Of a stretch of DNA of 64,000 nucleotides, positions 1-64,000 are shown piece after piece (position 1 is the stretch's first letter; each line of letters begins with the position of its first letter). Source of the stretch: Alphaproteobacteria bacterium (GTDB lineage: Bacteria > Pseudomonadota > Alphaproteobacteria > SP197). The position numbers and the translations under genes were made by a program. The notes below the pieces were generated by a model. The model ran no database searches and had not been told where the DNA came from. It saw only the letters and a list, made by a program, of their open reading frames with translations. The stretch spans positions 384,001-448,000 of the forward strand of contig OZ219747.1 of NCBI GenBank assembly GCA_964291265.2, written 5' to 3'.

Positions 1-994
1 AGTAGAGGAGCACGAGAACCGGCAGCACCTGGGAAACGCCGAAGCCGACGTCCGTCAATGTCGTCTCGGGGCTGTTTCGATGCGTTCGCACACAGGCCTG
101 GTAGAGATTTGTCCCCGATCCGATTTCCCTGATCTCGAACGCTTGGATCATGCCCAGCCTGACCAGCCAGTGGGCGATCATTTCCTGGAACTTCATGAGC
201 CGCCTGCGCGGCCCCAGATTGCGCACTTCGCCTTGCGCGGTCGCCGCCAGGATGGCGTCGATGGTGTTTTCTCCGCTTGGCCCCACGTCAGCGGGACTGG
301 CCCCTGACCAACGGTACTCGCGCCGTGGATGCTCCCGCAGCGGACCAAGATAGAAGATCCTGTCCATCAGGGCTTCGTATTCGGCCTCGAAGTCGCTCAG
401 GAAACCGGTGTTCTGAAAGTACGTGAGAGCCTGATCGGGAAAGAGGTGTGTCTTGACCGGTCCCGGCAACGCCCAGCCCCGCCCCTGGTTGCGCACGAAC
501 TTCAAGGCATGGGGGCCGTTGGACCTGAGTTCGAATTCACGGGAACTCCCGTCCTTGGGCTCGATGGAAAAACTGGTGTCGGCAAAGCCGTACTCCACGC
601 GGCGCGCCGAAAGGCCCGAATCCTCCAGACCGACTCGAGCGCCCTCCCGCAACCTCTCCCCTGTGAAGAGCACATCCTTGCGGCGCCCGCTCGGGTCGTG
701 GACCCTGAGAGGAGCAGGGAGACCCCAATCCAGCGTCCAGACGATGTCTGCCGACTGCTCGCCCCGATGCACGATGGCCTTGTAGGCCCCCAGGTTGACC
801 AGCTGGTTCGGCCCGCCAAAGTCCAGGACGAGGCGCCGGTCCGTGGCATTCTTCGTCTGCTTCAGCAGCAGAAGGAACTGCAGAACACTGCTCTTGCCTG
901 AGCTGTTCTCGCCGAAGAGACCGGTCACCTTGCCGAATGACACGTCCAGCTTGCGCCACGCCTTGAAGTTCGTGACTTCAAGATGGTTCAGCAT
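1..994 (-). CDS. AAA/ABC-type ATPase, DUF3696/AAA_21-like (3' end runs off the window)
   Basis: Not in the ORF track because it has no stop in the window. Manual translation from ATG 994: MLNHLEVTNFKAWRKLDVSFGKVTGLFGENSSGKSS (Walker A) ... TLTDVGFGVSQVLPVLVLLY (signature typical of this family). Confidence 0.85.
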   Translation of the reverse strand, partial: MLNHLEVTNFKAWRKLDVSFGKVTGLFGENSSGKSSVLQFLLLLKQTKNATDRRLVLDFGGPNQLVNLGAYKAIVHRGEQSADIVWTLDWGLPAPLRVHDPSGRRKDVLFTGERLREGARVGLEDSGLSARRVEYGFADTSFSIEPKDGSSREFELRSNGPHALKFVRNQGRGWALPGPVKTHLFPDQALTYFQNTGFLSDFEAEYEALMDRIFYLGPLREHPRREYRWSGASPADVGPSGENTIDAILAATAQGEVRNLGPRRRLMKFQEMIAHWLVRLGMIQAFEIREIGSGTNLYQACVRTHRNSPETTLTDVGFGVSQVLPVLVLLY

Positions 995-1368
995 CGCTCG
1001 CTCTCCCTGCCTTCGCATCCTGTCGGAAACCGGACCCCGAGGACCGGCGCGTCAAGGACATCCGCCGCCAGTATCGGGCAAGGGAACCCGGCCGCCGGGT
1101 CGTCAAACGGCCTGACGCGCGCTGCAGGAGATCAGGCACACCGTGCAGGCCCGACTCTCGCTCCTGCCTGACAAGGATGCAAGATGCCTGCGGCCACCGG
1201 TTCGTCTCGCTCGAACGCCCAGGCCAGTGCGCACAGTGTCAGTCCGGCGCCATCGTGGTCAGGCAATCCGTCCTGCGGGACGTGACGTTCATCTGCCGCC
1301 GCGCGGCTCGATGACGGCGCAACGGGCGCCGGGTTTGCAGGAAACGGCTTCCCGGGACGCAAGGGGCC

Positions 1369-1414
1369 TTGACATCGGCGACTTCGCAAACCATACAGTA
1401 CCAGAATCGTCCTG
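1369..1414 (+). promoter_or_regulatory. suf operon promoter (-35 TTGACA) and putative Rrf2 operator
   Basis: TTGACA at 1369-1374; imperfect palindrome CAGTAC-N7-GTCCTG at 1396-1414 just upstream of the Rrf2 ATG. Confidence 0.55.
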
Positions 1415-1429
1415 ATTGGGCAGGTCTCC

Positions 1430-1870
1430 ATGATCCGATTGTCCCGCATGACAGACTACGGTGTCGTCGTCATGACCTACATGGCGTGGCACGGGAACGA
1501 GACACGCTCCGCGCACCAGGTGGCCACGGCCACCGGTCTGCCGGAAGCCACGGCCGGCAAGCTCCTCAAGCTCTTCGCCCGCGCCGGCCTCCTGAAGAGC
1601 CGGCGTGGCGCCCGTGGCGGGTACATCCTGACCTCGAGCCCGGAGGAGATCTCCCTTGCCCGTGTCGTCGAGGCTGTCGAGGGTCCGATCGCACTCACCC
1701 TGTGCGTCGACGACCACCCCGGTCACTGCGATGTCGAATCGCTGTGCCCCATGCGCGGAGGCTGGAACCAGATCAACACCGCACTGCGCGACGCCTTCGA
1801 GGGCGTCTCCCTTGCCGCGATGACCGCACCCCTGATCCCCCTTGCGGGGCTTCGGCAGCTGGAGGCCTGA
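1430..1870 (+). CDS. SUF system Rrf2/IscR-family transcriptional regulator
   Basis: MIRLSRMTDYGVVVM start, S.RG..GGY motif, three Cys (C-x7-C-x5-C), first gene of the suf operon. Confidence 0.92.
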   Translation: MIRLSRMTDYGVVVMTYMAWHGNETRSAHQVATATGLPEATAGKLLKLFARAGLLKSRRGARGGYILTSSPEEISLARVVEAVEGPIALTLCVDDHPGHCDVESLCPMRGGWNQINTALRDAFEGVSLAAMTAPLIPLAGLRQLEA

Positions 1871-1873
1871 CCC

Positions 1874-3334
1874 ATGGCCATCGTTCAGGAAACCATCGAT
1901 GCCGTCCACGAGGCCACCGGCGCCTACAAGCACGGATTCGTCACCGACATCGAGACCGAAAGGGCTCCCGAGGGACTCTCGGAAGAGACCATACGCTTCA
2001 TCTCGGCCAAGAAGGAGGAGCCCGACTGGCTTCTCGCGTGGCGCCTCGAGGCCTACCGCCACTGGCTCACCATGAAGGAGCCCGTGTGGGCGAAGGTCGG
2101 CTATGCGCCGATCGACTACCAGGCGAGTTCCTACTACGCCGCGCCGAAGTCGGCCGCCGACGGGCCGACGAGCCTGGACGACGTCGACCCCGAACTCCTC
2201 GAGACCTATGCCAAGCTCGGCATCCCGCTGAAGGAGCAGGAGGTCCTGTCAGGAGTGCGCAACGTCGCCGTCGACGCCGTCTTCGACAGCGTTTCGGTGG
2301 CCACGACCTTCCGCGAGCGCCTGGAGAAGGACGGCATTCTCTTCTGTTCGATCTCGGACGCCGTGAGGGAGCATCCGGACCTGGTCCGCCAGTACCTGGG
2401 TTCCGTGGTGCCCGTCACCGACAACTTCTTTGCCACGCTCAATTCGGCGGTCTTCACCGACGGGTCGTTCTGCTACATCCCGCCCGGTACGCGCTGCCCG
2501 ATGGAGCTCTCCACCTACTTCCGCATCAACGCCTCCCAGACAGGCCAGTTCGAACGCACCCTCGTGATCGCCGACAAGGGGAGCTACGTCAGCTACCTGG
2601 AGGGCTGCACCGCGCCGCAGAGGGACGAGAACCAGCTGCACGCCGCCGTGGTCGAGCTGGTGGCCCTCGACGATGCCGAGATCAAGTACTCGACGGTGCA
2701 GAACTGGTACCCCGGCGACGCGGAGGGCCAGGGCGGCATCTACAACTTCGTCACCAAGCGGGGGCTGTGCGAGAAGCGGGCCAGGATCTCGTGGACCCAG
2801 GTGGAAACCGGATCCGCCATCACCTGGAAGTATCCCAGCTGCGTCCTCAAGGGTGATGACAGTGTCGGCGAGTTCTACTCCGTCGCCATCACCAACAATC
2901 GCCAGCAGGCCGATACCGGAACGAAGATGCTCCACGTCGGCAAGAACACCCGGAGCAGGGTGATCGCGAAGGGAGTGTCCGCCGGCCATTCGCAGAGCAC
3001 CTACCGCGGCCGCATCCGCGTCAACCCCATGGCCCACGGCGCCAGGAACTACACCCAGTGCGATTCGCTGCTGATCGGAGACGAGTGCGCCGCCCACACC
3101 GTTCCCTACATCGAGACGCGCAACCAGAGCGCCCAGGTCGAGCACGAGGCCACGACATCGAAGGTGTCGGAGGACCAGCTCTTCTACTGCCGCCAGCGCG
3201 GCATCCCGGAAGAGGAGGCCCTCACCCTGATCATCAACGGCTTCTGCCGCGAGGTACTCCAGGAACTGCCGATGGAGTTCGCCGTCGAAGCCCAGAAACT
3301 CGTCGGCATCAGCCTCGAAGGCAGCGTGGGATGA
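1874..3334 (+). CDS. sufB: Fe-S cluster assembly protein SufB
   Basis: [48 protein letters not shown] motifs. Confidence 0.98.
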
Positions 3335-4107
3335 CGATGGCAAAGGAAGCCGCCATGACCCTGCTTTCCATCAAGGACCTCCGCGTTGCCGTGGAGGGCG
3401 AGGAGATCCTCAAGGGCATCAACCTCTCGGTCGGCATGGGCGAGGTCCATGCCATCATGGGCCCCAACGGATCGGGCAAGTCGACGCTCTCCCACGTTCT
3501 CGCCGGCCGCGGCGGCTACGAGGTGACCGCAGGCCAGGTTCTCTACAGGGGAGAGGATCTCCTGGAGATGGAGCCCGAGGAGAGGGCCCAGTCGGGGGTT
3601 TTCCTTGCCTTCCAGTATCCGGTGGAGATTCCCGGTGTGCCAACCGTCAGCTTTCTCAAGCACGCCATGAATTCGGTGCGCAAGGCGCGTGGTCAGAGCG
3701 GCCTCGACGCCTTCGAGTTCAAGAAGATCATGGATGCCCGGCTGGCGGACCTGCGGATCGACAACGCCATGGTGCGCCGGCCGCTCAACGCCGGATTTTC
3801 CGGTGGCGAGAAGAAGCGCATGGAAATTCTCCAGATGGCGTTGCTGGAACCGACGCTCACCATTCTCGACGAGACCGATTCCGGTCTCGACATCGATGCC
3901 CTCAGGGTTGTGGCCGACGGTGTCAATGCCATGCGCTCACCGGAGCGCGCCGCGCTTGTCATCACCCACTACCAGCGCCTGCTGAACCACATCATTCCGG
4001 ATCACGTGCACGTCCTTGCCGGAGGCCGGATCGTCAGGAGCGGAGATCCGTCGCTCGCCCTCGAGCTCGAGGAGAGCGGTTACGGCGATCTTGTGACGGC
4101 GGCCTGA
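3331..4107 (+). CDS. sufC: Fe-S cluster assembly ATPase SufC
   Basis: [49 protein letters not shown] overlaps the sufB stop; alternative starts at 3337 and 3355. Confidence 0.97.
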
Positions 4108-4110
4108 CCC

Positions 4111-5373
4111 ATGACCGGTGAACCGACTGGCCTGCTCCATGCCGGCGATGCGGCGACCCTTCCCGGCGCCGGCAACACGTGGATCGATTCGCTGCGCCAG
4201 GCCGGCGCCCGGAGGTTCTCCGGTCTGGGCCTGCCGACGCGCAAGGTCGAGGACTGGAAGTACACCGATCTCAGGGCGCTCTCCGGATCGAGCTGGGACC
4301 GTGCCTTCGAACCCGCGGATCCGGTGGAGACCGGGGAGGACGCCTCAGCGGTTCTCGTCAACGGCTGCTGGGGGAAGGGCAACCGGGCGTTGCCGGACGG
4401 TGTCGAACTGATCTCCCTGGCCCGTGCCATCGAGGACGAGGACGATGTCGTCAGGCGCCATCTCGGCAGCGTCGCGAATCTCGCGCGCAAGCACTTCGTC
4501 GCCCTCAACACCGCCTGGCTCGCCGACGGGCTGGTCCTCAAGGCGGCCGATGGCGTCGCGGTCGACGAACCGCTCCGCATCACCCTTGCCGGGGCGCCCG
4601 GCGCCCGGCGCCTGGCATGGCATCCGCGCAACCTCATCGTGCTGGGGCGCGAGGCATCGCTCACCCTCATCGTCCGTCACGTCGGCGCCGGGGACTACCT
4701 TGCCAACCTGGTCGAGGAGATCGTGCTGGACCGCGGATCCCGGTTGCGTCACTACCGGGTGCAGAACGACTCGCCCGATGCCGTCCATGTCTCGACCACG
4801 GAAGTGAAGGTCGCCGGCGATGCCGCCTACGAGAGCTTCGTGCTGGCGACGGGAGCCGGTGTGGGGCGCAACCAGATTGCCGTCGAACTCGGCGAACCCG
4901 GCGCTTCGGTCCGCCTGGACGGCGCCTGCCTGGGCCGCCGCCGCCAGCAGCTCGACACCACCACCGTCATCGACCATGCGGCGCCACACTGCACCAGCCG
5001 CGAGGCCTACCGCTACATCCTCGACGACAGTGCGAAGGGCATATTCCAGGGGCGGGTCACCGTGCGCAAGCATGCAGGCGACACCGACAGCCACCAGTCC
5101 AGCAAGACCCTGCTTCTCTCCGGCAGGGCCGGGGTCGACGCCAAGCCGGAACTGGAAATCTATGCCGACGAGGTCAGTTGCGGGCACGGGGCGACGGTCG
5201 GCGAGATCGATCGGGACGCTTTGTTCTACCTGCGCAGCCGGGGCATCCCCCTCGACGACGCGCGCGACCTCCTTGTCGGCGCCTTCATCGAAGGAGCCCT
5301 GGAGACCATTGGATCACCGGTGGCACAGGAGCTCTTCCGTGATCACGCCATGGCCTGGAGGAAACGGGCATGA
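4111..5373 (+). CDS. sufD: Fe-S cluster assembly protein SufD
   Basis: LPTRKVEDWKYTDL, KPELEIYADEVSCGHGATVG, LFYLRSRGI. Confidence 0.95.
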   Translation: MTGEPTGLLHAGDAATLPGAGNTWIDSLRQAGARRFSGLGLPTRKVEDWKYTDLRALSGSSWDRAFEPADPVETGEDASAVLVNGCWGKGNRALPDGVELISLARAIEDEDDVVRRHLGSVANLARKHFVALNTAWLADGLVLKAADGVAVDEPLRITLAGAPGARRLAWHPRNLIVLGREASLTLIVRHVGAGDYLANLVEEIVLDRGSRLRHYRVQNDSPDAVHVSTTEVKVAGDAAYESFVLATGAGVGRNQIAVELGEPGASVRLDGACLGRRRQQLDTTTVIDHAAPHCTSREAYRYILDDSAKGIFQGRVTVRKHAGDTDSHQSSKTLLLSGRAGVDAKPELEIYADEVSCGHGATVGEIDRDALFYLRSRGIPLDDARDLLVGAFIEGALETIGSPVAQELFRDHAMAWRKRA

Positions 5374-6623
5374 CGATGGCCGCGGCCCTCGCCCCGGACG
5401 GCATCGCCTTCGACACCTCGCTGGTGCGCGCCGACTTTCCCATACTCTCGCGCCAGGTGCGCGGGCGCCCGCTGGTCTATCTCGACAGCGCCGCCAGCGC
5501 CCAGAAGCCGCGCCAGGTCATCGACGCCGAACGCCGCCTCTACGAAGAGGAGTACGCGAATGTCCATCGCGGCGTGCACTGGCTCTCCCAATCGGCGACC
5601 GAGAGGTTCGAGGAGGCGCGAACAGCGGTCCGCCGCTTCATCAATGCCGCATCGGACAGGGAAGTGGTGTTCGTGCGCGGCGGCACCGAAGGCATCAACC
5701 TGGTGGCGCAGAGCTGGGGTCGGACGAACCTCGAGGAAGGCGACAGGATCCTGGTCTCGACTCTCGAGCACCACGCGAACATCGTGCCGTGGCACCTGCT
5801 GGCCGTCGAGAGAGGACTCGAGGTCGAGGCGATTCCGATCTTCGACGACGGCCAGATCGACATGGACGCCTATCGCCGCCTGCTTGACCGTCCGGTGAAA
5901 CTGGTGGCCCTGACACAGATGTCCAACGCGCTCGGTGTCATCACGCCTGCTGCCGAGATGATCCGCCTGGCCCACGATGCCGGCGCCAGGGTCATGCTGG
6001 ACAGTTGCCAGGCGATCAGCCACGGCACGGTGGATGTCCAGGCGCTGGATTGCGATTTCATGGTCTTCTCCGGCCACAAGATCTACGGACCCACGGGCAT
6101 CGGCGTCCTCCACGGCAAGGCCGAACTTCTCGAGTCGATGCCGCCCTGGCAGGGCGGCGGCGAGATGATCGCCCGGGTCACCCTGGAGCGCTCGACCTTC
6201 AAGGGAATCCCCCACCGCTTCGAGGCCGGCACCCCGGCGATCGCCCAGGCCGTCGGGCTCAAGGCCGCCCTCGACTACGTCACCTCTCTCGGCATGGAGA
6301 GAATCGCCGAACACGAGGCCATGCTGCATGACCTCGCCGTGGAACGTCTGTCGGCCGTCGAGGGTCTCACCATGCTGGGCGCCCATCCCGCGAGGGCGGC
6401 CATCGTCTCCTTCAATCTGGATGGCATCCACCCCCACGACGTCGGCACCATCGTCGATCACGAAGGCGTGGCGGTGCGCGTCGGTCACCACTGCGCCCAA
6501 CCCCTGATGGACCGTTTCGATGTCGCCGCCACGGTCCGCGCCTCATTCGCCCTCTACAACACCGCCGACGAGGTCGACGCTCTCGTGGCCGCGCTGCAAC
6601 AGACGAGGAGCCTGTTTTCGTGA
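5370..6623 (+). CDS. sufS: Cysteine desulfurase SufS
   Basis: YLDSAASAQKP, YANVHRG, FSGHKIYGPTGIG, RVGHHCAQP. Confidence 0.97.
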   Translation: MTMAAALAPDGIAFDTSLVRADFPILSRQVRGRPLVYLDSAASAQKPRQVIDAERRLYEEEYANVHRGVHWLSQSATERFEEARTAVRRFINAASDREVVFVRGGTEGINLVAQSWGRTNLEEGDRILVSTLEHHANIVPWHLLAVERGLEVEAIPIFDDGQIDMDAYRRLLDRPVKLVALTQMSNALGVITPAAEMIRLAHDAGARVMLDSCQAISHGTVDVQALDCDFMVFSGHKIYGPTGIGVLHGKAELLESMPPWQGGGEMIARVTLERSTFKGIPHRFEAGTPAIAQAVGLKAALDYVTSLGMERIAEHEAMLHDLAVERLSAVEGLTMLGAHPARAAIVSFNLDGIHPHDVGTIVDHEGVAVRVGHHCAQPLMDRFDVAATVRASFALYNTADEVDALVAALQQTRSLFS

Positions 6624-7072
6624 TGGACGATCTGCGCGAGCTCTACCAGGAGGTGATTCTCGATCATGGCAGGCACCCGAGGAACTGCCGTCGGGTGGAG
6701 AATCACAGCCACGAGGCGGAGGGCGACAACCCGATGTGCGGCGATCGCCTGTCGGTCTACCTCAGAATCGACGAGGACGGGACCATCCAGGACGCCGCCT
6801 TCCAGGGACGCGGCTGCGCCATTTCCATCGCCTCGGCCTCGATCATGACGGAGATGCTTCCGGGCCTGAACGAGGCCGACGCGCGACGCCTCTTCGACGA
6901 GTTCCACCTGCTCGTCACGGGCCAGGACATCAACGGAAGTGATGCAGGCCTCGACAAGCTGATCGTCATGTCGGGCGTGCGCAACTTTCCTGTGCGGGTC
7001 AAGTGCGCAACACTCGCCTGGCATGCGATGACGGCCGCCATGGACGGCGAGGCCAGGGCAACGACGGAGTAG
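6620..7072 (+). CDS. sufU: SufU (NifU_N family) sulfur-transfer/scaffold protein
   Basis: LYQEVILDH, GDNPMCGD, GCAIS, RVKCATLAW. Confidence 0.93.
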   Translation: MMDDLRELYQEVILDHGRHPRNCRRVENHSHEAEGDNPMCGDRLSVYLRIDEDGTIQDAAFQGRGCAISIASASIMTEMLPGLNEADARRLFDEFHLLVTGQDINGSDAGLDKLIVMSGVRNFPVRVKCATLAWHAMTAAMDGEARATTE

Positions 7073-7075
7073 ACC

Positions 7076-7480
7076 ATGCAATCCGACAAGCCAGAGGGGG
7101 TGGCCTCCACCAGCCTCCACGAGAGTTGGACACCCGAGACGGAGATCGATCCCCGCAGCATTCCCCAGGAGGAAGGTGAACCGCTCATCGGCGACATCGT
7201 CGACTCGATACGCACGGTCTATGATCCGGAGATTCCGGTGAACATCTACGATCTGGGTCTCGTCTATGCTATCGATTCCAGACCTGACGGCTCCGTGCGC
7301 ATCGAGATGACGCTCACCACGCCGGGTTGTCCGGTAGCGGAGGACATACCCGTGTGGATACGCGATGCGGTGTCGAAGGTGGAAGGCGCGAAGGATGTCG
7401 CTGTCGACATCGTCTGGGACCCTCCCTGGGATCCGTCGATGATGTCGGACTACGCAAGGATCGAACTGGGCTTCTACTGA
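7076..7480 (+). CDS. sufT: SufT / DUF59 Fe-S assembly protein
   Basis: VYDPEIPVNIYDLGL, MTLTTPGCPVA, VWDPPW, MSDYARIELG. Confidence 0.9.
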   Translation: MQSDKPEGVASTSLHESWTPETEIDPRSIPQEEGEPLIGDIVDSIRTVYDPEIPVNIYDLGLVYAIDSRPDGSVRIEMTLTTPGCPVAEDIPVWIRDAVSKVEGAKDVAVDIVWDPPWDPSMMSDYARIELGFY

Positions 7481-7512
7481 GCCCTGACCCAAGGACTGGA
7501 GAGGAAGCAACC

Positions 7513-7857
7513 ATGTTCGCAACTCCCGGCAAGGATCTCATGACCCTGACCGACCGCGCCGCCGAGCGAGTGAAGGCGCTGATGCGCCTCAACGAGAAGG
7601 CGATCGGTCTCAAGGTCGGAATCAAGATGGCCGGATGCAGCGGCTTCTCCTACACGATGGACTATGCCGAGGAAGAAACCGGCCGGGAGGACACGATCGA
7701 ATCGAAGGGTGTCAGGCTCTTCATCGATCCTGCCGCTTCCATGTTCCTGCTCGGCACCGAGCTCGACTGGCACGAGGACCGGCTGGAAAGCCGTTTCGTC
7801 TTCAACAATCCGAACGTGAAGGGCATGTGCGGTTGCGGTGAATCGTTCACCGTGTGA
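7513..7857 (+). CDS. sufA: A-type Fe-S carrier (HesB/IscA/SufA)
   Basis: GCSGFSY and NPNVKGMCGCGESF; ATG 7513 after GAGGAAG. Confidence 0.92.
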   Translation: MFATPGKDLMTLTDRAAERVKALMRLNEKAIGLKVGIKMAGCSGFSYTMDYAEEETGREDTIESKGVRLFIDPAASMFLLGTELDWHEDRLESRFVFNNPNVKGMCGCGESFTV

Positions 7858-9818
7858 CGACCCCGTTAAGCGGAGTTTTCGTCGTGCGCCGTTGTTGCCT
7901 CGCCGTCCTGGCGATCGCATTCGCCCTGATCGTCCCGGCGCAAGCCGACCCTCAGCCCCTGGGCGAGGCCGATATCGCGCATTACCGCTCCGCCTTCCAC
8001 CACGCCAGGAAAAACCAGTGGCGCGATGCAGGCATCTGGGCCTCCAGGGCGTCGGATCCGGTGCTGGTCGACGTCATCCGCTGGATGAGGCTGAAGGACG
8101 ACTGGCGGGCTCCCTTCGACGACATCCGGGCCTTCATGGAGACCCGTCCCGAATGGCCATTGCAGGACATGCTGCGCCGCAACGCCGAGGACGTCATGCC
8201 GCACACTCTCGAGAGCCCCGACGTCATCGCTTACTTCACGCGCTGGGCCCCCATGACGGACGGGGGCGTCCTGCGCCACGTCGAGGCTCTCCTCGATGCC
8301 GGCCGGGAGAGCGAGGCCCGCGCGGCGGTTCTCGATGCCTGGCAGCACCACACGTTCAGGGCAGCAGGTGAACGGGCGTTTCTGAAGCAATACGGCTCCT
8401 GGTTGACACCAGAACAGCACCGGGAGCGTGTCGACCGGCTGATCTGGCAGGGCATGACGGCTGCGGCGCGGCGCACTCTCTCCCGCCTGGAAGACGACGA
8501 CCTGGCCGCTCTCGGCGAGGCGCGCATACGCCTCAAGGGTCGGGAATGGGGCGTGGATGCCGCGATCGCCAGCGTTCCGGCGCATTTGCGTGACAACGAG
8601 GCGTTGATCTTCGAGCGAGTCGACTGGCGCCTCGCGAAGGGGCGCCACGACGCTGCACTGGAACTCGTGCTCGGCCTGCCGCACGACATCAGCCAACCGG
8701 ACCGGTGGGCCCTGCAGCGACTTCGCATTGCCTTGGAACTGATGGCCCGGGGTGACATGGCAGGAGCCTATGATGTCGTTGCCGATCACAGCCGCCGCCA
8801 TGGCGCCTTTCACCATCGCGCCGAGTGGCTGGCCGGTTGGATCGCGTTACGCCATCTCGATGACCCTGCCACCGCGCTGGAGCACTTCTCCTGGTTCCAG
8901 GACCAGGTGAGACAACCGATCAGCCTGGCCCGCGGAGCCTACTGGTGCGCCAGGGCCGCTGAAGCCGATGGCATGACGGCGCTGGCGAGCGACTGGTTCG
9001 ACCGGGCGGCAGAGTACCCGCAGACCTTCTACGGACAGCTTGCCGCCATGCGCCAGGGCACGGCGCTCTCCCTGCCGGCGCCGCCTGTCCTCGCCGGCAC
9101 GGCTGGCGATGACGAGCTGTTCCTCATCGTCCGCCGGCTGATGGAGGTGGGGGAACGGCGCCTGGCCGAGACCTTCCTCCAGCACATGGCGAGATCGGCC
9201 GAAGCCGCCGAGGACCTCGAGGCCATCGCCGCCAGCGCGCTCGACCTCAACCTGCCTCACGCGGCCGTCAGGGTGGCGAAGACGGCGGCCGCCAGGGGCG
9301 TGGTGATGCCGGCGGCCGGATTTCCCGTCATCGACCTTCCCGACACGGGGGGCGTCGATGCCGACCTGGTGCTGGCCGTCATCAACCGCGAGAGCGAATT
9401 CAATCGCCGCGCCATTTCGGGCAGCGCGGCCTATGGCCTGATGCAGCTCCGCCTCGCCACTGCCCGCGCGACAGCCGCACGGCTCGGTGTCGAGACGTCC
9501 CGTGACCTGCTTCTCGGGAACTCATGGCACAATGTCCGGCTGGGCGCCGCCTACCTCGGCCGGCTGATCGGCAACTACGGCGGCTCCCTTGTCCTGGCAC
9601 TGGCCGCCTACAACGGCGGGCCGGGAAACGTCGGTGCGTGGATCAGGCGATCGGGCCGCCCCGGCGACGGCGGAGTCGATGCCATTGACTGGATCGAGAG
9701 CATTCCCTTCCGCGAAACACGAAACTACGTTCAGCGCGTGATCGAGGCCATGCAGGTCTATCGCATGCTGAGAGGCGAGAAACCCCTCGATCTCTTCCCG
9801 GCGGCGGGACGTTCCTGA
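7854..9818 (+). CDS. Soluble lytic murein transglycosylase (Slt70-like)
   Basis: Signal peptide (likely start GTG 7884), helical repeats, catalytic RESEF, GLMQ, AAYNGGPG, ESIPFRETRNYVQRV. Confidence 0.92.
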   Translation: MTTPLSGVFVVRRCCLAVLAIAFALIVPAQADPQPLGEADIAHYRSAFHHARKNQWRDAGIWASRASDPVLVDVIRWMRLKDDWRAPFDDIRAFMETRPEWPLQDMLRRNAEDVMPHTLESPDVIAYFTRWAPMTDGGVLRHVEALLDAGRESEARAAVLDAWQHHTFRAAGERAFLKQYGSWLTPEQHRERVDRLIWQGMTAAARRTLSRLEDDDLAALGEARIRLKGREWGVDAAIASVPAHLRDNEALIFERVDWRLAKGRHDAALELVLGLPHDISQPDRWALQRLRIALELMARGDMAGAYDVVADHSRRHGAFHHRAEWLAGWIALRHLDDPATALEHFSWFQDQVRQPISLARGAYWCARAAEADGMTALASDWFDRAAEYPQTFYGQLAAMRQGTALSLPAPPVLAGTAGDDELFLIVRRLMEVGERRLAETFLQHMARSAEAAEDLEAIAASALDLNLPHAAVRVAKTAAARGVVMPAAGFPVIDLPDTGGVDADLVLAVINRESEFNRRAISGSAAYGLMQLRLATARATAARLGVETSRDLLLGNSWHNVRLGAAYLGRLIGNYGGSLVLALAAYNGGPGNVGAWIRRSGRPGDGGVDAIDWIESIPFRETRNYVQRVIEAMQVYRMLRGEKPLDLFPAAGRS

Positions 9819-9851
9819 CCATGACACCCAGCGAGCCCGAGGAGGCGGCCC

Positions 9852-10457
9852 ATGACTGAAGCACCGCTGAACATCATGGACGGAACGCCTCTCGACATGC
9901 TGGCAAGCCGCCGCTCGGTCCTCGCTGCCCGGCTGGCCGAGCCGGGCCCGGACGAGGAGGAACTGCAACGCATGCTGGAGGTGGCGGTGCGGGTTCCCGA
10001 TCACGGGCGCGTCACGCCGTGGCGCCTGCAGGTCCTCTCTCGGCAGGCGCAGAAGGAGCTGGGAGACGCCTTTGCCGAGGAGTTCGCCAGGCAGAACCCC
10101 GCCGTCCCGGAGGACCGCCTGCACCTCGAGTGGATTCGCCCGCAGCGCTCTCCTGTGCTCGTCATCGTCTCCAGCCGCATCGTGCCGGACCGCGACGGCG
10201 TTCCCCCCGTCGAGCAGTTGCTGTCGTGTGGCAATGTCTGCTTCAACCTGCTGCATGCGGCGACGGCACTGGGCTACGGCGCCCAGTGGGTCACCAACTG
10301 GCCGGCCTACAACGAACGCATCAAGGCCACACTCGGCATTCCCCCGGACGACCACCTGATCGGCTTCGTCCATATCGGCACCCCGAAGGGTCCTCCCCAG
10401 GAGCGCCAGCGCCCGGTGATCTCGCAGGTGGTCTGCCGCCTCGACAGCCTTCCCTGA
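9852..10457 (+). CDS. Nitroreductase family protein (YdjA-like)
   Basis: SRRS, EPGPD, RVPDHGRVTPW, GYGAQWVT, GFVHIGT. Confidence 0.9.
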   Translation: MTEAPLNIMDGTPLDMLASRRSVLAARLAEPGPDEEELQRMLEVAVRVPDHGRVTPWRLQVLSRQAQKELGDAFAEEFARQNPAVPEDRLHLEWIRPQRSPVLVIVSSRIVPDRDGVPPVEQLLSCGNVCFNLLHAATALGYGAQWVTNWPAYNERIKATLGIPPDDHLIGFVHIGTPKGPPQERQRPVISQVVCRLDSLP

Positions 10458-10467
10458 CGAGTCTCGA

Positions 10468-12024
10468 TCAAGCCCCGGCGACGGCCGAGGAGGGCGACGT
10501 CACGAAAGCTGCACCCTGCCTCATGCCGTCCAGGTCCTGCACGACATTGGGGCAGGCATAGGACGAAATCACCGAGGGCGGCAGTTCCACCGTCGGCCAG
10601 CGCCGGGCCAGCGCCATGCGGGCCTCCTGATCGAAGCGCGTATCCACGGTCACGAGGTCGCCGCCGCTGACATCGATCCGCGGCGCATGACACGCCTCCT
10701 CCAGTGTCATGCCGAAATCCACCAGCAGCGACACCAACTGGAAGATCGCCGGCAGGATGCGGCGGCCACCGGATGCTCCGAGCGCCACGTTGCCGGCCGA
10801 TGATCCCGTCACGATGGTGGGGCACATGTTCGAGAGCGGCTGTCGTCCGGGCGCCAGGGAGTTCGGACGGGCGGGCCTCGGATCAAACCACATCACGCCG
10901 TTGTTCATGAGGAGGCCCGTGCGGGGCAGCATGACGCGGCTGCCGAAGACGGAGAGCAGGGTCTGGGTGAGGGCGACCATGTTGCCCTTGCCATCGACCA
11001 CCGAAAGATGCGTCGTCGAACCCTTGCCCGTGTCCCAGCCCATGGTGGCAAGGCGGTGACGATAGGCGCCAAGGAGCGCGTCGGCCCAGGCCCCGCAAGA
11101 CAAGGCGCCGGGAGTGAATTCCCAGCGACTCCACGAGGCGGCGAGACGGGAGAGCGCGTCGATGAGCGTCGTTCCGGCATTGAGCCCCGGCGGCACGTTG
11201 ATCCCCGCGCCTCGATAGGCGGCAGCGAGCGCCGGCGCCACCGTCGCCTCGCAACGCCTGAGGTCCTCGAGGCCGACCCGTGATCCCGCTTCCTCGAGAT
11301 CGGCGACGAGGAGACGGGCAAGGTCGCCCTGATGGAAATCCTCCACCCCGGCAACGCTGAGCCGTTCCAGCGTGGCGACAAGGGCCTCATTCTGGAGAAT
11401 CGCGAGATCGCCTTGATCGACGCTCGCCGCCGGCACGCCTCCGGGCAGGAAGTGGTCGCGGCTCGTCTTGCAGGCCGCGAGGCCTCCCGCCTCGAGGGCG
11501 ATTCTCAAGGTGGTGTGCCAGTCGACCTTGAGACCTCTCTTCGCGAGACCGATGGCGGGGGAGAGGATCTCGGAAAGCGGCATGGTGCCGAAGCGTTCCA
11601 GCGCAGCGGCCATGCCGGCCGCCTGGGTCGGCACGGCGATGGAAAGCGGTCCCTGGACGTTGCGGTCGTCCAGCACCCGGGGCCAGCCGAAGAGATCGTC
11701 GTCCGCGCCACCCTCCTCTTCGAGGGGATAGTCAGCGGGATCGAGGGCAAGGGAAGCCCGGGTATGAAAATCGACCGCGTGACAGTCGCCATTCTCGGCG
11801 TCGAGCACCATCATGTAACCGCAGCCACCGAGCCCGCTCATCCACGGCTCGACCACGCCCAGCGCGAAGCTCGTCGCCACCGCGGCATCGACCGCATTGC
11901 CTCCGGCTCTGAGGACCTCCGCGCCGACGGCCGATGCCTCGTAGTGCTGGCTGGCGACCACGCCCTCCCGGCTGGAGACGGCCGGTTTGGTGATGCGCCA
12001 GGTTTCCTTGAGTGTCCACGTCAT
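10468..12024 (-). CDS. ggt: Gamma-glutamyltransferase family protein
   Basis: GGNAVDAAVA, EPWMSGLGG, catalytic STTHLSVVD, LMNNG, PLSNMCP, GASGGRRI; no signal peptide. Confidence 0.92.
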   Translation of the reverse strand: MTWTLKETWRITKPAVSSREGVVASQHYEASAVGAEVLRAGGNAVDAAVATSFALGVVEPWMSGLGGCGYMMVLDAENGDCHAVDFHTRASLALDPADYPLEEEGGADDDLFGWPRVLDDRNVQGPLSIAVPTQAAGMAAALERFGTMPLSEILSPAIGLAKRGLKVDWHTTLRIALEAGGLAACKTSRDHFLPGGVPAASVDQGDLAILQNEALVATLERLSVAGVEDFHQGDLARLLVADLEEAGSRVGLEDLRRCEATVAPALAAAYRGAGINVPPGLNAGTTLIDALSRLAASWSRWEFTPGALSCGAWADALLGAYRHRLATMGWDTGKGSTTHLSVVDGKGNMVALTQTLLSVFGSRVMLPRTGLLMNNGVMWFDPRPARPNSLAPGRQPLSNMCPTIVTGSSAGNVALGASGGRRILPAIFQLVSLLVDFGMTLEEACHAPRIDVSGGDLVTVDTRFDQEARMALARRWPTVELPPSVISSYACPNVVQDLDGMRQGAAFVTSPSSAVAGA

Positions 12025-12111
12025 GGTTGCCAAGGCTCCGCTCGGATGAATGGTGGATGCAGAATAGGTCGGGTATCGTCAAGGCGTCATCTTCCGTGAC
12101 GGGAGTCTCCG

Positions 12112-13404
12112 ATGAGTCTTTTCTCCAGCACGTTCAAGGCGGCCCCCTACTGGTGGGAGGACGCACCGCCCACACGTCACGACACACAACAACTTCCGCC
12201 GGATATCGACGTGGCAATCGTCGGCAGCGGCTACACCGGTCTCAGCGCCGCCATCGTCCTGGCGCGGGCCGGGCGCAGCGTCATCCTCCTCGAGGCCGAG
12301 GAGACCGCCTCGGGGTGCAGTTCACGCAACGGCGGCCAGATCAGCCCCGGCGTCAAGCCTGGCGTCGGCGAACTCGAACGGCGTTACGGGCGCAAGGCGG
12401 CTCACGCCATCCTCCACGAGGGCCATGCCAGTCTCGACTTCATGGCCGATTTCGTCAAGGCGGAAGGGATCGACTGCGACTACCGGCACTGCGGCCGCTT
12501 CATCGGTGTCCACCGTCGCGGCCGCTACGACGCCCTGGCCGCCCATATCAAGGAGTCGTCCAGCGTCGTCCCCTTCGAATGGCACATGGTTCCGGCTGCC
12601 GAGACGGCAGACGAGCTCGGCACCGAGGCCTATCACGGCGGCGCCGTCATGCCGGCTCACGCCAGCCTCCATCCGGCCCGCTACGCCGCAGGCCTCGCCA
12701 GCCGCGCAACGCAGGCAGGCGCCGTCATCGCCACCAACACACGGGTGGACGGCATCGCAACGGACGGCAGTCGCGTTGCGGTCCGCACCACTCGCGGCAC
12801 GATCCGGGCCCGGGACGTCATCATCGCCACCAACGGCTACACGGGCGCCGCCACACCCGGACTGAGGCGGCGCGTCATTCCCATCGGCAGCTACGTCATC
12901 GCCACCGAGCCGCTGGATCCCGTCGTCATGCAGCACATCATGCCGAAGAAGCGGGTGATCTCGGATACCCGCAAGGTGGTCTACTACTACCGGCCGTCAC
13001 CCGATCACACGAGGGTGGTGTTCGGCGGCCGCGTGGCCCTGGGCGAAACCGACCCGAAGGTGAGTGCGCCGCGTCTCCACAGTGTCATGACAGGCCTCTT
13101 CCCGGAGCTCGGGCAAACCCGGATCTCGCACAGCTGGATGGGCTTCGTTGCCTACACCTTCGATGAAATCCCGCACATCGGCACCCACGACGGCGTCTGG
13201 TTCGCGACCGGCTACTGCGGGTCCGGCGTGGCCTGGGCGAGCTATCTCGGCCACCGCCTGGGCCACAGGATTCTCGGCAACGCCGAGGGCAGGACGGTCT
13301 TCGACGACATGGCCTTTCCGACCCGTCCTCTCTATACGGGGAGACCCTGGTTCCTCGGTCCTGCCCTGGCCTGGCACAAGACGATGGACCGCTGGGGCCC
13401 CTGA
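12112..13404 (+). CDS. FAD-dependent oxidoreductase, PuuB/OrdL-like (DAO family)
   Basis: VGSGYTGLSAA, GCSSRNGG, LHPARY, IATNGY, GYCGSGV. Confidence 0.88.
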   Translation: MSLFSSTFKAAPYWWEDAPPTRHDTQQLPPDIDVAIVGSGYTGLSAAIVLARAGRSVILLEAEETASGCSSRNGGQISPGVKPGVGELERRYGRKAAHAILHEGHASLDFMADFVKAEGIDCDYRHCGRFIGVHRRGRYDALAAHIKESSSVVPFEWHMVPAAETADELGTEAYHGGAVMPAHASLHPARYAAGLASRATQAGAVIATNTRVDGIATDGSRVAVRTTRGTIRARDVIIATNGYTGAATPGLRRRVIPIGSYVIATEPLDPVVMQHIMPKKRVISDTRKVVYYYRPSPDHTRVVFGGRVALGETDPKVSAPRLHSVMTGLFPELGQTRISHSWMGFVAYTFDEIPHIGTHDGVWFATGYCGSGVAWASYLGHRLGHRILGNAEGRTVFDDMAFPTRPLYTGRPWFLGPALAWHKTMDRWGP

Positions 13405-13446
13405 CGCAGTGGAAAGCCGCCCGCCGACCGGATAGGGTCCGCTCCC

Positions 13447-16400
13447 ATGTACTTCGACCCTCGTCTGTGGACGTTCACCGAAGGGGTGCGCGGCCGCATG
13501 GTGTTCTCCGTCATCGTCGGCCTCGTCGCGGCCTGCGTCGGCGTGGCCCGGCTTGCCCTCCTTGGCTGGCTCATCGCCCTGGTGTTCGCGGGCCGTCCCT
13601 TCGCCGACCTCGTCGCGCCGTTGGCCATCGTCGGCGGCGTGATGGTGGCCCGCGGCCTGCTCGAATACGTGCGCGTCATGGTTGCTCACGAGACGGCGGC
13701 CCGGGTCCAGATCGCCATCCGCAAGAGGATCTACGACAAGGCCGTGATCCTGGGCCCCGCCTGGTTCGGCCAGCAGCGCACCGGGGACGTGGTGCTCTCG
13801 GTGGTCGACGGCGTGGAACAGCTCGAGACCTATTTCGGCGAGTTCCTTCCCACCTTGCTCATCGCCATCGTCACGCCGATCGCCATCTTCACCTTCGTCG
13901 CCTTTCTCGACCTGCCCGTGGCCGCCGTCCTCGTTGCCGGCGCCGTCCTCGCCCTCGTCCTGCCGATGGCCTTCCACCGCCTCGACTACCAGGCGAGCAT
14001 CAACCGCTCCCGGGCCTACGGCGAATTCGGCGCCGAGTTCCTTGATGCCGTGCAGGGCCTCGCCACGCTCAAGGCCTTCGGCCAGAGCACGACACGGGCC
14101 ATCGCCCTGGCGGCAAAGGCGAAGGCCCTCGCCTTCGGCACCTTGTGGGTGACGGCCGTCAATTCCCTCGGCCGCGGCATCACCGATGCCTCGATCGCCA
14201 TCGCCGCGGCAGCAGCGCTCGGCTACGGCGCCTGGCGCGTCGAGGCCGGGCTCATGGAGCTTTCCACCCTCCTCATCGTGCTGATGATGGGCGTCGAGCT
14301 CTTCCGCCCCTTGCGCGACATGCGCACCCAGCTCCACACCGGCATGCTCGGCCAGTCGGCGACCGAGGCCATCTTCCGCATCCTCAACGCCGGCCCTCTC
14401 GTCAGCGAACCCGCCAACCCCGAACCGGCATCGACGCAAGACACCGCCGAAGGTCTCGCCTTCGAGGACGTCACGTTCACCTACCCGGGCGAGGCCGACA
14501 CCACCCACCGCGATCTCTCCTTTTCCCTCAGGAAGGGAGAGAGCGTCGGCGTTGTCGGGCCGTCAGGCGCCGGCAAGTCGTCGATCGAGCGCCTGCTGCT
14601 GCGGTTCTGGGACCCGGAACAGGGCTCCATCACGATCGGCGGCCGCGACATCCGGACCATGACGACAGACGATCTCCGCCGGCAGATCGCGGTCGTCAAC
14701 CAGGACACCTACCTCTTTCACGGCACCGTCGAGGACAACCTGAAGTTCGGCAAGCCCGACGCGACCGCAGACGAGATGGAGGAGGCCTGCCGTCTTGCCA
14801 ATGCCCACGACTTCATCTCCGCCCTGCCGTCCGGCTATCGGACCGTGGTCGGGGAACGGGGTATCAGACTCTCCGGCGGCCAGCGCCAGAGAATCGCCAT
14901 CGCCCGCGCGGTGCTGCGCGATGCGCCCATCCTCGTCCTCGACGAGGCGCTCTCGGCGGTCGATGCCGAAAACGAGGCGATCATCCAGCAGGCGCTCTTC
15001 CGCCTGATGCGGGACCGCACGACACTCATCCTCGCCCATCGCCTGTCGAGCGTCATCCGAGCCGACAGGATCCTCGTCCTCGACCAAGGCAGGATTGTCG
15101 AAGAGGGGCCCCACGATGATCTGATGGAGCATCGCGGCGTCTACTGGACGCTCATGCACGAACAGGCTTCCGCACCGACGGCGAGGCACGGCGGCTTCAT
15201 CGCGGCGGGCGACGGGGCGTCCGCCGACAGGGACCGTGAGCTTGCGGCCCGGGCTGACGCCGAGGCCGAACCGACACACGGAATCCTGCGCGCCGAGGGC
15301 CTGGGCTGGGCAGGAGCGGCGGAAGTGCTTCTCTCCTTCGTCGGCGGCGAGCGCCTGCGGCTTCTCCTCACCTTCATCTTTGGCGTGAGCCGGGTCGTCA
15401 GTTTCATCGGCGTGGGCGTGCTCTCCGCCCTCGTGGTGGCGCGCATCGCCAACGGGGAGCCCTGGACAGGCCTCCTGATCTGGCTTGCCATCACCGCACC
15501 GCTCTCCGGGATCCTGCACTGGCTCGAATCGTGGTTCGCCCACGACATGGCGTTTCGCCTTCTGGCACGCATGCGGATCAGGCTCTTCGACAAGATCGAC
15601 AGCCTGGCGCCAGCCTACCTCCTGCGCAGGCGCACCGGCGATCTCTCGGCCATGGCGACGCAGGACATCGAGACCATCGAATCCTTCTACGCCCACACCG
15701 TGGCCCCGGCCTTCGTGGCGATGCTGACGCCGGCCATCGTGATCGGTGTCCTGGTGTGGTTCGGCTGGCCCATGGCGGTGGCCCTCGTTCCCTTCCTTGC
15801 CATCGTCGCGCTCTCTCCGGTCATGCTGCGCGGCCGCCTCGACCGGCTGGGTTCACAGGCCCGCGAGGCACTGGGCGAGCTCAATGCCTTCACCGCCGAT
15901 TCGATCCAGGGACTGGGCGAGATTCTGGCCTTCCGGCAGGTCCGCGAGCGCCGTCGCCTCTTCGTTGCCATCGCCCGGACGGTCTACCGTGCGCGTCTGC
16001 CCTTCTTCCGCGACCTCACGGTCCAGATGGCCATCCTCGAGGTGGCGACGGGCCTCGGCGGCCTTGCGATCATCGTCACCGGCGCGGCGATGGTGACCTC
16101 GGGCACGCTCGATGCGAGTCTCCTCCCCTTCTTCACCCTGCTCGCCATGGCGTCCTTCCTGCCGGTGAGCGAGATCGCCCACATCGGCCGTCAGCTTTCC
16201 GATACCCTCGGGGCGGCGCGACGCCTCCACGCGGTCGACCGCGAACCCGTGACCGTCGTCGATGGTCCGGGCGTCGACGCCACACGCACCAGCGGCGGTG
16301 CGGCGATCACCCTGGAGCACGTGTCCTACACCTATCCGGGCCGCATCGAGCCCGCCGTCTCGGACATCGACCTCGCGATTCCGGCAGGCTCCACGGTGGC

Positions 16401-17040
16401 ACTCGTCGGCCCCAGCGGCGCCGGCAAGACGACCATGGCCCACCTCCTGATGCGGTTCTGGGACTGTGACGAGGGGCGCATCACCCTCGACGGCAACGAC
16501 ATCAGGGACTACCGGCTCGATGACCTGAGATCCCGTACGGCCCTGGTGGCCCAGGACACCTTCCTCTTCAACGACACCCTGAAGGCCAACATCCTGATCG
16601 CCCGCCCCGACGCCAGCGACGATGACCTCGCGCAAGCCATCGCCCACGCCTCCCTTGAGGATGTCGCGGCGAGCTTGAGAGACGGCATCGACACCCGTCT
16701 CGGAGAGCGCGGCGCCCGGCTTTCCGGCGGCCAGCGCCAGCGTGTCGCCATTGCCCGCGCTTTCCTCAAGGACGCGCCGATCCTCATTCTGGACGAGGCG
16801 ACGAGCCATCTCGATGCCGTCAACGAGATGGCAGTCCGCCGCGCCCTCAGCAGGCTCATGACCGACCGCACGACACTCGTCATCGCCCACCGCCTCTCCA
16901 CCATCCGCAGCGCCGACATCATCGTCGCCATGGAGAACGGGCGCATCGTCGAGCAGGGAAGCCACGACGAGCTCGCTTCCGGTGACGGCCTCTACTCCCG
17001 CCTCGTCCGCCACCAGATGGCCGCCGCCCGCGCCGCCTGA
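13447..17040 (+). CDS. Full-length fused ABC exporter (TMD-NBD-TMD-NBD), CydDC/IrtAB-like
   Basis: Two hydrophobic domains and two NBDs: GPSGAGKS / LSGGQRQR / LDEALSAVD and GPSGAGKT / LSGGQRQR / LDEATSHLD. Confidence 0.92.
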   Translation: MYFDPRLWTFTEGVRGRMVFSVIVGLVAACVGVARLALLGWLIALVFAGRPFADLVAPLAIVGGVMVARGLLEYVRVMVAHETAARVQIAIRKRIYDKAVILGPAWFGQQRTGDVVLSVVDGVEQLETYFGEFLPTLLIAIVTPIAIFTFVAFLDLPVAAVLVAGAVLALVLPMAFHRLDYQASINRSRAYGEFGAEFLDAVQGLATLKAFGQSTTRAIALAAKAKALAFGTLWVTAVNSLGRGITDASIAIAAAAALGYGAWRVEAGLMELSTLLIVLMMGVELFRPLRDMRTQLHTGMLGQSATEAIFRILNAGPLVSEPANPEPASTQDTAEGLAFEDVTFTYPGEADTTHRDLSFSLRKGESVGVVGPSGAGKSSIERLLLRFWDPEQGSITIGGRDIRTMTTDDLRRQIAVVNQDTYLFHGTVEDNLKFGKPDATADEMEEACRLANAHDFISALPSGYRTVVGERGIRLSGGQRQRIAIARAVLRDAPILVLDEALSAVDAENEAIIQQALFRLMRDRTTLILAHRLSSVIRADRILVLDQGRIVEEGPHDDLMEHRGVYWTLMHEQASAPTARHGGFIAAGDGASADRDRELAARADAEAEPTHGILRAEGLGWAGAAEVLLSFVGGERLRLLLTFIFGVSRVVSFIGVGVLSALVVARIANGEPWTGLLIWLAITAPLSGILHWLESWFAHDMAFRLLARMRIRLFDKIDSLAPAYLLRRRTGDLSAMATQDIETIESFYAHTVAPAFVAMLTPAIVIGVLVWFGWPMAVALVPFLAIVALSPVMLRGRLDRLGSQAREALGELNAFTADSIQGLGEILAFRQVRERRRLFVAIARTVYRARLPFFRDLTVQMAILEVATGLGGLAIIVTGAAMVTSGTLDASLLPFFTLLAMASFLPVSEIAHIGRQLSDTLGAARRLHAVDREPVTVVDGPGVDATRTSGGAAITLEHVSYTYPGRIEPAVSDIDLAIPAGSTVALVGPSGAGKTTMAHLLMRFWDCDEGRITLDGNDIRDYRLDDLRSRTALVAQDTFLFNDTLKANILIARPDASDDDLAQAIAHASLEDVAASLRDGIDTRLGERGARLSGGQRQRVAIARAFLKDAPILILDEATSHLDAVNEMAVRRALSRLMTDRTTLVIAHRLSTIRSADIIVAMENGRIVEQGSHDELASGDGLYSRLVRHQMAAARAA

Positions 17041-17584
17041 CGCCAGGGGACGCACCTGCGGCGCCGAACAACCGAGCGAACGCAAACGCTTACCTGCCAC
17101 TGCAGGCGATCTCGCGAGCGGAAGCGGCCATTCCCGCAACGCGCTTTCGAGGGAGACCCCATGGCTGCAGCACATCTGAACAAGGGCCGCAACAGCTCGT
17201 CGTCCTCGCAGGACTGATCCGGGACATCCGTGACGCCCACCGCAGGGGGGTACGGCATCCGCATCCACCCATCGGGATGCTGGCGCCACGTCATCCAACA
17301 CCCGGCATGATGGACAGAGGATCTCGATCAGTCGTCGAGATCGAGTTCCGTCGACGCAAACGCTTAACGCTCATCCGGGTCTCGGCGCGGAAGTCGAGGA
17401 GGTTCCGCGCCTCGCGCCCCCAGGCCGTCCTGGCCTTCAACGCACGCGCCCGGTCCCCCTGGCGGCGCCGGTAAAGCTCCTGACGGCGACGGCCCGTCTT
17501 ACGGCCGTTCGGCGTGCTCTGGTAGCGACGACGCGACGCGCGGCGCCGCTCGATCCGGGACGGCTCCCTGCACTCATCGGAGCA

Positions 17585-17881
17585 ATGCTCACCATCCTGC
17601 GCCTGGCCAGCGGCCGCAGACACATCCTGGCTCCGGACGCCGCCCGCGTCCAGGGACGTTGGGGTCAACTGCCGCCGAACGAGACCTATGATCCCGACGC
17701 CGTTGAGCCGATCGGCGAGCCGAGCTGGGTGCTCGATCTGGACATGTTCACGTCGGAGCCGCGACCCTTTGCGAGTGAAGAGTTGCTGACAACCGCCACC
17801 GGATTCACCACATGTCTTTATTACTTCTTCCACCAGATGGTCACGGACGAGTTCCTGAGATTCTACGGAGGTGATTTATGA
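17585..17881 (+). pseudogene. C-terminal fragment of a TIGR04255-family protein
   Basis: RWGQLPPNETYDP..EPSWVLDLDMF ... FFHQMVTDEFLRFYGGD resembles the TIGR04255 C-terminus (from memory); the N-terminal part is missing. Confidence 0.65.
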
Positions 17882-18552
17882 CAACTGCGCCAGCACTCCG
17901 AGACACGCCGGCCACGCACACGTCCGCGGTCGGCTCCATGCATCGCCCCGGCCTTGATGCCGCTTCCGCGGCCTTGCCCGTTGTCACTGGTCTGTCAGGA
18001 TCGGCGACCGCGAGCACTTACGACGTTCCCCGATTCGTCGAGCGGACGGCCGCCAGCCCCGCTGGTCAGATCGACCACGTGGCCGCGGAGTCCATGGCCG
18101 AGGCAGTCCTGGACATCCGCCGCCGATCCGGCCTTACTTGGGAGGAGCTGAGCGACCTGTTCGATGTCTCGCGCCGGAGCGTCCACCATTGGGCCAGCGG
18201 CAAGGCCGTTTCCGCCGGGCACGACCAGGCGATTCGTCGGATGCTGGACGCCATCCGCCGCCTTGACCAGGGCAACCAGGCCGGCACCCGCGCCCAACTC
18301 TTGGCCGTGGACGCCGCCACGGGCGCTTCCGCCCTCGACCACCTCAAGGAGGGCCACTTCGACGAGGCCAGGGCGCGCGCCGCGGGCATCCGGCCGCCCG
18401 GACCCCTCAGCGTCCCGCTGTCTCGGGAGGCCCGGGACGCGCACCGGCCGCAAGCGCCGACGTTTCTCCTGGAGGCCGAACAAGAGCACCCCGGGGTTCC
18501 GGCCAGGGCGCGAACCGCCCGCGCGAAGCGGGCGCCCAAGAAGAGTGGATGA
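17878..18552 (+). CDS. XRE-like helix-turn-helix protein
   Basis: IRRRSGLTWEELSDLFDVSRRSVHHWASGK HTH; ATGA overlap with the upstream gene. Confidence 0.8.
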   Translation: MTTAPALRDTPATHTSAVGSMHRPGLDAASAALPVVTGLSGSATASTYDVPRFVERTAASPAGQIDHVAAESMAEAVLDIRRRSGLTWEELSDLFDVSRRSVHHWASGKAVSAGHDQAIRRMLDAIRRLDQGNQAGTRAQLLAVDAATGASALDHLKEGHFDEARARAAGIRPPGPLSVPLSREARDAHRPQAPTFLLEAEQEHPGVPARARTARAKRAPKKSG

Positions 18553-18558
18553 TGCTTC

Positions 18559-19293
18559 ATGCCCTTGACGGAAGAGGACGAGCGGGCGATTGACGAGGCC
18601 CTCTAGGTTGGCGCCAGGGAGACGTTTCCCTGGACGCCGGCCTGGAATTCCTTCATCTCGCCGACCTCACCCGTCCGCATAGCCCGGCATCCAACCAAGC
18701 CGCCGAGGCCATGCTCAATGACGGCGAGCCCATTGAGGACGGTCCCACGCCGGTCCTGGACCGTGGAGAAGACCCTTGTCGCCCGATGGACCCGCACGCC
18801 CGGCTGGGAGACCGACGAGGAGTTGCGGGCCATTGCCCTGGCCCTTTCTCGCAAGAGGTCCCGCTTCGCCTTTCCCGACGATTTCGTCGCCGCGGCCGAG
18901 GCCCTCCAAAGGCGCCTTGTCGACAAGCACGACAAGGAGACCGACGAGGGCGCCCATCTTCGGGCGCTGCGCGAAATCAGGGTCCGCGCGGCGCCGTCCG
19001 GAGACGACGCCGAGGTCCAGCTCAGCTGGTGGTTCATCAAGGACGCCGATCCCGCGGACACTGAGGCCGATTGGCCGACGCACATGGACCGGTGGCTTGC
19101 CCTCTTCGACCAGACCGTCCGGTTCCGTCTCGATCCGCCGACCGCCTGCCGCCTGGAGGACATGACGGCCCGTGATTACGTCGAGAGTGACCGCCTCGAC
19201 CTCGATCGCCTTTCTGACCCCGGATTGGCTGGTCGTCGAACTCACGGGTGGCGACGCCAAGATCCTGAATCGCCGGAACCGTCTGCTCGATGA
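18559..19293 (+). pseudogene. Frameshifted conserved hypothetical protein (WRQGD ... RFAFPDDF ... SDRLDLDRLS)
   Basis: Reads across three frames: MPLTEEDERAIDEAL* / WRQGDVSLDAGLEFLHLADL...PVLD / TVEKTLVARW...ESDRLDLDRLS; breaks at about 18605 and 18760. Confidence 0.65.
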
Positions 19294-19590
19294 TGTCCCC
19301 TTCGATCTCGCCCGGCTCGTTGTACTTCCCGTCGAAGCTCAGCCGCACCACCTGATGCGGCGCCGACCGGTCCCATTGGGAGTGGATGTCGAGTCCCCGG
19401 AACAGGGGTTCGTGGCAGGCGAACAGCGATCCCAGGGCTCTTGCCGAAGCGGCGCGGACGCGACAGGAAGTCATGGTCACCCTGCGCGACCAGGTCCACA
19501 GATGAGAGGGGTCTTGTCGACATGGCAGCTGCCGGTCTCCCGGGAGCGCCGGAAATCCTGGATCCCGACCGGAAGACGGCGGCGGCTCAT
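19280..19590 (-). pseudogene. 5' remnant of an AAA-ATPase-like / PD-(D/E)xK nuclease gene (PF09820 type)
   Basis: MSRRRLPVGIQDFRR..HVDKTP / FLSRPRRFGKS / LFACHEPLFRGLDIHSQWD..VVRLSF, spread over shifted frames. Confidence 0.8.
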
Positions 19591-19779
19591 CGGTCTCTCC
19601 CTTCGCAGCGCCGGAACCCGCAGTTGATACGGGGGCGCTCAAGCCTCCCCTGTCATGGCTCCGAAGGTTGCAACAACGGCGGCGTCGAATGCACGGCCAC
19701 GCTATCCGCCTGCCTGTCGGGGCGCCTCGACGCGATGACGGGCGGCGAGGGCGCAGGGCAGCGTGACGTTCTCGCGGTA

Positions 19780-21888
19780 TCAGGTGGAGAGACCGAGGTC
19801 GCGTTTCTTGCTTGCGGCCCAGGCCTGGATGATGCGGTCGGCGATCATGGCCATGAGAGCCATGGACCCCCCGGCGATGACACCCTGGCCGAAACGGGCG
19901 TTGGTGAGACTGTCATAGACCCACTGGCCGAGGCCCTTGGTGCCGACGAGGGCGGCGATGACGAGCATGGCGAGGGCGAACATCACCACCTGGTTGAGGC
20001 CCACCATGATCTCGGGGACGGCAAGGGGAAGCTTGACCTTCCAGAGGATCTGCCTCTCGGTGCAGCCCATCATCCGGGCCGCCTCGATGGCCACCGGGTC
20101 GACATGGCGGATGCCGTGTTCGGTGTAACGGATCGCCGGCACGATGGCGTACATGATGATGGCGAGAAGCGCCGAGAAATCACCCACCAGGAAGACCATC
20201 ACCACGGGGATGAGGAAGACGAAGAGAGGCATGGTCTGCAGGGTGTCGTTGATCGGCCGCAGGACGGCGGAGACACGGTCGTTCTGTGCCGCCCAGATGC
20301 CCAGGGCTCCGCCAGCCACGAAGCAGATGATGACCGAGGTCGCGGTGAGATAGAAGGAGAGCATGGCCCTCGGCCAGGCGCCGCTCACCAGCATGAAGAC
20401 CATGCCGAGGAAGGCGAAGAGGGCGACTTTCCAGCCCCCGACCTGGAAGGCGATGAGGGTGACGGCGGCGATGAAGACGGGCCACGGCGTTCCCGACGCT
20501 CCGTAGTAGAAGAGGATGCCGAGGAGCGCCACGCAGACGGCGGTGCGCCAGCCGCCCAGCCTGGCTGCCAGGGAGCCGATGGCCACCAGGAACATCCAGT
20601 AGGTGACGGATGCCATCGGCGTCATCTCGAAGCCCCATGAGCTGGGCCGGGCGATTCTCTCGAGACCAGCCTTCATGGGGAGCATGAAGAAATAGAGGGT
20701 GTAGGTCTTGATGGCGTCCGTGATGTCGAAGAAATTGCGGGTGAACCAGGAGACCGCCGCGTTGAGGCCCTCGGCCGGATAGATGATCCACGCATCGGGA
20801 TAGGCGTTGAACACCGGCACCGCCCATGCAAGGAGTGAGCCGACGACGACCGCCGTCGCCATGGAGGTGAGCATGGGATGGCGCACGAGGTGGTTGCCCG
20901 AACGGTGCACGTGGATCTCTCCGGTGCGTTCTGCGAAACCACGGCTGATGCGGTCCATCATCATGGCGATCAGCACGATGACCAGTCCGGCGAGGAGGCT
21001 CTGGCCGGTCTGTGCCTTGCGCATCGTGGAGAGCACTTCCCAGCCGATGTCGGCGAAGCCGCCGATGATGGCGGCGATGATCACCATGGCGAGTGCGGCC
21101 ATGATGGTCTGGTTCACGCCGATCATGATCGTGTGCATCGCTGCCGGGATGCGCACCATGAAGAGAAGCTGGAAACCGTTGCAGCCGGACATCTGGCCGC
21201 TTTCGATGACGTTGTCGGGAACTCTCTGGAGACCCAGCATGAGGTTGCGGACCATGGGCGGGCTGGCGTAGATGGCTGACGCCACCATGCCGACCACCGG
21301 TCCGATGCCGAAGAGAATCAGGATGGGAATGAGGTAAGCGAAGGTCGGCACCGTCTGCATGACGTCGAGTGTCGGCTCGATGACGCGCCGGGCCCAGCGG
21401 AACCGGAAACCGAGCAGGCCCAGGACGAAGCCGATCACGAGCGAAAGCGGCACCGACATGCAGACCAGCGCCAGGGTCGACATGCTCTCGTCCCAGTATC
21501 CGACAACCACCATGTAGAGGAGGGAAGCGATGCAGAAGAGGGCGAGACGCCAGCCCTGGGCGGCAAAGGCGATGATCGCCACGATGGCGATCGTCACCGG
21601 CCACGGCGATGTCTGCAGCACGAACTGGATACCCGTCATCGGCCATTCGAGAAGGTCGGCAAGCAGGCGGAAGATCGGCTTGAAGTGGGCCGTGAACCCG
21701 TCCATGAGAAACTCGAGGCCGGCCTCGACGGGAAGCATCCAGTCCCTGGGGTACTTGACGAGCCACTTCTCGTCGTCGCGCAACACCAGGCAGAGAGTCG
21801 CCAGGGCGCCGAAAACCATCCAGACCACGAGCCTGGGCGGGATCCGGCGCACGGTCATCGGCGCACCCGTTTCCCGTGCGGGGCTCAC
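19780..21888 (-). CDS. Glycine betaine/proline-type ABC permease with two fused ProW domains
   Basis: Two BPD_transp_1 halves (LDVMQTVPTFAYLIP; NDTLQTMPLFVFLIP) with EAA loops. Confidence 0.9.
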   Translation of the reverse strand: MSPARETGAPMTVRRIPPRLVVWMVFGALATLCLVLRDDEKWLVKYPRDWMLPVEAGLEFLMDGFTAHFKPIFRLLADLLEWPMTGIQFVLQTSPWPVTIAIVAIIAFAAQGWRLALFCIASLLYMVVVGYWDESMSTLALVCMSVPLSLVIGFVLGLLGFRFRWARRVIEPTLDVMQTVPTFAYLIPILILFGIGPVVGMVASAIYASPPMVRNLMLGLQRVPDNVIESGQMSGCNGFQLLFMVRIPAAMHTIMIGVNQTIMAALAMVIIAAIIGGFADIGWEVLSTMRKAQTGQSLLAGLVIVLIAMMMDRISRGFAERTGEIHVHRSGNHLVRHPMLTSMATAVVVGSLLAWAVPVFNAYPDAWIIYPAEGLNAAVSWFTRNFFDITDAIKTYTLYFFMLPMKAGLERIARPSSWGFEMTPMASVTYWMFLVAIGSLAARLGGWRTAVCVALLGILFYYGASGTPWPVFIAAVTLIAFQVGGWKVALFAFLGMVFMLVSGAWPRAMLSFYLTATSVIICFVAGGALGIWAAQNDRVSAVLRPINDTLQTMPLFVFLIPVVMVFLVGDFSALLAIIMYAIVPAIRYTEHGIRHVDPVAIEAARMMGCTERQILWKVKLPLAVPEIMVGLNQVVMFALAMLVIAALVGTKGLGQWVYDSLTNARFGQGVIAGGSMALMAMIADRIIQAWAASKKRDLGLST

Positions 21889-22946
21889 GCCGCGCCCTCC
21901 CCGGCATGGCTGTCGGCAAGGGTGCTCAGAACCTTCCGGGCCGTGATGCTGCCGACGATGGCGCCCTCACCGTTCCTGACGGCGATGACATCCGCACCGC
22001 CGGCAAACCGCGGCATGATCTCTTCGAGCGTGGCATGTTCATCGACCGCGTCATCCGTGGCAGGAACGTCAGCGCTAGAAATGTCGCCGGCGGTGATCAC
22101 CTTCACCCGCGGCACATCCTGGGTGAACTCGCTCACGTAATCGTCGGCCGGCTGCATCACCACCTCCGCGGGGGTGCCGATCTGCACGATGCGGCCATCC
22201 TTCATGATGGCGATCCTGTCGGCGAGGCGAAGGGCCTCGAGGAAGTCGTGGGTGATGAAGACGATGGTCTTGTGGAGCAGCTGCTGGAGACGCAGGAACT
22301 CGTCCTGCATCTGCCGGCGGATCAGCGGATCGAGAGCCGAAAAGGGCTCGTCCAGGAACCACAGCTCCGGCTCGACGGCGAGGCTCCGCGCGATCCCGAC
22401 GCGCTGCTGCTGACCGCCCGAGAGCTGGCGCGGATAGCTCGTCTCGCGCCCCGTCAGCCCGACGAGATCGATCATCTCCAGCGCCCGGGCGCGCCTCGTT
22501 TCCTTGGAGATGCCCTGGACCTGCAGGGGAAACGCGACGTTCTCGAGCACCGAGAGATGCGGCAGGAGACCGAAATTCTGGAACACCATGCCCATCTTGT
22601 GGCGGCGGATGTCGATCAGCTTGTCCCTGGAGACCTGCAGGAGGTCCTCGCCATCGAGAATCACCTCTCCCGCGGTCGGCTCGACCAGCCGGGAAAGGCA
22701 GCGCACGATGGTCGACTTGCCGGAACCGGAGAGGCCCATGATGACGAAGATCTCGCCGATGTGGACATCGAAGGTGACATCGCAGGCAGCACCGATGTGG
22801 TCCGACTCGTTGATGGTCTCGACCAGGCCCGCGGTATCGGCCACATCGCCGTTGCCGGCCGTGAAGAACCTGTCGGCCCGGGGCCCGTACACCTTCCAGA
22901 CATGCCTGCAGGTCAGCTTGACTTCCTGATCATCGGTGCCCGTCAT
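21885..22946 (-). CDS. proV: Quaternary amine ABC transporter ATP-binding protein (ProV-like)
   Basis: IMGLSGSGKST, QLSGGQQQRVG, DEPFSALDPLIR; ATG 22946 preceded by GAGGAG. Confidence 0.9.
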   Translation of the reverse strand: MTGTDDQEVKLTCRHVWKVYGPRADRFFTAGNGDVADTAGLVETINESDHIGAACDVTFDVHIGEIFVIMGLSGSGKSTIVRCLSRLVEPTAGEVILDGEDLLQVSRDKLIDIRRHKMGMVFQNFGLLPHLSVLENVAFPLQVQGISKETRRARALEMIDLVGLTGRETSYPRQLSGGQQQRVGIARSLAVEPELWFLDEPFSALDPLIRRQMQDEFLRLQQLLHKTIVFITHDFLEALRLADRIAIMKDGRIVQIGTPAEVVMQPADDYVSEFTQDVPRVKVITAGDISSADVPATDDAVDEHATLEEIMPRFAGGADVIAVRNGEGAIVGSITARKVLSTLADSHAGEGAA

Positions 22947-23121
22947 GCTCTCCTCGGAATGGGCCATGCCTCGATCCCGGACTGCCCACCCTCTCCCCCT
23001 GGGACGGGGCAATCTATCCGGTCGGACCACGAAACGCCATGATCGGAGCGAGAGGTCTCGACCGGCCGGGCGAAGAGGTGCAGTATGGTGCGCACCTTCT
23101 TGGGAGTCTGCCCTCCGGATC

Positions 23122-24255
23122 ATGCTCAGGACCGAGGACATCGAGGGGCTGCATCGCCCGACGGCGGACGCCCGCGGCCTGCCGGGGCGCGTCTATACCT
23201 GCGAGGACTTCGCCCGCGAGGAACACGCCCGCCTCTTCGCGCGGACCTGGACCCTTGCCGGGTACGCCCACGAGGTGCCGGAGACGGGATCCGTCATGCC
23301 GAGAACACTGGCCGGTGTCCCGCTCCTCTTCACGCGCACCCGCGCCGGCGAGGTCCGGTGCTTCCACAATATCTGCACTCACCGGGGTTCACTGCTTGTC
23401 GACGAGGCGGCCGGCGGGCTTGCTACCCTGCGCTGCCGCTATCACGGGTGGACCTTCGATCTCGACGGAGCCCTGCGCCTGACACCCCACTGGGGCGGTC
23501 ACAACCAGGGACAGGCTGAGACACTCGACAAGGCCTGCCATGGTCTCAAACCCGTCCGCATGGCGCGCTGGCACGACTGGCTCTTCGTCAACGTCGACGG
23601 CGAGGCCGAACCCTTTGACGACTACGCCGCTCCCTTCATGGCCCATCTTTGCGAGTACGACCTCGACCATGCCACCTGGGCGTTCACCCGCCACTACGAC
23701 ATCGCCGGCAACTGGAAGCTGGTGGCCGAGAACTACCTCGAGACACTCCATCTCGATTTCGTGCACACCGTGCTCGCCGAGGCGGCGCCCTTCGAAGAGC
23801 ACGAGGTCATCGCCGACGGCGCCTGTCTCGGAACCGTCATCGACATCGGCCTCCCCGCCGCCTGGACCGGGGACGCTGCACTGCCGCGCTGGCCGGGTAT
23901 TGACGGGGCCGACAGGAGGGCGAAGAACCTGGCGCTCTTTCCCAACTTCAAGTTCGTGGTCGGCCCCGACCATGCCTGCTCCATGGTGGAATTCCCCGAC
24001 GGGGCCGGACAGTCCCGCCAGCGCTGGGACTTCTACTTCCACGGCGAAGGCGCCACGGAGCCCGCCCATGCCGCTGCGAGGAAGGCCGTGATCGACTTCT
24101 TCGATACCACCAACGTCGAGGATTTCAACGCCGTGGAAGCGGTGCACAGGGGGCACATGTCCCCGGCCATGCAGGGTGCGCGATTCAGCGGCATATGGGA
24201 GGGGGGCGTGCACCACTTCCAGAAACTCGTTGCCCACTACATGAGCAAGCCATGA
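23122..24255 (+). CDS. Rieske non-heme iron oxygenase alpha subunit (choline/carnitine/betaine monooxygenase-like)
   Basis: Rieske CTHRG...CRYHGW and mononuclear iron motif ENYLETLHLDFVH. Confidence 0.9.
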   Translation: MLRTEDIEGLHRPTADARGLPGRVYTCEDFAREEHARLFARTWTLAGYAHEVPETGSVMPRTLAGVPLLFTRTRAGEVRCFHNICTHRGSLLVDEAAGGLATLRCRYHGWTFDLDGALRLTPHWGGHNQGQAETLDKACHGLKPVRMARWHDWLFVNVDGEAEPFDDYAAPFMAHLCEYDLDHATWAFTRHYDIAGNWKLVAENYLETLHLDFVHTVLAEAAPFEEHEVIADGACLGTVIDIGLPAAWTGDAALPRWPGIDGADRRAKNLALFPNFKFVVGPDHACSMVEFPDGAGQSRQRWDFYFHGEGATEPAHAAARKAVIDFFDTTNVEDFNAVEAVHRGHMSPAMQGARFSGIWEGGVHHFQKLVAHYMSKP

Positions 24256-25133
24256 ACACAGACGTCTTCATCACCTGCGCCGTGACCGGCGCCGGCGACA
24301 CCGCCGACAAGAGCCCCCACGTGCCGGTCACGCCCGAGGCCATCGCCCATGCGGCCATCGAGGCCGCCGGCGCCGGTGCGGCCATCGCCCACGTTCACGT
24401 GCGCGACGTGAAGACCGGCAAGGGCAACCGGGACAGGGATGCCTTCCGCGAGGTCGTGGCGAGGGTGCGCGACAGCGAGTGCGACGTCATCCTCAACCTG
24501 ACCACGGGCATGGGGGGCGACTACATGCCGGACGCCGACGATCCGGGGCGCGCGTCGCCTGGAAGCGACATGGCATCGCCTGAGGAACGGGTGCTCCATG
24601 TCGAGGAACTGCTTCCGGAAATCTGCAGCCTCGACGTCGCCACCATGAACTTCACCGAAGGCGCCTTCATCAACGTCCCCGATCACCTGAGGGTCATGGG
24701 CGAGCGCATTGCCAGGGCGGGCGTCAAACCGGAGCTCGAGTGCTTCGACCTGGGGCATGTCAGGCTGGCCAACCAGCTCATTTGCGAGGGGGTGATCGAG
24801 GAACCGCCGCTCTTCCAGATCTGCCTAGGCGTTCCCTGGGGGGCGCCGTCAGATCCCGAATCGCTGATCGCCATGCGCAATCTGCTTCCCGCCAATGCCC
24901 ACTGGTCGGCCTTCGGGATCAGCCGCATGCAGATCCCCATGGCGGCGCAGGCCGTGATCTCGGGAGGCAACGTGCGCGTCGGCCTCGAGGACAATCTCTA
25001 CCTCTCGCGCGGCGTGCTTGCGACCAACGGCCAGCTCGTGGAACGTGCCGTCGAGGTCGTCGAACGCCTCGGCGCGCGGATCATGGGTCCCGCCGAGACG
25101 CGCCAGAAACTGGGCTTGACGAAGCAGTTCTGA
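24252..25133 (+). CDS. BKACE / 3-keto-5-aminohexanoate cleavage family, CdhC-like (dehydrocarnitine cleavage)
   Basis: [46 protein letters not shown]. Confidence 0.9.
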
Positions 25134-25150
25134 AGAGCGGACAACAGACC

Positions 25151-25564
25151 ATGGTGCAGAAGATCGTCAGGACCGACGAGGAGTGGCGGACCCGCCTCAC
25201 CGAAGAGCAGTTCAGGGTGACGAGGCGCGCCGGAACGGAACGACCGTTCACCGGGGCCTATCAGGGACAAGGCGAACCGGGCCTCTATCGCTGTGTGTGC
25301 TGCGGCGCGGCGCTCTTCGACTCGGTGACCAAGTATGAGTCCGGCACCGGGTGGCCGAGTTTCTGGGCCCCGATCGACGACGAGGCGGTCGAGCTGCGAG
25401 CCGACAGGAGCGTCTTCTTCATGCCCCGCACGGAAGTGGTCTGCGCCCGCTGCGACGCCCATCTCGGCCATGTCTTCCCCGACGGACCGCCCCCGACGCA
25501 CCAGCGCTACTGCATGAATTCGGCGGCCCTCACCCACGAGAAGGCGAGCGACGGCGGAACGTGA
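25151..25564 (+). CDS. msrB: Peptide-methionine (R)-S-oxide reductase
   Basis: [35 protein letters not shown]. Confidence 0.96.
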
Positions 25565-26568
25565 AGCCCGGACCGCTCAATCTCATCACCGATGTCGATG
25601 GCGTCCTCGTCGGTCAGGCGGAGGATCACCGGGTCAGGACCGGCGTCACCGCCATCGTCCCCGAGGAACGCGTCACGGCCGCCGCCGACGTGAGGGGCGG
25701 CGCCCCGGGCACGCGCGAGACCGGTACGCTCCATGTCGCCAGCCTCGTTGACGCCGTGGATGCGGTCGTGCTCTCCGGCGGCTCGGTCTTCGGCCTCGAT
25801 GCAGCAGGCGGCGCCGTGGCATGCCTGGTCGAAGAGGATCGGGGATTTCCGACATCGGCCGGCAGGATTCCGGTGGTGCCGGCGGCCATCCTCTTCGATC
25901 TCGCAAGCGGCGGCGACAAGGCCTGGGGCCGGCATTCTCCTTACGCCGACCTGGGATACCGCGCGGTCCAGGCAGCGGCACAGCGTTTCGATCTGGGCAA
26001 CACCGGTGCGGGTCTCGGCGCCCGTGCCGGAGGCCTGAAGGGAGGAACGGGCAGCGCCTCGGCAGTGGCCGACGGCGGTCTCCAGGTGGGAGCCATCGTC
26101 GCCGTCAATGCTGTCGGATCGACGGTGATCCCCGGCACCTCGACGCTCTGGGCGGCGCTCTTCGAACAGGCCGGCGAGATGGGGATGCCGCCGCGTTCGC
26201 TCCCCGCAGGGTGCATGGACCTCGAGGACGAGTTCAGGGGCCTTGCCGGCGAGAACACCTCCATCGGCGTCGTGGCAACCAATGCGACCCTCGACAAGGG
26301 CGCCCTCAATCGCATCGCCATCATGGCCCACGATGGCCTGGCCCGCGCCATTCGTCCCGTTCACACACCTTTCGACGGCGATACCATGTTCGCACTCGCC
26401 ACGGCGAGGCACACCGACACCATCGATGCCGTCACGCTCGCGCGCCTGGGATCGATGGCGTCAGACTGCGTGACGAGAGCAACGGGAAGGGCCATGGTGG
26501 CAGCGGAGACCCTTGACGGCATGACGAGCTACAGCGACTGGAGGACCGGCAGGTGCCGACAACAGTGA
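25561..26568 (+). CDS. P1/S58 (DmpA-like) peptidase
   Basis: [45 protein letters not shown]. Confidence 0.9.
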
Positions 26569-27239
26569 TCACGGGGGCAGGCCGGGGGATCGGCCTCGAA
26601 CTGACGAGACAGTATCTTGCCGACGGCTGGCTGGTCCATGCCGGGGCCCGCCAGCCCAGCGCGGCCCCGGGGTTGTCGGAACTGACGTCTTCGCGACTTC
26701 ACGTTCACCGGCTCGAGGTGACGAGGAGCGAGGATGCGGCCTCACTTGCCGCATCGCTTGGCGGAGCGCCGGTCGATCTCCTCGTCAACAACGCCGGCAT
26801 CTGGTTCGGTGACGAGGAGCTCTATGGCCGGTTCGACGACGAGGCATGGATCGAACAGTTCCGGGTCCACGTGTTCGGCGTCATGACGATGGTGGCGGCG
26901 CTCGAGGACAACATCGCGGCGAGCCAGGGGCGCACCATCATCAACATCTCGAGCGGCAGCGGCAGTTTCGCCTGGAGGGCGAAGTCGCCTGATTACCCCT
27001 ACAACTCTTCGAAGGCGGCGCTCAACATGCTGGCGCGGGGGCTGGCGGTGGATCTCCGGGCACGGGGGATCATCGTCGTCAACCTGACACCGGGGTTCGT
27101 TTCCACCGACATGACAGGCCATGACGCCGATCTCGACCCCGCCACGAGCGTTGCCGGCATGCGCCAGGTCATCGCCGACCTCGACAGCTCCGCCAGCGGA
27201 TCGTTCCTGCGCTACAACGGCGAGACCGTGCCATGGTGA
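26553..27239 (+). CDS. SDR oxidoreductase (CsgA/C-factor-like)
   Basis: TGAGRGIG, NNAG, YNSSKAALN. Confidence 0.88.
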   Translation: MPTTVITGAGRGIGLELTRQYLADGWLVHAGARQPSAAPGLSELTSSRLHVHRLEVTRSEDAASLAASLGGAPVDLLVNNAGIWFGDEELYGRFDDEAWIEQFRVHVFGVMTMVAALEDNIAASQGRTIINISSGSGSFAWRAKSPDYPYNSSKAALNMLARGLAVDLRARGIIVVNLTPGFVSTDMTGHDADLDPATSVAGMRQVIADLDSSASGSFLRYNGETVPW

Positions 27240-27907
27240 AGTCCGTTCTCATCACCGGCTCAAGCCGTGGCATCGGCTTCGAGTTCGCGGCTCAGTATGC
27301 CGCCGCCGGCTGGAAGGTCCACGCCTGCTGCCGCCGACCGGACGATGTCTCCTTCGATCCTGGCATCGATGTGCATGCGCTCGATGTCACCGACCAGGCG
27401 TCGATCGACGCCCTCGCCTCATCCCTCGATGGCGCAGCCTTGGATCTTCTCATCAACAACGCCGCGATCTTAGGTGGTTCCCGCCAGGGTGTCGGTGAAA
27501 CGCGTGACGAAGAATGGGAGCTGGTGATGCGCACCAACGTCATCGCTCCCTTCAGGGTCACCGATGCATTCAGAGGTCACCTGGGCCGTGCATCCCGGGC
27601 CATCGTCGTCCACATCTCGAGTCTCGCCGGGTCCATCGCCGACAACCGCTCCGGAGGCATTCACCTCTACCGGACCAGCAAGACGGCGCTCAACATGGTG
27701 GCGGCAAACCAGGCCCGTGACCTCGCCGGAGACGGCATCACGGTCCTCGCCCTCCATCCGGGGTGGGTCAGGACGGACATGGGTGGAGAGACTGCCCCGC
27801 TCTCTGCCCGGATGAGCGTTGCCAGCATGAGGCAGGTCATCGCGTCGGCCTCCTCGGCGATGAGCGGCGGGTTCTTCGACCGCAACGGCAAGCCTCTGCC
27901 CTGGTAG
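27233..27907 (+). CDS. SDR oxidoreductase (CsgA/C-factor-like), tandem paralogue
   Basis: TGSSRGIG, YRTSKTALN, HPGWVRTDMGG. Confidence 0.9.
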   Translation: MVKSVLITGSSRGIGFEFAAQYAAAGWKVHACCRRPDDVSFDPGIDVHALDVTDQASIDALASSLDGAALDLLINNAAILGGSRQGVGETRDEEWELVMRTNVIAPFRVTDAFRGHLGRASRAIVVHISSLAGSIADNRSGGIHLYRTSKTALNMVAANQARDLAGDGITVLALHPGWVRTDMGGETAPLSARMSVASMRQVIASASSAMSGGFFDRNGKPLPW

Positions 27908-27920
27908 GCTGCCCGGTTGA

Positions 27921-30677
27921 TCAGGAAACCGTGGCTCCGGTCCTTTGTCCGGCGCTGGCGGAGATCCTGCCGTGGCACTGCTTGTACTTGCGCCCGGAAC
28001 CGCAGGGACAGCGTTCGTTGCGCCCTACCCTGCCCCAGGTCGAGGGATCGGCGGGATTGCGATCGCCCTGCCTGACGCGGCGCAGCGAGGCCGGCATCGG
28101 CCGCCACCCGCCACGCGCAGACAACGGCGTCTCGGGGGCGCCGCGCGAGTCCTGCATGCGCTGCCGCGCCTCCTCCTGGCGCTGCGCTTCCATCTCCGCC
28201 GACGAACGGATCTCGACGCGCATCAGAAGCTGGGTGACCGCTTCGCGCACGGAGACGAGCCAGTCGTCGAACAGGTTGAAGGCTTCCCTCTGGTATTCCC
28301 GCAGCGGATCCCTCTGCGCGTAGCTTCTCAAACCGACAGACTGCCGCAGGTGGTCGAGAGCAAGCAGGTGGTCGCGCCATTTCTGGTCGATGACCTGAAG
28401 GAGCAGGCTCTTTTCGGCGATTCTCATCACCTCCGGCGTGAACTCCTTCTCCTTGCGGTCCATGGCCGCGTCGGCAGCGACGAGAACGCGGTCGAGCACT
28501 TCCTCCTCGGCGATACCCTCCTCGGCCGCCCATGCGGTGACCGGAAGATCGAGTCCCAGAATGCGCCGGAGGTCGTTCTCGAGACCCTCGATGTCCCACT
28601 GTTCGGAGTAGGTGTCGGCGGGAATGGCGCCGTTCACGCAGTTCTCGAGGACTTCCCGGCGCATGGTCTTGATGGTTTCGGCGACCTCGGTCGCGGCCAT
28701 CAGGTCGCGGCGCTGCTCGTAGACAACCTTGCGCTGGTCGTTCATGACGTTGTCGAAGCGCAGCAGCGACTTGCGGATCTCGAAGTTGCGGGCCTCGACC
28801 TTGCCCTGCGCCCTCTCGATTGCCTTGTTGACCCAGGAATGGGCGATCGCCTCGCCTTCCTCAAGGCCCAGTTTCTGGAGCATGGAGTCGAGCTTGTCGG
28901 ACCCGAAGATGCGCATCAGGTCGTCTTCGAGGGAGAGCAGGAAGGTTGACGCTCCCGGATCACCCTGGCGGCCGGAACGACCACGTAGCTGGTTGTCGAT
29001 GCGCCGGCTCTCGTGTCGTTCCGTGCCGACGATGAAGAGGCCGCCGGCCTCGAGGACCCGGTCGCGCTCGCTGGCGACCTCGGCGCGGATCGTCTCTTCC
29101 CGGCTCTTGCGTTCCGCCTCGTCCGCGATGTCGGAAAGTTCCTGATCGATCCGCATGTCCGCATTGCCGCCAAGCTGGATGTCGGTACCCCGGCCCGCCA
29201 TGTTCGTGGCGATGGTCACCGCACCGAAGCGTCCGGCCTGGGCAATGATGGCGGCTTCCTGTTCGTGGTAACGCGCGTTCAGCACGAGGTGATCGATTTT
29301 CTTCTTCTTCAGCTGATCCGAGATCATCTCCGACTTCTCGATCGACACGGTGCCGACGAGAACCGGCTGCCCGCGCTCGTGGCAGTCCCCGATCAGGTCG
29401 AGGATCGCATCGTGCTTCTCGGCAACCGTGCGATAGACCTCGTCGTCGCTGTCGGTGCGGATCATCGGCTTGTGGGTCGGGATCTCGAGCACTTCGAGCC
29501 CGTAGATCTCGGCAAACTCCCCGGCCTCGGTCATCGCCGTGCCGGTCATGCCGGCGAGCTTGTCGTAGAGGCGGAAGTAGTTCTGGAAGGTGATGGAGGC
29601 GAGAGTCTGGTTCTCGGTCTGGATGGGCACCCGTTCCTTGGCCTCGAGGGCCTGGTGAAGGCCGTCCGAGTAGCGGCGGCCTTCCATCATGCGCCCGGTG
29701 AATTCGTCGATGATGACGACCTTGCCATCCTTGACGATGTAGTCGACGTCCCTGGTGAAGAGCTTGTGGGCGCGCAACGCCTGGTTCACGTGGTGCACGA
29801 GAGTGACGTTCTGGACGTCGTAGAGCGAGCCCTCTTCCATCAGGCCGGCGTCCTTCAACAACGTCTCGACGGAATCGGCACCGTCGTCGGTGAATGTCAC
29901 GGTGCGGCGCTTCTCGTCCTTCTCGAACGCGTTGTCGGGAAGACGGGGAATCAGGATATCCACCTTGCGGTAGACGTCGGAGGTGTCCTGGGTCGGACCG
30001 GAGATCACCAGCGGCGTTCTTGCCTCGTCCACCAGGATGCTGTCGATCTCGTCGACGATGGCAAAGTTCTGCCCTCGCTGGACCATGGTCTCCAGGGAGA
30101 ACTTCATGTTGTCGCGAAGGTAATCGAAGCCGAACTCGTTGTTGGTGCCATAGGTGACATCGCAGGCGTACTGCTCCTTGCGATCGGCATCCGACAGACC
30201 GGAAACGATGCAGCCGACACTCAGTCCGAGGAAGCGGTAGACCTCGCCCATCCAGGCGGCATCGCGACGCGCCAGGTAGTCGTTCACCGTCACCACGTGA
30301 ACACCCTTGCCGTCGAGGGCATTGAGATAGACCGGAAGTGTCGCCACGAGGGTCTTCCCCTCGCCGGTCTTCATCTCCGAAATCTTGCCCTTGTGAAGCA
30401 CCATGCCACCCTGGAGCTGAACGTCGAAATGACGCTGGCCCAGGGTTCTCTTCGCCGCCTCGCGCACGGTTGCGAAGGCCTCGACGAGGAGATCGTCTCT
30501 CGGGGTGCCGTCGGCGAGACGCTGGCGGAACTCCCCGGTGCGGGCGGCGAGTTCGGCGTCGCCGAGCGGCTCCAGTTCCGCCTCGAGTGCGTTGATACGG
30601 TCGACGGTCTTGCCGAGCTTCTTGATGACACGCGAATTGGCCGACCCGAAGAGCCGGTTCGCGAAGTTGCCGAGCAT
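27921..30677 (-). CDS. secA: Preprotein translocase subunit SecA
   Basis: [37 protein letters not shown]-terminal [17 protein letters not shown]. Confidence 0.98.
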
Positions 30678-30827
30678 GGAAACCGTCTTCCTTCCGCCGC
30701 GATTCCGGCGTCGTTCTTCCCTGAAACAGATAGGTCCGCAGCCAGGAGCTGTCAATGTCACGAGGCATCCACGACGGCGCTCCGCCGCGGCCTTGTGCAG
30801 GCCCGCAGGATGTGGTCTTTGCGTCTC

Positions 30828-31649
30828 ATGACGATTCTCCGTTCCGCCATCGGCTGGCTCCTCGTGAGCGTTCCCGTCTTTGCCAGCGACCCGGTTGTCC
30901 GGATCAACGGCGACGAGATCACCAGGGCCGATATCGATGCCTTCGTGGCCGGTCTTCCGCCCGAAGTGGCGGCCACGCCTCCCGCAGACCTGTGGATGCC
31001 GGTGATCGAGAGGATGATCAGCGACCGCCTGATCGTCGAGGAAGCGCGGCGTCTCGGCATCCAGGACTCGGCCGCATTCATGGCCGAGCGGGCGCGCCTC
31101 GAAGAGGACCTGCTGCGGCGTCTCTATGTCGAGTCACTCGTCCGGCAGACCGTCACGCCGGAGACCGTGGCGGCGGCCTACGACGCATGGGTCGCCGACC
31201 TGACGGCGGACGGCCTTCCCCTGGAGGTCCATGCCAGCCACATCCTCGTTGCCTCCTTCGACGAGGCACAGCAAGTCACGCTCAAGGCGCGCCAGAGCGA
31301 GGACTTCGCGGAACTGGCGCGAAGCCAATCGATCGGCCCGACAGGTCCGCAGGGCGGCGATCTCGGCTGGTTCAGGGCGGGCATGATGGTTGCCGAGTTC
31401 GAGGAGGCCGCCTGGGCACTCGCTCCGGGCGAGGTCTCCGATCCGGTCGAGACGAGATTCGGATGGCATGTCATCAAGGTCCACGGCAGGCGGACCATGG
31501 AGGTGCCCCCGCTCGGCGAGGTGGAGGCCATGCTCCGTGAGGAGCTCTCGCGCCAGACCATTGCCGACGACCTCGAGCGCCTCCTGACAGCTGCCGCCAT
31601 CGAGATCCTGACCACACAGCCGCCGGACGACTTCGGGAAGGCCGAATGA
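30828..31649 (+). CDS. Parvulin-type peptidylprolyl isomerase (PrsA/PpiC-like)
   Basis: Signal peptide, [30 protein letters not shown]; conserved secA-PPIase-argJ order. Confidence 0.92.
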
Positions 31650-32887
31650 GCAGCCAGACGGACATCTCGCCCTTCGCACCGGAACGGTTCCCCGACATGC
31701 ACCGGGTACCGGGCGTGCGCCTCGGGGCCGGTCGCTGCGGTATCAGGCAGACGGACACCAGTCTCGACCTCATGGTGGCCGCGTTCGACCGGCCCGCCGC
31801 CGTGGCCGGCGTCTTCACGAAGTCGAGTACGGCCGGCGCCCCGGTCCAGTGGTGCCGTCGGCATCTCGCCCGCGGCACCGCAAGGGGGCTTGTCGTCAAC
31901 TCCGGCAACGCCAACGTCTTCACAGGAAAGGCCGGACGGGACGCCGTGGAAGCCATGGCCGGGCGGACGGCAGAGCTCGTCGGCGCCGAGCCCCGCGAGA
32001 TCTTCGTTGCCTCCACCGGGGTGATCGGCGAAGCGCTGCCCGTTTCCTCCATCGTCACGGCCCTTCCCGGAATCGCGTCCTCACTGGATGCCGACGCCTG
32101 GCACGACGCCGCCCGGGCCATCATGACCACGGACACGTTTCCCAAGGGCTCCTCGTTCGTCACCTCGATCGCCGGAACGCCGGTGACGATCACGGGATTC
32201 GCCAAGGGTTCCGGCATGATCGCGCCCGACATGGCGACGATGCTGGCCTACGTCTTCACGGATGCGGCGGTGCCGGCCGCCATTCTCCAGCCCTTGCTCG
32301 CCTCGGCGGCCGACCGCTCCTTCAACGCCATCACCGTGGACAGCGACACCTCGACCAGCGACACGCTGCAGCTCTTTGCCACGGGCCGGGCCCGGCACCC
32401 GGCCATCACCGATCGTCGGGACCCGCACCTCAAGGCCTTCCGCGAGGCGCTCGACGCCCTCTGCCTCGACCTGGCGCATCAGGTCGTCAGGGACGGCGAA
32501 GGGGCGCAGAAGTTCGTCGAGATCCGCATCAAGGGCGCCAGGTCTGCGAGGGCGGCGCGAAGAACAGGCCTTGCGATTGCCAATTCGCCGCTGGTCAAGA
32601 CCGCCATTGCCGGAGGTGACGCCAACTGGGGCCGCATCGTGATGGCGGTGGGCAAGTCCGGGGAACCGGTCGCCGAGACCGACCTCGACATTCACGTGGG
32701 AGGCCACGCCGTCGCCCTCGAGGGCGCACCGCCTCCGGGTTACGACGAGACACCCGTCGCCCGGCACATGGCGGGACGGGAGATCCTGATCGAGGTCTCG
32801 GTCGGCACCGGACGCGGCAGGGCAACGGTCTGGACATGCGATTTCACGCGGCGCTACATCGAGATCAACGCCGACTACCGCAGCTGA
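31646..32887 (+). CDS. argJ: Bifunctional glutamate N-acetyltransferase/amino-acid acetyltransferase
   Basis: NSGNANVFTG, IMTTDTFPK, KGSGMIAPDMATML, DSDTSTSD, EINADYRS. Confidence 0.97.
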   Translation: MSSQTDISPFAPERFPDMHRVPGVRLGAGRCGIRQTDTSLDLMVAAFDRPAAVAGVFTKSSTAGAPVQWCRRHLARGTARGLVVNSGNANVFTGKAGRDAVEAMAGRTAELVGAEPREIFVASTGVIGEALPVSSIVTALPGIASSLDADAWHDAARAIMTTDTFPKGSSFVTSIAGTPVTITGFAKGSGMIAPDMATMLAYVFTDAAVPAAILQPLLASAADRSFNAITVDSDTSTSDTLQLFATGRARHPAITDRRDPHLKAFREALDALCLDLAHQVVRDGEGAQKFVEIRIKGARSARAARRTGLAIANSPLVKTAIAGGDANWGRIVMAVGKSGEPVAETDLDIHVGGHAVALEGAPPPGYDETPVARHMAGREILIEVSVGTGRGRATVWTCDFTRRYIEINADYRS

Positions 32888-33232
32888 AGCACGACACTTT
32901 CCCCGAATGCCGGGGGCTCTTCCGGAGCTCACGGCACGGCGAGAAGCGATGCCGACTCCAGTCCGACCTGACCGTCGATTCGTCACCGCGTCTTCGCCCG
33001 GAGGCGTCCGCATCCAGTCGGGTAGACCACTGGCACGCGCATCCTCAAGGCAGAGGCCTTGTCCGTCACCGCTCTTTCGATTGCGGGCGAGGGGGAGCCC
33101 CCGGTTAAGGTTGAGCCCGACGAGGCAAGGCGGGCGTGTCGGGCCGCGCCGCTTCGGCGGCGTGGTTCCGATAATCGGCCCCTCTTTCCGCTGCCGCTTG
33201 CCTTAGCGCGCGACAGTCGCCAAACTCCGTCC

Positions 33233-33469
33233 ATGGTTGCTGCCTTCGATACCATTGCTGCCGTTCACCGGCTGGAAGACGCCGGTTTTTCGCGCGAGGC
33301 GGCCGAAGCGGTCACGGCGAGCGACCTCGAGGCGTCCGGGGCAGGCCGCGACGGGCTGGCGACCAAGGCGGACCTTGCGGCGCTGGAGGCCCGCATCACC
33401 TGGCGCATTGTCGGCATTGTAATCGCCGCAAACGCACTGCTGCTCGCTGCCTTCAAACTGATTCCGTAA
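33233..33469 (+). CDS. Small CCDC90/DUF1640-like coiled-coil membrane-anchored protein
   Basis: FDT....RLEDAGFSREAAEA head, LATKADL neck, C-terminal TM helix. Confidence 0.75.
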   Translation: MVAAFDTIAAVHRLEDAGFSREAAEAVTASDLEASGAGRDGLATKADLAALEARITWRIVGIVIAANALLLAAFKLIP

Positions 33470-33674
33470 CACCCCGCCCTCCGCCGACCGTCCCGCTGAG
33501 GCAAAACCCCGGCCCCGGCGCTCGTTGACGCTCGGACGGGGTTGCCGTCATGCTTGCCTCCGGGACGCCGGCATGCGACATGCCGGCGACGGCTGAACGG
33601 CTGCGCCCGGTTCGGCGCTTACGGAAGCCAGGGCCCAAGCGTGTCCGGTCGATCTCGAAGCCAGGACAATTTCG

Positions 33675-34139
33675 ATGATCTGGACATCGATCAAATGGAT
33701 CGCAGGACTCGGCGTTGTCGCCGTCATGGCCTTGATCCTCCTCGGCAAGAAGACATTTCACGCGGAGGCGACCATTCCGGCTCCGCCTTCCGCCGTGTGG
33801 GAGGTATTGATGGACACGGCCAGGTACCCGGAATGGAATCCCGTCTTTGTGAGCGTCAGCGGCCCCTATGAACAGGACGGCGAAATTCTGAAGATGACGG
33901 CAACGGTCGCCGAACTCGTCCCCGAGAGGAAACTGCGCCAGAAGGGCGGCGTGACCGGCTTCATCACGTTCGACCATCAATGGCTTCTCGAACCCGTTGA
34001 CGGTGGAACCAGGGTCATCCAGCACGAGGTGGATCGCGGCCTTTACCTGTGGTTCTGGGATTCGAGCTGGATCGAGCCCGCCTACGGCAGAACGAACGAA
34101 GCGCTCAAGGCCCGCGTCATGTCGCTCGGCGGCCGATAA
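33675..34139 (+). CDS. SRPBCC/polyketide cyclase family protein with N-terminal TM anchor
   Basis: IPAPPSAVWEVLMD..YPEWNP, GGTRVIQHE, NEALKAR. Confidence 0.82.
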   Translation: MIWTSIKWIAGLGVVAVMALILLGKKTFHAEATIPAPPSAVWEVLMDTARYPEWNPVFVSVSGPYEQDGEILKMTATVAELVPERKLRQKGGVTGFITFDHQWLLEPVDGGTRVIQHEVDRGLYLWFWDSSWIEPAYGRTNEALKARVMSLGGR

Positions 34140-34224
34140 TGGCCTGTGCCTCGTCGGCAGGGAGATCGAGGCCATGGTCCTCGCGCTCAAGCGCCATGGT
34201 CGCCCAATCCGTCAGGCGGATCAT

Positions 34225-34266
34225 GTCCGGGCCTTTCGCGCTGCATCCAGCGAGAAAGGCCCGGAC
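34225..34266. repeat. Strong intergenic hairpin
   Basis: GTCCGGGCCTTTC ... GAAAGGCCCGGAC (13-bp perfect arms) plus an inner CGCTG/CAGCG stem. Confidence 0.7.
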
Positions 34267-34399
34267 GCAGCTGCCTACGGCAGTCGAAGCAGTTGGGGAG
34301 CACGTGGCAGAAGCCCCATGGAAGCCAGCAGGCGCCCGTCGACCACCGGGGACCTGATGACACCCGACCGCTGGTCCTCGTTGAAGGTGCTGTGCGACA

Positions 34400-34810
34400 C
34401 GCTCAGCACACGGGCGCGCCGCGCGGTGCGCCGAAGGCCGTCTCGCTCCTGGCCCCCGGGAGCTTCACCGCACGGTAGACGGTGGGCCGCGAGACATCGA
34501 AGCCCTGGCCGGATCGACACGGCGGACGCCGGCGACCGCGTAGAACCTGGCGATGCACAGGGCCTGTCGACGGGCGGCAGACAGTCGAAGGGCTCAAGAT
34601 CGGAGAAGTGTACCATGCCTGATCGCCGATGACGGCCCACGAGAAGAACGAGGGTGTGGCATCGGCTCCCAGGAGCCGCAGGCAGGGTGTCACGACAGAC
34701 CAGAGATTGAACATTCGATATTGGACACACGTACCGCCACACATCAAGCGGAAACTGCGCCGAAACCGCCGGAAACACGGGAAAACAGTGGATCTCCCGA
34801 CGTCTGCGAC
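34400..34810 (-). pseudogene. Degenerate 5' end of an element related to the IS at 55295-57742
   Basis: VHFSDLEPFDC..DRP and GFDVSRPTVYRAVKL match VYFSNMEPFDC..DRP and AFDVSRATVQRA-MRKL; the upstream CAGTTT..GCTTGA..TCCAATAT pattern is shared too. Confidence 0.7.
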
Positions 34811-34913
34811 ATGCCTCCTCGGAAGATCAGGTCAGAGTGCCCGAGACTCCGAACCGCGACCATCGGAACCTCTCCATCCACTCTCGTGGCAAGGCCCGTT
34901 GTCTGTCCAGACG

Positions 34914-36077
34914 TCACGGTTCCGCGACGAGCGATGCCAGTTCTGCCAGACCGATCACTTCGACGCCGTCGCCCTTGGGGTATCGTTCGATGCCCGGGTA
35001 CACGACGAAGGAGCGGTCCGGCTGGAGGTCTTCGCGCGCGTGATGAAATCCCCTGTCCAGCCGGGGGGCGAGGCTGCGCTTGATCTCGATAGCCCACAAT
35101 GCTCCGCCCGGCATCTGGAGCACCAGATCGATTTCGGCGCCGCCTGTCGTTCGGTATAGGAAAGACTGAACGCGCCCTGGAGCGACGCCGAGGAGGTTTT
35201 CCAGCACGAACCCTTCCCAACTTCCGCCGGCGGCCGGGTGACCGAGCACTGCATCCCTGTCATCGAGCCCCAGCAGGGTGTGAACGAGGCCGCTGTCGCG
35301 CACGTAGACCTTCGGGGATTTCACCAGGCGCTTGGAGACATTGACATGGAATGGTGGCAGGCGGCGCACCAGCAGGAGGTCGACAAGCAGGTCGAGATAG
35401 CGGGCGACCGTCTTGCCATCGACGGCCAGACTTCGGGCGATCTGAGCCGCGTTGAGGATACTGCCCTGCAGGTGGGCCAGCATGGTCCAGAAACGGCGCA
35501 ACGTTTCCGCCGGTATGCGCGGTCCCAGTTGAGGAACATCGCGTTCCAGGTATGTACGGACAAAGGCCTCGCGCCAGACTGCGCTCGCCTCATCGCTCGC
35601 CGCGAGAAAACTGTCCGGGAATCCCCCCCGGACCCAGAGCCTCTCGTCCGGGTCATTCCCGACTTCGAGAACGTTGAAAGGACCCAGCTCGACATAGGCA
35701 ATCCGGCCGGCAAGGGATTCTCCCGACTGTCTGAGCAGATCGATCGAAGCTGAGCCGAGGAGCAGGAACCGGCCGGCGCGGAGACCCTGGCGGCGTCCCT
35801 TGTCTATGAGAACGCGAAGGGTCTGGAACAGCTCCGGCGCCCGCTGCACCTCGTCAATGATGATGAGGCCCTCTACGTGTCCGGAAAGGTAATGTGCGGC
35901 ATCGGTCAACTTCTCGCGGTCGGATGCGTCCTCGAGGTCGAGATAGAGGCCGGCCCGCTCTTGCGAGATGAGTCCGGCCAATGTGGTCTTGCCTGCCTGA
36001 CGCGGACCCAGGACAGCCACGGCGGGGAATTGATCCAGCCGGGCACGAACGACCTGTAGCGCTTGACGACTTATCAT
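34914..36077 (-). CDS. ATP-binding protein, AAA_14 + DUF4143
   Basis: GPRQAGKTT, IIDEVQR, LLGSAS, ESLAGR, RGGFP, KRLVKSPKVY, EIDL..IEIK. Confidence 0.93.
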   Translation of the reverse strand: MISRQALQVVRARLDQFPAVAVLGPRQAGKTTLAGLISQERAGLYLDLEDASDREKLTDAAHYLSGHVEGLIIIDEVQRAPELFQTLRVLIDKGRRQGLRAGRFLLLGSASIDLLRQSGESLAGRIAYVELGPFNVLEVGNDPDERLWVRGGFPDSFLAASDEASAVWREAFVRTYLERDVPQLGPRIPAETLRRFWTMLAHLQGSILNAAQIARSLAVDGKTVARYLDLLVDLLLVRRLPPFHVNVSKRLVKSPKVYVRDSGLVHTLLGLDDRDAVLGHPAAGGSWEGFVLENLLGVAPGRVQSFLYRTTGGAEIDLVLQMPGGALWAIEIKRSLAPRLDRGFHHAREDLQPDRSFVVYPGIERYPKGDGVEVIGLAELASLVAEP

Positions 36078-36119
36078 CCTTGCATTTGTGGCGCATCACA
36101 CCACAAATGCAAGGATGAT
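36073..36119. promoter_or_regulatory. Perfect 19-bp inverted repeat overlapping the ATPase start codon
   Basis: ATCATCCTTGCATTTGTGG-N9-CCACAAATGCAAGGATGAT. Confidence 0.75.
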
Positions 36120-36271
36120 TTCCGGATGGATTGTCTGACCGCGCGGGCCCGACAGCATCGACAGAGGCCGTGTGCACGGGCATCCACTCGAGACAGGGGC
36201 ATGTCGTCGCACCTTGTGTCACTTCCGCCCCGGTGCCAGCATGACGAGAGCTTGACGTTCGGGAGACCGGC

Positions 36272-38158
36272 ATGGAATGGGTTCACGACCGGAAGGTGCT
36301 GCCTCTGCCCGGGGCGACATTCGGCAGGCTGATCGAGGTCGATGACGCCGAGACATTCACGAGCAAGGTCGAAGAAGCACCCGACGTTCTCCCGTCCCTG
36401 CTCTGCGAGGCAGGCGGACTCCTCGTCCTGAAGGGCATGGGAGCGATTTCGGGACACCCTGAACTCCTGGTCAGGCTCAGCCATCCCTTCGGCACGGAGG
36501 TGGAGGACTACGCCCTCACCTCGAACCGCCGCAACCTCCTTCATCCGGCCTCGACCCGGATCATCCGGATCTCCAACCGGCCACCGATGAATTTCGAGCC
36601 GCCGGAACCCCCGGATCCGCCGCGCACCGCCGACGGCGGGCTCCCGATCCGGTTTCCTCACCGGCGCGGCTGGCACACTGATCAGAGTTTCCGCCGCCCG
36701 CCGCCCGACATCTCGCTCTTCTACGCCCACGAACCGGCGCCTCGTGACCAGGGCCAGACGCTCTATGCCGATGGAACGGGCGCCTGGGAACGCCTTGACG
36801 ACGAGCTCGCCGCCATCGCCGAAGGCCTTGTCGGTATCCATGTCGCGCCCTTCAAGGGACATGGCGAGGACGATGTCCGGGAAGGGCGTGAGCCCCATGC
36901 CCTGAACGAACGCGACGGTCCCCAGCCCCAACCGGTGGTGCGCGTCCACCCGGTCAGCGGACGCAAGGCACTCTACCTGTGCGAACGCGAGCAGATGGAC
37001 TGGATCCACGGTCCCTTTGCCGGAATGGAGCCGGGCGTGCATGGCGAGGCGGCACAGCTCCTCTACCGCCTGATGCACCATTTCACGCAGCCCGCCCTTA
37101 CCTATGCCCATCACTGGGACCAGGGGGATCTCGTGATCTACGACAACAGGTGCACGATCCATTCGGCCACCTGGTTCGATGCCGCGAAGCACAACCGTGA
37201 CATGTGGCGCACCACCGTGTGGGGCAATCCAGGACCGTTCTACGACGGCGAGGCGAGGAGCTGGGAGGCGACGCCGCTAGAGGCTGATCGTCAGGCCGCC
37301 ATCGACCGTGAGGACATGGCCGTTGACATAGGCCGCCGCATCGGAGGCAAGGTAGAGCGCCGCCCAGCCGATGTCCGAGGGCTCTCCCCAGCGCCCCGCA
37401 GGAGTCCTGGTCCTGACAGACTCGAAAAATGCCGGATCGTCCTGAAGGGGCTTCGTCAGCTCCGTGACGACATAGCCGGGAGCGATGGCATTGACGGTGA
37501 TTCCGTGCGCCCCGAGTTCCGTCGCCATGACGCGAACGAGGGCGTTCATGCCCCCCTTGGCCGCTCCGTAGGCCGGCACATGCTCGCGTCCGAGGGAGGC
37601 GATGATCGACGAGATGAAGATGATGCGGCCGCGGGCCTGCTCCACCATGCGGCGCGCCACGGCCTGCGAGAGGCGAAATCCGGCCGAGAGATGCACGTCG
37701 AGCGTGCGCTGCCAGTCTTCGAACCCATGTTCGAGAAACGGCACGCGCATGCCATGGCCGGCGTTGTGGACGAGGATGTCGATCGTTCCCTGCCGGTCGC
37801 GAAACTCCTCGATCTTCCCGAGGGCGGTGTCGATGTCGCTGACGTCGAAGACAAGGTCATGCGCCTCGACGCCGGACTCGCCCAGTTCGCGGCACGCCCC
37901 GATCGTTGTCAGTGGATCACGGCCGTTGATGCCGACGACCGCTCCCGCTTCGCCCAGGGTCCTGGCTATGGCAAGCCCGAGACCACGCGTCGACCCGGTG
38001 ACGACGGCGCTCCGTCCGGCAAGGGAGAAGGGATGGGTCATGGCCGGTGCTTCCCGATGCAGGGGGCCGGAAGGGTATCGTCCTGTTGCGGGACCACAAT
38101 CGGCCTGTGTGGAACGATGAGGGCATCGGCAACGGTACACCCCTCGCCTTCGCCGTGA
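36272..38158 (+). CDS. TauD/TfdA Fe(II)/2-oxoglutarate dioxygenase (domain ends about 37276; the frame reads through antisense to the next genes)
   Basis: WHTDQSF, TLYAD, PVVRVHPVSGRKALY, WDQGDLVIYDNRCTIHSA, RDMWRTT. Confidence 0.85.
   Translation: MEWVHDRKVLPLPGATFGRLIEVDDAETFTSKVEEAPDVLPSLLCEAGGLLVLKGMGAISGHPELLVRLSHPFGTEVEDYALTSNRRNLLHPASTRIIRISNRPPMNFEPPEPPDPPRTADGGLPIRFPHRRGWHTDQSFRRPPPDISLFYAHEPAPRDQGQTLYADGTGAWERLDDELAAIAEGLVGIHVAPFKGHGEDDVREGREPHALNERDGPQPQPVVRVHPVSGRKALYLCEREQMDWIHGPFAGMEPGVHGEAAQLLYRLMHHFTQPALTYAHHWDQGDLVIYDNRCTIHSATWFDAAKHNRDMWRTTVWGNPGPFYDGEARSWEATPLEADRQAAIDREDMAVDIGRRIGGKVERRPADVRGLSPAPRRSPGPDRLEKCRIVLKGLRQLRDDIAGSDGIDGDSVRPEFRRHDANEGVHAPLGRSVGRHMLASEGGDDRRDEDDAAAGLLHHAARHGLREAKSGREMHVERALPVFEPMFEKRHAHAMAGVVDEDVDRSLPVAKLLDLPEGGVDVADVEDKVMRLDAGLAQFAARPDRCQWITAVDADDRSRFAQGPGYGKPETTRRPGDDGAPSGKGEGMGHGRCFPMQGAGRVSSCCGTTIGLCGTMRASATVHPSPSP
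37277..38041 (-). CDS. SDR oxidoreductase, gluconate 5-dehydrogenase-like
   Basis: FSLAGRSAVVTGSTRGLG, YGAAKGG, NAIAPGY, RTPAGRWG. Confidence 0.9.
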   Translation of the reverse strand: MTHPFSLAGRSAVVTGSTRGLGLAIARTLGEAGAVVGINGRDPLTTIGACRELGESGVEAHDLVFDVSDIDTALGKIEEFRDRQGTIDILVHNAGHGMRVPFLEHGFEDWQRTLDVHLSAGFRLSQAVARRMVEQARGRIIFISSIIASLGREHVPAYGAAKGGMNALVRVMATELGAHGITVNAIAPGYVVTELTKPLQDDPAFFESVRTRTPAGRWGEPSDIGWAALYLASDAAAYVNGHVLTVDGGLTISL

Positions 38159-40194
38159 ACGATGAGGGGATTGATGTCGACTCCTTCAAGCCATGGCTCG
38201 CGAGCCGCGGCAAACTCGGACAGGACCATCAAGGCAGCGATGAGGGCGGACCGGTCCGCCCGTGGCGCACCGCGCCATCCCGCGAGCATCTCATCGAGAC
38301 GGCGACCGCCGACGAGTGCCGCCACTTCGTCATCGGCTGCCGGTACGCACGCTGTGGCGACCTCATTCACGAGTTCGGCCAGAACGCCGCCAGGCCCGAC
38401 GGCCATCACGAGGCCGAACGAGGGGTCACGGGCGATGCCGGCGATGACCTCGACTCCCGGCGCTGCCATCTCCTGAACCACGATTTCCGCTTCCGGCAAG
38501 CCGGCAAGCCGTTGCTCCAGATCTGCGAAGGCTTCCTTCACGGCATCATCACCGGCAAGGGAGAGTTTCACAAGGTCATGCTCGCTGCGGTGCGGCAGGT
38601 GGTCGCCCACCGCCTTCATCGCAACGAAGCCACCGAGGTCCCGGGACGCCGCAACGGCATCATCCGAAGTGGCGACACGGATGCTGCGGGTCACCCTCAT
38701 CCCGGCATCGGCGAGAAGGCGCTTCGCATCGAGTTCGTGAAGAGTGGGCCTCGAAACCCAGTCCGGCGGCTGTCCGACGAGAGCCACGTCTGCGGGGCAT
38801 CGTCGAACCGATCCGTTCCAGGCGGCATGGCGAGTGATGGCGCCGAGGCCCTGGGACATGCCGCTGATGGTCGTGATGCCCTCGACGAGCAGTTTTCTGA
38901 CCTGGCTCGTGCGCATGATCCCGTGCCTCGCCGACATGAGGTAGAATGGCAGGGTAGCGTGCCGATGGGCATTGATGATGGCCGGGGTGATGGCCTCGTC
39001 CTGTCCCTCGTACTCCACGGCCTGGCCGTCGTTGCTGTCGAGCAGCACCACCACCGCATCATAGGCGCCGGACACCGAGGTTTCCCGCATCGCCACCTCG
39101 AAGTTGCCGGCAAAGTCGCCCTGCCCCCAGACATCGACCGGATTGCCGTCTCCGGTGATTGACCCGATCTTGGCTTCGACCGCCTGCCGTGCGGCAGGCG
39201 GCAGGGGTGGAAGGTTCAGCTCCCCGCCCTCGGCCAGATCGAGTGCAAGGCCGGCATGACCGCCCGAGCCCGTGATCACGGCGAGCCGGTCGCCGGCAGG
39301 CCGGCGTTCCGACTGGGTGACCGCCATCACTTCCACCATCTCCTCGAGATCGTGCACCTCGATGGCGCGGTGTGCCCTGAGCACCGCGGAGAGAACCCGC
39401 GATTCACCGGCGAGGCCGCCGGTGTGGGTCTCGATGGCCGCCGCCGCCCGGGTCGACCTGCCGGTCTTGAGCACGATGACCGGCTTGCCGGCATCATGGG
39501 CGCGATCGAGCGCGGCAACAAACCTCTCCGGTTCGCGCACGGTTTCGGCGAAAAGTGCAATGACCCCGGTCTCCGGATCGTCGACGAGGTACTCGATGTA
39601 GCGCGCGGCCGTCATGGCTGCCTCGTTGCCGCTCGAAATGACGTGGCTGAACCCGAAACGCCGGGTGTCCGACAGGAAACCGATGGCGATCGAGCCGCTC
39701 TGCGAAACGACACCGACGTTGCCGGCAAGACGGGGGGGATCCACCACGTCCATCATGAAGAGCGAGCACCTGTTGTGGAGGCTCATGGTCCCCATGCAGT
39801 TGGGTCCGCACAGGGCGACACCGGCCTCCCGGCACATGGCAACGAGCGCCTGCTGGTCGTCTCCGCCCTCCCCGCCGGCTTCGGCGAAGGCGCCGGAATA
39901 GACCACGACCGCCCCGGCGCCGCAAGCCACCGCCTTTTCGGCCTCGCCCATCACCCGGTCCCGGGAAAGGCAGATGGCAACCGCGTCGATCCTGCCCTCG
40001 ATCTCCCGGATGTCGGCGTGGCAAACATGGTCCAGGACCGTCTCGTTGCGTGGATGGACGGGGAGAATCCTTCCCCCGTAGCCCAGGACATCGAGCGAAC
40101 GGATGATGGTGCGCCCCAGCGATGGGCGCTCCGAGGCTCCGACAACGGCAATCGAAGACGGCGCCAACAGGCGATCCAGGGCCATCTCGCTCAT
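38038..40194 (-). CDS. Acyl-CoA synthetase (NDP-forming; acetate--CoA ligase family)
   Basis: SIAVVGAS, GPNCMG, SQSG, SSGNEA, THTGGLAG, C-terminal ATP-grasp (DINPL). Confidence 0.9.
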   Translation of the reverse strand: MSEMALDRLLAPSSIAVVGASERPSLGRTIIRSLDVLGYGGRILPVHPRNETVLDHVCHADIREIEGRIDAVAICLSRDRVMGEAEKAVACGAGAVVVYSGAFAEAGGEGGDDQQALVAMCREAGVALCGPNCMGTMSLHNRCSLFMMDVVDPPRLAGNVGVVSQSGSIAIGFLSDTRRFGFSHVISSGNEAAMTAARYIEYLVDDPETGVIALFAETVREPERFVAALDRAHDAGKPVIVLKTGRSTRAAAAIETHTGGLAGESRVLSAVLRAHRAIEVHDLEEMVEVMAVTQSERRPAGDRLAVITGSGGHAGLALDLAEGGELNLPPLPPAARQAVEAKIGSITGDGNPVDVWGQGDFAGNFEVAMRETSVSGAYDAVVVLLDSNDGQAVEYEGQDEAITPAIINAHRHATLPFYLMSARHGIMRTSQVRKLLVEGITTISGMSQGLGAITRHAAWNGSVRRCPADVALVGQPPDWVSRPTLHELDAKRLLADAGMRVTRSIRVATSDDAVAASRDLGGFVAMKAVGDHLPHRSEHDLVKLSLAGDDAVKEAFADLEQRLAGLPEAEIVVQEMAAPGVEVIAGIARDPSFGLVMAVGPGGVLAELVNEVATACVPAADDEVAALVGGRRLDEMLAGWRGAPRADRSALIAALMVLSEFAAAREPWLEGVDINPLIVHGEGEGCTVADALIVPHRPIVVPQQDDTLPAPCIGKHRP

Positions 40195-40318
40195 CCCCGA
40201 CGACTCTCCCGGCAATCCGAGGACCGTCGTTAATCCCCCGCGTCGCCGGGGTCAACGCCCGCTTGCAGACGCATTCGCCGGCCTCTAACGTGTGTGCCTT
40301 CCAACTGACGGGGGCGGC

Positions 40319-41494
40319 GTGAGCGAGTGCATCGAGCGATTTCGCGAGGAGGTGCGTGCGTTCATCCGCGAGGCGCTCCCCGATGACCTCAGGCGCAAGG
40401 TGAAACGCGAACACGCCGGTCTCACGCCCGCCGACACCAGCCGCTGGATGAGAATCCTCCACGACCGCGGCTGGAGCTGTCCCTCCTGGCCTGTCGAACA
40501 CGGCGGCCCCGGCTGGTCCCTCGAACAGCGGTATGTCTTCGAGAGGGAACTGGCTCTCAATGACGCGCCGCCCGTCAGCGTCCTTTCCGCCGGCATGGTG
40601 GGACCGGCGCTGATCGAGTTCGGCACGAGCGCCCAGAAGGAACGGTTTCTGCCCGGTCTCGCCAACGGCGACATCATTCTCTGCCAGGGGTATTCCGAAC
40701 CGGATGCGGGGTCGGACCTGGCATCATTGAAGTGCCGGGCAGACCGTGACGGCGATGACTATGTCATCAACGGATCCAAGATATGGACCAGCGACGCCAC
40801 CTGGGCCAACTGGATGTTCGGCCTTTTCAGAACGGACTCGTCCGGACGCAAGCAGCATGGCATCACGCTGCTCCTGGTCGACATGGCCGCACCGGGGATC
40901 TCCGTGCGACCGATCCCCACGTTCGATGGCGGCGAGGAACTCAACCAGGTTTTCTTCGAGAATGTCCGGGTTCAAGGCGCCAACCGCCTCGGGCCGGAAC
41001 ATGAAGGATGGTCGATCGGCAAGTACATTCTCAGCCTCGAACGGTTCGGGTCAGCCGAGGTCAGCCGGACCAAGGCCATGCTGAGCCGCCTCGGGAAAGT
41101 CGCTGCCCGCGAACCCCTGCGCGACGGTTACCTGATCGATGATGCCGACTTTTCCCGGAAGCTGGTGCGGACAGGGATCGCCTTGCGCCAGGTCGAACTG
41201 ACGGAGCGGCGCTTCCTCTTCGGTGAGGATGCCCCGGGCGCCGAGGCGTCTCTGCTCAAGATCAAGGGCACCGAGGTCCAGCAGCAGGTCATCTCTCTCA
41301 TGGTCGAGGCTCTGGGGCCCTATGGCCAGCTGGATCCAGACGACATGTCCGCACGCGACAACGCACCGTTGCCCGACGCGGCGCATCATGCCGCGAAGAC
41401 ATGCTTCAACCTGCGCAAGTCGACGATCTGGGGCGGGTCGAGCGAGGTCCTCAAGAACATCATCGCAAGGAGCGTGCTGGGGCTGCGGGCATGA
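40319..41494 (+). CDS. Acyl-CoA dehydrogenase (PimC-like large subunit)
   Basis: CQGYSEPDAGSDLASL, NGSKIWTS, NQVFFENV, TIWGGSSEV. Confidence 0.9.
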   Translation: MSECIERFREEVRAFIREALPDDLRRKVKREHAGLTPADTSRWMRILHDRGWSCPSWPVEHGGPGWSLEQRYVFERELALNDAPPVSVLSAGMVGPALIEFGTSAQKERFLPGLANGDIILCQGYSEPDAGSDLASLKCRADRDGDDYVINGSKIWTSDATWANWMFGLFRTDSSGRKQHGITLLLVDMAAPGISVRPIPTFDGGEELNQVFFENVRVQGANRLGPEHEGWSIGKYILSLERFGSAEVSRTKAMLSRLGKVAAREPLRDGYLIDDADFSRKLVRTGIALRQVELTERRFLFGEDAPGAEASLLKIKGTEVQQQVISLMVEALGPYGQLDPDDMSARDNAPLPDAAHHAAKTCFNLRKSTIWGGSSEVLKNIIARSVLGLRA

Positions 41495-42639
41495 CCGGAG
41501 GCCTCACCGAAGACCAGAGGGCATTCGCCGACAGCCTGGACCGACTGCTCGCCGATTCCCTGCCCTTCGCCCGTCGCCAGGCGGCGGTGGCGACACCCGG
41601 CGGCTTCGATGAGGATGTCTGGCGGCAGCTTGCCGAACTCGGGTGCATGGCGGCTGCCTTCCCCGAAGAACACGGCGGACTGGGAGGCGGGCCGCAAGAA
41701 CTCATGATCATCGGCGAGAAGTTCGGCCGCCACCTCGTGACCGGGCCCTTTCTTGCCAGTGTCGTTCTGGGCGGCCATGCCGTGCTGTTCGCAGGTTCCG
41801 ATGCATGGAAGGCCAGGGTGCTGCCCGGCGTTGTCAGGGGAACACGCAGGCTGGCGCTCGCCTGGGTGGAACGGCAGGCGCGCCACGACCTCCATGATGT
41901 CGCCACGAGCGTGCTGCCGGCGAACGGCAGCTGGGTGCTGTCGGGCCGCAAGGACGTGGTTCCCGGCGGCGCGCAGGCCGATGTCATCGTCGTCTCGGCG
42001 CGCGCTTCAGGTGATCGACGGGACCATGACGGCATCGTCCTCATCGCCGTACCGGCCGCTGCCCCGGGGGTCGTCCGGCTGGACGAGCGGGCCCACGACG
42101 GCAACCGGGTGTCGACGATCCTCCTCGATGGTGTCAAGGTTGCCGAGACGCAGTTTCTCACGACACCCGAGGACGGCCTCGCCGTCCTCGAACGCGTGAT
42201 CGACCATGCCACTGCCTTTGTCTGCGCCGATGCCGCGGGATCCATGCGACAGGTCTTCGAGACCACCCTGGAGTATCTCAAGACCCGGCGACAGTTCGAC
42301 CGGACGCTGGGATCATTCCAGGCGCTCCAGCATCGCCTGGTGGATCTCTACATCGACTGCGAACTCGCCTGGTCGATGGTTCTCGACGCGACGCAGGCCC
42401 TCACGTCGCCTCAGCGACGCCTTGCCGTGTCGTCGGCCAAGGTCGCGGTCGGCGAATCGGCGCGGCGGGTGGCCGAGGAGGGCGTTCAGCTCCATGGCGG
42501 TATCGGCATGACCATGGACGTGCCCGTCGGACATCATCTCAAGCGTGCCATGGTGATGAACGCCTCGTTCGGCGACGCCGACCATCACCTCGGCCTTCTC
42601 GCTTCGTCATCGGATTTCCGGGAGTCAAGCCATGTCTGA
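41491..42639 (+). CDS. Acyl-CoA dehydrogenase (PimD-like small subunit)
   Basis: YLKTRRQF, GSFQALQHR, VQLHGGIGMT; ATGA overlap with the partner gene. Confidence 0.9.
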   Translation: MTGGLTEDQRAFADSLDRLLADSLPFARRQAAVATPGGFDEDVWRQLAELGCMAAAFPEEHGGLGGGPQELMIIGEKFGRHLVTGPFLASVVLGGHAVLFAGSDAWKARVLPGVVRGTRRLALAWVERQARHDLHDVATSVLPANGSWVLSGRKDVVPGGAQADVIVVSARASGDRRDHDGIVLIAVPAAAPGVVRLDERAHDGNRVSTILLDGVKVAETQFLTTPEDGLAVLERVIDHATAFVCADAAGSMRQVFETTLEYLKTRRQFDRTLGSFQALQHRLVDLYIDCELAWSMVLDATQALTSPQRRLAVSSAKVAVGESARRVAEEGVQLHGGIGMTMDVPVGHHLKRAMVMNASFGDADHHLGLLASSSDFRESSHV

Positions 42640-43432
42640 AGCTGTCAGGACCGAGCGCCGCGGAAAGGTTCTCGAAGTCACCCTCGACCGGCCACCTGTC
42701 AATGCCATCGATGACAGAACATCGATGGAGCTCTACCAGGCCTTCCGAACGCTGCAGGACGACGACGAGCTCATGGTCGGCATCGTCACCGGTGCGGGTG
42801 AGCGCTGCTTTTCCGCCGGATGGGACCTCAAGGCCGTGGCCGCCGCCGACCGGCTCGACGAGGTCGACGGCGAGGGATCGCCTGGCGGGTTTGCCGGACT
42901 GACGGAGTTCTGGGATCTCCACAAGCCGGTCATCGGCGCCGTCAACGGCGTGGCCATCGGCGGCGGTTTCGAACTCGCCCTGTCGACCGACATCATGCTA
43001 GCCGCCGATCATGTCGAGTTCTGGCTGCCCGAGATGCAGCGCGGATTCCTGGCGAGCGCCGGCGCCATCCAGCGCCTGCCCCGGCGCATTCCCTACAACG
43101 TCGCCATGGACCTCTTCCTGACCGGACGCCACATGGATGCCGAGGAGGCACGGCACTGGGGTCTTGTGAGCGAGGTCGTGCCGGGCGCCGACCTGATGAC
43201 GCGGGCCCGCGAACTGGCGGATCAACTCAGCAAGTCGGCGCCCCTAGCGCTCCAGGGCCTCAAGGCGATCATGCCGGTCATCATGCCGCTTTCCCTCGAG
43301 AACGCCATGCGGAAGACGAAGACCGGCCATTCCGGTGTCGACGTCTACGAGAGGATGATGCACTCCGAGGACGCCATCGAGGGACCACGCGCCTTCGCCG
43401 AGAAACGCCGGCCCGAATGGAAGGGGCGCTGA
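42632..43432 (+). CDS. caiD: Carnitinyl-CoA dehydratase-like crotonase
   Basis: TGAGERCFSAGWDLKA, PGGFAGLTE, GGGFELAL, SEDAIEGPRAFAEKR resemble CaiD. Confidence 0.75.
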   Translation: MSEAVRTERRGKVLEVTLDRPPVNAIDDRTSMELYQAFRTLQDDDELMVGIVTGAGERCFSAGWDLKAVAAADRLDEVDGEGSPGGFAGLTEFWDLHKPVIGAVNGVAIGGGFELALSTDIMLAADHVEFWLPEMQRGFLASAGAIQRLPRRIPYNVAMDLFLTGRHMDAEEARHWGLVSEVVPGADLMTRARELADQLSKSAPLALQGLKAIMPVIMPLSLENAMRKTKTGHSGVDVYERMMHSEDAIEGPRAFAEKRRPEWKGR

Positions 43433-43482
43433 TCCGGCCTTGTTGAGAGGTTCGGACCTGGAGTAAGGTCGCGCACCCCCAT

Positions 43483-43571
<89 letters not shown>

Positions 43572-43584
43572 CCGGTTCTTGCCA

Positions 43585-43700
43585 GTCTCGTTTCCGCAAA
43601 CACCGCAAGCGCATGCGATACCGCCACCTCAGCGACCGCGGCGTCGCCATCGGCTCGGGCGTCGTCGAGGCCGCCAACAAAGTACTCATCACACAGAGGA
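43585..43700 (+). pseudogene. ISKra4-like transposase C-terminal remnant
   Basis: FRKHRKRMRY...GVAIGSGVVEAANKVLITQR. Confidence 0.7.
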
Positions 43701-43815
43701 GACCCACTATGTTCAGAACCAGAACCGCCAGCATCATCTGACCGTCGCTCCAGCCCTGCGACGGGCTCCCGGACAGGCGCGGAAGCCCCGAAAGAACCCG
43801 CCTCGCCGCCAGCAA
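43690..43815 (-). pseudogene. IS1380-like transposase N-terminal remnant
   Basis: SQGWSDGQMMLAVLVLNIVG..CV resembles the QGW.D.Q....LN.aG..CV motif. Confidence 0.45.
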
Positions 43816-43888
43816 AGCAACTCGAACACCAGAACCAGACCGCCACGCGCTGTCGAAACTGCCCCACCAGGACGCTCAAATCATTCTA

Positions 43889-45104
43889 GTGTCATGTCAA
43901 CAATGATATGTCGTATATTTTGCGCTAGACTGTCCGTCCATTCGGGACGGAGGTCGGAGTATGAAACGCTACGTTGTGACCTTGGACGAGGCGGAACGGG
44001 AAGAACTTTCGGAGATCACGACCAAGGGCTCGCACCTGTCGCAAAAGGTGATCAACGCTCTGATCCTGCTCAACTGCGACGAGGGCGCGTTCAATGAACG
44101 CCAGGTGACCGGGGAGGTCATTGCCGGGATTCTGCGCATCAGCATGCGCAAGGTAGACCGGGTGAAGAAGCGTTTCGTGGAAGAGGGTCTGGAGGCGGCA
44201 TTGGGTGGCCGGCAGGGACGTCGTCCCAGCTCCGTGCGAAAAGCCGACGGCGCCTTCGAGGCGCGCTTGGTGGCCCTGAGTTGTGGCGAACCGCCCGAGG
44301 GTCACGCGCAATGGTCGTTGCGGCTGCTGGCCGACCGCGTTGTCGAGCTTGGCTACATCGATGCTGTGTCACACGAGACAGTGCGGCGTGTTCTAAAAAA
44401 AACTGCCTCAAGCCATGGCAGCGGGTCGGGTGGGTGATTCCTCCTCAAGGGAACGCCGACTTCGCCGCGGCGATGGAGAAGGTGCTCGATGTCTATCGCC
44501 GCCCCTATGATGCCGCCTTCCCCGTGGTCTGCATGGACGAAACGCCCCGACAACTGATCGGCGAGACACGGCAACCGATCGCCATGGCGCCAGGGCGGTC
44601 AGCGCGTGACGACGACGAGTATCGACGTTGCGGCACCTGCAACGTCTTCATGGCCACGGAACCCCTGGCCGGCAAGCGCATGACCAAGGTGACCAAGCGC
44701 AAGACCAAGATCGACTGGGCGCAGTTTCTGGCCGACATCGCCTCGCGCTACCAGGACGCCACCACCATCACCCTGGTGATGGACAACCTCAACACCCATC
44801 GGCCCGGCGCCCTCTACGAGGCCTACCCGCCGGACGAGGCCAAGGCCTTGTGGGACCGCTTCGAGTTCGTCTACACACCCAAGCACGGCAGTTGGCTGAA
44901 CGTGGCCGAGGTGGAACTCAACGTCATGATCCGCCAGTGCCTCAACCGCCGCATCGACTGCATCGAGGTGCTACGCCGGGAAGTCGCCGCCTGGCAGGCC
45001 TCCCGCGACCGCATCCAGGCCAAGGTGGATTGGCAGTTCACCACCGACGATGCCCGCGTGAAACTCAAACGGCTCTATCCGACATTTGACGAATGACAGG
45101 ACAC
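43889..45104 (+). mobile_element. IS630-family insertion sequence
   Basis: Ends TA-GTGTCATGTCA...ATGTCG and TA-GTGTCCTGTCA...ATGTCG (reverse complement); TA duplication at 43887-8 and 45105-6 within CTAG. Confidence 0.92.
43961..45096 (+). CDS. IS630 transposase (orfA 43961-44437 plus orfB via -1 frameshift)
   Basis: HTH orfA; A8 run at 44395-44402; DDE orfB with VVCMDE, VMDNLNTH, TPKHGSWLNVAE. Confidence 0.9.
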
Positions 45105-45128
45105 TAGGAGTCGATGACACAGCCATCC

Positions 45129-46931
45129 TAGATTCCTTGAATGAAGGCAATGGTGCACAGATGAGCCAAGTTTTCATCACGGACATATTCAGGCGGCAAG
45201 GGTCTGTCCCTCCCAGAGTTTGCTGACCTCGTCATCGAGCGAGTGGAGGATGCGTCCGAGCCTGGATGGCACCTTGTCATCGAAGGCCGCCGCCAGGGCA
45301 GGGCTGAGTGTCCGCCGGTGGATGCGGCAATAGGCAAGAGCGATCCTCTGCCCTCTTGCGTCAGACGATAGCGATGGGATGACGGTATCCTCTCGATGAG
45401 GCCCCGCAGGCGCAGGCGCCGCAGATCATAGGTGGCCTGACGTGAGCCATAGGTATCGGTCGACAGGAGGTCGGCAACGGCCTCTCTCATCTGGCGGTTG
45501 TTGAAGCCCATGGGGAGGAAGACATGCAGCAGGATGGCTGCGAGGACTGCCTGGATGCGTGGATCACCGAAGCGCAGGGCGGATACCCGACGTTCGTCGA
45601 CGACGACAGGTTGATGCAGGGCATCGAAGGTGGCTGCTCCGATCGGACAGTCGTGACTGATGCGTTGGACGTCGAGAAGACGTCGGGTGGCGTCGAAGCC
45701 GACCTCCTTGAGGTCATCGAGGTTGATCAGTCTGCGCTTGATGCCGAAGTCGTACGTGTTGTTGATCACCGTCTCCGTTCGCAGGGCACGGCCTTCCTTG
45801 AAGGACTGCTTGATACGCGAATGCCTGTCATCCACATGCAGCGACGGCTGCACGCCGTCGGTGATGACGCGGGTTCTGAACCGCGAGGTGGTCCGCCGTG
45901 TGATACGGCGGTTGAAGATCAACTGCACATGGTCAGGACGGCCGATGTCGAGGTTCTCGCGAATGATCTCCTCGAACAGGATCCGGCCGTGAAGAGGACG
46001 GTCAAACACCTGTGTGAGCGCACACTCCGCCTGGAGAATCGACAGGTCGTAGCGGATGCCCCTCATCGCGTCCTCGTCGGTGAAGGGATGGGGAAGCCAT
46101 GCCGTCCACTTGCGGAACAGCGCGTCGATCCGTGAGGCATCGATCTCCCCGGCCACGGCCTGCATGATCCGAGGATCGGCACAACTCAGGATGCCGTTGT
46201 CGAGAGCCTCGAAGGCCACCCCGCGCTTGCTCAGCTGACGCTTCAGGTATTCGTGACCATTGAGGCACAGCTTGGCGTTGTACGGGAAGTAGGAACAGAA
46301 CTTGATGAAGCAGGGACCAAAGTCGTCGTCCACGATGTAGATGTACCAGGCATTGACCATCGCCGTGCTGTGAACCAATTCGCAGGACGCCCTGCCCGTC
46401 GCCGGATCAACGCGCTTCTGCGTACGCAGGACACGGGCCTTCTCCTGGGCCTTGCCGACGTAAAGGACACCTTCACCGCCAGACCACAGGCGAAGATACT
46501 TCTGTGTCACATCATCCTTGCGCTCCCCCTTCCTGAAGCTGACAAGGTCGACACCCTGATCCCGGGCAAACCGCTCCAGGCGCGTCACAAAGCGCCGCGT
46601 CATCGGCGCCATCAGAGCCGATGACGGAACAGGATTGCCCCGAACCTCCCGAAAGAACCAGGCCGCGCCACCACCCGTCTGCAGCATTGGCACATAGGCG
46701 TTGAGATAAAGCCGGTCCAGACACTCAAGCTCCAGCGTCACGTGATTCTCAAGGACCTCGCCAACAGACCGTGCTATCGTCATCTTCTGGCCTCCGAACG
46801 ATGGGTTCCCCACATGGTTATCATAACCAACCCTCGGGCTGTATCAGGCGGGTCACCGCAGAGCGGAACAGCGGGCGGAGTCCTTTCCCTTCCGCGACGT
46901 CTCTCGTCGGTCTGAGGCATAGCCTCATTAG
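45129..46931 (-). mobile_element. Putative TIR-less single-gene mobile element bounded by TAG/CTA
   Basis: TAG at 45129-31 and 46929-31; the rejoined empty site is the palindrome GCCATCCTAGGAAAGGC; hairpin-rich 5' leader; no terminal inverted repeats seen. Confidence 0.6.
45189..46783 (-). pseudogene. Approx. 530-aa unclassified transposase/Rep-like protein with C-terminal wHTH, frameshifted near 45348
   Basis: ECLDRLYLNAYVP, LNGHEYL, SRIKQSFKEGRALRTETVIN, TYDLRRLRLRGLIERIP..HRYRLT; the alternative frame ends RIALAYCRIHRR...QTLAA* at 45189. Confidence 0.7.
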
Positions 46932-46994
46932 GAAAGGCATCGGACAACATGACACCCCTGCCGCAGCTCGCCGATCAGGGAGACCGCAACGCGC

Positions 46995-47024
46995 TTGACG
47001 GCGCGGGGCGGATTGTGTCATAAT
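46995..47024 (+). promoter_or_regulatory. Putative sigma70 promoter of the RTX gene
   Basis: TTGACG-N18-CATAAT with a TG extension. Confidence 0.5.
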
Positions 47025-47055
47025 TGTAGCGTTCATCCCGAATGGAGACCGTGGC

Positions 47056-48027
47056 ATGGCCAGATTCAGAGGAACCGACGGCGACGACTGGCTCTACGGC
47101 AACTTGCTCTTCGGCGGCGCTGGCAACGACTGGCTCTTTGGCGGCGACGGCGACGACAAGCTTCGGGGCGGTGCTGGCAACGACATGATCTACGGCTTAA
47201 ACGGCAACGACAGGCTCCACGGCGGCGACGGCCACGACAGGCTCCACGGCGGCGACGGCGACGACGGGCTCCACGGCGGCGCTGGCCTCGACAGGCTCCA
47301 CGGCGACGCTGGCCACGACAGGCTCTACGGCCACGCTGGCGACGACTGGCTGGAAGGCGGAGCCGGCAACGACATGCTCTACGGCGGAGCCGGCAACGAC
47401 TGGCTCTTTGGCGGCGACGGCGACGACAAGCTTCGGGGCGGTGCTGGCAACGACAGGCTCGACGGCTTAAACGGCAACGACAGGCTCTCTGGCGGCGCTG
47501 GCAACGACTGCCTCTCTGGTGGCGCTGGCAACGACATACTCTACGGCGGAGCCGACAACGACTGCCTCTTTGGCGGCAACGGCGACGACAGGCTCTACGG
47601 CGGCGCTGGCGACGACAGCCTCTACGGCGACGGCGGCAACGACTGGCTCTCTGGCCGCGACGGTGGCGACACGCTCCGGGGCGACGCTGGCGACGACACG
47701 CTCCGGGGTGGCACTGGCGACGACACGCTCTATGGCGACGCTGGCGACGACACGCTCTACGGCGGGAAGGGCGACGACACGCTCCGGGGCGGCGCGGGCA
47801 ACGACCGCTTTTTCTTCGATGCCGAAAGCGACCATGACACCATTGCCGACTTCGGGAACGGCAGCGATACCATCGTGTTCAAACAGAAGTTGGCCTACGC
47901 CGACATCATCATCAAGGACCGCGACGCCGGGACCGTGATTACCGGGCCTAATGATGACTGGAGCATCACGCTTGAAGGCGTGACAGCGGCCGAGCTTACC
48001 GAAAGCGACTTTGAGTTTCTGGGATAG
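47056..48027 (+). CDS. RTX (hemolysin-type Ca-binding) repeat protein with T1SS-type C-terminus
   Basis: About 27 consecutive GGxGxDxLx nonapeptides, then DTIADF...SITLEGVTAAELTESDFEF. Confidence 0.93.
   Translation: MARFRGTDGDDWLYGNLLFGGAGNDWLFGGDGDDKLRGGAGNDMIYGLNGNDRLHGGDGHDRLHGGDGDDGLHGGAGLDRLHGDAGHDRLYGHAGDDWLEGGAGNDMLYGGAGNDWLFGGDGDDKLRGGAGNDRLDGLNGNDRLSGGAGNDCLSGGAGNDILYGGADNDCLFGGNGDDRLYGGAGDDSLYGDGGNDWLSGRDGGDTLRGDAGDDTLRGGTGDDTLYGDAGDDTLYGGKGDDTLRGGAGNDRFFFDAESDHDTIADFGNGSDTIVFKQKLAYADIIIKDRDAGTVITGPNDDWSITLEGVTAAELTESDFEFLG
47083..47810 (+). repeat. 27-bp coding tandem repeat array
   Basis: GGCGGCGCTGGCAACGAC-type units; near-identical blocks at about 47120-47215 and 47390-47485 (270 bp apart). 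Confidence 0.9.
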
Positions 48028-48304
48028 CTCGCGGCGTAGTCCTCGATGCGCTAGCGCATCATCGTCCCACCCCGCGAGCACCCCAGACACGCGGGGCGCG
48101 GGGCCGTCGCCGGGGTGCGGCGCACGAGCAAGCTCCCACGCCGACCCCGCCGAGACCCTATCGCGCCTAGGGCGTATGATCACGAATCATGGCGTTCCAT
48201 CGGGTACACAGCACCACATGTGGTGGGTACCATGGCTGGGGCTGGGGTCGCCCGAGCGAAATATAGGCATCGCGACGTCTTAAGGAACAAACTCTGAGGC
48301 AGCC

Positions 48305-48451
48305 GGTTTCACGCTGCGCACGTTCCGCGCCAACCGGAGAGCGCGGGCCTTCCATGAAGCGCACGGCCTCGTCGCGGTCGAATTCGGTCGCAGTGAAGCG
48401 GGAAACGAGCCCGACGTCGCCGGTCGCCGGGATCCGGCCTCCCTGACCTGA
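48305..48451 (+). pseudogene. C-terminal remnant of a GNAT acetyltransferase
   Basis: GFTLRTFRANRRARAFHEAHGLVAVEFGRSEAGNEPDV (N..A..FY...G motif B), no start codon. Confidence 0.6.
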
Positions 48452-48556
48452 TCGCGTTGTGCGCTGTCGCTGACGGAACAGCTGTTCCGGACTGTTGAGC
48501 GTGCTGCAGCCGTCTCACCTTGTCACGTGGCGACTGGCGGGTTCTTCCGGGGGCGA

Positions 48557-49408
48557 TCAGGGAGCGTCGATGAGCGTCACGTCGACGGACCGGCTGGGGT
48601 TCACGACTTCCTCGCGGCCGGGCACGAGGGCGAGTTCCTCGGTGCCGCAGGCGGCCGTCCTTCTCATGATGCCATGCGTGGCGGCGAGGGCATGGGCCAG
48701 GGCGGCGGGAAGCGCGGCACCCCGCAGGGTCACCGCGGTGAAGACCGCGGCGATGAGGTCGCCGGCGCCATCGACCGGGACGTCGAGGCGTTCGACGCTG
48801 GCCTGGCAGGCGCACTGACTGTCAACGGCGATGACGGGAATCGTGTCAGGATACCCGGCGCGCGCCTCGAGCGAGGTGACGACCACGGTCTGTGGCCCCA
48901 GGCCCTGCACCTGCCGAGCGGCGTGGAGTGCGTCATCGATGCCCTCGACCCGCCGCCCGGCGAGGAACTCGAGCTCCATGTGATTGGGGAAGAGAATGTC
49001 GGCCCTCGGCACGATGTGATCCCTGAGGTACTCGGGCACGCCGGGTTCCACAAAGAAACCGTCCTCGTTGCCCATCACCGGATCGCATGCATAGAGGGCG
49101 CCGGGATTGGCCCGGCGCAGCACGTCGAGAGCATGGAGCACGGTGTCGCCGAGTTCCGGCGAACCGATGAATCCCGTCAGCAGGGCCCGGCACCGGCCGA
49201 GACCGCGTCGCGCGACGCCGTCGATCAGCTGCGTCACCCAGGCGGGTTCGAGAGCCCGTCCCTCGTAATCCTGCCAGCCCAGGTGATTGGAAAACACAAC
49301 CGTCGGCACGGCATCGACCTCGAAACCGAGAAGCTGCAGGGGCAGCACTGCCGCATTGAGACCGACATGGCCCCGCGCGACATGGGACTGGATCGTCAGG
49401 ATATCCAT
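48557..49408 (-). CDS. pdxY: Pyridoxal kinase
   Basis: ILTIQSHVARGHVG, PTVVFSNH, CDPVMG, PNHMEL, DGAGDL. Confidence 0.92.
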   Translation of the reverse strand: MDILTIQSHVARGHVGLNAAVLPLQLLGFEVDAVPTVVFSNHLGWQDYEGRALEPAWVTQLIDGVARRGLGRCRALLTGFIGSPELGDTVLHALDVLRRANPGALYACDPVMGNEDGFFVEPGVPEYLRDHIVPRADILFPNHMELEFLAGRRVEGIDDALHAARQVQGLGPQTVVVTSLEARAGYPDTIPVIAVDSQCACQASVERLDVPVDGAGDLIAAVFTAVTLRGAALPAALAHALAATHGIMRRTAACGTEELALVPGREEVVNPSRSVDVTLIDAP

Positions 49409-50276
49409 GGCTTCCGTCGTCCATCCGACGCACGCAATTGGCAAGGGCACGAGTGATAAGCCCTGCGGCCTTCCCGTGCAATGCGGCACGGAGTGACGAT
49501 GGACACCGAACGTCGGCGGCGTCATGGAAGACTTGTGCGGCGGGCGTCACCATGGAGACCGTGACGGGAGCCGACCGCCGTGAAGGATACTCTCGACTGC
49601 GCGATCGTCGGCGGGTGTACGCTTGCCCAGTGTCTTTCCACCGACAGTGTCATCCGTGTGCTCGTGGTGGAAACCGGAAGATGGGACCGCGGTCCCCCGA
49701 CTCACATTCCGCTGGGATGGGGCCGCGTCCTTCATGACTCCCTGCGCGGCTGGATGTATCTCCATGAACCCGTGCAAGGGTCTGGTGCCACGGCGTCGAG
49801 TGCGCCAGGAACAAGATCGTCGGAGGATCATGCTCGGTCAAGGCCATGGCATATGTGCGGAGAACCGCACGACTGCGACACCTGGGCGGCCGGCGATTCC
49901 GTCGACTGGGTCTGGATCAGCATGCGTCCCTGCTTCAAGCGCCAGGAGATCTGGGAGGAAGGCGCCGATGCCTGCCGGTGGCGCCCTCAACGTCCAGTTC
50001 TGCACGTACCGGGTTCCTCCTGTTGAGGCCTTGGGCGAGGCTGGCCGCGAAGCCCATCATGCCTGGACCGACGACTACAACCCCGCACACCAGGACGGTT
50101 TCGCTCGCCTGCAGATGACCATTCGCCCCGGCCGCCTGAGCGAGTGCCGCTTCGGCCGGCCTGCGCCCGGCACCCGGAAGGCGTGAACCGAGCGTGAACT
50201 CCCAGGCCAGGCGCATTCTCTGCGAGGGTGCGAGCGCCGTGGGCGTGGGGGCGCGCCAGGGCGAGCGGACACACAC

Positions 50277-52651
50277 CTTTCAACCAGACACTGTTGAATC
50301 CATCTTTTTCAGCATATCGAGTTCCTGCAGTTTCCGCATATTTCGGTGATGTTCGACGAAGGTGAGGAGGATTTCGTATCCCTGCCAGAGTTTCTCAGTC
50401 CCCGGCAGGGGTTGACGTTTTCTGGGAATGAAGCCCGCCAGGCGTGCGACGTCGACGGCGAAGGCTGCGATGGTCGGTTCGGGATCGGGAGGTCCACGCG
50501 GCGTGCGCTGTCGGCTGACCTTATAGATGTTCAGGACCGTGATCTCGTCGCGGTGGACGATGTGGCTTGCCGGGGTGTCTGGTGCCGAGCGTGCGAGGCG
50601 CTCGACGGTCATGACGCGGCATGCGGTGATGGCGTCGAAGGCCAGACACTTCCTCAGATCGTCGGCCTGGTTGAGGCGCCGGTCCTTGATCCGGGTGCCG
50701 ACCTTCAGGGCCTTGAAGTACTCTTCGATCCACCATCGCCTCTCGTAGAAGGAGACGGTCTTGAGGGCATCGTCTGCGGTGACGTCGCCTTCGGTGGTGA
50801 GCAGCATCCAGTCGAGAGGATCGCGGCCTGGCGGTGGGGCGGGTTCCGTGACCCGCACGGCCATCATGGAGAGCGGCGGCGTTGCCTGAGGCTTCTTGTC
50901 CGGCGGAGCCAGGTCGACCCTTGCCGCACGGACTTCGAGGCGTACGCCCTTGCGCTCCTTGCGACGACGCGGCCCTCCGCAGGCTGCGATGTCGATCTGC
51001 TTCGTTGCGATGCACGGCTCGTCCGCCATGTAGTCCCAAAGGTCCCGGCAGGCGCCCGTTGCGGTGACCACGCGGCGCCGTGTCGAGCGCCTGACGCGCA
51101 CCAGCAGACCGGCCTCGTGCTCCGTGCTCCGGGCCAGCAGGTCCCAGATGTCGCCTTCACGGTCACAGATCACCAACACCCTTGTCGAAGGACAGGCAGC
51201 GGCCAGTTCCACGGCCTTGTCGTACCCGTCGAGCCAGCGCCGGCTCTCCTTGTCGTCTGGCTCGTCCTTCTTCTGATCCGGCTTGAGACGGAAGTCGGCG
51301 TCGAGATGGAACAGGCCGAGGGATGAGCCGCCTTCGCTGAAGGCAACCCCGGCATGGGCCGCCATGCCAAGGGCGCCCGAGCCGCCGCCGCCGATGTCAA
51401 CAAGACCCTTGGTCGCCTCCAAGCCGTTGTCATTCAAGAACGTCGTGTCCTGGATGGCAAGAATCAGGCGCTGCGAACGGCAGCGTTCCACCATCGCTTC
51501 CTGGTGCCCCTCAAGGATATGCTCCATCGTCACCCTCGGATTCGACAACAAGCGGTAGGCCGCCTTCTGCTCCGCCTCGCCGGGGAAGATCACCGGCAGG
51601 ATCGCGCCGGGACGATCGTTCCACGCCCGGCCCATGGTGACAAGGCGCTCGCGGATGCGCACGTCACTGTGGCTGCTGCGGGCGTACTCCCTCATCGCCC
51701 AGTCGGTCCTGTCATCACCGACAAGGGGCGCCGCCTGGCCCATGACACGCTCAGGCTCCCGGCACAGCACGGCGCGCCAGTCAGGCGTCAGGGGCTTCAT
51801 CCATACGGACCGCTGCACGCCCGGGCCGGTGGCCCCGGGAGGTCGACCCGAGGTCATCTCCTCACAGCGCTCCCAGCCCGCCGCCCGGTAGCTCACGCCG
51901 CTGTGCTCGGGACCCACATACGTGTACGCCAGAACCGGCTTCACCCCGTACTTCTCGTGCCAGTCCGTAGCCAGACGCCGGCAGGCACAGGCCAGGGCAT
52001 GGGAGGCCAACTCCTTCACATCCACCGATGGAAGAATCAGGAAGCGATCATTGTTGACGATCTCGCCGAGGTGGGCGACACGGGCTCCCTGGGACCAGCC
52101 GATGAAGTCGTCGCGCGCCTTCTGGTGCCAACTCGCCGCACCAAACACCAGGCCGCCGAGGCGACCGTGGCGCGACGAGGTGATCCAGTAGCTCACCCGG
52201 GCTCCGGGTGCGCACGCCTCGCCTTCGGGATGCCAGGTCGCCATCATCGAACGGGCCAGGCGCTTGTCCTCGCCCTCGCCCACAGGCTCCAAGGTGACCT
52301 CTCCAAGGTCCTCCAGAGAACAGGCGAGGAGCTTGTCGGGATAGTCCCGCTCAAGGATGTCGGCGCCGGTGCCGAAGGCATCAGGCCTTGGTGCAGGAAG
52401 GGCGATGTCGAGCGACGCAGCAAGGTCAGGCAGGGCCGCACGCGCCGAGGCAAGACAGAGCTCGCCCTTCGCGTTGCGCCACTCCTCGCGCTCGCACAAT
52501 CCCCGCGCCAGAGACGAGCGTGTGCTGCCCTCGGCAGCCGACGCCGCCTTCAGCCAGTCAACCGTCGTCGCAGACAGATGTCGAAAGCCGATCCTCATGG
52601 GCCACTATGTAAGGCCTCATGAACGTCGAGTCAAGCCTGTCCCGTTGAAAG
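50277..52651 (-). mobile_element. IS4-family element A (2375 bp)
   Basis: TIRs CTTTCAACCAGACA / CTTTCAACGGGACA; 9-bp TSD GACACACAC at 50268-76 and 52652-60. Confidence 0.93.
50280..52598 (-). CDS. IS4/IS50-type transposase with N-terminal DUF4338 (DruA-like) domain
   Basis: ARDDFIGW, VNNDRFLILP, GVSYRAAGW; Tn5-like DNA-binding WAMREY; DDE motifs AIQDTT, CDREGD, YERRWWIEEYFKALK. Confidence 0.9.
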   Translation of the reverse strand: MRIGFRHLSATTVDWLKAASAAEGSTRSSLARGLCEREEWRNAKGELCLASARAALPDLAASLDIALPAPRPDAFGTGADILERDYPDKLLACSLEDLGEVTLEPVGEGEDKRLARSMMATWHPEGEACAPGARVSYWITSSRHGRLGGLVFGAASWHQKARDDFIGWSQGARVAHLGEIVNNDRFLILPSVDVKELASHALACACRRLATDWHEKYGVKPVLAYTYVGPEHSGVSYRAAGWERCEEMTSGRPPGATGPGVQRSVWMKPLTPDWRAVLCREPERVMGQAAPLVGDDRTDWAMREYARSSHSDVRIRERLVTMGRAWNDRPGAILPVIFPGEAEQKAAYRLLSNPRVTMEHILEGHQEAMVERCRSQRLILAIQDTTFLNDNGLEATKGLVDIGGGGSGALGMAAHAGVAFSEGGSSLGLFHLDADFRLKPDQKKDEPDDKESRRWLDGYDKAVELAAACPSTRVLVICDREGDIWDLLARSTEHEAGLLVRVRRSTRRRVVTATGACRDLWDYMADEPCIATKQIDIAACGGPRRRKERKGVRLEVRAARVDLAPPDKKPQATPPLSMMAVRVTEPAPPPGRDPLDWMLLTTEGDVTADDALKTVSFYERRWWIEEYFKALKVGTRIKDRRLNQADDLRKCLAFDAITACRVMTVERLARSAPDTPASHIVHRDEITVLNIYKVSRQRTPRGPPDPEPTIAAFAVDVARLAGFIPRKRQPLPGTEKLWQGYEILLTFVEHHRNMRKLQELDMLKKMDSTVSG

Positions 52652-52924
52652 GACACACACCGTCCGCCGGGCGCGAAGTCATCGTGCCATGCGGGGGTAT
52701 CGATTCGGCGACATTCCTCATGCATTCTGGCCTCGGCGCTGTCCACGCCCTGCGCCAGCATGACATCCTGGTTCTCGTCGACCTGCCCGGTGTCTACGGC
52801 ACTCTGCAGGACCATATCTCGACGATCCTGCCCTACCCCTGCCGAGAAACCGGGGCCCTTCGCCAGGGCCATGCGCCATGCGGCGGGCCCGGTTTCTCGG
52901 CAGCGGCCTTGCCCTGCCTATTTG

Positions 52925-55282
52925 TCATAAATCGTGCAGGGCGCGGTCATGTCCTTCCGACGTCGGATCCAGATCGAGGGCCTCGAGCAGGCATTCATAG
53001 GCCAGGGCAGCGGTGGCCAGTCGCGGATAGCCATGCCACATCGTCTGGTTGCCCGGCGCCGGATCATGCTTGCGGTCCAGATACCCGCCGAGGATCGCCA
53101 CCAGCTTCACCGCCGCCCCCAGCGTGTCGGGCGGGTCCAGCCGGTATCGCCGGGCATAGTCGCCGAGGAAGCGGAGTTCCAGGTCCGAGAACAGGCAGTC
53201 GGGCTTCATCGTCGGCACATCCCGCCCGAGCAGGGTCATCAGGGCAAGACGCCAGGCGATCACGGCGTGGATGGTGATCTGCCGTTCCAGGCGGCAGGCC
53301 TTGCGCGTCGCCAGGTGCTCCACCCGGCAGCCGGACTTCAGCACCCGGAACCAGCATTCGATCCGCCAGCGCAGCGCGTACCAGCCGACGATCTCCTGGG
53401 CCGCTTCGGCGTGGTCCACAGGAAGGTCGGTCAACAGGAACCATTCCACCGGAGCTTCCCCGGCCGGCGGGGCCGTCTCGAGGAGATGCAGCGCGGTCAC
53501 GGCCACGGGCGCGGCATCGGGGCAGCCAGCGGTCGCCGGCAGCGTGGTCGACAACCAGCGCAACTCCAGCACCGCGTTCCGCCGGGCAGTGCGGCCGGGC
53601 TGCTTCTTGCGCCCCGAGGACTTCGGCCGGGCCGTCAGGCGGGGTATGTCGATCTGCATGGTGCCGCGGCAGGCAGACGTACGTAGTCGGGTGAACAGCT
53701 TCGCAGCCCCGCGCTTGAGGACCCGGTCATGTCGAGCCCGCACCAGCATCGACAGACGGCGATGCTGCCGGCACCGGTCGAACAGTTCGAAGAAGTCCGC
53801 TTCCCGGTCCATCACGCACACGACCTTCACCCCGGTCGTCCGGGCCGCGAGGTCCGCGATGTCGTCGAGACCGTCGAGCCAGCGCTGCGACTTGCGCCGG
53901 GACATCTCGACATCCTCGCCCGAACCGGTCTTTGCCCGGGGGCGGGGAGGAGCGTCGAAGGCAAGACGCGCCACCCCCAGCGGCAGGCCTTCGCCGCTGA
54001 CAACGTAGCTGGCGTGCAGGTGCAGGCCCAGGGTCTGCGAGGCCGTCTGGTTCGTGCCGATGATGCCCAGACCGTCGCAGCCCGGACGGGTCGCGAAGTT
54101 CAGGTCCGTCCCGTCCTGAATGCACAACGCCACCCGCTGGCCGCACATCCGCTGCACCGTTCGTTGACGGTGCGGCGCCAGGATGTTCGCCGGGGTCACC
54201 GCCGACGTCTCCGGCTGATCCAGGAACCGATAATAGGCCCGGACACCGGCAGGATCCGGGCGCGCCAGACCGCTGTAGGACGACATCGGACTCTCTCCCT
54301 GTCTTCGTGCAATCTCCACCAGGCGCGCACTCAGACGCCGGTCGCCGATCGGCGCTCCCCCGAACTCGTGGTGCGCCCACGCCGAGGCGTCCAGACCCTC
54401 CCCCGGGGACAGGGCCGGCATCGGCTCCGCCACCCCCAGCTTGTGCCGCCAGTCCCGGTCCAGAACGTACATGTACACGGCCTTGACGCTCTCGGCCATC
54501 TCGCGCGCGCGGTCCTGACGGCCTCGGCCCCGGGTGAACCCCACGAGCTGCCAGTTCGCCGCCCGCAGGCTCGCACCGTCGCGCGTCGGGTCGACATAGG
54601 TCTCGACCAGCCATGGCAGGAACCCGTAGCGCTGCGCAACATCGGCGCCCAGGCGAGACAGGCACATCGACAGCGTCTTCGACGCAAGGTTCGCAACCGG
54701 CACCCGGATCAGAAACCGGCTCATCGACAGCACCCGGTGTCGCTCCGCACGACGCCGGTCGGCATCCCAGCCGATCCAGGCATCCCGATCCGCCACCTTC
54801 AGCGCCGCTGCGGCAAAGCCGAAACCGCCGAGACAGCCGTGAGCGGAATCCACCAGATAGCGCAGCTGATGACCGGCCAGAATGGGAGCGCCGAGAAAGT
54901 GCTCCCGCGCCATCAGTTCGTTCCAGAGCGCCCGTTCGGCATCCGTGCGCACCAGCAGGATCCGCAGACCCTGGATCGCCGCCACGCTCGCCGGCACATC
55001 ACGCGGCTTCTCCACCGCCTCGCCGAGCCGGCGGGGCGTTGCCCGACGCCGCTGACCGGAGGGCTCCGGCAAGCCCTCGATCCTGCCCTGCGATGCCAGC
55101 TGCTTCAGGGCCACGACACAGCTCGATACCCGCTCGCGTCCCCGTGCGTCCCGCAGGCCGAAGTGCCGGCACACTTCCAGCGCCAGGCGGTTTTGACTAC
55201 TATCGCCGCTCTCGGTGACGATCGACTGCAGGCGATCGAGCTGGTCCTCGAGGACGCGTTTGATCGGAATGTGTGCTTCCAT
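52925..55282 (-). CDS. IS4/IS50-type transposase with N-terminal DUF4338 (DruA-like) domain
   Basis: EHFLG...QLRYL, DRDAWIGW, SRFLIR..NLAS, ETYVDP..GASLRAANW; CIQDGTDL, MDREADF, YALRWRIECWFRVLKSG. Confidence 0.9.
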   Translation of the reverse strand: MEAHIPIKRVLEDQLDRLQSIVTESGDSSQNRLALEVCRHFGLRDARGRERVSSCVVALKQLASQGRIEGLPEPSGQRRRATPRRLGEAVEKPRDVPASVAAIQGLRILLVRTDAERALWNELMAREHFLGAPILAGHQLRYLVDSAHGCLGGFGFAAAALKVADRDAWIGWDADRRRAERHRVLSMSRFLIRVPVANLASKTLSMCLSRLGADVAQRYGFLPWLVETYVDPTRDGASLRAANWQLVGFTRGRGRQDRAREMAESVKAVYMYVLDRDWRHKLGVAEPMPALSPGEGLDASAWAHHEFGGAPIGDRRLSARLVEIARRQGESPMSSYSGLARPDPAGVRAYYRFLDQPETSAVTPANILAPHRQRTVQRMCGQRVALCIQDGTDLNFATRPGCDGLGIIGTNQTASQTLGLHLHASYVVSGEGLPLGVARLAFDAPPRPRAKTGSGEDVEMSRRKSQRWLDGLDDIADLAARTTGVKVVCVMDREADFFELFDRCRQHRRLSMLVRARHDRVLKRGAAKLFTRLRTSACRGTMQIDIPRLTARPKSSGRKKQPGRTARRNAVLELRWLSTTLPATAGCPDAAPVAVTALHLLETAPPAGEAPVEWFLLTDLPVDHAEAAQEIVGWYALRWRIECWFRVLKSGCRVEHLATRKACRLERQITIHAVIAWRLALMTLLGRDVPTMKPDCLFSDLELRFLGDYARRYRLDPPDTLGAAVKLVAILGGYLDRKHDPAPGNQTMWHGYPRLATAALAYECLLEALDLDPTSEGHDRALHDL

Positions 55283-55379
55283 GCAGGGCAGGGTCAGACG
55301 TCCTGACCTCGTGAGTTGACTTGATCCGTCCGGACCTTCTTTTTTTCCAACACAATGAACGGGTTTCCCAGTTTTTTGC

Positions 55380-55430
55380 TTGACACCATAGCCGTGGGGT
55401 GATCCAATATAACATGACGCCTATATTGGA
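55380..55430 (+). promoter_or_regulatory. Transposase promoter with operator-like palindrome
   Basis: TTGACA at 55380; TCCAATATA-N10-TATATTGGA at 55403-55430. Confidence 0.6.
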
Positions 55431-55442
55431 GCATTCCAGGCC

Positions 55443-57708
55443 ATGAACACGCTCGCAATGCACCCTCCCGAAGCCGTCCAGATCGGAACCTCGTGCTTCT
55501 CCCTTGCCGACCTCGACGGACAGACCGTCTACTTCTCGAACATGGAGCCCTTCGACTGCCACGACGAGGGCGACCGGCCGGCCATGCTGCTGCGGATCGC
55601 CAGGTTCGTCAGGCACGGCGTTCCTCAAAGAGACCTGCAGGCGGCCTTCGACGTGAGCCGCGCGACCGTGCAGCGGGCTTATGAGGAAGCTCCGGGACAG
55701 GGGTGAAGCGAGCTTCTACGAGCCACGCAAGGGCCGTGGTCTCAGCGTGATCACAGGCGAGACGGCAGCCGCGGCGAACCGTCTCCTGGCCGAGGGCATG
55801 AACGCCGCGGCACTGGCCCGGGAACTGGGGATCGCGAGATCGACGGCGTACTACAACCTCAGCAACGGCTTCATCGGCGGCGGAGAGCGGCCGCAGGCGG
55901 CGCAAGTCGACGAGGCCACGCGATGCCCGGACGATCTTCTCGGCCGCGGCGAACGGGACCGTCGCGACAGGGTCGCGCCGATGGGGCGCGGCGCGCGCGA
56001 CAGCGCCGGGCGCGTCGCGGCCTCGACGGGAGCCATGAGCGAAGCGCCGCCGCGCTTCGACGAGCCACTCTCGGCGGTCGCCGGCGGCGGCGTCCTGGCG
56101 GCGCTGCCGGCGCTGCTGAAGGAGGGTCTCCTGGAGCACGCGGACAGGTTCCTGTCGCTGCCGAAAGGGTACTACGGGCTGACGAGCGTGCTTCTCATGC
56201 TCGCCTTCCTGTTCATGGCCCGGATCCGCAACCCCGAGGCGCTGCGCCACGAGGCGCCCGGGGAACGGGGTGCGGTCCTGGGGCTCGACCGCTGCCCGGA
56301 GGTCAAGACGCTGCGGCGCAAGATCAGGGCGCTGGCGAGCGACCCGCAGCGGGTCCGGGACTGGCAGGACGCGCTGGCGAAGGACTGGATCGCGGAGGCG
56401 CCGGATGTCTGCGCGACACTGTCGGTGGACGGGCACGTGAAGGTGTATACCGGCCGCAAGGGTCGCCTGCCGAAGTACTTCGTGTCACGTCAGAAGCTCT
56501 GTCTGCCGGCCTCGACAGGCTATTGGGTCAACGCGCTCGGCGGCCGGCCGCTCCTGTGCCTGCACAAGGACCTCGATCCGACCATGACGCACGCGCTGGA
56601 GCACGACATCCTGCCCGCGCTGGAGCGGCTCGGCCTGCCGGGGCCGGAGGCGCCGGACCTCGCCAGGGGAGAGGCGGTCGCGCCGGGGCTGACGCTGGTG
56701 TTCGACCGCGAGGGCTGGAGCCCGGCGCTGTTCGCCCGCCTCGCCCGGCGCGGGGTGGCGGTGATCACCTGGCACAAGGGGTTCCGGAGCGATCCCTGGC
56801 CACAGGGAGAGTTCCGCACGGTCCGGGCGCCGCTCCACTCACCAGGTGGCGTCCGCACCGCCGAGGTGCGGCTCGCACAGAGACGGATCACGCTGTCCGG
56901 CGGACCGCAGGTGCGCCAGATCCGGCGTCTTCTGGACAGCGGCCGGCAGGTGCCGCTTGTCACCACGGACATGCACACGCCCATGGAGCGGGTCGCCGGC
57001 GCGCTGTTCTCGCGCTGGTCCCAGGAGAACTTCTTCAAGTACATGCGCCAGGAGTTCGGCCTCGACACGCTGGCCGTGCACGGCCTTGTCGAGCAGGACC
57101 CCGAAGCGCGCGTCGTCCATCCGCACTGGCGCCGCTGCGACCGCCGCATCCGCCAGCTGCGCCAGAAGCTCGGCACACTGCGCAACCGCGTCGCCGACCT
57201 GCTCAAGGGCGCCCCGTCCGACACCGCCATCACGGCCGCCGCGACGCTGCAGGACAAGATCGTGACGCTCGACGCCGAGCACGAGGCGCTCAAGGTCCGG
57301 CGTTCAGAAATCCCGAAACATGTCACCGTGGCCGAGCTCGACGAGAACGACAGGCTCGACGCCCTGCCCTCCAGCGAGAGGCTGCTGCTCGACATCGTTC
57401 GCATGATCGCCTACCGCGCCGAAACCTGGATGATGGCCGCCGTCGCCCAGGCCCAGGGCGCAAAACAGCGTCCGCGACGCCCCCTCGCCGAACTGTTCCA
57501 GTCGGACGCCGACATCATCCCCGATCAGGAAAACCGCGTCCTGCGGGTGCGCTTCCTCGGCACCGCCAGCAACGCGCGCGACGCCGATATCGCCGGACTG
57601 CTCGACGAACTCAACCAGACGCGCACGACCTTCCCAGGAACCGACCTGCGCATGATCTACGAACTGCCAGACAACCCAGCCAAACTCGGCCCAGAAGCAT
57701 CAAACTGA
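55443..57708 (+). CDS. Putative DDE transposase (about 755 aa), split by a 1-nt frameshift at about 55680
   Basis: N-terminal HTH runs across two ORFs (VSRATVQRA|MRKLRDRG); LSVDGHVKVY, LVFDREGWS, FSRWSQENFFKY. Confidence 0.8.
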
Positions 57709-58480
57709 TTGGACAAATTCATAGCCGAGGTCAGGACGTCTGAGGGTGCACCATCCGAATCATCTTGTCCAGCACGATTTATGACCCAAGAGTAGGCCTT
57801 GCCAGCGACCCTCCAGCAGGAATCACCGCCATCCTCGAGACCGACGTCAGACTGTCGGCGCCCGACATCCGGCTCCCTTCCTGCGGCAGCCCGCGCAACG
57901 CCGGTCCGTGACGCCTCGAACCCTTCACGGATGGCTTTGTCTTCCCCGCAACGGGGAACGGATCACGCTCGCCGATGGGAATCCTGCGGCATGGACGCCT
58001 CTGCAGTTGACGTTCCTTGCCAGGGAGAACGACTGGAAGGCGATGCGCCGGGTATCGAGCTTGCCCGCGATGTCCCTTCGCAGCTGCTCTCGGGCCCTTA
58101 CACAGACGCCGGGACCGGGAGGCAGGGATATCGGCGATCACATCCGATCGGCTCCCATCTCCGTGCATCATCCGCCGGGCGCCTGCTCGATGGGACGTGA
58201 CGGCGATCCGGCAGCGGTCGTCGACCGGATCCTGGAAGTCCATGGAGCCACGGTCCTGAGGGTCATCGATGCCGCGTCATGCCGCGCCTCGCGAGCGTCG
58301 GCGTCAACGCCGCTCCCATCGCCGTGGCGGAGCGTGCAGCCGGCCTCATTCCGGACAATCCGCCGCTTCCTCAGGTGGCGGAGATCATTGCGGATGGCGG
58401 AGGGCATCCTGTAGGCTCAGGCTCCCTGATCCGGCCCCCTGCCCTCCGGGGAACGGATTGACCTGACGAGGGAGATCCCC

Positions 58481-59527
58481 ATGAAGCAATCCGCAAGAAA
58501 GTTCATTGTCGGGCTCGCGGCGGGAGCCGTCATGGCGTTCGGCGTCATCGGGGCCGCAGTGGCCGACGACGTCACGAGCATTGCGGTTCTCGTTCCTGAA
58601 CAGGGCACGGATTTCGGCTGGAACCAGCAGGGTGTCGATGCCGCACGCACCGTCGCGGACATGCACGGCCTCGACTTCATGCCGGCAGAAGGTCTGGGCT
58701 ATGGCGACGTCCGCCCCACACTGCGCGAACTCGCCGAGGACGGCGCCAGCCTGATGATCGCCCACGCCAGCGGGTACAACACGGCGGCCCCGGAGATCGC
58801 TGCCGAGACCGGTGTGCCGGTGGCCATTGTCGACAGCCCCGATGCCATCCAGGAGGGCCTGGTCGCAGACTACACGCTCCACGGCCACGAAGGAGCCTGG
58901 CTCGCCGGGGCCATGGCCGCGATGATGAGCCGCTCGGGAACCGTGGGCATCGTCGTTTCCGGTGAACCGCCGTCGTGGAATTCCCAGTCCGCCGGGTTTG
59001 CCATGGGCGCCCGCGCCACAAATCCCGACATCAACATCGTCTACGCCGTGATCGGCCCGGCCGCCTACGGTGATGTCGCCGGTGGACGCCGTGTCACGGA
59101 GACGGTGATTGCCGCAGGCGCCGATATCATCTTCGGACAGGGGAACGGTTCCAGTTTCGGCATGATCCAGGCGGTCGAAACGACCGCAGCCGCGGACGGT
59201 GGCAAGGTGTGGTTCATCGACGTGATCGGCGACAAGACATCCCAGGCCGCCAGCCACCTCCTCAGTTCCGTCCTGTGGAACATGGTTCCAGTCTATTCCG
59301 CCATGCTCGAAGACCTCAAGGCGGGCACCTTCGGAACCGTGGGATACAAGATCCAGCTGGCCGATGATTCCGTCCAGTTGCTGAAGACCGACAACATTCC
59401 GGATGAAGTCTGGACGGCGGTCATGGCCAGGCGCAATGACATCCTCTCCGGCATGATGATCGACCTCATCACGGATGCCCGGAAGGTCCGTGCACTGATG
59501 ACGTCGATCGATATCGGCAAGGACTGA
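58481..59527 (+). CDS. BMP-family ABC substrate-binding protein (putative vitamin B6 transporter)
   Basis: Signal peptide; TDFGWNQQG, GLGYGDVRPTLRELA, AHASGYN; lies between B6-degradation pseudogenes. Confidence 0.85.
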   Translation: MKQSARKFIVGLAAGAVMAFGVIGAAVADDVTSIAVLVPEQGTDFGWNQQGVDAARTVADMHGLDFMPAEGLGYGDVRPTLRELAEDGASLMIAHASGYNTAAPEIAAETGVPVAIVDSPDAIQEGLVADYTLHGHEGAWLAGAMAAMMSRSGTVGIVVSGEPPSWNSQSAGFAMGARATNPDINIVYAVIGPAAYGDVAGGRRVTETVIAAGADIIFGQGNGSSFGMIQAVETTAAADGGKVWFIDVIGDKTSQAASHLLSSVLWNMVPVYSAMLEDLKAGTFGTVGYKIQLADDSVQLLKTDNIPDEVWTAVMARRNDILSGMMIDLITDARKVRALMTSIDIGKD

Positions 59528-59571
59528 ACCGGGACCTGCGTCAAGGGTCACACTGCCAGGAGCAGCGACGG

Positions 59572-61173
59572 GTGGAACCTGGTCCGGTCGGTGCGCCTGA
59601 CGGCGATGCCGCCCTCACGCTTCATCACATCACGAGGCGATTCCCCGGCGTCCTCGCAAACGACCGGGTGTCGCTGGTCTTCCGGCGCGGCGAGATTCAT
59701 GCCCTGCTGGGCGAGAACGGCGCCGGCAAGTCCACGCTCATCGGCATCGTTTCCGGCATGGTGCGCCCCGACTCCGGCTCCATCGAAGTGGCGGGCCGAA
59801 TGGTGCGAATCACGTCGCCTTCCGCCGCCCTGCGCCTGGGTATCGGCACGGTTCATCAGCATGTCCTGCTCGTCCCGAGCCTGAGTGTCCTCGAGAACCT
59901 GATGCTGGGAAACCCGTGGTGGCACATCCTTGACCGTGCCGCGACATCCCAGCGATTCGCCGAACTCGCCGAACTGCTCTCTGTCAGGGTATCGCCGGAT
60001 GCTCCGCTGAGCAGGCTCTCCCTGGGAGAACAACAACAGGTCGAGATCATGCGCGCCCTGTGGCACGGCGAACTGGTTCTCTTCCTCGATGAACCAACGT
60101 CGATGCTCACGCCCCAGGGCGTCGACGATCTCGGAGTCGTCATGCGACGCCTGCGCGACCATGGTGTCGCCATCGTCTTCATCACCCACAAGCTGAAGGA
60201 GGCCAGTGATCTCGCTGACCGCATATCGGTGCTGCGCCAGGGGCGCGTTGTCGGTGAAGTGACGCCCGTCGAACTGCGCGCCATGTCGTCGGACGCGATC
60301 ATTGAACGCGTCGTGGCGATGATGTTCGGAGACGGCGGGAAGGCGGGGGACCTGCGGGCCACCCTCGTCGGCGACGCCGTCGAACCGCCGAGCCGGCGGC
60401 ACACCGATGCCGGGGTGGAGCCCCTTCTTCGACTCCGTGGCGGACATACTGCCGGAAGGCAGGGCGAGTGCGCTCTCGATGGCGTGGACCTCGAGGTCCG
60501 GCCCGGAGAGGTCATGGGCATTGCCGGTGTCGACGGCAACGGACAGAAACACCTGGCCGAGGTGCTTGCCGGCCAGCGCATGATGACAGCCGGCTCGCTC
60601 TCGCTTGCCGGCCGGGAGATCAGCCATCTCGACGTTACCGGTCGCCGCCGACTCGGGGTGCGCTACATCACCGACGATCGACTCGGCGAGGGAACCGCAC
60701 CGCGCCACTCTCTGGCCGTCAACCTTGTCATCAAGGAAATCGGCTCGCCACGATTCTGGAAGGGCGGAATCACCTCGTGGAGACGTATCCACGCTCACGC
60801 CCGGAACATGATCAGGGCCTACAGCATCGTGGCGCCGTCGGAACGGGCGCCTCTTGCCGGCCTCTCGGGCGGCAACATCCAGAAGGTCCTGCTGGCCCGG
60901 GAGTGGACCGGCGATGCCCGGCTTCTGGTGATTTCCAAGCCGACCTACGGACTTGACCTTCAGAACACGCGCCGGGCGCGGGACTGGATCAAGAACATCG
61001 GCGGCAACACAGATGTTGCAGTTGTCGTCATCTCCAATGAACTCGATGAACTGATCGAGGTGACGCATCGCATCGCGGTGTTGGAGCGCGGCCGCATTTC
61101 CGGCATCGTCATGAACCGGTCGGGCGCCAGGACAGCGATCGGCCGCCTGATGGCGGGAGTCGGGGCTGCCTGA
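59572..61173 (+). CDS. ABC ATP-binding protein, two-domain sugar/nucleoside type (putative B6 transporter)
   Basis: HALLGENGAGKST, LDEPTSMLTP, LSGGNIQK. Confidence 0.9.
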   Translation: MEPGPVGAPDGDAALTLHHITRRFPGVLANDRVSLVFRRGEIHALLGENGAGKSTLIGIVSGMVRPDSGSIEVAGRMVRITSPSAALRLGIGTVHQHVLLVPSLSVLENLMLGNPWWHILDRAATSQRFAELAELLSVRVSPDAPLSRLSLGEQQQVEIMRALWHGELVLFLDEPTSMLTPQGVDDLGVVMRRLRDHGVAIVFITHKLKEASDLADRISVLRQGRVVGEVTPVELRAMSSDAIIERVVAMMFGDGGKAGDLRATLVGDAVEPPSRRHTDAGVEPLLRLRGGHTAGRQGECALDGVDLEVRPGEVMGIAGVDGNGQKHLAEVLAGQRMMTAGSLSLAGREISHLDVTGRRRLGVRYITDDRLGEGTAPRHSLAVNLVIKEIGSPRFWKGGITSWRRIHAHARNMIRAYSIVAPSERAPLAGLSGGNIQKVLLAREWTGDARLLVISKPTYGLDLQNTRRARDWIKNIGGNTDVAVVVISNELDELIEVTHRIAVLERGRISGIVMNRSGARTAIGRLMAGVGAA

Positions 61174-61174
61174 G

Positions 61175-62224
61175 ATGGGCCAGCGGCACCCTTTCCTTTC
61201 CCCGCTTCACGGGATGATCTCGGTGCTGTTGCCGGTCGTTCTCGCTCTTGCCGTCGGCGCTGTCCTGCTGCTGGCGCTCGGCAAGGATCCCTTCGCCTAC
61301 TACGGCTACGTCGTCAAGCGGGGCCTGTTGAGCCCGACGGGGCTTGAGGCCACACTCACCCGCACGGCGCCCCTGCTGTTGATCGCTGCCGGATTGATCG
61401 TGGCCTTTCGCAGCGGCCTGTGGAACCTGGGCGTGGACGGTCAGCTCCTTCTCGCCGCCGTGGTGACGGCGGCCCTGGCGCCCGAACTCGCAGGCACGAT
61501 GCCATCGCTGCTGATGGTGGCTGTCTGTCTTGCCGTGGCCATGGCGGTTGGCGCCGCCTGGTCTCTCATTCCCGCTTTCCTCAAGGCCCAGTTCGGCGTC
61601 AACGAGATCATCTCAACCCTGATGATGAGCTTTCTGGGTGTCAGCCTCGCCAATGTCCTCATCAAGATTCCTTTCAACGATCCGCTGACCACCGTGCCTC
61701 AGACCGCCACCCTTGCCGTCGAAGACCGTCTCACGCGGCTGGCGGATACCACCATCCACTGGGGGGTGCTGCTGGCGCTCGCCATGGTGGTGGTTGTCCA
61801 CCACGCGATGACGATGACGGCACTGGGGTTGAGACTGCAGATTGTCGGGGCGAACATGCGCACGGCCGTCCACGCAGGCCTCCGGCTGCGGATTCTCGTG
61901 GTGGTCGCCTTCGCCATCAGTGCGGGCCTGGCAGGTCTGGCCGGCGCCGTCGACGTTCTCGGCGTCCACGGCGCCATCCGCGCCGACTGGAACCCAGCCT
62001 ACGGCATCGTCGTCATCCCCCTGGTCTTCCTGGCGCGCTTCAACGGTTACGCGGTCATCGCCTTCGTCTTCGTCTTCGCCGTGCTCGTCATCGGTGGGGA
62101 AAGCGCCGCCCGGCGGCTTGACGTTCCGACGTACTTCGTTCTGGTGCTGGTGGGACTGGTGATGCTGTTCCTGGCCGTCACCGAATTCCTGGACCACCGC
62201 CGGCGCCTGACGGAAAGGGACTGA
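61175..62224 (+). CDS. ABC permease (BPD_transp_2; putative B6 transporter)
   Basis: AFRSGLWNLGVDGQ, VNEIISTLMM; multiple TM segments. Confidence 0.9.
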   Translation: MGQRHPFLSPLHGMISVLLPVVLALAVGAVLLLALGKDPFAYYGYVVKRGLLSPTGLEATLTRTAPLLLIAAGLIVAFRSGLWNLGVDGQLLLAAVVTAALAPELAGTMPSLLMVAVCLAVAMAVGAAWSLIPAFLKAQFGVNEIISTLMMSFLGVSLANVLIKIPFNDPLTTVPQTATLAVEDRLTRLADTTIHWGVLLALAMVVVVHHAMTMTALGLRLQIVGANMRTAVHAGLRLRILVVVAFAISAGLAGLAGAVDVLGVHGAIRADWNPAYGIVVIPLVFLARFNGYAVIAFVFVFAVLVIGGESAARRLDVPTYFVLVLVGLVMLFLAVTEFLDHRRRLTERD

Positions 62225-62229
62225 CACCC

Positions 62230-63165
62230 GTGGACGGCCTGCTCAGCGAAGCCTTCATTGCCTCCCTCTTCTTCGGCGCCGTCACGGCCGGAGTGCCGCT
62301 GCTTCTCGCCGGGCTTGGCGAGCAGGTGTCCGAAAAGGCGGGCGTTCTCAACATTGGACTCGAGGGCATGATGCTGGCCGGCGCCTTTGCCGGATTCGCC
62401 GCTGCCCATGCCAGCGAATCGTTCCTTGCCGGTTTCTGTGCCGGAATCCTGGCGGGCATGGCCGCGGCGCTCATCATGGCCATGCTGTGTGTCGTTCTCG
62501 GCATGAACCAGATCGTCGTCGGTATCGCCATCACGCTTGGCGCCGAGGGCGTCACGGCCCTCCTGCACCACGTGCTCTATTCCCGTTCCTATCCACGGCT
62601 CTCCCGGGTCGAGACATGGACCATTCCCGGCCTGGCCGACATCCCCTACGTCGGCGCGGCCCTCTTCGACCGCAACGCCCTCATCTACGTCACCTTCGCT
62701 CTCACCTTCTTCATGATCTGGGTGTTCAGGCACACCCAGGCCGGGCTCAACCTGCAGGCAGCCGGCGATGCCCCGGCGGCCCTCGATGCGGCGGGCGTGA
62801 GCGTGACGATGACGCGTTTCGTTTCGGTGCTCGTGACTGGATGCCTTGGCGGTCTGGGAGGCGCCTACATGGCAACGGTCGGCGGTGGCCTCTTCCTGCC
62901 CTTCATGACCGGCGGCGCCGGATTCATCGCCATCGTGCTTGCCATGCTGGCCCGCGGCAATCCCCTGTGGGTCCTCTTCGGAGCCCTCCTGTTCGGCTCC
63001 AGCCTCGCTCTCACCACCGCCCTGCAGGTGGCCGGCGTCAACATCCCCACCGACGTCATCCAGATGCTGCCCTTCGCCATGGTGATCGTGGTCCTGCTGC
63101 TGTTTGCCAGGCACAGCTACCTGCCACCGGCACTGGGGCTTCCCTATCGGCGCGGAGCGCGCTGA
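62230..63165 (+). CDS. ABC permease (BPD_transp_2; putative B6 transporter)
   Basis: SEKAGVLNIGLEGMML, GAGFIAIVL, QMLPF, PPALGLPY. Confidence 0.9.
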   Translation: MDGLLSEAFIASLFFGAVTAGVPLLLAGLGEQVSEKAGVLNIGLEGMMLAGAFAGFAAAHASESFLAGFCAGILAGMAAALIMAMLCVVLGMNQIVVGIAITLGAEGVTALLHHVLYSRSYPRLSRVETWTIPGLADIPYVGAALFDRNALIYVTFALTFFMIWVFRHTQAGLNLQAAGDAPAALDAAGVSVTMTRFVSVLVTGCLGGLGGAYMATVGGGLFLPFMTGGAGFIAIVLAMLARGNPLWVLFGALLFGSSLALTTALQVAGVNIPTDVIQMLPFAMVIVVLLLFARHSYLPPALGLPYRRGAR

Positions 63166-63194
63166 CGGCATCACCCACCGGAGAGGATCACGTC

Positions 63195-63815
63195 ACGGCC
63201 GGTCCCAAGGACCGCCTTCGCGGCGGCGGAAACCTGATGATCGACGGCTTCCATGCCTTCCGGAACCGTGGACCGGGAGGTGAACTCCGTTCCTTCCCTA
63301 CGACCATGCCGTCCGAGTCGGACATGGAGACGCTCGCCATCTCTTCGACATCAGCTACGACCATGAGTGCACCATGAAGGTGCCGCCCTTCGAGACACCG
63401 CTGCAGACACCCGTGCGGACCATTCCGGGAGTCCTCGGTCTCGTCGGTCCGAGGCCCTCCGACATCAACTCGCAAGGGTGGCTTCGATCGCTGCCGCGGG
63501 AGCCGGCACATCGCGACCGCTACCCGGTGTACCGCGAGGGACTCGAAGCCCGCGAGCGCCATCAACCCTTCGAAAACCCGGGACGGATCCCGGCTTCACG
63601 AAGGGCGGGACGGCGATGGACGAGTTCAGTCGGCGGCTCGGGAAGCTCCGAGATCGCGGTCTGTCCGCCGAGAGTCGAGACCCTGACCGGCAGTCAGGAC
63701 ATTGCCAGGGTCCTGCGGCTCTTCGAGACTCCCGAGCACTCGGGCTTATCACGACTCGATGATGGTCGAACTGGCCAACCGGCGGCCCATGCTCTCCGTC
63801 GCCGCCGAACGAGGA
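63195..63815 (+). pseudogene. 4-pyridoxolactonase (AHL-lactonase/MBL fold) pseudogene
   Basis: ACG in place of ATG after GGAGAGG; GGNLMIDGFHAFRNRGPGGELR, SYDHECTMKVPPFETPLQ..TIPGVLGL, QPFENPG, QDIARVLRLFETPEHS, MMVELANRRPML; HxHxDH motif destroyed; frameshifts. Confidence 0.8.
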
Positions 63816-64000
63816 CACCGCATCGGCGACGGGGAGCGTCCCCTTGATCGACAATCGAATCGAGGATGCCGACGGCGTATCGCGGTGGACGGACAGCGGC
63901 AACCACGGAGATGTCCCGGTGGTCATGGAGTGCGCCTCAACAAGCAGCCGGGCCCATGGCGTCATTGAACGGTACTCTGATCTCGACCATCGTCTCGTGA

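Follow-up and report, generated by a model that had tools for sequence, protein, structure and literature searches.

A dead copy of a CTAG-targeting insertion sequence and the predicted Rep_trans-like fold of its putative transposase

Described systems and the local element

IS630 and IS5 are DDE elements that prefer CTAG, and IS200/IS605 elements encode a short Y1 HUH TnpA and have hairpins at both ends. The nuclease lineage of the Rep_trans and MOBT proteins (PF02486: RepD/RepDE, 4CWC; RepSTK1, 4CIJ; RelSt3; NicK) has so far been known from plasmid and phage replication and from conjugation. Its members display a TBP-like fold, and passages of PMC5714925 place their conserved motif residues on β-strands, including the Tyr, which is helical in HUH enzymes. 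According to excerpts of PMC13181058, IS91 uses a tetranucleotide target without duplication and has a terIS palindrome adjoining a variant tetramer, and its bottom strand is active. The transposases of the IS91 family (IS91, IS801, IS1294) are HUH (Y2) enzymes described as structurally unrelated to Rep_trans. RepSNJ2, an initiator of archaeal virus and plasmid replication without evidence of transposition, comprises a TBP-fold domain (E25, D207, Y283, E303) followed by a MarR-like winged helix, and the link of this Rep-Arvir group (DUF7845, PF25227) to Rep_trans is visible only by structure, as excerpts of PMC13107129 present it.

The window, a stretch of 64,000 nt from an alphaproteobacterial genome of 4.83 Mb (64.7% GC, two contigs), contains a dead copy of a 1.8-kb CTAG-targeting insertion sequence, which carries a Tyr to Ser replacement and a frameshift. 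The following features were assigned.

45128..46931, minus strand: whole element including both terminal tetramers, delimited by other genomic copies with different flanks and by the family census
46928..46931, minus strand: gene-upstream tetramer CTAA, inherited with the element (CTAA, CTAG, CCAG or CTAC depending on lineage) and likely the terminator-side cleavage site (putative)
46913..46927, minus strand: subterminal hairpin with a 5-bp core, GAGGC-nnn-GCCTC; conserved, with a compensatory GGGGC/GCCCC form in relatives
46820..46847, minus strand: weak sigma-70-like promoter match (9/12) 5' of the gene, a consensus match only
45189..46783, minus strand: putative transposase pseudogene (531 aa in intact relatives)
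46715..46717, minus strand: Asp23, candidate metal ligand (motif N' equivalent)
46025..46027, minus strand: Glu253 of QxE, candidate metal ligand (motif I equivalent)
45803..45805, minus strand: codon 327, Ser here and Tyr in the family; candidate catalytic nucleophile
45773..45775, minus strand: Glu337 of RxE, candidate metal ligand (motif IV equivalent)
45353..45355, minus strand: frameshift at the end of the winged helix, common to two other genomic copies
45132..45174, minus strand: gene-downstream end motif (AAACTTGACTCA-like ... TCAAG-N4), likely the origin-side binding region (putative)
45128..45131, no strand assigned: target tetramer CTAG at the gene-downstream junction (53/53 junctions, five genomes)

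The element measures 1804 nt with both tetramers, giving a net insert of 1800 nt. On the minus strand, which is the coding strand, it starts with CTAAT at 46931 and ends with CTAG at 45128. No terminal inverted repeat was listed between the two ends, which have only CTA in common. The original prediction, which had bounded the element by TAG on both sides 1800 nt apart (at 45129 and 46929), had described the same start, end and lack of terminal inverted repeats. It had also read the Tyr codon as TCC (45805-45803; TAC in an intact relative) and reported the protein motif IKQSFKEGRALRTE, which is present in the window gene; the frameshift that it located at about 45348 lies a few bases away, at about 45353-45355. 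The boundaries are not due to chance, because other copies stop at the same bases with different flanks and because CTAG is rare in this genome (849 occurrences against ~3619 expected from a Markov model, a four-fold depletion). An empty allele of the window's own site was not found, and a comparison with 30 relatives gave no real match to its right flank.

Copies, junctions and target site

This genome also contains two further copies in which neither end is damaged, two older relics that retain two ends, and several fragments, all of them decayed and with flanks that differ among them. In six segments covering the catalytic motif, Tyr is replaced by Ser in four and Glu337 by Gln in five. Ser327 copies occur at four places, and every one of them has other lesions as well. 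Since the Tyr to Ser change is common to four of the six segments, trans-mobilisation or gene conversion is needed, and the mosaic pattern of lesions suggests the same two processes. Within its own genus the element is patchy, matching 11 of 23 genomes, and G007 holds two intact copies. Genomes G001-G005 contain 14, 17, 15, 6 and 8 matches, respectively, and their full copies mostly present 0-4 differences from the group consensus, the exceptions being another subtype, in G002, and a copy in G004 with 24 differences. Among the species genomes scanned, 599 of 606 candidate stretches, in about a third of the collection, were confirmed. The 80 stretches kept come from Proteobacteria, Acidobacteriota, Actinomycetota, Chloroflexota, Planctomycetota and others, and, with 50% clustering, the phmmer hits at E ≤ 0.001 amount to 10,903 representatives, among them many fragments. 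Plasmid records match in 27 cases, and the 25 listed are annotated as hypothetical, uncharacterised, ArsR regulator or nothing. The element is a several-copy, multi-phylum mobile insertion-sequence family, in agreement with the IS-like nature proposed from the window; a single-copy syntenic gene is ruled out by the multiple copies and by the patchy presence in the genus.

The ends are fixed by multiple copies and the insert size by an empty site, comparisons that the original prediction had called for. At one site in G003 an orthologous empty allele, found in contigs of 6 of 8 runs, has four bases between the flanks; as this allele reads CTGG in a diverged strain, it fixes the size of the insert and not the target word. 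A census of 53 junctions in G001-G005, made without requiring CTAG, revealed CTAG at the gene-downstream junction of every copy, as expected if homologues end at CTA/TAG. The upstream tetramer is lineage-specific and abuts the conserved hairpin: CTAA in 10 copies and CTAG in one for G001, CTAG in 17 for G002, CTAA in 13 for G003 and in 6 for G004, and CCAG in 7 with one ACAG for G005. The commonest form is CTAA (68 of 116 motif hits). The 5-bp upstream hairpin is perfectly paired in 109 of 112 ends, seven of them through a change on both sides, related ends not being independent. The downstream end folds no better than shuffled sequences; across phyla, conservation is highest at the upstream end. 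When the end patterns were applied strictly, 10 of 74 upstream ends and 18 of 76 downstream ones escaped them, several of these misses being pattern artefacts or later insertions.

A long palindrome had been proposed as the target. This was rejected: 89 reconstructed sites present no excess symmetry (1.87 versus 1.91 paired positions of 8, p=0.65), and the 8-bp palindrome of the window is therefore incidental. Joining the window's flanks does give the predicted site, as claimed for excision, but only its CTAG matters. What the element targets is the tetramer itself, and the flanks are biased asymmetrically: of 81 sites, 53 have A at -4 and 45 have G at +2, compared with 95 and 138, respectively, of 452 control CTAG sites; these counts leave out G005 and L001. 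The ends of IS630-type elements supply CTAG sites that the element uses.

Several loci depart from the common layout. A distant subfamily (26-27% identity) displays CTAC and a different hairpin upstream and CTAG downstream; one member (KAYTKGERVLRFE; L193 4140-5990, NZ_OY970457.1) lies directly behind a typical member, and this plasmid carries two copies of the subfamily that are 96.6% alike. The only differences between L061 and its siblings are the two bases on either side of the CTA core (element positions 4 and 1825), as if the junction bases had been swapped with a target. At about 4626 in L040 a copy stops 26 nt early at an internal CTA and reads CTAG, possibly an aberrant cut, the remainder being absent from the locus. 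In L036, L057 and L068 an inverted second upstream-end motif is located ~60 nt inside the element, within its first 90 nt.

In mini-elements of about 80-390 nt, nothing but the two ends is retained. A joined-ends pattern matched in 34 stretches of metagenome sequence, and the arrays among them comprise as many as four units. In head-to-tail arrays, the 124-nt units of L209 are 99% alike and the four units of L213 95-98% alike; across arrays, some neighbours are 95-99% alike and others 56-88%. Head-to-tail junctions read CTAG in 34 cases and CTAA in 3. From the likeness of the units and this ratio, the arrays may stem from read-through or from insertion into the end of a relative, the ratio fitting insertion at least as well. 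Neither the 7 contig sets, in which rare forms are dropped, nor one Hi-C run of thin coverage gave a listed circle junction.

Predicted fold and candidate active site

Sequence searches of curated Pfam and NCBIfam returned no match, PF02486 included, for the window protein or for 22 homologues, and PF25227 was not among the Pfam hits at E ≤ 0.5. PHROGs gave nothing beyond weak winged-helix hits, the PDB sequence search gave nothing, the ESM Atlas gave only unnamed clusters and Rfam only a tRNA 1.6 kb away. An hhalign comparison with five Rep_trans-like proteins was negative (E 0.57 with a thin profile). No DDE, Y1 or DEDD domain was hit in Pfam or NCBIfam, whereas the neighbouring IS630 and IS4 proteins hit at once.

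AF2 models reached pLDDT values of 91 and 93, with 91 for the intact homologue P0002. In the model, a TBP/Rep_trans-like domain (residues ~15-378) is followed by a MarR-type winged helix (~405-480) and by C-terminal helices. A full-length Foldseek search ranked an aromatase/cyclase first and RepSTK1 second (E 4e-3); MarR-type winged helices were also found, and the HUH relaxase TrwC appeared weakly at rank 28 (E 0.04). With residues 1-378, the top PDB hit was RepSTK1 (4CIJ; E 9.3e-4, TM 0.22/0.28), all four chains of this entry being within the top 10. A VIA comparison against 48,161 chains placed TBP folds in all of its top 7 rows, the next fold having a Z of 6.3. They include archaeal TBP (Z of 9.2), RepDE (Z of 7.3 and rmsd of 4.8 over 177 aligned residues) and RepSTK1 (Z of 7.2 and rmsd of 4.5 over 185 aligned residues); TBP scores as high as or above the two initiators, and the tool grades a Z of about 7 as common. 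No DDE transposase, HUH transposase, DEDD enzyme, serine recombinase or tyrosine recombinase was present among the VIA rows listed. Hits in a viral structure library included TATA-box-binding proteins and an inovirus G2P replication protein. The catalytic domain is thus predicted, at a moderate level of match, to adopt a TBP/Rep_trans-like fold, a shared fold that shows no function, and the winged helix is predicted to bind the element ends.

The original prediction had named both a Rep_trans-like protein and a C-terminal winged helix, and the model contains each of them, the former with moderate scores tied with those of TBP. Of the search that it suggested, the fold half gave RepSTK1 as best hit for residues 1-378, while the sequence half found no match to PF02486. 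A DDE/RNase H or known transposase structure, the outcome it had held against itself, was not recovered among the VIA rows listed, the best fold matches being TBP-like.

Among full-length homologues, Tyr327 and Arg335 are conserved in 66 of 66, Lys329, Glu337 and Glu253 in 65 of 66 and Asp23 in 63 of 66, the other three being gaps. The proposed invariance of Tyr in YxK...RxE is therefore observed. Two other tyrosines, Tyr147 and Tyr165, are each conserved in 65 of 66. All six residues lie on predicted β-strands, Glu253 on the strand extending from 246 to 260. Tyr327 is the predicted nucleophile, and Asp23, Glu253 and Glu337 are the predicted metal ligands. The Tyr-x-Lys on a β-strand followed by Arg-x-Glu (in the family, the window copy having Ser), the three candidate acidic ligands in the same order and the CTA at the processed site all resemble Rep_trans/MOBT, whose motifs, in the parts of PMC5714925 and PMC6499999 that describe them, fit the family residues with the exception of RxD. 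At the place of motif I, 65 of 66 homologues have QxE and not RxD, and the equivalence of this place to motif I is putative. Asp23 would fall on RepDE D46 if the range that ends at model residue 16 and RepDE residue 39 continued ungapped. Further differences from Rep_trans/MOBT are the lack of a profile match, a Tyr-to-Glu spacing of only 10 residues against 23 in RepDE, a large insertion between the first two acids, and the carrier, which is a one-gene chromosomal multi-copy element and not a replicon or ICE. The order D/E...D/E...Y...E and the MarR winged helix are similar to Rep-Arvir as excerpts of PMC13107129 describe it; RepSNJ2 serves replication, and its profile was not hit here.

Transposition mechanism and neighbouring elements

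The element resembles IS630/IS5, IS200/IS605 and IS110 in being of insertion-sequence size, with one gene and a short target. It differs from these groups and from IS4 by its lack of terminal inverted repeats and of DDE, Y1 or DEDD domain hits, and from IS200/IS605 by a 531-aa protein and a downstream end without a hairpin better than shuffles. The layout of the ends is that of the IS91 family (and, by analogy, Helitrons), which likewise has neither terminal inverted repeats nor target duplication. On the non-coding strand, the target CTAG is followed by the origin-like end, the antisense gene, the hairpin and the variant tetramer, which is the arrangement that excerpts of PMC13181058 give for IS91, with the tetranucleotide target gene-downstream and the variant tetramer next to a hairpin upstream. 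The target here is a palindrome, in contrast with IS91, and one-ended transposition, or any clear one-ended capture of flanking DNA, was not seen among the loci fetched. The original prediction had set the element apart from IS91; this applies to the enzyme, for which there is no HUH match, but not to the layout of the ends. The element thus appears IS91-like in its working without being a member, and Rep_trans-like by predicted fold while failing the profile test.

Single-strand, tyrosine-linked transfer through a circle, an IS91-like route with an unrelated enzyme, is the reading that we moderately favour. Single-strand transfer is supported because the lineages retain upstream tetramers of their own and the downstream tetramer is CTAG throughout, without mixing; a staggered double-strand overlap would be expected to yield mixed tetramers. 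For this route we infer both tyrosine catalysis and circles. The enzyme would nick the non-coding strand after the target CTAG (origin, gene-downstream), host replication would displace the nicked strand, a second cut just past the hairpin (terminus, gene-upstream) would release a single-stranded circle, and this would be joined into a new CTAG without duplication. The non-coding strand is slightly preferred over the coding strand as the active one; orientation relative to GC skew gave a null result (27 of 68 positive, p=0.11).

The register of the cut can be approached in G005, because a rare repeat, an IS630-type mini-element, has 6 of the 8 copies at its ends. Free ends of this repeat read CTAG in 10 cases, CCAG in 2 and otherwise in 8, and occupied ends read CCAG in 4 and CTAG in none, plus one with a base missing (Fisher p=0.008 for CTAG:CCAG, 10:2 free and 0:4 occupied). 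Two occupied repeats carry a TA duplication on the far side, so these two sites were CTAG before insertion. The second base of the upstream tetramer thus came with the element, which puts the coding-strand junction at ^CTAG or C^TAG and not at CT^AG. In this one CCAG lineage, the sequences therefore appear to favour a cut at ^CTAG or C^TAG over a pT181-like CT^A, and the CT^AAT register of the original prediction is disfavoured. A CCAG-targeting variant is the alternative; CCAG is common, and such a variant would not explain the clustering at IS630-type ends.

That same lineage bears on a rival with the same tyrosine enzyme, in which the nick falls in the coding strand at CT^A, the register of pT181 and ICE origins, and the hairpin end is the origin. 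In its favour, ...TCTAA... is formed where the ends are joined, and excerpts of PMC9371924 give CT'AA as the nick site conserved in Rep_trans/MOBT; the upstream end is also the best conserved, and CTAA its commonest tetramer. This reading, however, needs G005 to target the very common CCAG, yet most of its copies sit at IS630-type ends that are mostly CTAG. It also has to accommodate a tetramer beside the hairpin (CTAR outside), in contrast with the MOBT/Rep_trans nick within the hairpin loop that the same excerpts describe, and we regard it as unlikely. A dimer of the same fold that cuts both strands, with conservative exchange through a short core and a double-stranded circle that is cut out and pasted in (an IS110-like outcome), is likewise not a likely explanation. 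It would suit the palindromic CTAG, the dimeric state given for Rep_trans proteins in parts of PMC6499999, the exact 4-nt empty site and L061, with just two bases changed beside the CTA core, but there is no sequence relationship between the two ends, the target is flanked asymmetrically and G005 junctions never mix CCAG and CTAG.

Metal-dependent strand transfer by the acidic residues without a tyrosine link, DDE-like and with a short CTA duplication, the fold being the same or mis-predicted, would draw on the several invariant acids, on the 3-nt CTA repeat that flanks most copies and on the four places occupied by Ser327 copies. We consider it improbable, given that terminal inverted repeats and a DDE family hit are lacking while the IS630 and IS4 neighbours hit at once, that the TBP-like model is confident, that the CCAG lineage has no CTA duplication and that every Ser327 copy has other lesions. 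Least probable is that the protein acts only as a replication or nicking initiator and that a host recombinase integrates the element, as in some filamentous phages. Its closest folds are indeed initiators and not transposases, but the four-base target, the scattered sites and the many phyla argue against this reading, as do the absence of attachment homology and of a second gene, the 0 matches of the end motif in IMG/VR and the ends-only mini-elements of 81-170 nt, which spread too.

The predicted fold is like that of plasmid rolling-circle initiators and not like a known transposase, and a new enzyme class is therefore likely. Quite probably, recruitment turned a TBP-fold Rep_trans nuclease lineage into a transposase that acts alone and has converged on single-strand transposition in the style of IS91 and Helitrons; it drives a very large unannotated insertion-sequence family with its own mini-elements, entering CTAG without duplication and using less than ~100 nt of ends. 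In the open-access literature, no paper describing the family was found. If the recruitment did take place, a catalytic class would be added to the few transposase chemistries, and a second rolling-circle nuclease fold would, like HUH, have given rise to transposons. The role of the family in genome change has gone unseen because its members, though abundant, are annotated as hypothetical protein. With one protein, two short ends and a four-base target, the system could provide a compact, duplication-free tool for DNA insertion.

The window region is a cluster of insertion sequences. On the left, a tRNA (43483-43568) is followed by an IS630 element with a split reading frame, which extends to 45107 and stops at another CTAG, leaving 21 nt to the element. 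To the right lies a gene (47056-48027) of 27-nt glycine/aspartate repeats, which presumably resemble RTX-type calcium-binding nonapeptide repeats. Two IS4-family transposases (50280-52598 and 52925-55282, minus strand) each contain an N-terminal DruA-like domain (PF14236 above cut-off), and each fusion has several near-identical full-length copies in this genome. Other elements are found within or against family copies. At L005 1350-2845 and in L022, an element that we take from its motifs to be IS110-like is inserted at the same base of the upstream hairpin of two family copies at different sites, and it either targets the conserved end or moved with the family element. In the genome of the window (G000), an element that we assume to be IS1380-like interrupts one copy at TTAG (C2 1369055-1370845), and the end of an element of the same kind abuts the upstream junction of another copy, again at TTAG (C2 249847).

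Follow-up and report, generated by a model that had tools for sequence, protein, structure and literature searches.

A probable relic of a cluster for vitamin B6 uptake and degradation, with an intact putative importer, in an alphaproteobacterium lacking known B6 synthesis genes

We think it quite likely, judging from gene content and alignments, that the window analysed here (the whole stretch of DNA under study, 64,000 nucleotides) holds the remnant of a cluster for the uptake and breakdown of vitamin B6 in a bacterium lacking both known routes of B6 synthesis, where an intact importer likely brings in free B6 to be turned into PLP by way of PdxY. The original prediction, that B6 catabolism was lost and the importer and kinase were kept, is borne out by the lesions: over 2,819 aligned bp the four catabolic remnants carry 38 frameshifts, or 13.5 per kb with gaps placed approximately, and the importer carries none. 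The source genome (G000) measures 4.83 Mb in two contigs, is 100% complete with 2.6% contamination, and has metagenome-assembled Alphaproteobacteria as its nearest relatives. Genome G011 (locus L120) was used as the intact reference for the DNA alignment of the locus, the features of which are collected in Table 1.

Table 1. Features of the B6 locus, in window coordinates unless a contig (C2) is named
Feature	Position	Strand	Evidence
pdxY-type pyridoxal kinase, intact, 283 aa	48557..49408	-	profile scores; no indels
Putative pdxY promoter TTGCAC-17-TATCAC, inferred	49451..49481	-	block mostly conserved across an alignment of 7 genomes
4-pyridoxate dehydrogenase-like GMC pseudogene, piece 1	49580..50277	+	5 frameshifts; alignment to intact G011 gene
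IS element 1: IS4/Tn5-family transposase with DruA domain	50278..52650	-	Pfam, NCBIfam; 11-bp direct repeat
GMC pseudogene, piece 2	52651..52913	+	2 frameshifts
IS element 2: IS4/Tn5-family transposase with DruA domain, ORF 52925-55282	52914..57794	-	9-bp direct repeat
IS element 3 (Transposase_29, ORF 55681-57708), nested in IS element 2	55294..57745	+	PF21804, 366 bits
GMC pseudogene, piece 3	57795..58429	+	PF05199 match; 10 frameshifts
Putative importer promoter TTGCGG-18-TAGGCT, within GMC 3' tail, inferred	58388..58417	+	cross-genome conservation
BMP-family substrate-binding protein, putative B6 importer, intact	58481..59527	+	NF047927, 472 bits (cut-off 400)
ABC ATPase, two domains, intact	59572..61173	+	NF047930, 700 bits (cut-off 670)
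Permease 2, intact	61175..62224	+	NF047929, 501 bits (cut-off 400)
Permease 1, intact	62230..63165	+	NF047928, 499 bits (cut-off 465)
4-pyridoxolactonase pseudogene	63195..63808	+	11 frameshifts; sole NCBIfam match NF047925
Pyridoxamine-pyruvate aminotransferase (ppat) remnant, 5' part only	63801..64000, on to G000:C2:448313	-	9 frameshifts
Unnamed 129-aa gene, between ppat and pldh remnants, past the window	C2:448306-448692	+	lipoprotein-type signal (by eye)
Pyridoxal 4-dehydrogenase (pldh) remnant, past the window	C2:448712-448930	-	alignment to G011

The two catabolic genes that flank the importer are heavily decayed, as had been read from the window alone, and far more than chance would explain. 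The GMC dehydrogenase gene has accumulated 17 frameshifts and two in-frame stops, with a branch dN/dS of 0.89, and a 12-bp deletion struck the FAD-binding GxGxxG motif in its first piece; the lactonase remnant has lost its start codon, its metal-binding motif is destroyed and its 3' end is deleted. All seven peptide motifs quoted in the original prediction were found again, in two different frames, at 49703, 49995, 50106, 58163, 63243, 63374 and 63419. The extent of the damage had been underestimated: two broken genes were recognised, and three IS elements, ppat, pldh and four deleted genes were missed. Decay in fact extends beyond the window end into ppat and pldh, where a deletion of about 830 bp fuses the ppat remnant to the lactonase remnant (taking the lactonase 3' end and most of ppat) and another of about 530 bp takes out most of pldh. 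The lesions of lactonase, ppat and pldh were counted on alignments that stop at these deletions, a longer alignment falsely overrunning them. No orthologous match was found in G000 to the cupin, LVIVD, FHMPC dehydrogenase and DUF1185 genes. The GMC dehydrogenase and lactonase genes are old pseudogenes, and four genes of the lower pathway have been deleted outright.

The decay of the GMC gene is real and not an assembly artefact, because over GMC piece 1 the contigs of runs X1 (possibly the source sample) and X2 are identical to the window, with 0 differences, and run X3 of the same study has no indel difference there. The X3 contig, 12.8 kb long, comes from a near-identical strain, and all of the 21 gap bases in its first stretch fall outside GMC piece 1. 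It joins 50266 to 52651 and 52904 to 57795, and all three IS elements are therefore absent from that strain. In the window these elements take up 7.3 kb of the interval 48557..63815, all of it inside the GMC gene, and they have further copies in the genome at no less than 98% identity (3 for IS element 1, 8 for IS element 2 and 6 for IS element 3). The third lies near one end of the second, and a loose end corresponding to its empty site occurs in X1. As the X3 strain is free of these elements and yet shows no indel difference in GMC piece 1, they arrived after the gene had died, and IS insertion was rejected as the cause of its inactivation.

The identity of the two broken genes was assessed mainly on their intact orthologues. 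The intact GMC protein scored 487 against the BetA model (TIGR01810), far below its cut-off of 732, and BetA was rejected; two other genes of G000, read as partial frames, scored 725 and 731. It shares 65% identity with a protein named 4-pyridoxate dehydrogenase by JGI, which is indirect evidence for the M. loti Mlr6792 type. Pyridoxine 4-oxidase was likewise rejected: the GMC protein gave 265 bits against 4HA6, which is pyridoxine 4-oxidase-like, versus 461 for a second class of GMC proteins, and the GMC proteins of B6 loci form a clade of their own (support 100) apart from the pyridoxine 4-oxidase-like ones. The GMC fragments are in this way supported as fitting the 4-pyridoxate dehydrogenase clade better than BetA. 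For the lactonase, the G011 orthologue scored 454 with NF047925 (cut-off 325) and only 118, 97 and 82 with the AiiA, AttM and AhlS models, and an AHL lactonase was discarded. Both assignments made in the original prediction hold against the generic families. The G011 orthologues of the two other remnants also pass their cut-offs, ppat with NF046070 (607 against 600) and pldh with NF047923 (389 against 325).

The importer genes (58481-63165) form one operon-like run and, like pdxY, were correctly described as intact, all five having full open frames and no indels relative to G011. At the rate of the remnants 62 frameshifts would be expected in the 4,635 bp of the importer if it were neutral, and none was observed (P ~1e-27). 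Branch dN/dS in G000 is 0.22 for the binding protein, 0.19 for the ATPase, 0.18 for permease 2 and 0.11 for permease 1, which differs from the value of the GMC gene with a Fisher p of 2e-15. The dN/dS analysis that had been proposed for the transporter therefore speaks for purifying selection, under which both pdxY and the importer stand. We find it hardly credible that decay has simply not reached the importer yet and that the entire cluster is in the course of loss; this is largely refuted. The many IS copies would suit such an account, as would the 76 of 259 sampled G011 ORFs that have no counterpart in G000 and the dN/dS of the binding protein, which is raised above that of two sibling branches (0.04 and 0.07). 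Against it stand not only the missing frameshifts but also the pairwise dN/dS of the importer versus G011, which lies within the normal range of the genome (16th-61st percentile of 158 sampled intact genes), and the binding protein, which retains 110 of the 110 residues conserved in at least 95% of 80 homologues. Moreover, G000 is not generally ruined: of 183 ORFs shared with G011, 158 are intact, one is multicopy and 24 are broken or partial, the last figure being a maximum in which miscalled frames are counted.

A separate promoter is predicted for the importer at 58388-58417, and for this reason the IS insertions were probably harmless. Of 16 genomes examined, 13 have the pattern TTGCG-N19-TA[GT]GCT ahead of the binding-protein gene, among them G010 and G002, where the GMC gene is 2 and 8 kb off and the spacer differs. 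A scan of 55200-58600 for the E. coli-type sigma-70 consensus reported no promoter.

The product of pdxY scores 255 bits with TIGR00687 (cut-off 144.5), 285.7 with the PdxY model NF004398 (cut-off 292) and 165 with the PdxK model (cut-off 342), and is much nearer to PdxY than to PdxK. No frameshift was observed in the gene where 11.5 would be expected at the remnant rate; its dN/dS is 0.26 on the branch and 0.14 pairwise, the latter at the 44th percentile of sampled genes. The kinase is a resident gene and no relic of the cluster. It is present in all 25 family genomes and adjoins leuB-asd in G011 and in two pdxJ-positive genomes examined, so that its retention, which the original prediction had counted as part of the event, lies outside it; that pdxY is intact stands.

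No match to pdxJ, pdxA or pdxS was found in the complete genome of G000, in which the controls were detected; pdxH is intact and yggS is present. This gene content agrees with the salvage-only criteria given in the main text of PMC9997740 (no pdxJ, no pdxS, PdxK/Y present), and by it G000 would be a B6 auxotroph, as had been suggested. That B6 is made by a so far unrecognised de novo route, the importer merely recycling leaked vitamers, seems very improbable to us. Such a route would agree with the intact pdxH, with several named importer species that have no pdxJ or pdxS matches and with the pathway holes said to remain in the main text of PMC9997740; however, pdxH serves salvage too, pdxS is absent from 44 of 44 genomes searched (the 16 other family importer genomes among them), and within the genus pdxJ and pdxA are jointly absent from each of the 15 importer genomes, which fits the loss of a pathway.

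Salvage in place of synthesis also agrees with the distribution of the importer. Within the family it was found over cut-off in 17 genomes and pdxJ in the other 8, a complementary pattern in 25 of 25, and pdxA tracks pdxJ bar one extra match in G024. In an rpoB tree, a quick version from which G003 is missing, 16 of the 17 importer genomes make up one clade (SH-aLRT 86) and G024 is separate; the pattern therefore amounts to about two evolutionary events, not 25. Outside the family, where 50 of 73 more distant loci were tested, 23 importer genomes gave a pdxJ match (one of them frameshifted) and 27 gave none, pdxS being absent from these 27 and from the frameshifted one. In a class-wide sample pdxJ occurs in 77 of 121. 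The depletion of pdxJ among the outside importer genomes is weak and confounded, because the 50 genomes may include incomplete ones and many are kin, and the importer clearly occurs in prototrophs too. Candidatus Sodalis endolongispinus was considered as an independent replicate; its pdxJ is frameshifted, but so is its importer ATPase, and it lends no support.

In the relatives the catabolic genes are preserved, which sets G000 apart in its clade. Of the 16 other importer genomes, 15 have an intact lactonase, and in the remaining one contig ends split the gene. Among the 15 stretches that hold the GMC gene it is complete in 14 and truncated by the stretch edge in one, and it is absent from the 20 kb examined in G024. 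The FHMPC dehydrogenase was seen in 14 of 14 importer genomes checked (the 16 others except G016 and G019), and a gentisate-dioxygenase-like cupin, absent in G000, in all 16 other importer genomes and in none of the 8 importer-free ones. By gene content these relatives are auxotrophs that also carry degradation genes, and G000 has lost only the degradation. Since the 16 relatives with catabolic genes also lack pdxJ and pdxS, the auxotrophy is older than the decay, and the importer probably served salvage already before it. The original prediction spoke of a locus converted to salvage; the salvage role was kept, as it said, and conversion is an overstatement, a dual-use importer having probably been narrowed to salvage.

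We propose that an ancestor gained the cluster and lost pdxA and pdxJ, one importer then feeding both catabolism and cofactor supply. Early on the G000 branch catabolism would have been lost, as the GMC dN/dS near 1 suggests, with four genes decaying and four being deleted. The importer would have stayed under selection because it was still the remaining cofactor supply, and later the three IS elements would have landed, probably without harm, in the dead GMC gene. The imported free B6, most likely pyridoxal, would reach PLP through the resident PdxY.

The cluster of the relatives only partly resembles the degradation route with which it had been identified. The upper pathway of vitamin B6 degradation has been described for pathway I (PMC6253932). 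With pathway I of Mesorhizobium loti and Pseudomonas MA-1 the relatives share ppat, pldh and 4-pyridoxolactonase over their cut-offs, and they also encode the GMC protein for which JGI uses the name 4-pyridoxate dehydrogenase and an FHMPC dehydrogenase-like protein (4OM8, E 4e-114, with the L044 protein as query). The ancestral pathway was not the whole of Mesorhizobium pathway I. Neither G000 nor 15 other genomes of the genus yielded an orthologue of pyridoxine 4-oxidase (best 39% identity), and a cupin/LVIVD block occupies the place of ring opening. The lower enzymes of pathway I are a decarboxylase, the flavin oxygenase MHPCO and an AAMS hydrolase; unlike in that pathway, cupin, LVIVD and DUF1185 proteins take their place beside the FHMPC dehydrogenase. 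Among the 46 loci with this dehydrogenase, the cupin occurs in 36, LVIVD in 41, GST in 44 and RidA in 40. No recurring clusters of decarboxylase, MHPCO or AAMS hydrolase were recognised near the 80 importer loci, and a crude motif scan of G000 gave no convincing candidate for them. In G000, in contrast to pathway I, the pathway is dead.

An importer placed next to catabolic genes could carry any intermediate of the pathway; in G000, all enzymes that use these intermediates are gone. With those enzymes gone, the importer under selection and no known synthesis, the predicted ligand is one that can be used for the cofactor, and not 4-pyridoxate or its lactone alone. As ppat, pldh and the dehydrogenases are lost, only a vitamer acceptable to the kinase would be useful, and since this kinase is PdxY-like and characterised PdxY phosphorylates pyridoxal only, according to the main text of PMC9997740, pyridoxal is the predicted cargo. 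The locus is in this sense a natural experiment that predicts pyridoxal if the PdxY of G000 is typical, and it singles out one protein, the binding protein, and three of its residues (Trp47, Asp247 and Trp266).

We regard as unlikely the alternative that the importer was kept for a ligand other than a B6 vitamer the cell can use, such as a nucleoside or another pyridine or ring compound, B6 or PLP entering through a P5PA-type protein or by diffusion of pyridoxal. The binding protein shares the BMP family (PF02608) with the nucleoside binders PnrA/TmpC, BmpA, BmpD and Lbp; the solved BMP relatives found are all distant, with nucleoside and atrazine binders among them, and the importer holds the only BMP protein left in G000, where G011 has four and G004 three. 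In BmpA, Asp98, Asp225 and Lys242 are ribose contacts conserved in nucleoside-binding relatives, according to PMC13325309. Two of these three are replaced in our family, the positions of Asp225 and Lys242 being taken by Ile249 and Trp266 in 80 of 80 homologues, on a weak alignment (best score E 1e-14) in which the Lbp alignment served for both positions and the PnrA alignment for the first only. Against Lbp, the binding protein of G000 keeps Trp47 (an aromatic), Asn48 and an Asp at 118. An intact purF in G000 also argues against a nucleoside, and the importer family is accompanied by B6 enzymes in most of the 80 loci (lactonase in 50, ppat in 42). None of the 25 family genomes lacks both importer and pdxJ. 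In some outside loci the importer is placed by genes of HpaB-like and isochorismatase-family proteins. Because HpaB-like hydroxylases adjoin it in four of them (L068, scanned, and L073, L079 and L059, by likeness), some lineages may use the importer for other ring compounds, and the importer family may not be uniform. For G000 free B6 remains our preferred cargo.

The B6 label of the importer is not new, NCBIfam already listing a "putative B6 ABC transporter" (NF047927 to NF047930) whose curated cut-offs all four genes exceed; the difference in G000 is that the importer persists without any catabolic partner. In the open-access literature searched we found no binding or transport data for this system, and nothing on point for the transporter, for a cupin-based B6 pathway or for a comparable pseudogene case. 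The passages of PMC5320631 covered make no mention of the system, and the word BMP does not occur in the main text of PMC9997740. B6 transporters are an acknowledged gap: according to that text only three prokaryotic ones have been characterised, with substrates verified for two, and about 10% of the organisms analysed rely on B6 salvage. PdxU, PdxU2/HmpT (ECF) and P5PA, treated there, likewise supply B6 or PLP to salvage-reliant organisms, but belong to protein families other than that of the BMP importer. In G000 neither ECF transporters (PF07155, PF12822), S-components included, nor NCS1 transporters (PF02133) were found. A bolder suggestion, which we put forward tentatively and would not expect to hold in every part, is that NF047927-30 may be a fourth prokaryotic class of B6 importers, taking up pyridoxal with high affinity and built on the nucleoside-binding fold of BMP proteins. 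Its gain may have allowed this lineage, like many other proteobacteria, to dispense with de novo synthesis, and it may work with a 129-residue exported beta-sandwich protein whose occurrence tracks that of the importer and not that of the catabolic enzymes. The evolutionary story by itself is unsurprising; it offers a clear example of an importer of a catabolic cluster that was kept to supply a vitamin, in which the substrate of an unverified transporter family becomes directly testable.

This 129-residue protein belongs to a family found in 47 of the 80 importer loci, some of them without catabolic genes. No Pfam or NCBIfam model matches the family, which has four near-invariant cysteines and one invariant histidine. 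A beta sandwich was predicted (pLDDT 95), with generic fold matches, the best at Z 8.8 (rmsd 2.3-2.8, 79-87 residues aligned) to the PepT extracellular domain; these gave no function, and an Atlas search returned unnamed clusters. The gene in G000 has no frameshift versus 5.3 expected, and its dN/dS between G000 and its siblings (0.19-0.41) resembles that among the siblings (0.13-0.46). However, neither G000 nor the X3 strain retains the stop codon of this gene, and four of the five differences between these two alter a residue. The protein may be an accessory of the importer, or may recently have been released from selection.

The genes that adjoin the FHMPC dehydrogenase, a lower-pathway enzyme of B6 breakdown, differ from the textbook arrangement. 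The place beside it of the textbook ring-opening enzymes is taken by a gentisate-dioxygenase-like cupin and an LVIVD-repeat protein, often accompanied also by RidA and GST genes. This cupin-type neighbourhood was found at 36 of the 46 FHMPC dehydrogenase loci among L002-L081, and the cupin/LVIVD block is present in relatives of the source genome (G000) too (L134-L143, L109, L201, L202). In the genus of G000 a DUF1185 gene (PF06684) comes next in the block, replacing RidA/GST.

At L068, L073, L079 and L059 the importer family, a putative B6 ABC transporter, adjoins genes for HpaB-like hydroxylases, a flavin reductase-like protein and an isochorismatase-family protein, which suggests another pyridine catabolic route. 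In Ca. Sodalis endolongispinus (L050, L200) the importer stands alone with a small orphan gene, and both pdxJ and the importer ATPase gene carry frameshifts. The named importer-bearing species behind L024, L037, L043, L075 and L077 have genomes of 4-7.5 Mb and gave no match to the synthesis genes pdxJ and pdxS. These species are therefore candidate cultured B6 auxotrophs on the basis of gene content.

A 129-aa gene family co-occurs with the importer, being present at 47 of the 80 importer loci. Its members share four conserved cysteines and one invariant histidine, and it is predicted to be an exported beta-sandwich protein. The G000 copy has lost its stop codon.

Across the whole G000 genome, eight or more additional paralogues belong to the GMC oxidoreductases, the family of the decayed 4-pyridoxate dehydrogenase-like gene, and six of them exceed the choline dehydrogenase subfamily cut-off. 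Only one BMP-family gene is left in G000, whereas close relatives have three to four.

The rpoB open frame comprises about 1,620 aa in G000 and related importer-clade genomes, compared with about 1,390 in the rest of the family. In the long frame the profile match begins near position 245; over the initial 600 aa of the G000 locus (L158), Pfam identified neither an intein nor any other domain.

Coordinates of features in the window and elsewhere in G000 (C2, contig carrying the window; L144, locus with the 129-aa gene just past the window end)
Feature	Position	Remark
tRNA-Ser	window 43483-43571	first feature of the 43483-48027 region
IS630-like element	window 43961-45096	follows tRNA-Ser; two overlapping frames, HTH and DDE_3 domains
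561-aa ORF	window 45128-46813	no Pfam match
RTX-repeat protein	window 47056-48027	
IS4/Tn5 transposase	window 50280-52598	DruA-like domain
Second IS4/Tn5 transposase	window 52925-55282	different from the first; DruA-like domain
129-aa family member	G000:C2:448306-448692 = L144:3307-3693	no family name
rpoB locus (L158)	G000:C2:2934242-2940451	

Both IS4/Tn5 transposases occur in multiple copies across G000, and in each the Druantia DruA-like domain (PF14236) lies close to the N terminus.

Follow-up and report, generated by a model that had tools for sequence, protein, structure and literature searches.

The window analyzed here, a 64,000-nucleotide stretch of an alphaproteobacterial contig, contains two IS4-type insertion sequences (IS), E1 and E2, whose transposases carry additional N-terminal sequence related to Druantia DruA (DUF4338) and to Mom of phage Mu. 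The question raised by this locus is what such a domain could do for a transposable element. The preliminary description had placed two IS4 elements, each with its own ends and target-site duplication (TSD), at 50268–57803, and this span runs exactly from TSD to TSD:

50268–50276 and 52652–52660, no strand: E1 TSD, 9 bp, GACACACAC, supported by the empty site
50277–52651, minus strand: E1, IS50/Tn5-type element, 2375 bp, ends CTTTCAAC...GTTGAAAG
52654–52911, plus strand: piece of a decayed GMC oxidoreductase gene (PF00732, E 0.003, below the cut-off)
52906–52913 and 57796–57803, no strand: E2 TSD, 8 bp, GCCTTGCC, supported by the empty site
52914–57795, minus strand: E2, IS50/Tn5-type element with imperfect 20-bp ends, containing a nested IS
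55295–57742, plus strand: nested IS (Pfam Transposase_29), unrelated to E2, 2448 bp, with 17-bp inverted ends and a 5-bp TSD, AGGGT

Both transposases score above the NF033590 cut-off of 160 bits for the IS50/Tn5 type (291 bits for E1 and 288 bits for E2), and the motifs QD(T/G)T, DRE, and Y-2-R-3-E-6-K were all found. The motifs named earlier (RD..IGW, RFLI, LAS, TYV...G.S.RAA[GN]W, and DDE/YREK) are likewise all present. The elements are arranged in tandem with the genes of both on the minus strand, which rules out a divergent gene pair; the proteins, previously called divergent, are so in sequence (31% identical) but not in orientation. Net of the nested IS, E2 measures 2434 bp (4882 bp gross), and other E2 copies measure 2429–2437 bp. 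The empty sites of both elements lie on one contig from another run (related sample), which skips 2384 (2375 + 9) and 4890 (4882 + 8) bases. For E1, six complete copies with 9–10-bp TSDs were found among seven left ends, two with a common flank, and all nine E2 copies with both ends have an 8-bp TSD. Both families appear to have moved recently, since each has multiple near-identical copies that differ in their TSDs. An assembly artefact or chance read-through is ruled out by the many copies, 203 relatives, and the empty sites. In a further IS50-type family, three copies share a frameshift within the Mom-like domain, either a programmed one or a lesion, and two of them have different TSDs.

The nested IS, which the title of the preliminary description did not mention, is inserted 12 nt upstream of the E2 ATG, so that the E2 copy in the window is probably cut off from its own promoter. 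The target interrupted by both E1 and E2 is the decayed GMC oxidoreductase gene, and a hairpin with 22-nt arms (52836–52906) lies beside the E2 site.

The N-terminal extension of both proteins, earlier put at ~270 residues, does exist but is ~295 residues long and consists of two domains, with Tnp_DNA_bind beginning at residue 299 (E1) or 301 (E2):

50280–52598, minus strand: E1 fusion transposase, 772 aa; helical ~1–75, Mom-like GNAT ~95–282, Tn5-type transposase from ~299
51753–52316, minus strand: E1 Mom-like/DruA GNAT domain, residues 95–282, with H123, R185, and S199
52925–55282, minus strand: E2 fusion transposase, 785 aa; helical ~7–64, Mom-like GNAT ~100–285, Tn5-type transposase from ~301
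54428–54985, minus strand: E2 Mom-like/DruA GNAT domain, residues 100–285, with H128, R189, S201, E227, and D231
55061–55282, minus strand: E2 N-terminal four-helix domain, also in stand-alone IS66 passengers and absent from ISAs1 fusions

The helical domain gave a good structure model (pLDDT 88); a sequence search of the PDB returned nothing significant, and Atlas matches were to unnamed clusters only. Assigning it as a winged helix would be a guess. In the second domain, the G..Y.A.N(W) hallmark of Mom-type enzymes is complete in neither protein, but related signatures are present (GVSYRAAGW in E1 and GASLRAANW in E2, compared with GVVYQASNF in Mu Mom).

This second domain is predicted to have a GNAT fold closest to that of Mom, in line with the kinship suggested previously. 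When the AlphaFold model (pLDDT 92.7) was compared with 48,161 PDB representatives, Mu Mom (8bv8) ranked first with a Z of 15.1 (rmsd 3.2, 165 aligned), the next GNAT having a Z of 11.9. In a structure comparison with BFVD, phage Mom appeared at rank 4 (E 2e-7), and profile–profile comparison with 11 phage Mom sequences gave 97% (E 7e-11, 132 columns). Only profile–profile and fold comparison recovered Mom: a PDB sequence search with the domain did not, and Pfam Mom (PF25680) matched neither E1 nor E2 and gave weak matches in 23 of 57 members of the domain family (best 2e-5).

The equivalents of Mom R111, S124, and H58 are R185, S199, and H123 in E1 and R189, S201, and H128 in E2; among the best 150 library matches, they are kept in 150, 146, and 149, respectively. 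The positions of Y59, D149, and Y159 are variable (P/G/Y in E1 and F/D/L in E2), with Y in 83, D in 81 (E in 53), and Y in 117 of the same best 150 matches; at these three positions, the stand-alone IS66 versions come nearest to Mom. The R151 position falls in an alignment gap in a loop and also varies among the 11 phage Mom sequences, and the HTH-like insertion of Mom (175–209) is missing, its counterpart being a basic loop of ~18 residues (250–267) between the last strands. A near-invariant glutamate, E227 (146 of 150), corresponds to no Mom residue. PMC13219725 describes R111, S124, R151, and the HTH-like insertion as essential in Mom, and activity as much reduced in Y59, D149, and Y159 mutants. 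The same paper states that GNAT substrates vary widely and are not readable from structure and that the co-substrate of Mom is Gly-tRNA, not CoA. CoA, proposed earlier as co-substrate and test for the domain, is thus not the appropriate choice, and the acetyl-CoA/iron mechanism (PMC7261163), considered as a yardstick, is superseded by PMC13219725.

The domain is widespread among uncultured bacteria. The transposon-borne form makes up ~1,800 clusters at 50% identity, and the source genome has 123 domain matches and 52 intact domains. Other carriers are a second IS4 clade, ISAs1, IS66, and single IS630 and ISAzo13 proteins, so the domain is not tied to one transposase chemistry. In collections made up largely of records from cultured hosts, searches with a single sequence found it in 2 of 72,556 plasmid records and in none of 50,697 phage records; Ca. 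Thiodictyon syntrophicum Cad16T is one carrier. A viral-contig scan with an IS66 passenger, which reaches close relatives only, found no relative. Values of dN/dS (0.05–0.51 for the domain, with 36 of 37 pairs defined, vs 0.09–0.41 for the transposase, with 35 of 37) indicate purifying selection on the domain, with constraint equal to that on the transposase. The domain and transposase trees are concordant (Mantel r 0.94, 73 sequences), which indicates co-inheritance.

One IS66 in the source genome is present in 31 copies, of which 24 lack the domain core, through at least two separate deletions, vs three that are full-length. Both ends were located for 19 of the deleted copies, 16 of which are flanked by perfect 8-bp TSDs, and none of the three full-length copies was paired with a TSD. 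Since domain-less copies have spread with clean TSDs, the domain is not needed in cis for transposition and can be lost there without loss of mobility. This rules out a strict cis requirement and leaves unsupported the earlier idea that the domain shields transposition intermediates or marks targets in cis at each jump. The domain could act in trans, with the 52 intact domains complementing the deleted IS66 copies. Another IS66 in this genome has a gene for a Dam-like adenine methylase that overlaps the transposase start, in the slot that the Mom-like gene occupies at loci L107, L109, and L126.

A DNA-modifying role of some kind seems to us reasonably probable. Our specific proposal, an IS-borne adenine modifier that promotes spread between hosts, is more tentative. 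The Mom-like GNAT domain on the Tn5-type transposase would likely modify DNA adenines, the donor probably being an amino acid from a charged tRNA. Mom-modified DNA is resistant to many restriction enzymes (PMC7261163), and the likely benefit would be survival of restriction on entering a new host, not help at the cut-and-paste step. Fusion may tie expression of the modifier to the low expression of the transposase and keep it near the element; tethering and low expression would then limit the toxicity seen with free Mom in E. coli. We infer that the domain is catalytically active, acts on DNA, uses tRNA as its donor, and benefits the element against restriction. The proposal is favored by the retained essential residues R111 and S124, purifying selection, co-inheritance, uptake by several IS families, the predicted closeness to Mom, and the Dam-like methylase in the equivalent slot of an IS66; against it stand the lost HTH-like insertion, the variable Y59, D149, and Y159 positions, and the few plasmid and phage carriers. 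Furthermore, with the low expression of a transposase, the fusion could leave too many sites unmodified for restriction to be blocked.

The same chemistry could serve another purpose. Host Dam restrains or times transposition of IS50 and IS10, and the domain might similarly mark the ends or promoter of its element. The preponderance of core-less IS66 copies, their separate deletions and clean TSDs, and the methylase in the equivalent slot fit such self-marking, but short derivatives often exceed full elements for unrelated reasons, intact-domain families have expanded too (nine copies each of E2 and F3), and a modified site is so far not known; we consider this reading unlikely. An active GNAT acting on tRNA or protein, either as a toxin-like addiction function or by acylating the transposase or a host factor, is unlikely. 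Mom lies more than 3 Z units above every protein or small-molecule acetyltransferase, R111, described as Mom-specific, is invariant, E1 and E2 lack an antitoxin gene, and the source genome tolerates dozens of copies and loses them freely. These points outweigh, in our view, the wide substrate range of GNATs, the missing DNA-binding insertion, the glutamate foreign to Mom, and the protein-directed action proposed for a DUF4338–DndF fusion (PMC10853773).

That the domain is a non-catalytic nucleic-acid-binding module, aiding target choice or transpososome assembly, appears quite improbable. Several Mom residues are indeed absent from Tn5-type fusions (Y59 is replaced by P in 35 of 49), the basic loop GRGRxDR is conserved, and E2 and F5 favor CTAG-like target centers. 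Yet the R111, S124, and H58 equivalents stay invariant, neither TSD length nor target is uniform among domain-bearing families (9-bp GC-rich vs 8-bp CTAG-like), and in IS66 the domain is a separate gene that can be lost. We find it very doubtful that the domain is host-benefit cargo, that is, a Druantia-like anti-phage gene on an IS. As claimed earlier, E1 and E2 match Pfam DruA/DUF4338 (PF14236) above the cut-off, and databases name such proteins Druantia DruA; the implied anti-phage role, however, is not supported. PADLOC DruA1 matches E1 with E 0.001 over 74 residues and does not match E2, no Druantia partner genes flank the elements, whose genes lie within IS ends in the decayed oxidoreductase gene, the surrounding genes are metabolic and transport genes, and seven of ten inspected stand-alone copies adjoin an IS66 transposase.

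To our knowledge, there are no experiments on a Mom-like transposase fusion. A literature search, with Iyer 2009 and Iyer 2013 outside its scope, found no paper on a Mom-like/DruA–transposase fusion. Iyer, Tahiliani, Rao, and Aravind (Cell Cycle 8:1698, 2009) reportedly predicted a link between Mom-like proteins and bacterial transposases, and DNA modification by transposons; the prediction predates the Mom mechanism, which dates from 2026, and would concern the same association as in E1 and E2. The fusion is common and was probably predicted already in 2009. Mom-type hypermodification has so far been established for phages only, and a transposon-borne version, if real, would bring a new player into the biology of IS and a large reservoir of enzymes that modify DNA. 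It is conceivable, at about the same tentative level as our specific proposal, that unrelated IS families carry their own aminoacyl-tRNA-dependent DNA hypermodifier, interchangeable with a methylase, as a self-written epigenetic mark, and that most environmental "Druantia DruA" proteins are such enzymes, with a modification possibly other than that of Mom. DruA/DUF4338 annotation overcounts anti-phage genes where genomes are IS-rich.

Compared with known systems, E1 and E2 resemble IS50/Tn5 (IS4, NF033590) in their Tnp_DNA_bind, DDE, and dimerization domains, the Y-2-R-3-E-6-K signature, short inverted ends, and 8–9-bp TSDs, and differ in having ~295 more N-terminal residues and lengths of 2.35–2.6 kb, IS50 being about 1.5 kb long. 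Druantia type I is defined by an operon with druB–E, which E1 and E2 lack. The match of the IS domain to PF14236 spans one half to two thirds of the model, counted from its start, and includes L..RD..IGW; a profile comparison with three DruA-like proteins told nothing either way about kinship. Full-length DruA-like proteins from a phylum survey reach only 12–18 bits with the IS-domain profile, and, by eye, other motifs replace RFLI/NLAS/ETFVD. Relative to Mu Mom (8bv8, PF25680), the IS domain, known from sequence and model, is 14% identical, lacks the HTH-like insertion, varies at Y59, D149, and Y159, and has an extra RD..IGW hairpin-helix, the N-terminal helical domain, and the transposase fusion, but is predicted to share the GNAT fold, with equivalents of H58, R111, S124, and G156.

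E1 and E2, the two IS50/Tn5-type (IS4 family) elements of the window, lie next to each other on the minus strand. They are listed below together with two further genes.

Features of the window (coordinates, strand, description)
45128–46813, minus, 561-aa ORF with no Pfam or NCBIfam match, probably mobile-element related
47056–48027, plus, RTX protein of 323 aa with RTX calcium-binding repeats over nearly its whole length
50277–52651, minus, E1 element, TSD of 9 bp
52598–50280, minus, E1 ORF, 772 aa
52914–57795, minus, E2 element, TSD of 8 bp, containing a nested IS
55282–52925, minus, E2 ORF, 785 aa
55295–57742, nested IS of 2448 bp (Pfam Transposase_29), unrelated to E2, TSD of 5 bp, ends of 17 bp

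The ends and TSD lengths of E1 and E2 are independently fixed by run X3, which holds sequence data of a related sample carrying both empty sites, because its contigs skip exactly these stretches: a 12.8-kb contig lacks 2384 and 4890 bases precisely at the two positions. The gene that both elements interrupt is decayed and weakly matches GMC oxidoreductase. A hairpin at 52836–52906 (22-nt arms, 91% complementary) ends at the E2 target site. The nested IS sits 12 nt upstream of the E2 ATG, and a second contig without it skips 2453 bases (2448 + 5). It has 14 left ends across the genome and no NCBIfam family above cut-off, and the gene of the window copy is broken into two frames around 55680–55706.

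Across the genome, E1 has seven left ends and six complete copies, and E2 shows TSDs at all nine copies having both ends; the domain thus moves inside the elements. TSDs of the E2 family (8 bp) are centred on CTAG or one-off variants, with C..G in 8/9 copies, and those of F5, another domain-bearing family of this genome, are also 8 bp and have CTAG in 3/3. Unlike these, the TSDs of E1 and of the further family F3 are GC-rich and 9 bp long. Two E1 copies (G000:C2:3656007 and 4249530) sit in the 3′-terminal part of an ISAs1 element of the Mom-like kind, with identical TSDs and flanks, and apparently arose by joint duplication. E1 and E2 are genuine IS50-type elements that look active and carry a conserved Mom-like domain of predicted function.

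The two proteins are 31% identical across their full length, and both score above the NCBIfam IS4 (NF033590) cut-off, with Tn5-type DNA-binding and dimerisation matches beginning at about residue 300. The N-terminal extension consists of a four-helix domain (about 7–64), a linker, and a Pfam DruA domain (PF14236, DUF4338; E = 2e-21 and 5e-26). DUF4338 is already named a GNAT domain in PMC10853773. The structure model of E2 residues 1–290 (pLDDT 92.7), compared with 48,161 PDB representatives, gave Mu Mom (8bv8) as top match (Z 15.1, rmsd 3.2, 165 aligned), the next GNAT having Z 11.9; in a viral model comparison, phage Mom ranked fourth. Profile–profile alignment of a 64-sequence domain profile with 11 phage Mom sequences gave a probability of 97% (E = 7e-11). 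The DUF4338 and GNAT/Mom kinship proposed in the preliminary description is borne out by the Pfam, fold, and profile results, and every motif named there is present in both proteins.

A genome scan yielded 203 related stretches; the 80 kept came from MAGs titled alpha-, beta-, gamma-, and deltaproteobacteria, acidobacteria, planctomycetes, and others. The domain occurs in 11 of 18 congeners; PF14236 matches were found in 19/301 genomes of the phylum (true DruA-like proteins counted in) and in 0/14 control genomes. The protein library contained 1,838 domain clusters at E 1e-30 or better. The top 150 comprised 49 IS50-type fusions, nine second-clade IS4, eight with ISAs1, five behind IS66, 54 solo or fragments, and 25 without class; one IS630 and one ISAzo13 fusion were found within these 25 (10 proteins scanned). 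Seven of 10 stand-alone loci inspected adjoin an IS66 transposase. The window's genome has 123 domain matches (52 complete in one frame), carried by IS50-type, second-clade IS4, ISAs1, and IS66 elements. Among individual loci, an ISAs1 fusion transposase (L006, G000:C2:3249774–3251876) contains 8-residue repeats in a tandem array that varies, a TniQ gene of another genome (L105, G311) is directly followed by a full-length DruA-like gene, and an IS50-type fusion (G000:C2:1917262–1928132) is broken where its Mom-like domain ends; the insert there looks, from its 3′ motif, like a group II intron.

Across a non-redundant set of 73 Tn5-type fusions, distances between domains correlate with those between transposases (Mantel r = 0.94), and 11 of 16 strong domain-tree splits recur in the transposase tree, with one in conflict, which argues that the fusion is old and co-inherited. 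The dN/dS values were 0.05–0.51 for the domain and 0.09–0.41 for the transposase in 37 pairwise comparisons that are not independent and partly saturated; for E1 against four congeners, they were 0.25–0.37 and 0.28–0.38.

In one IS66 of the window's genome, the domain is encoded by its own gene, which overlaps the stop of the transposase gene. Among the 31 transposase 3′ ends, three retain a full-length domain gene, 24 lack the GNAT core owing to two or more distinct deletions, and in four the gene is interrupted or unresolved. Perfect 8-bp TSDs flank 16 of the 19 core-deleted copies with both ends located; the IS66 domain is therefore dispensable in cis, although copies that remain intact at other sites could supply it in trans. 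A frameshift within the domain is common to three IS50-type copies. A domain that is constrained over the long term but dispensable in the short term would more likely be of benefit between hosts, or restrain the element, than take part in strand transfer.

We consider it fairly probable that the domain modifies DNA for some purpose. In line with adenine marking, by analogy, is an IS66-family element whose adenine methylase gene overlaps the transposase start:

G000:C2:1427244–1429699, Dam-like IS66 (L159)

This gene (TIGR00571, E = 1e-9, below cut-off; 16 matches) occupies the slot of the Mom-like gene in three other loci (L107, L109, and L126). The element has at least six further full copies, with 8-bp TSDs at 7/7 copies examined. 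That the modification serves an anti-restriction purpose is the favored reading, though somewhat less likely than not. Against it, matches occur in only two of 72,556 plasmid records and in no phage record, Mom's DNA-binding insertion is absent from the domain, and the substrate of a GNAT is not easily predicted. The Druantia-type anti-phage role raised in the preliminary description fared worse, the PADLOC match being weak or negative and an operon lacking.

The fusion of a Mom-like domain to a transposase has probably been predicted before. In their 2009 abstract, Iyer et al. (Cell Cycle 8:1698; cited in PMC7824862) reportedly link Mom-like proteins to diverse bacterial transposase families, and the supplements of that paper and of Iyer 2013 may include this architecture. 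Our literature search found no paper on the fusion, and the examined passages of PMC4738411, PMC7824862, and PMC13316683 contain nothing on it; 'transpos', DUF4338, and DruA are likewise absent from the main text of PMC13219725.

According to that study, Mom moves glycine from Gly-tRNA onto adenine N6 of dsDNA; R111, S124, R151, and an HTH-like insertion are essential, and H58, Y59, D149, and Y159 are important (PMC13219725). An earlier proposal invoked acetyl-CoA and iron (PMC7261163, where residue numbers are 10 lower). Among the best 150 library matches, equivalents of R111 (150/150), S124 (146/150), and H58 (149/150) are nearly always present, and those of Y59 (83/150), D149 (81/150; E in 53/150), and Y159 (117/150) less often. 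The last three positions are P/G/Y in E1 and F/D/L in E2, and erosion is strongest among Tn5-type fusions (Y59 to P in 35/49). In the E2 model, a short basic loop replaces the HTH insertion. The domain has a Mom-like predicted fold and core, yet with its eroded residues and replaced HTH it falls outside Mom in the strict sense.
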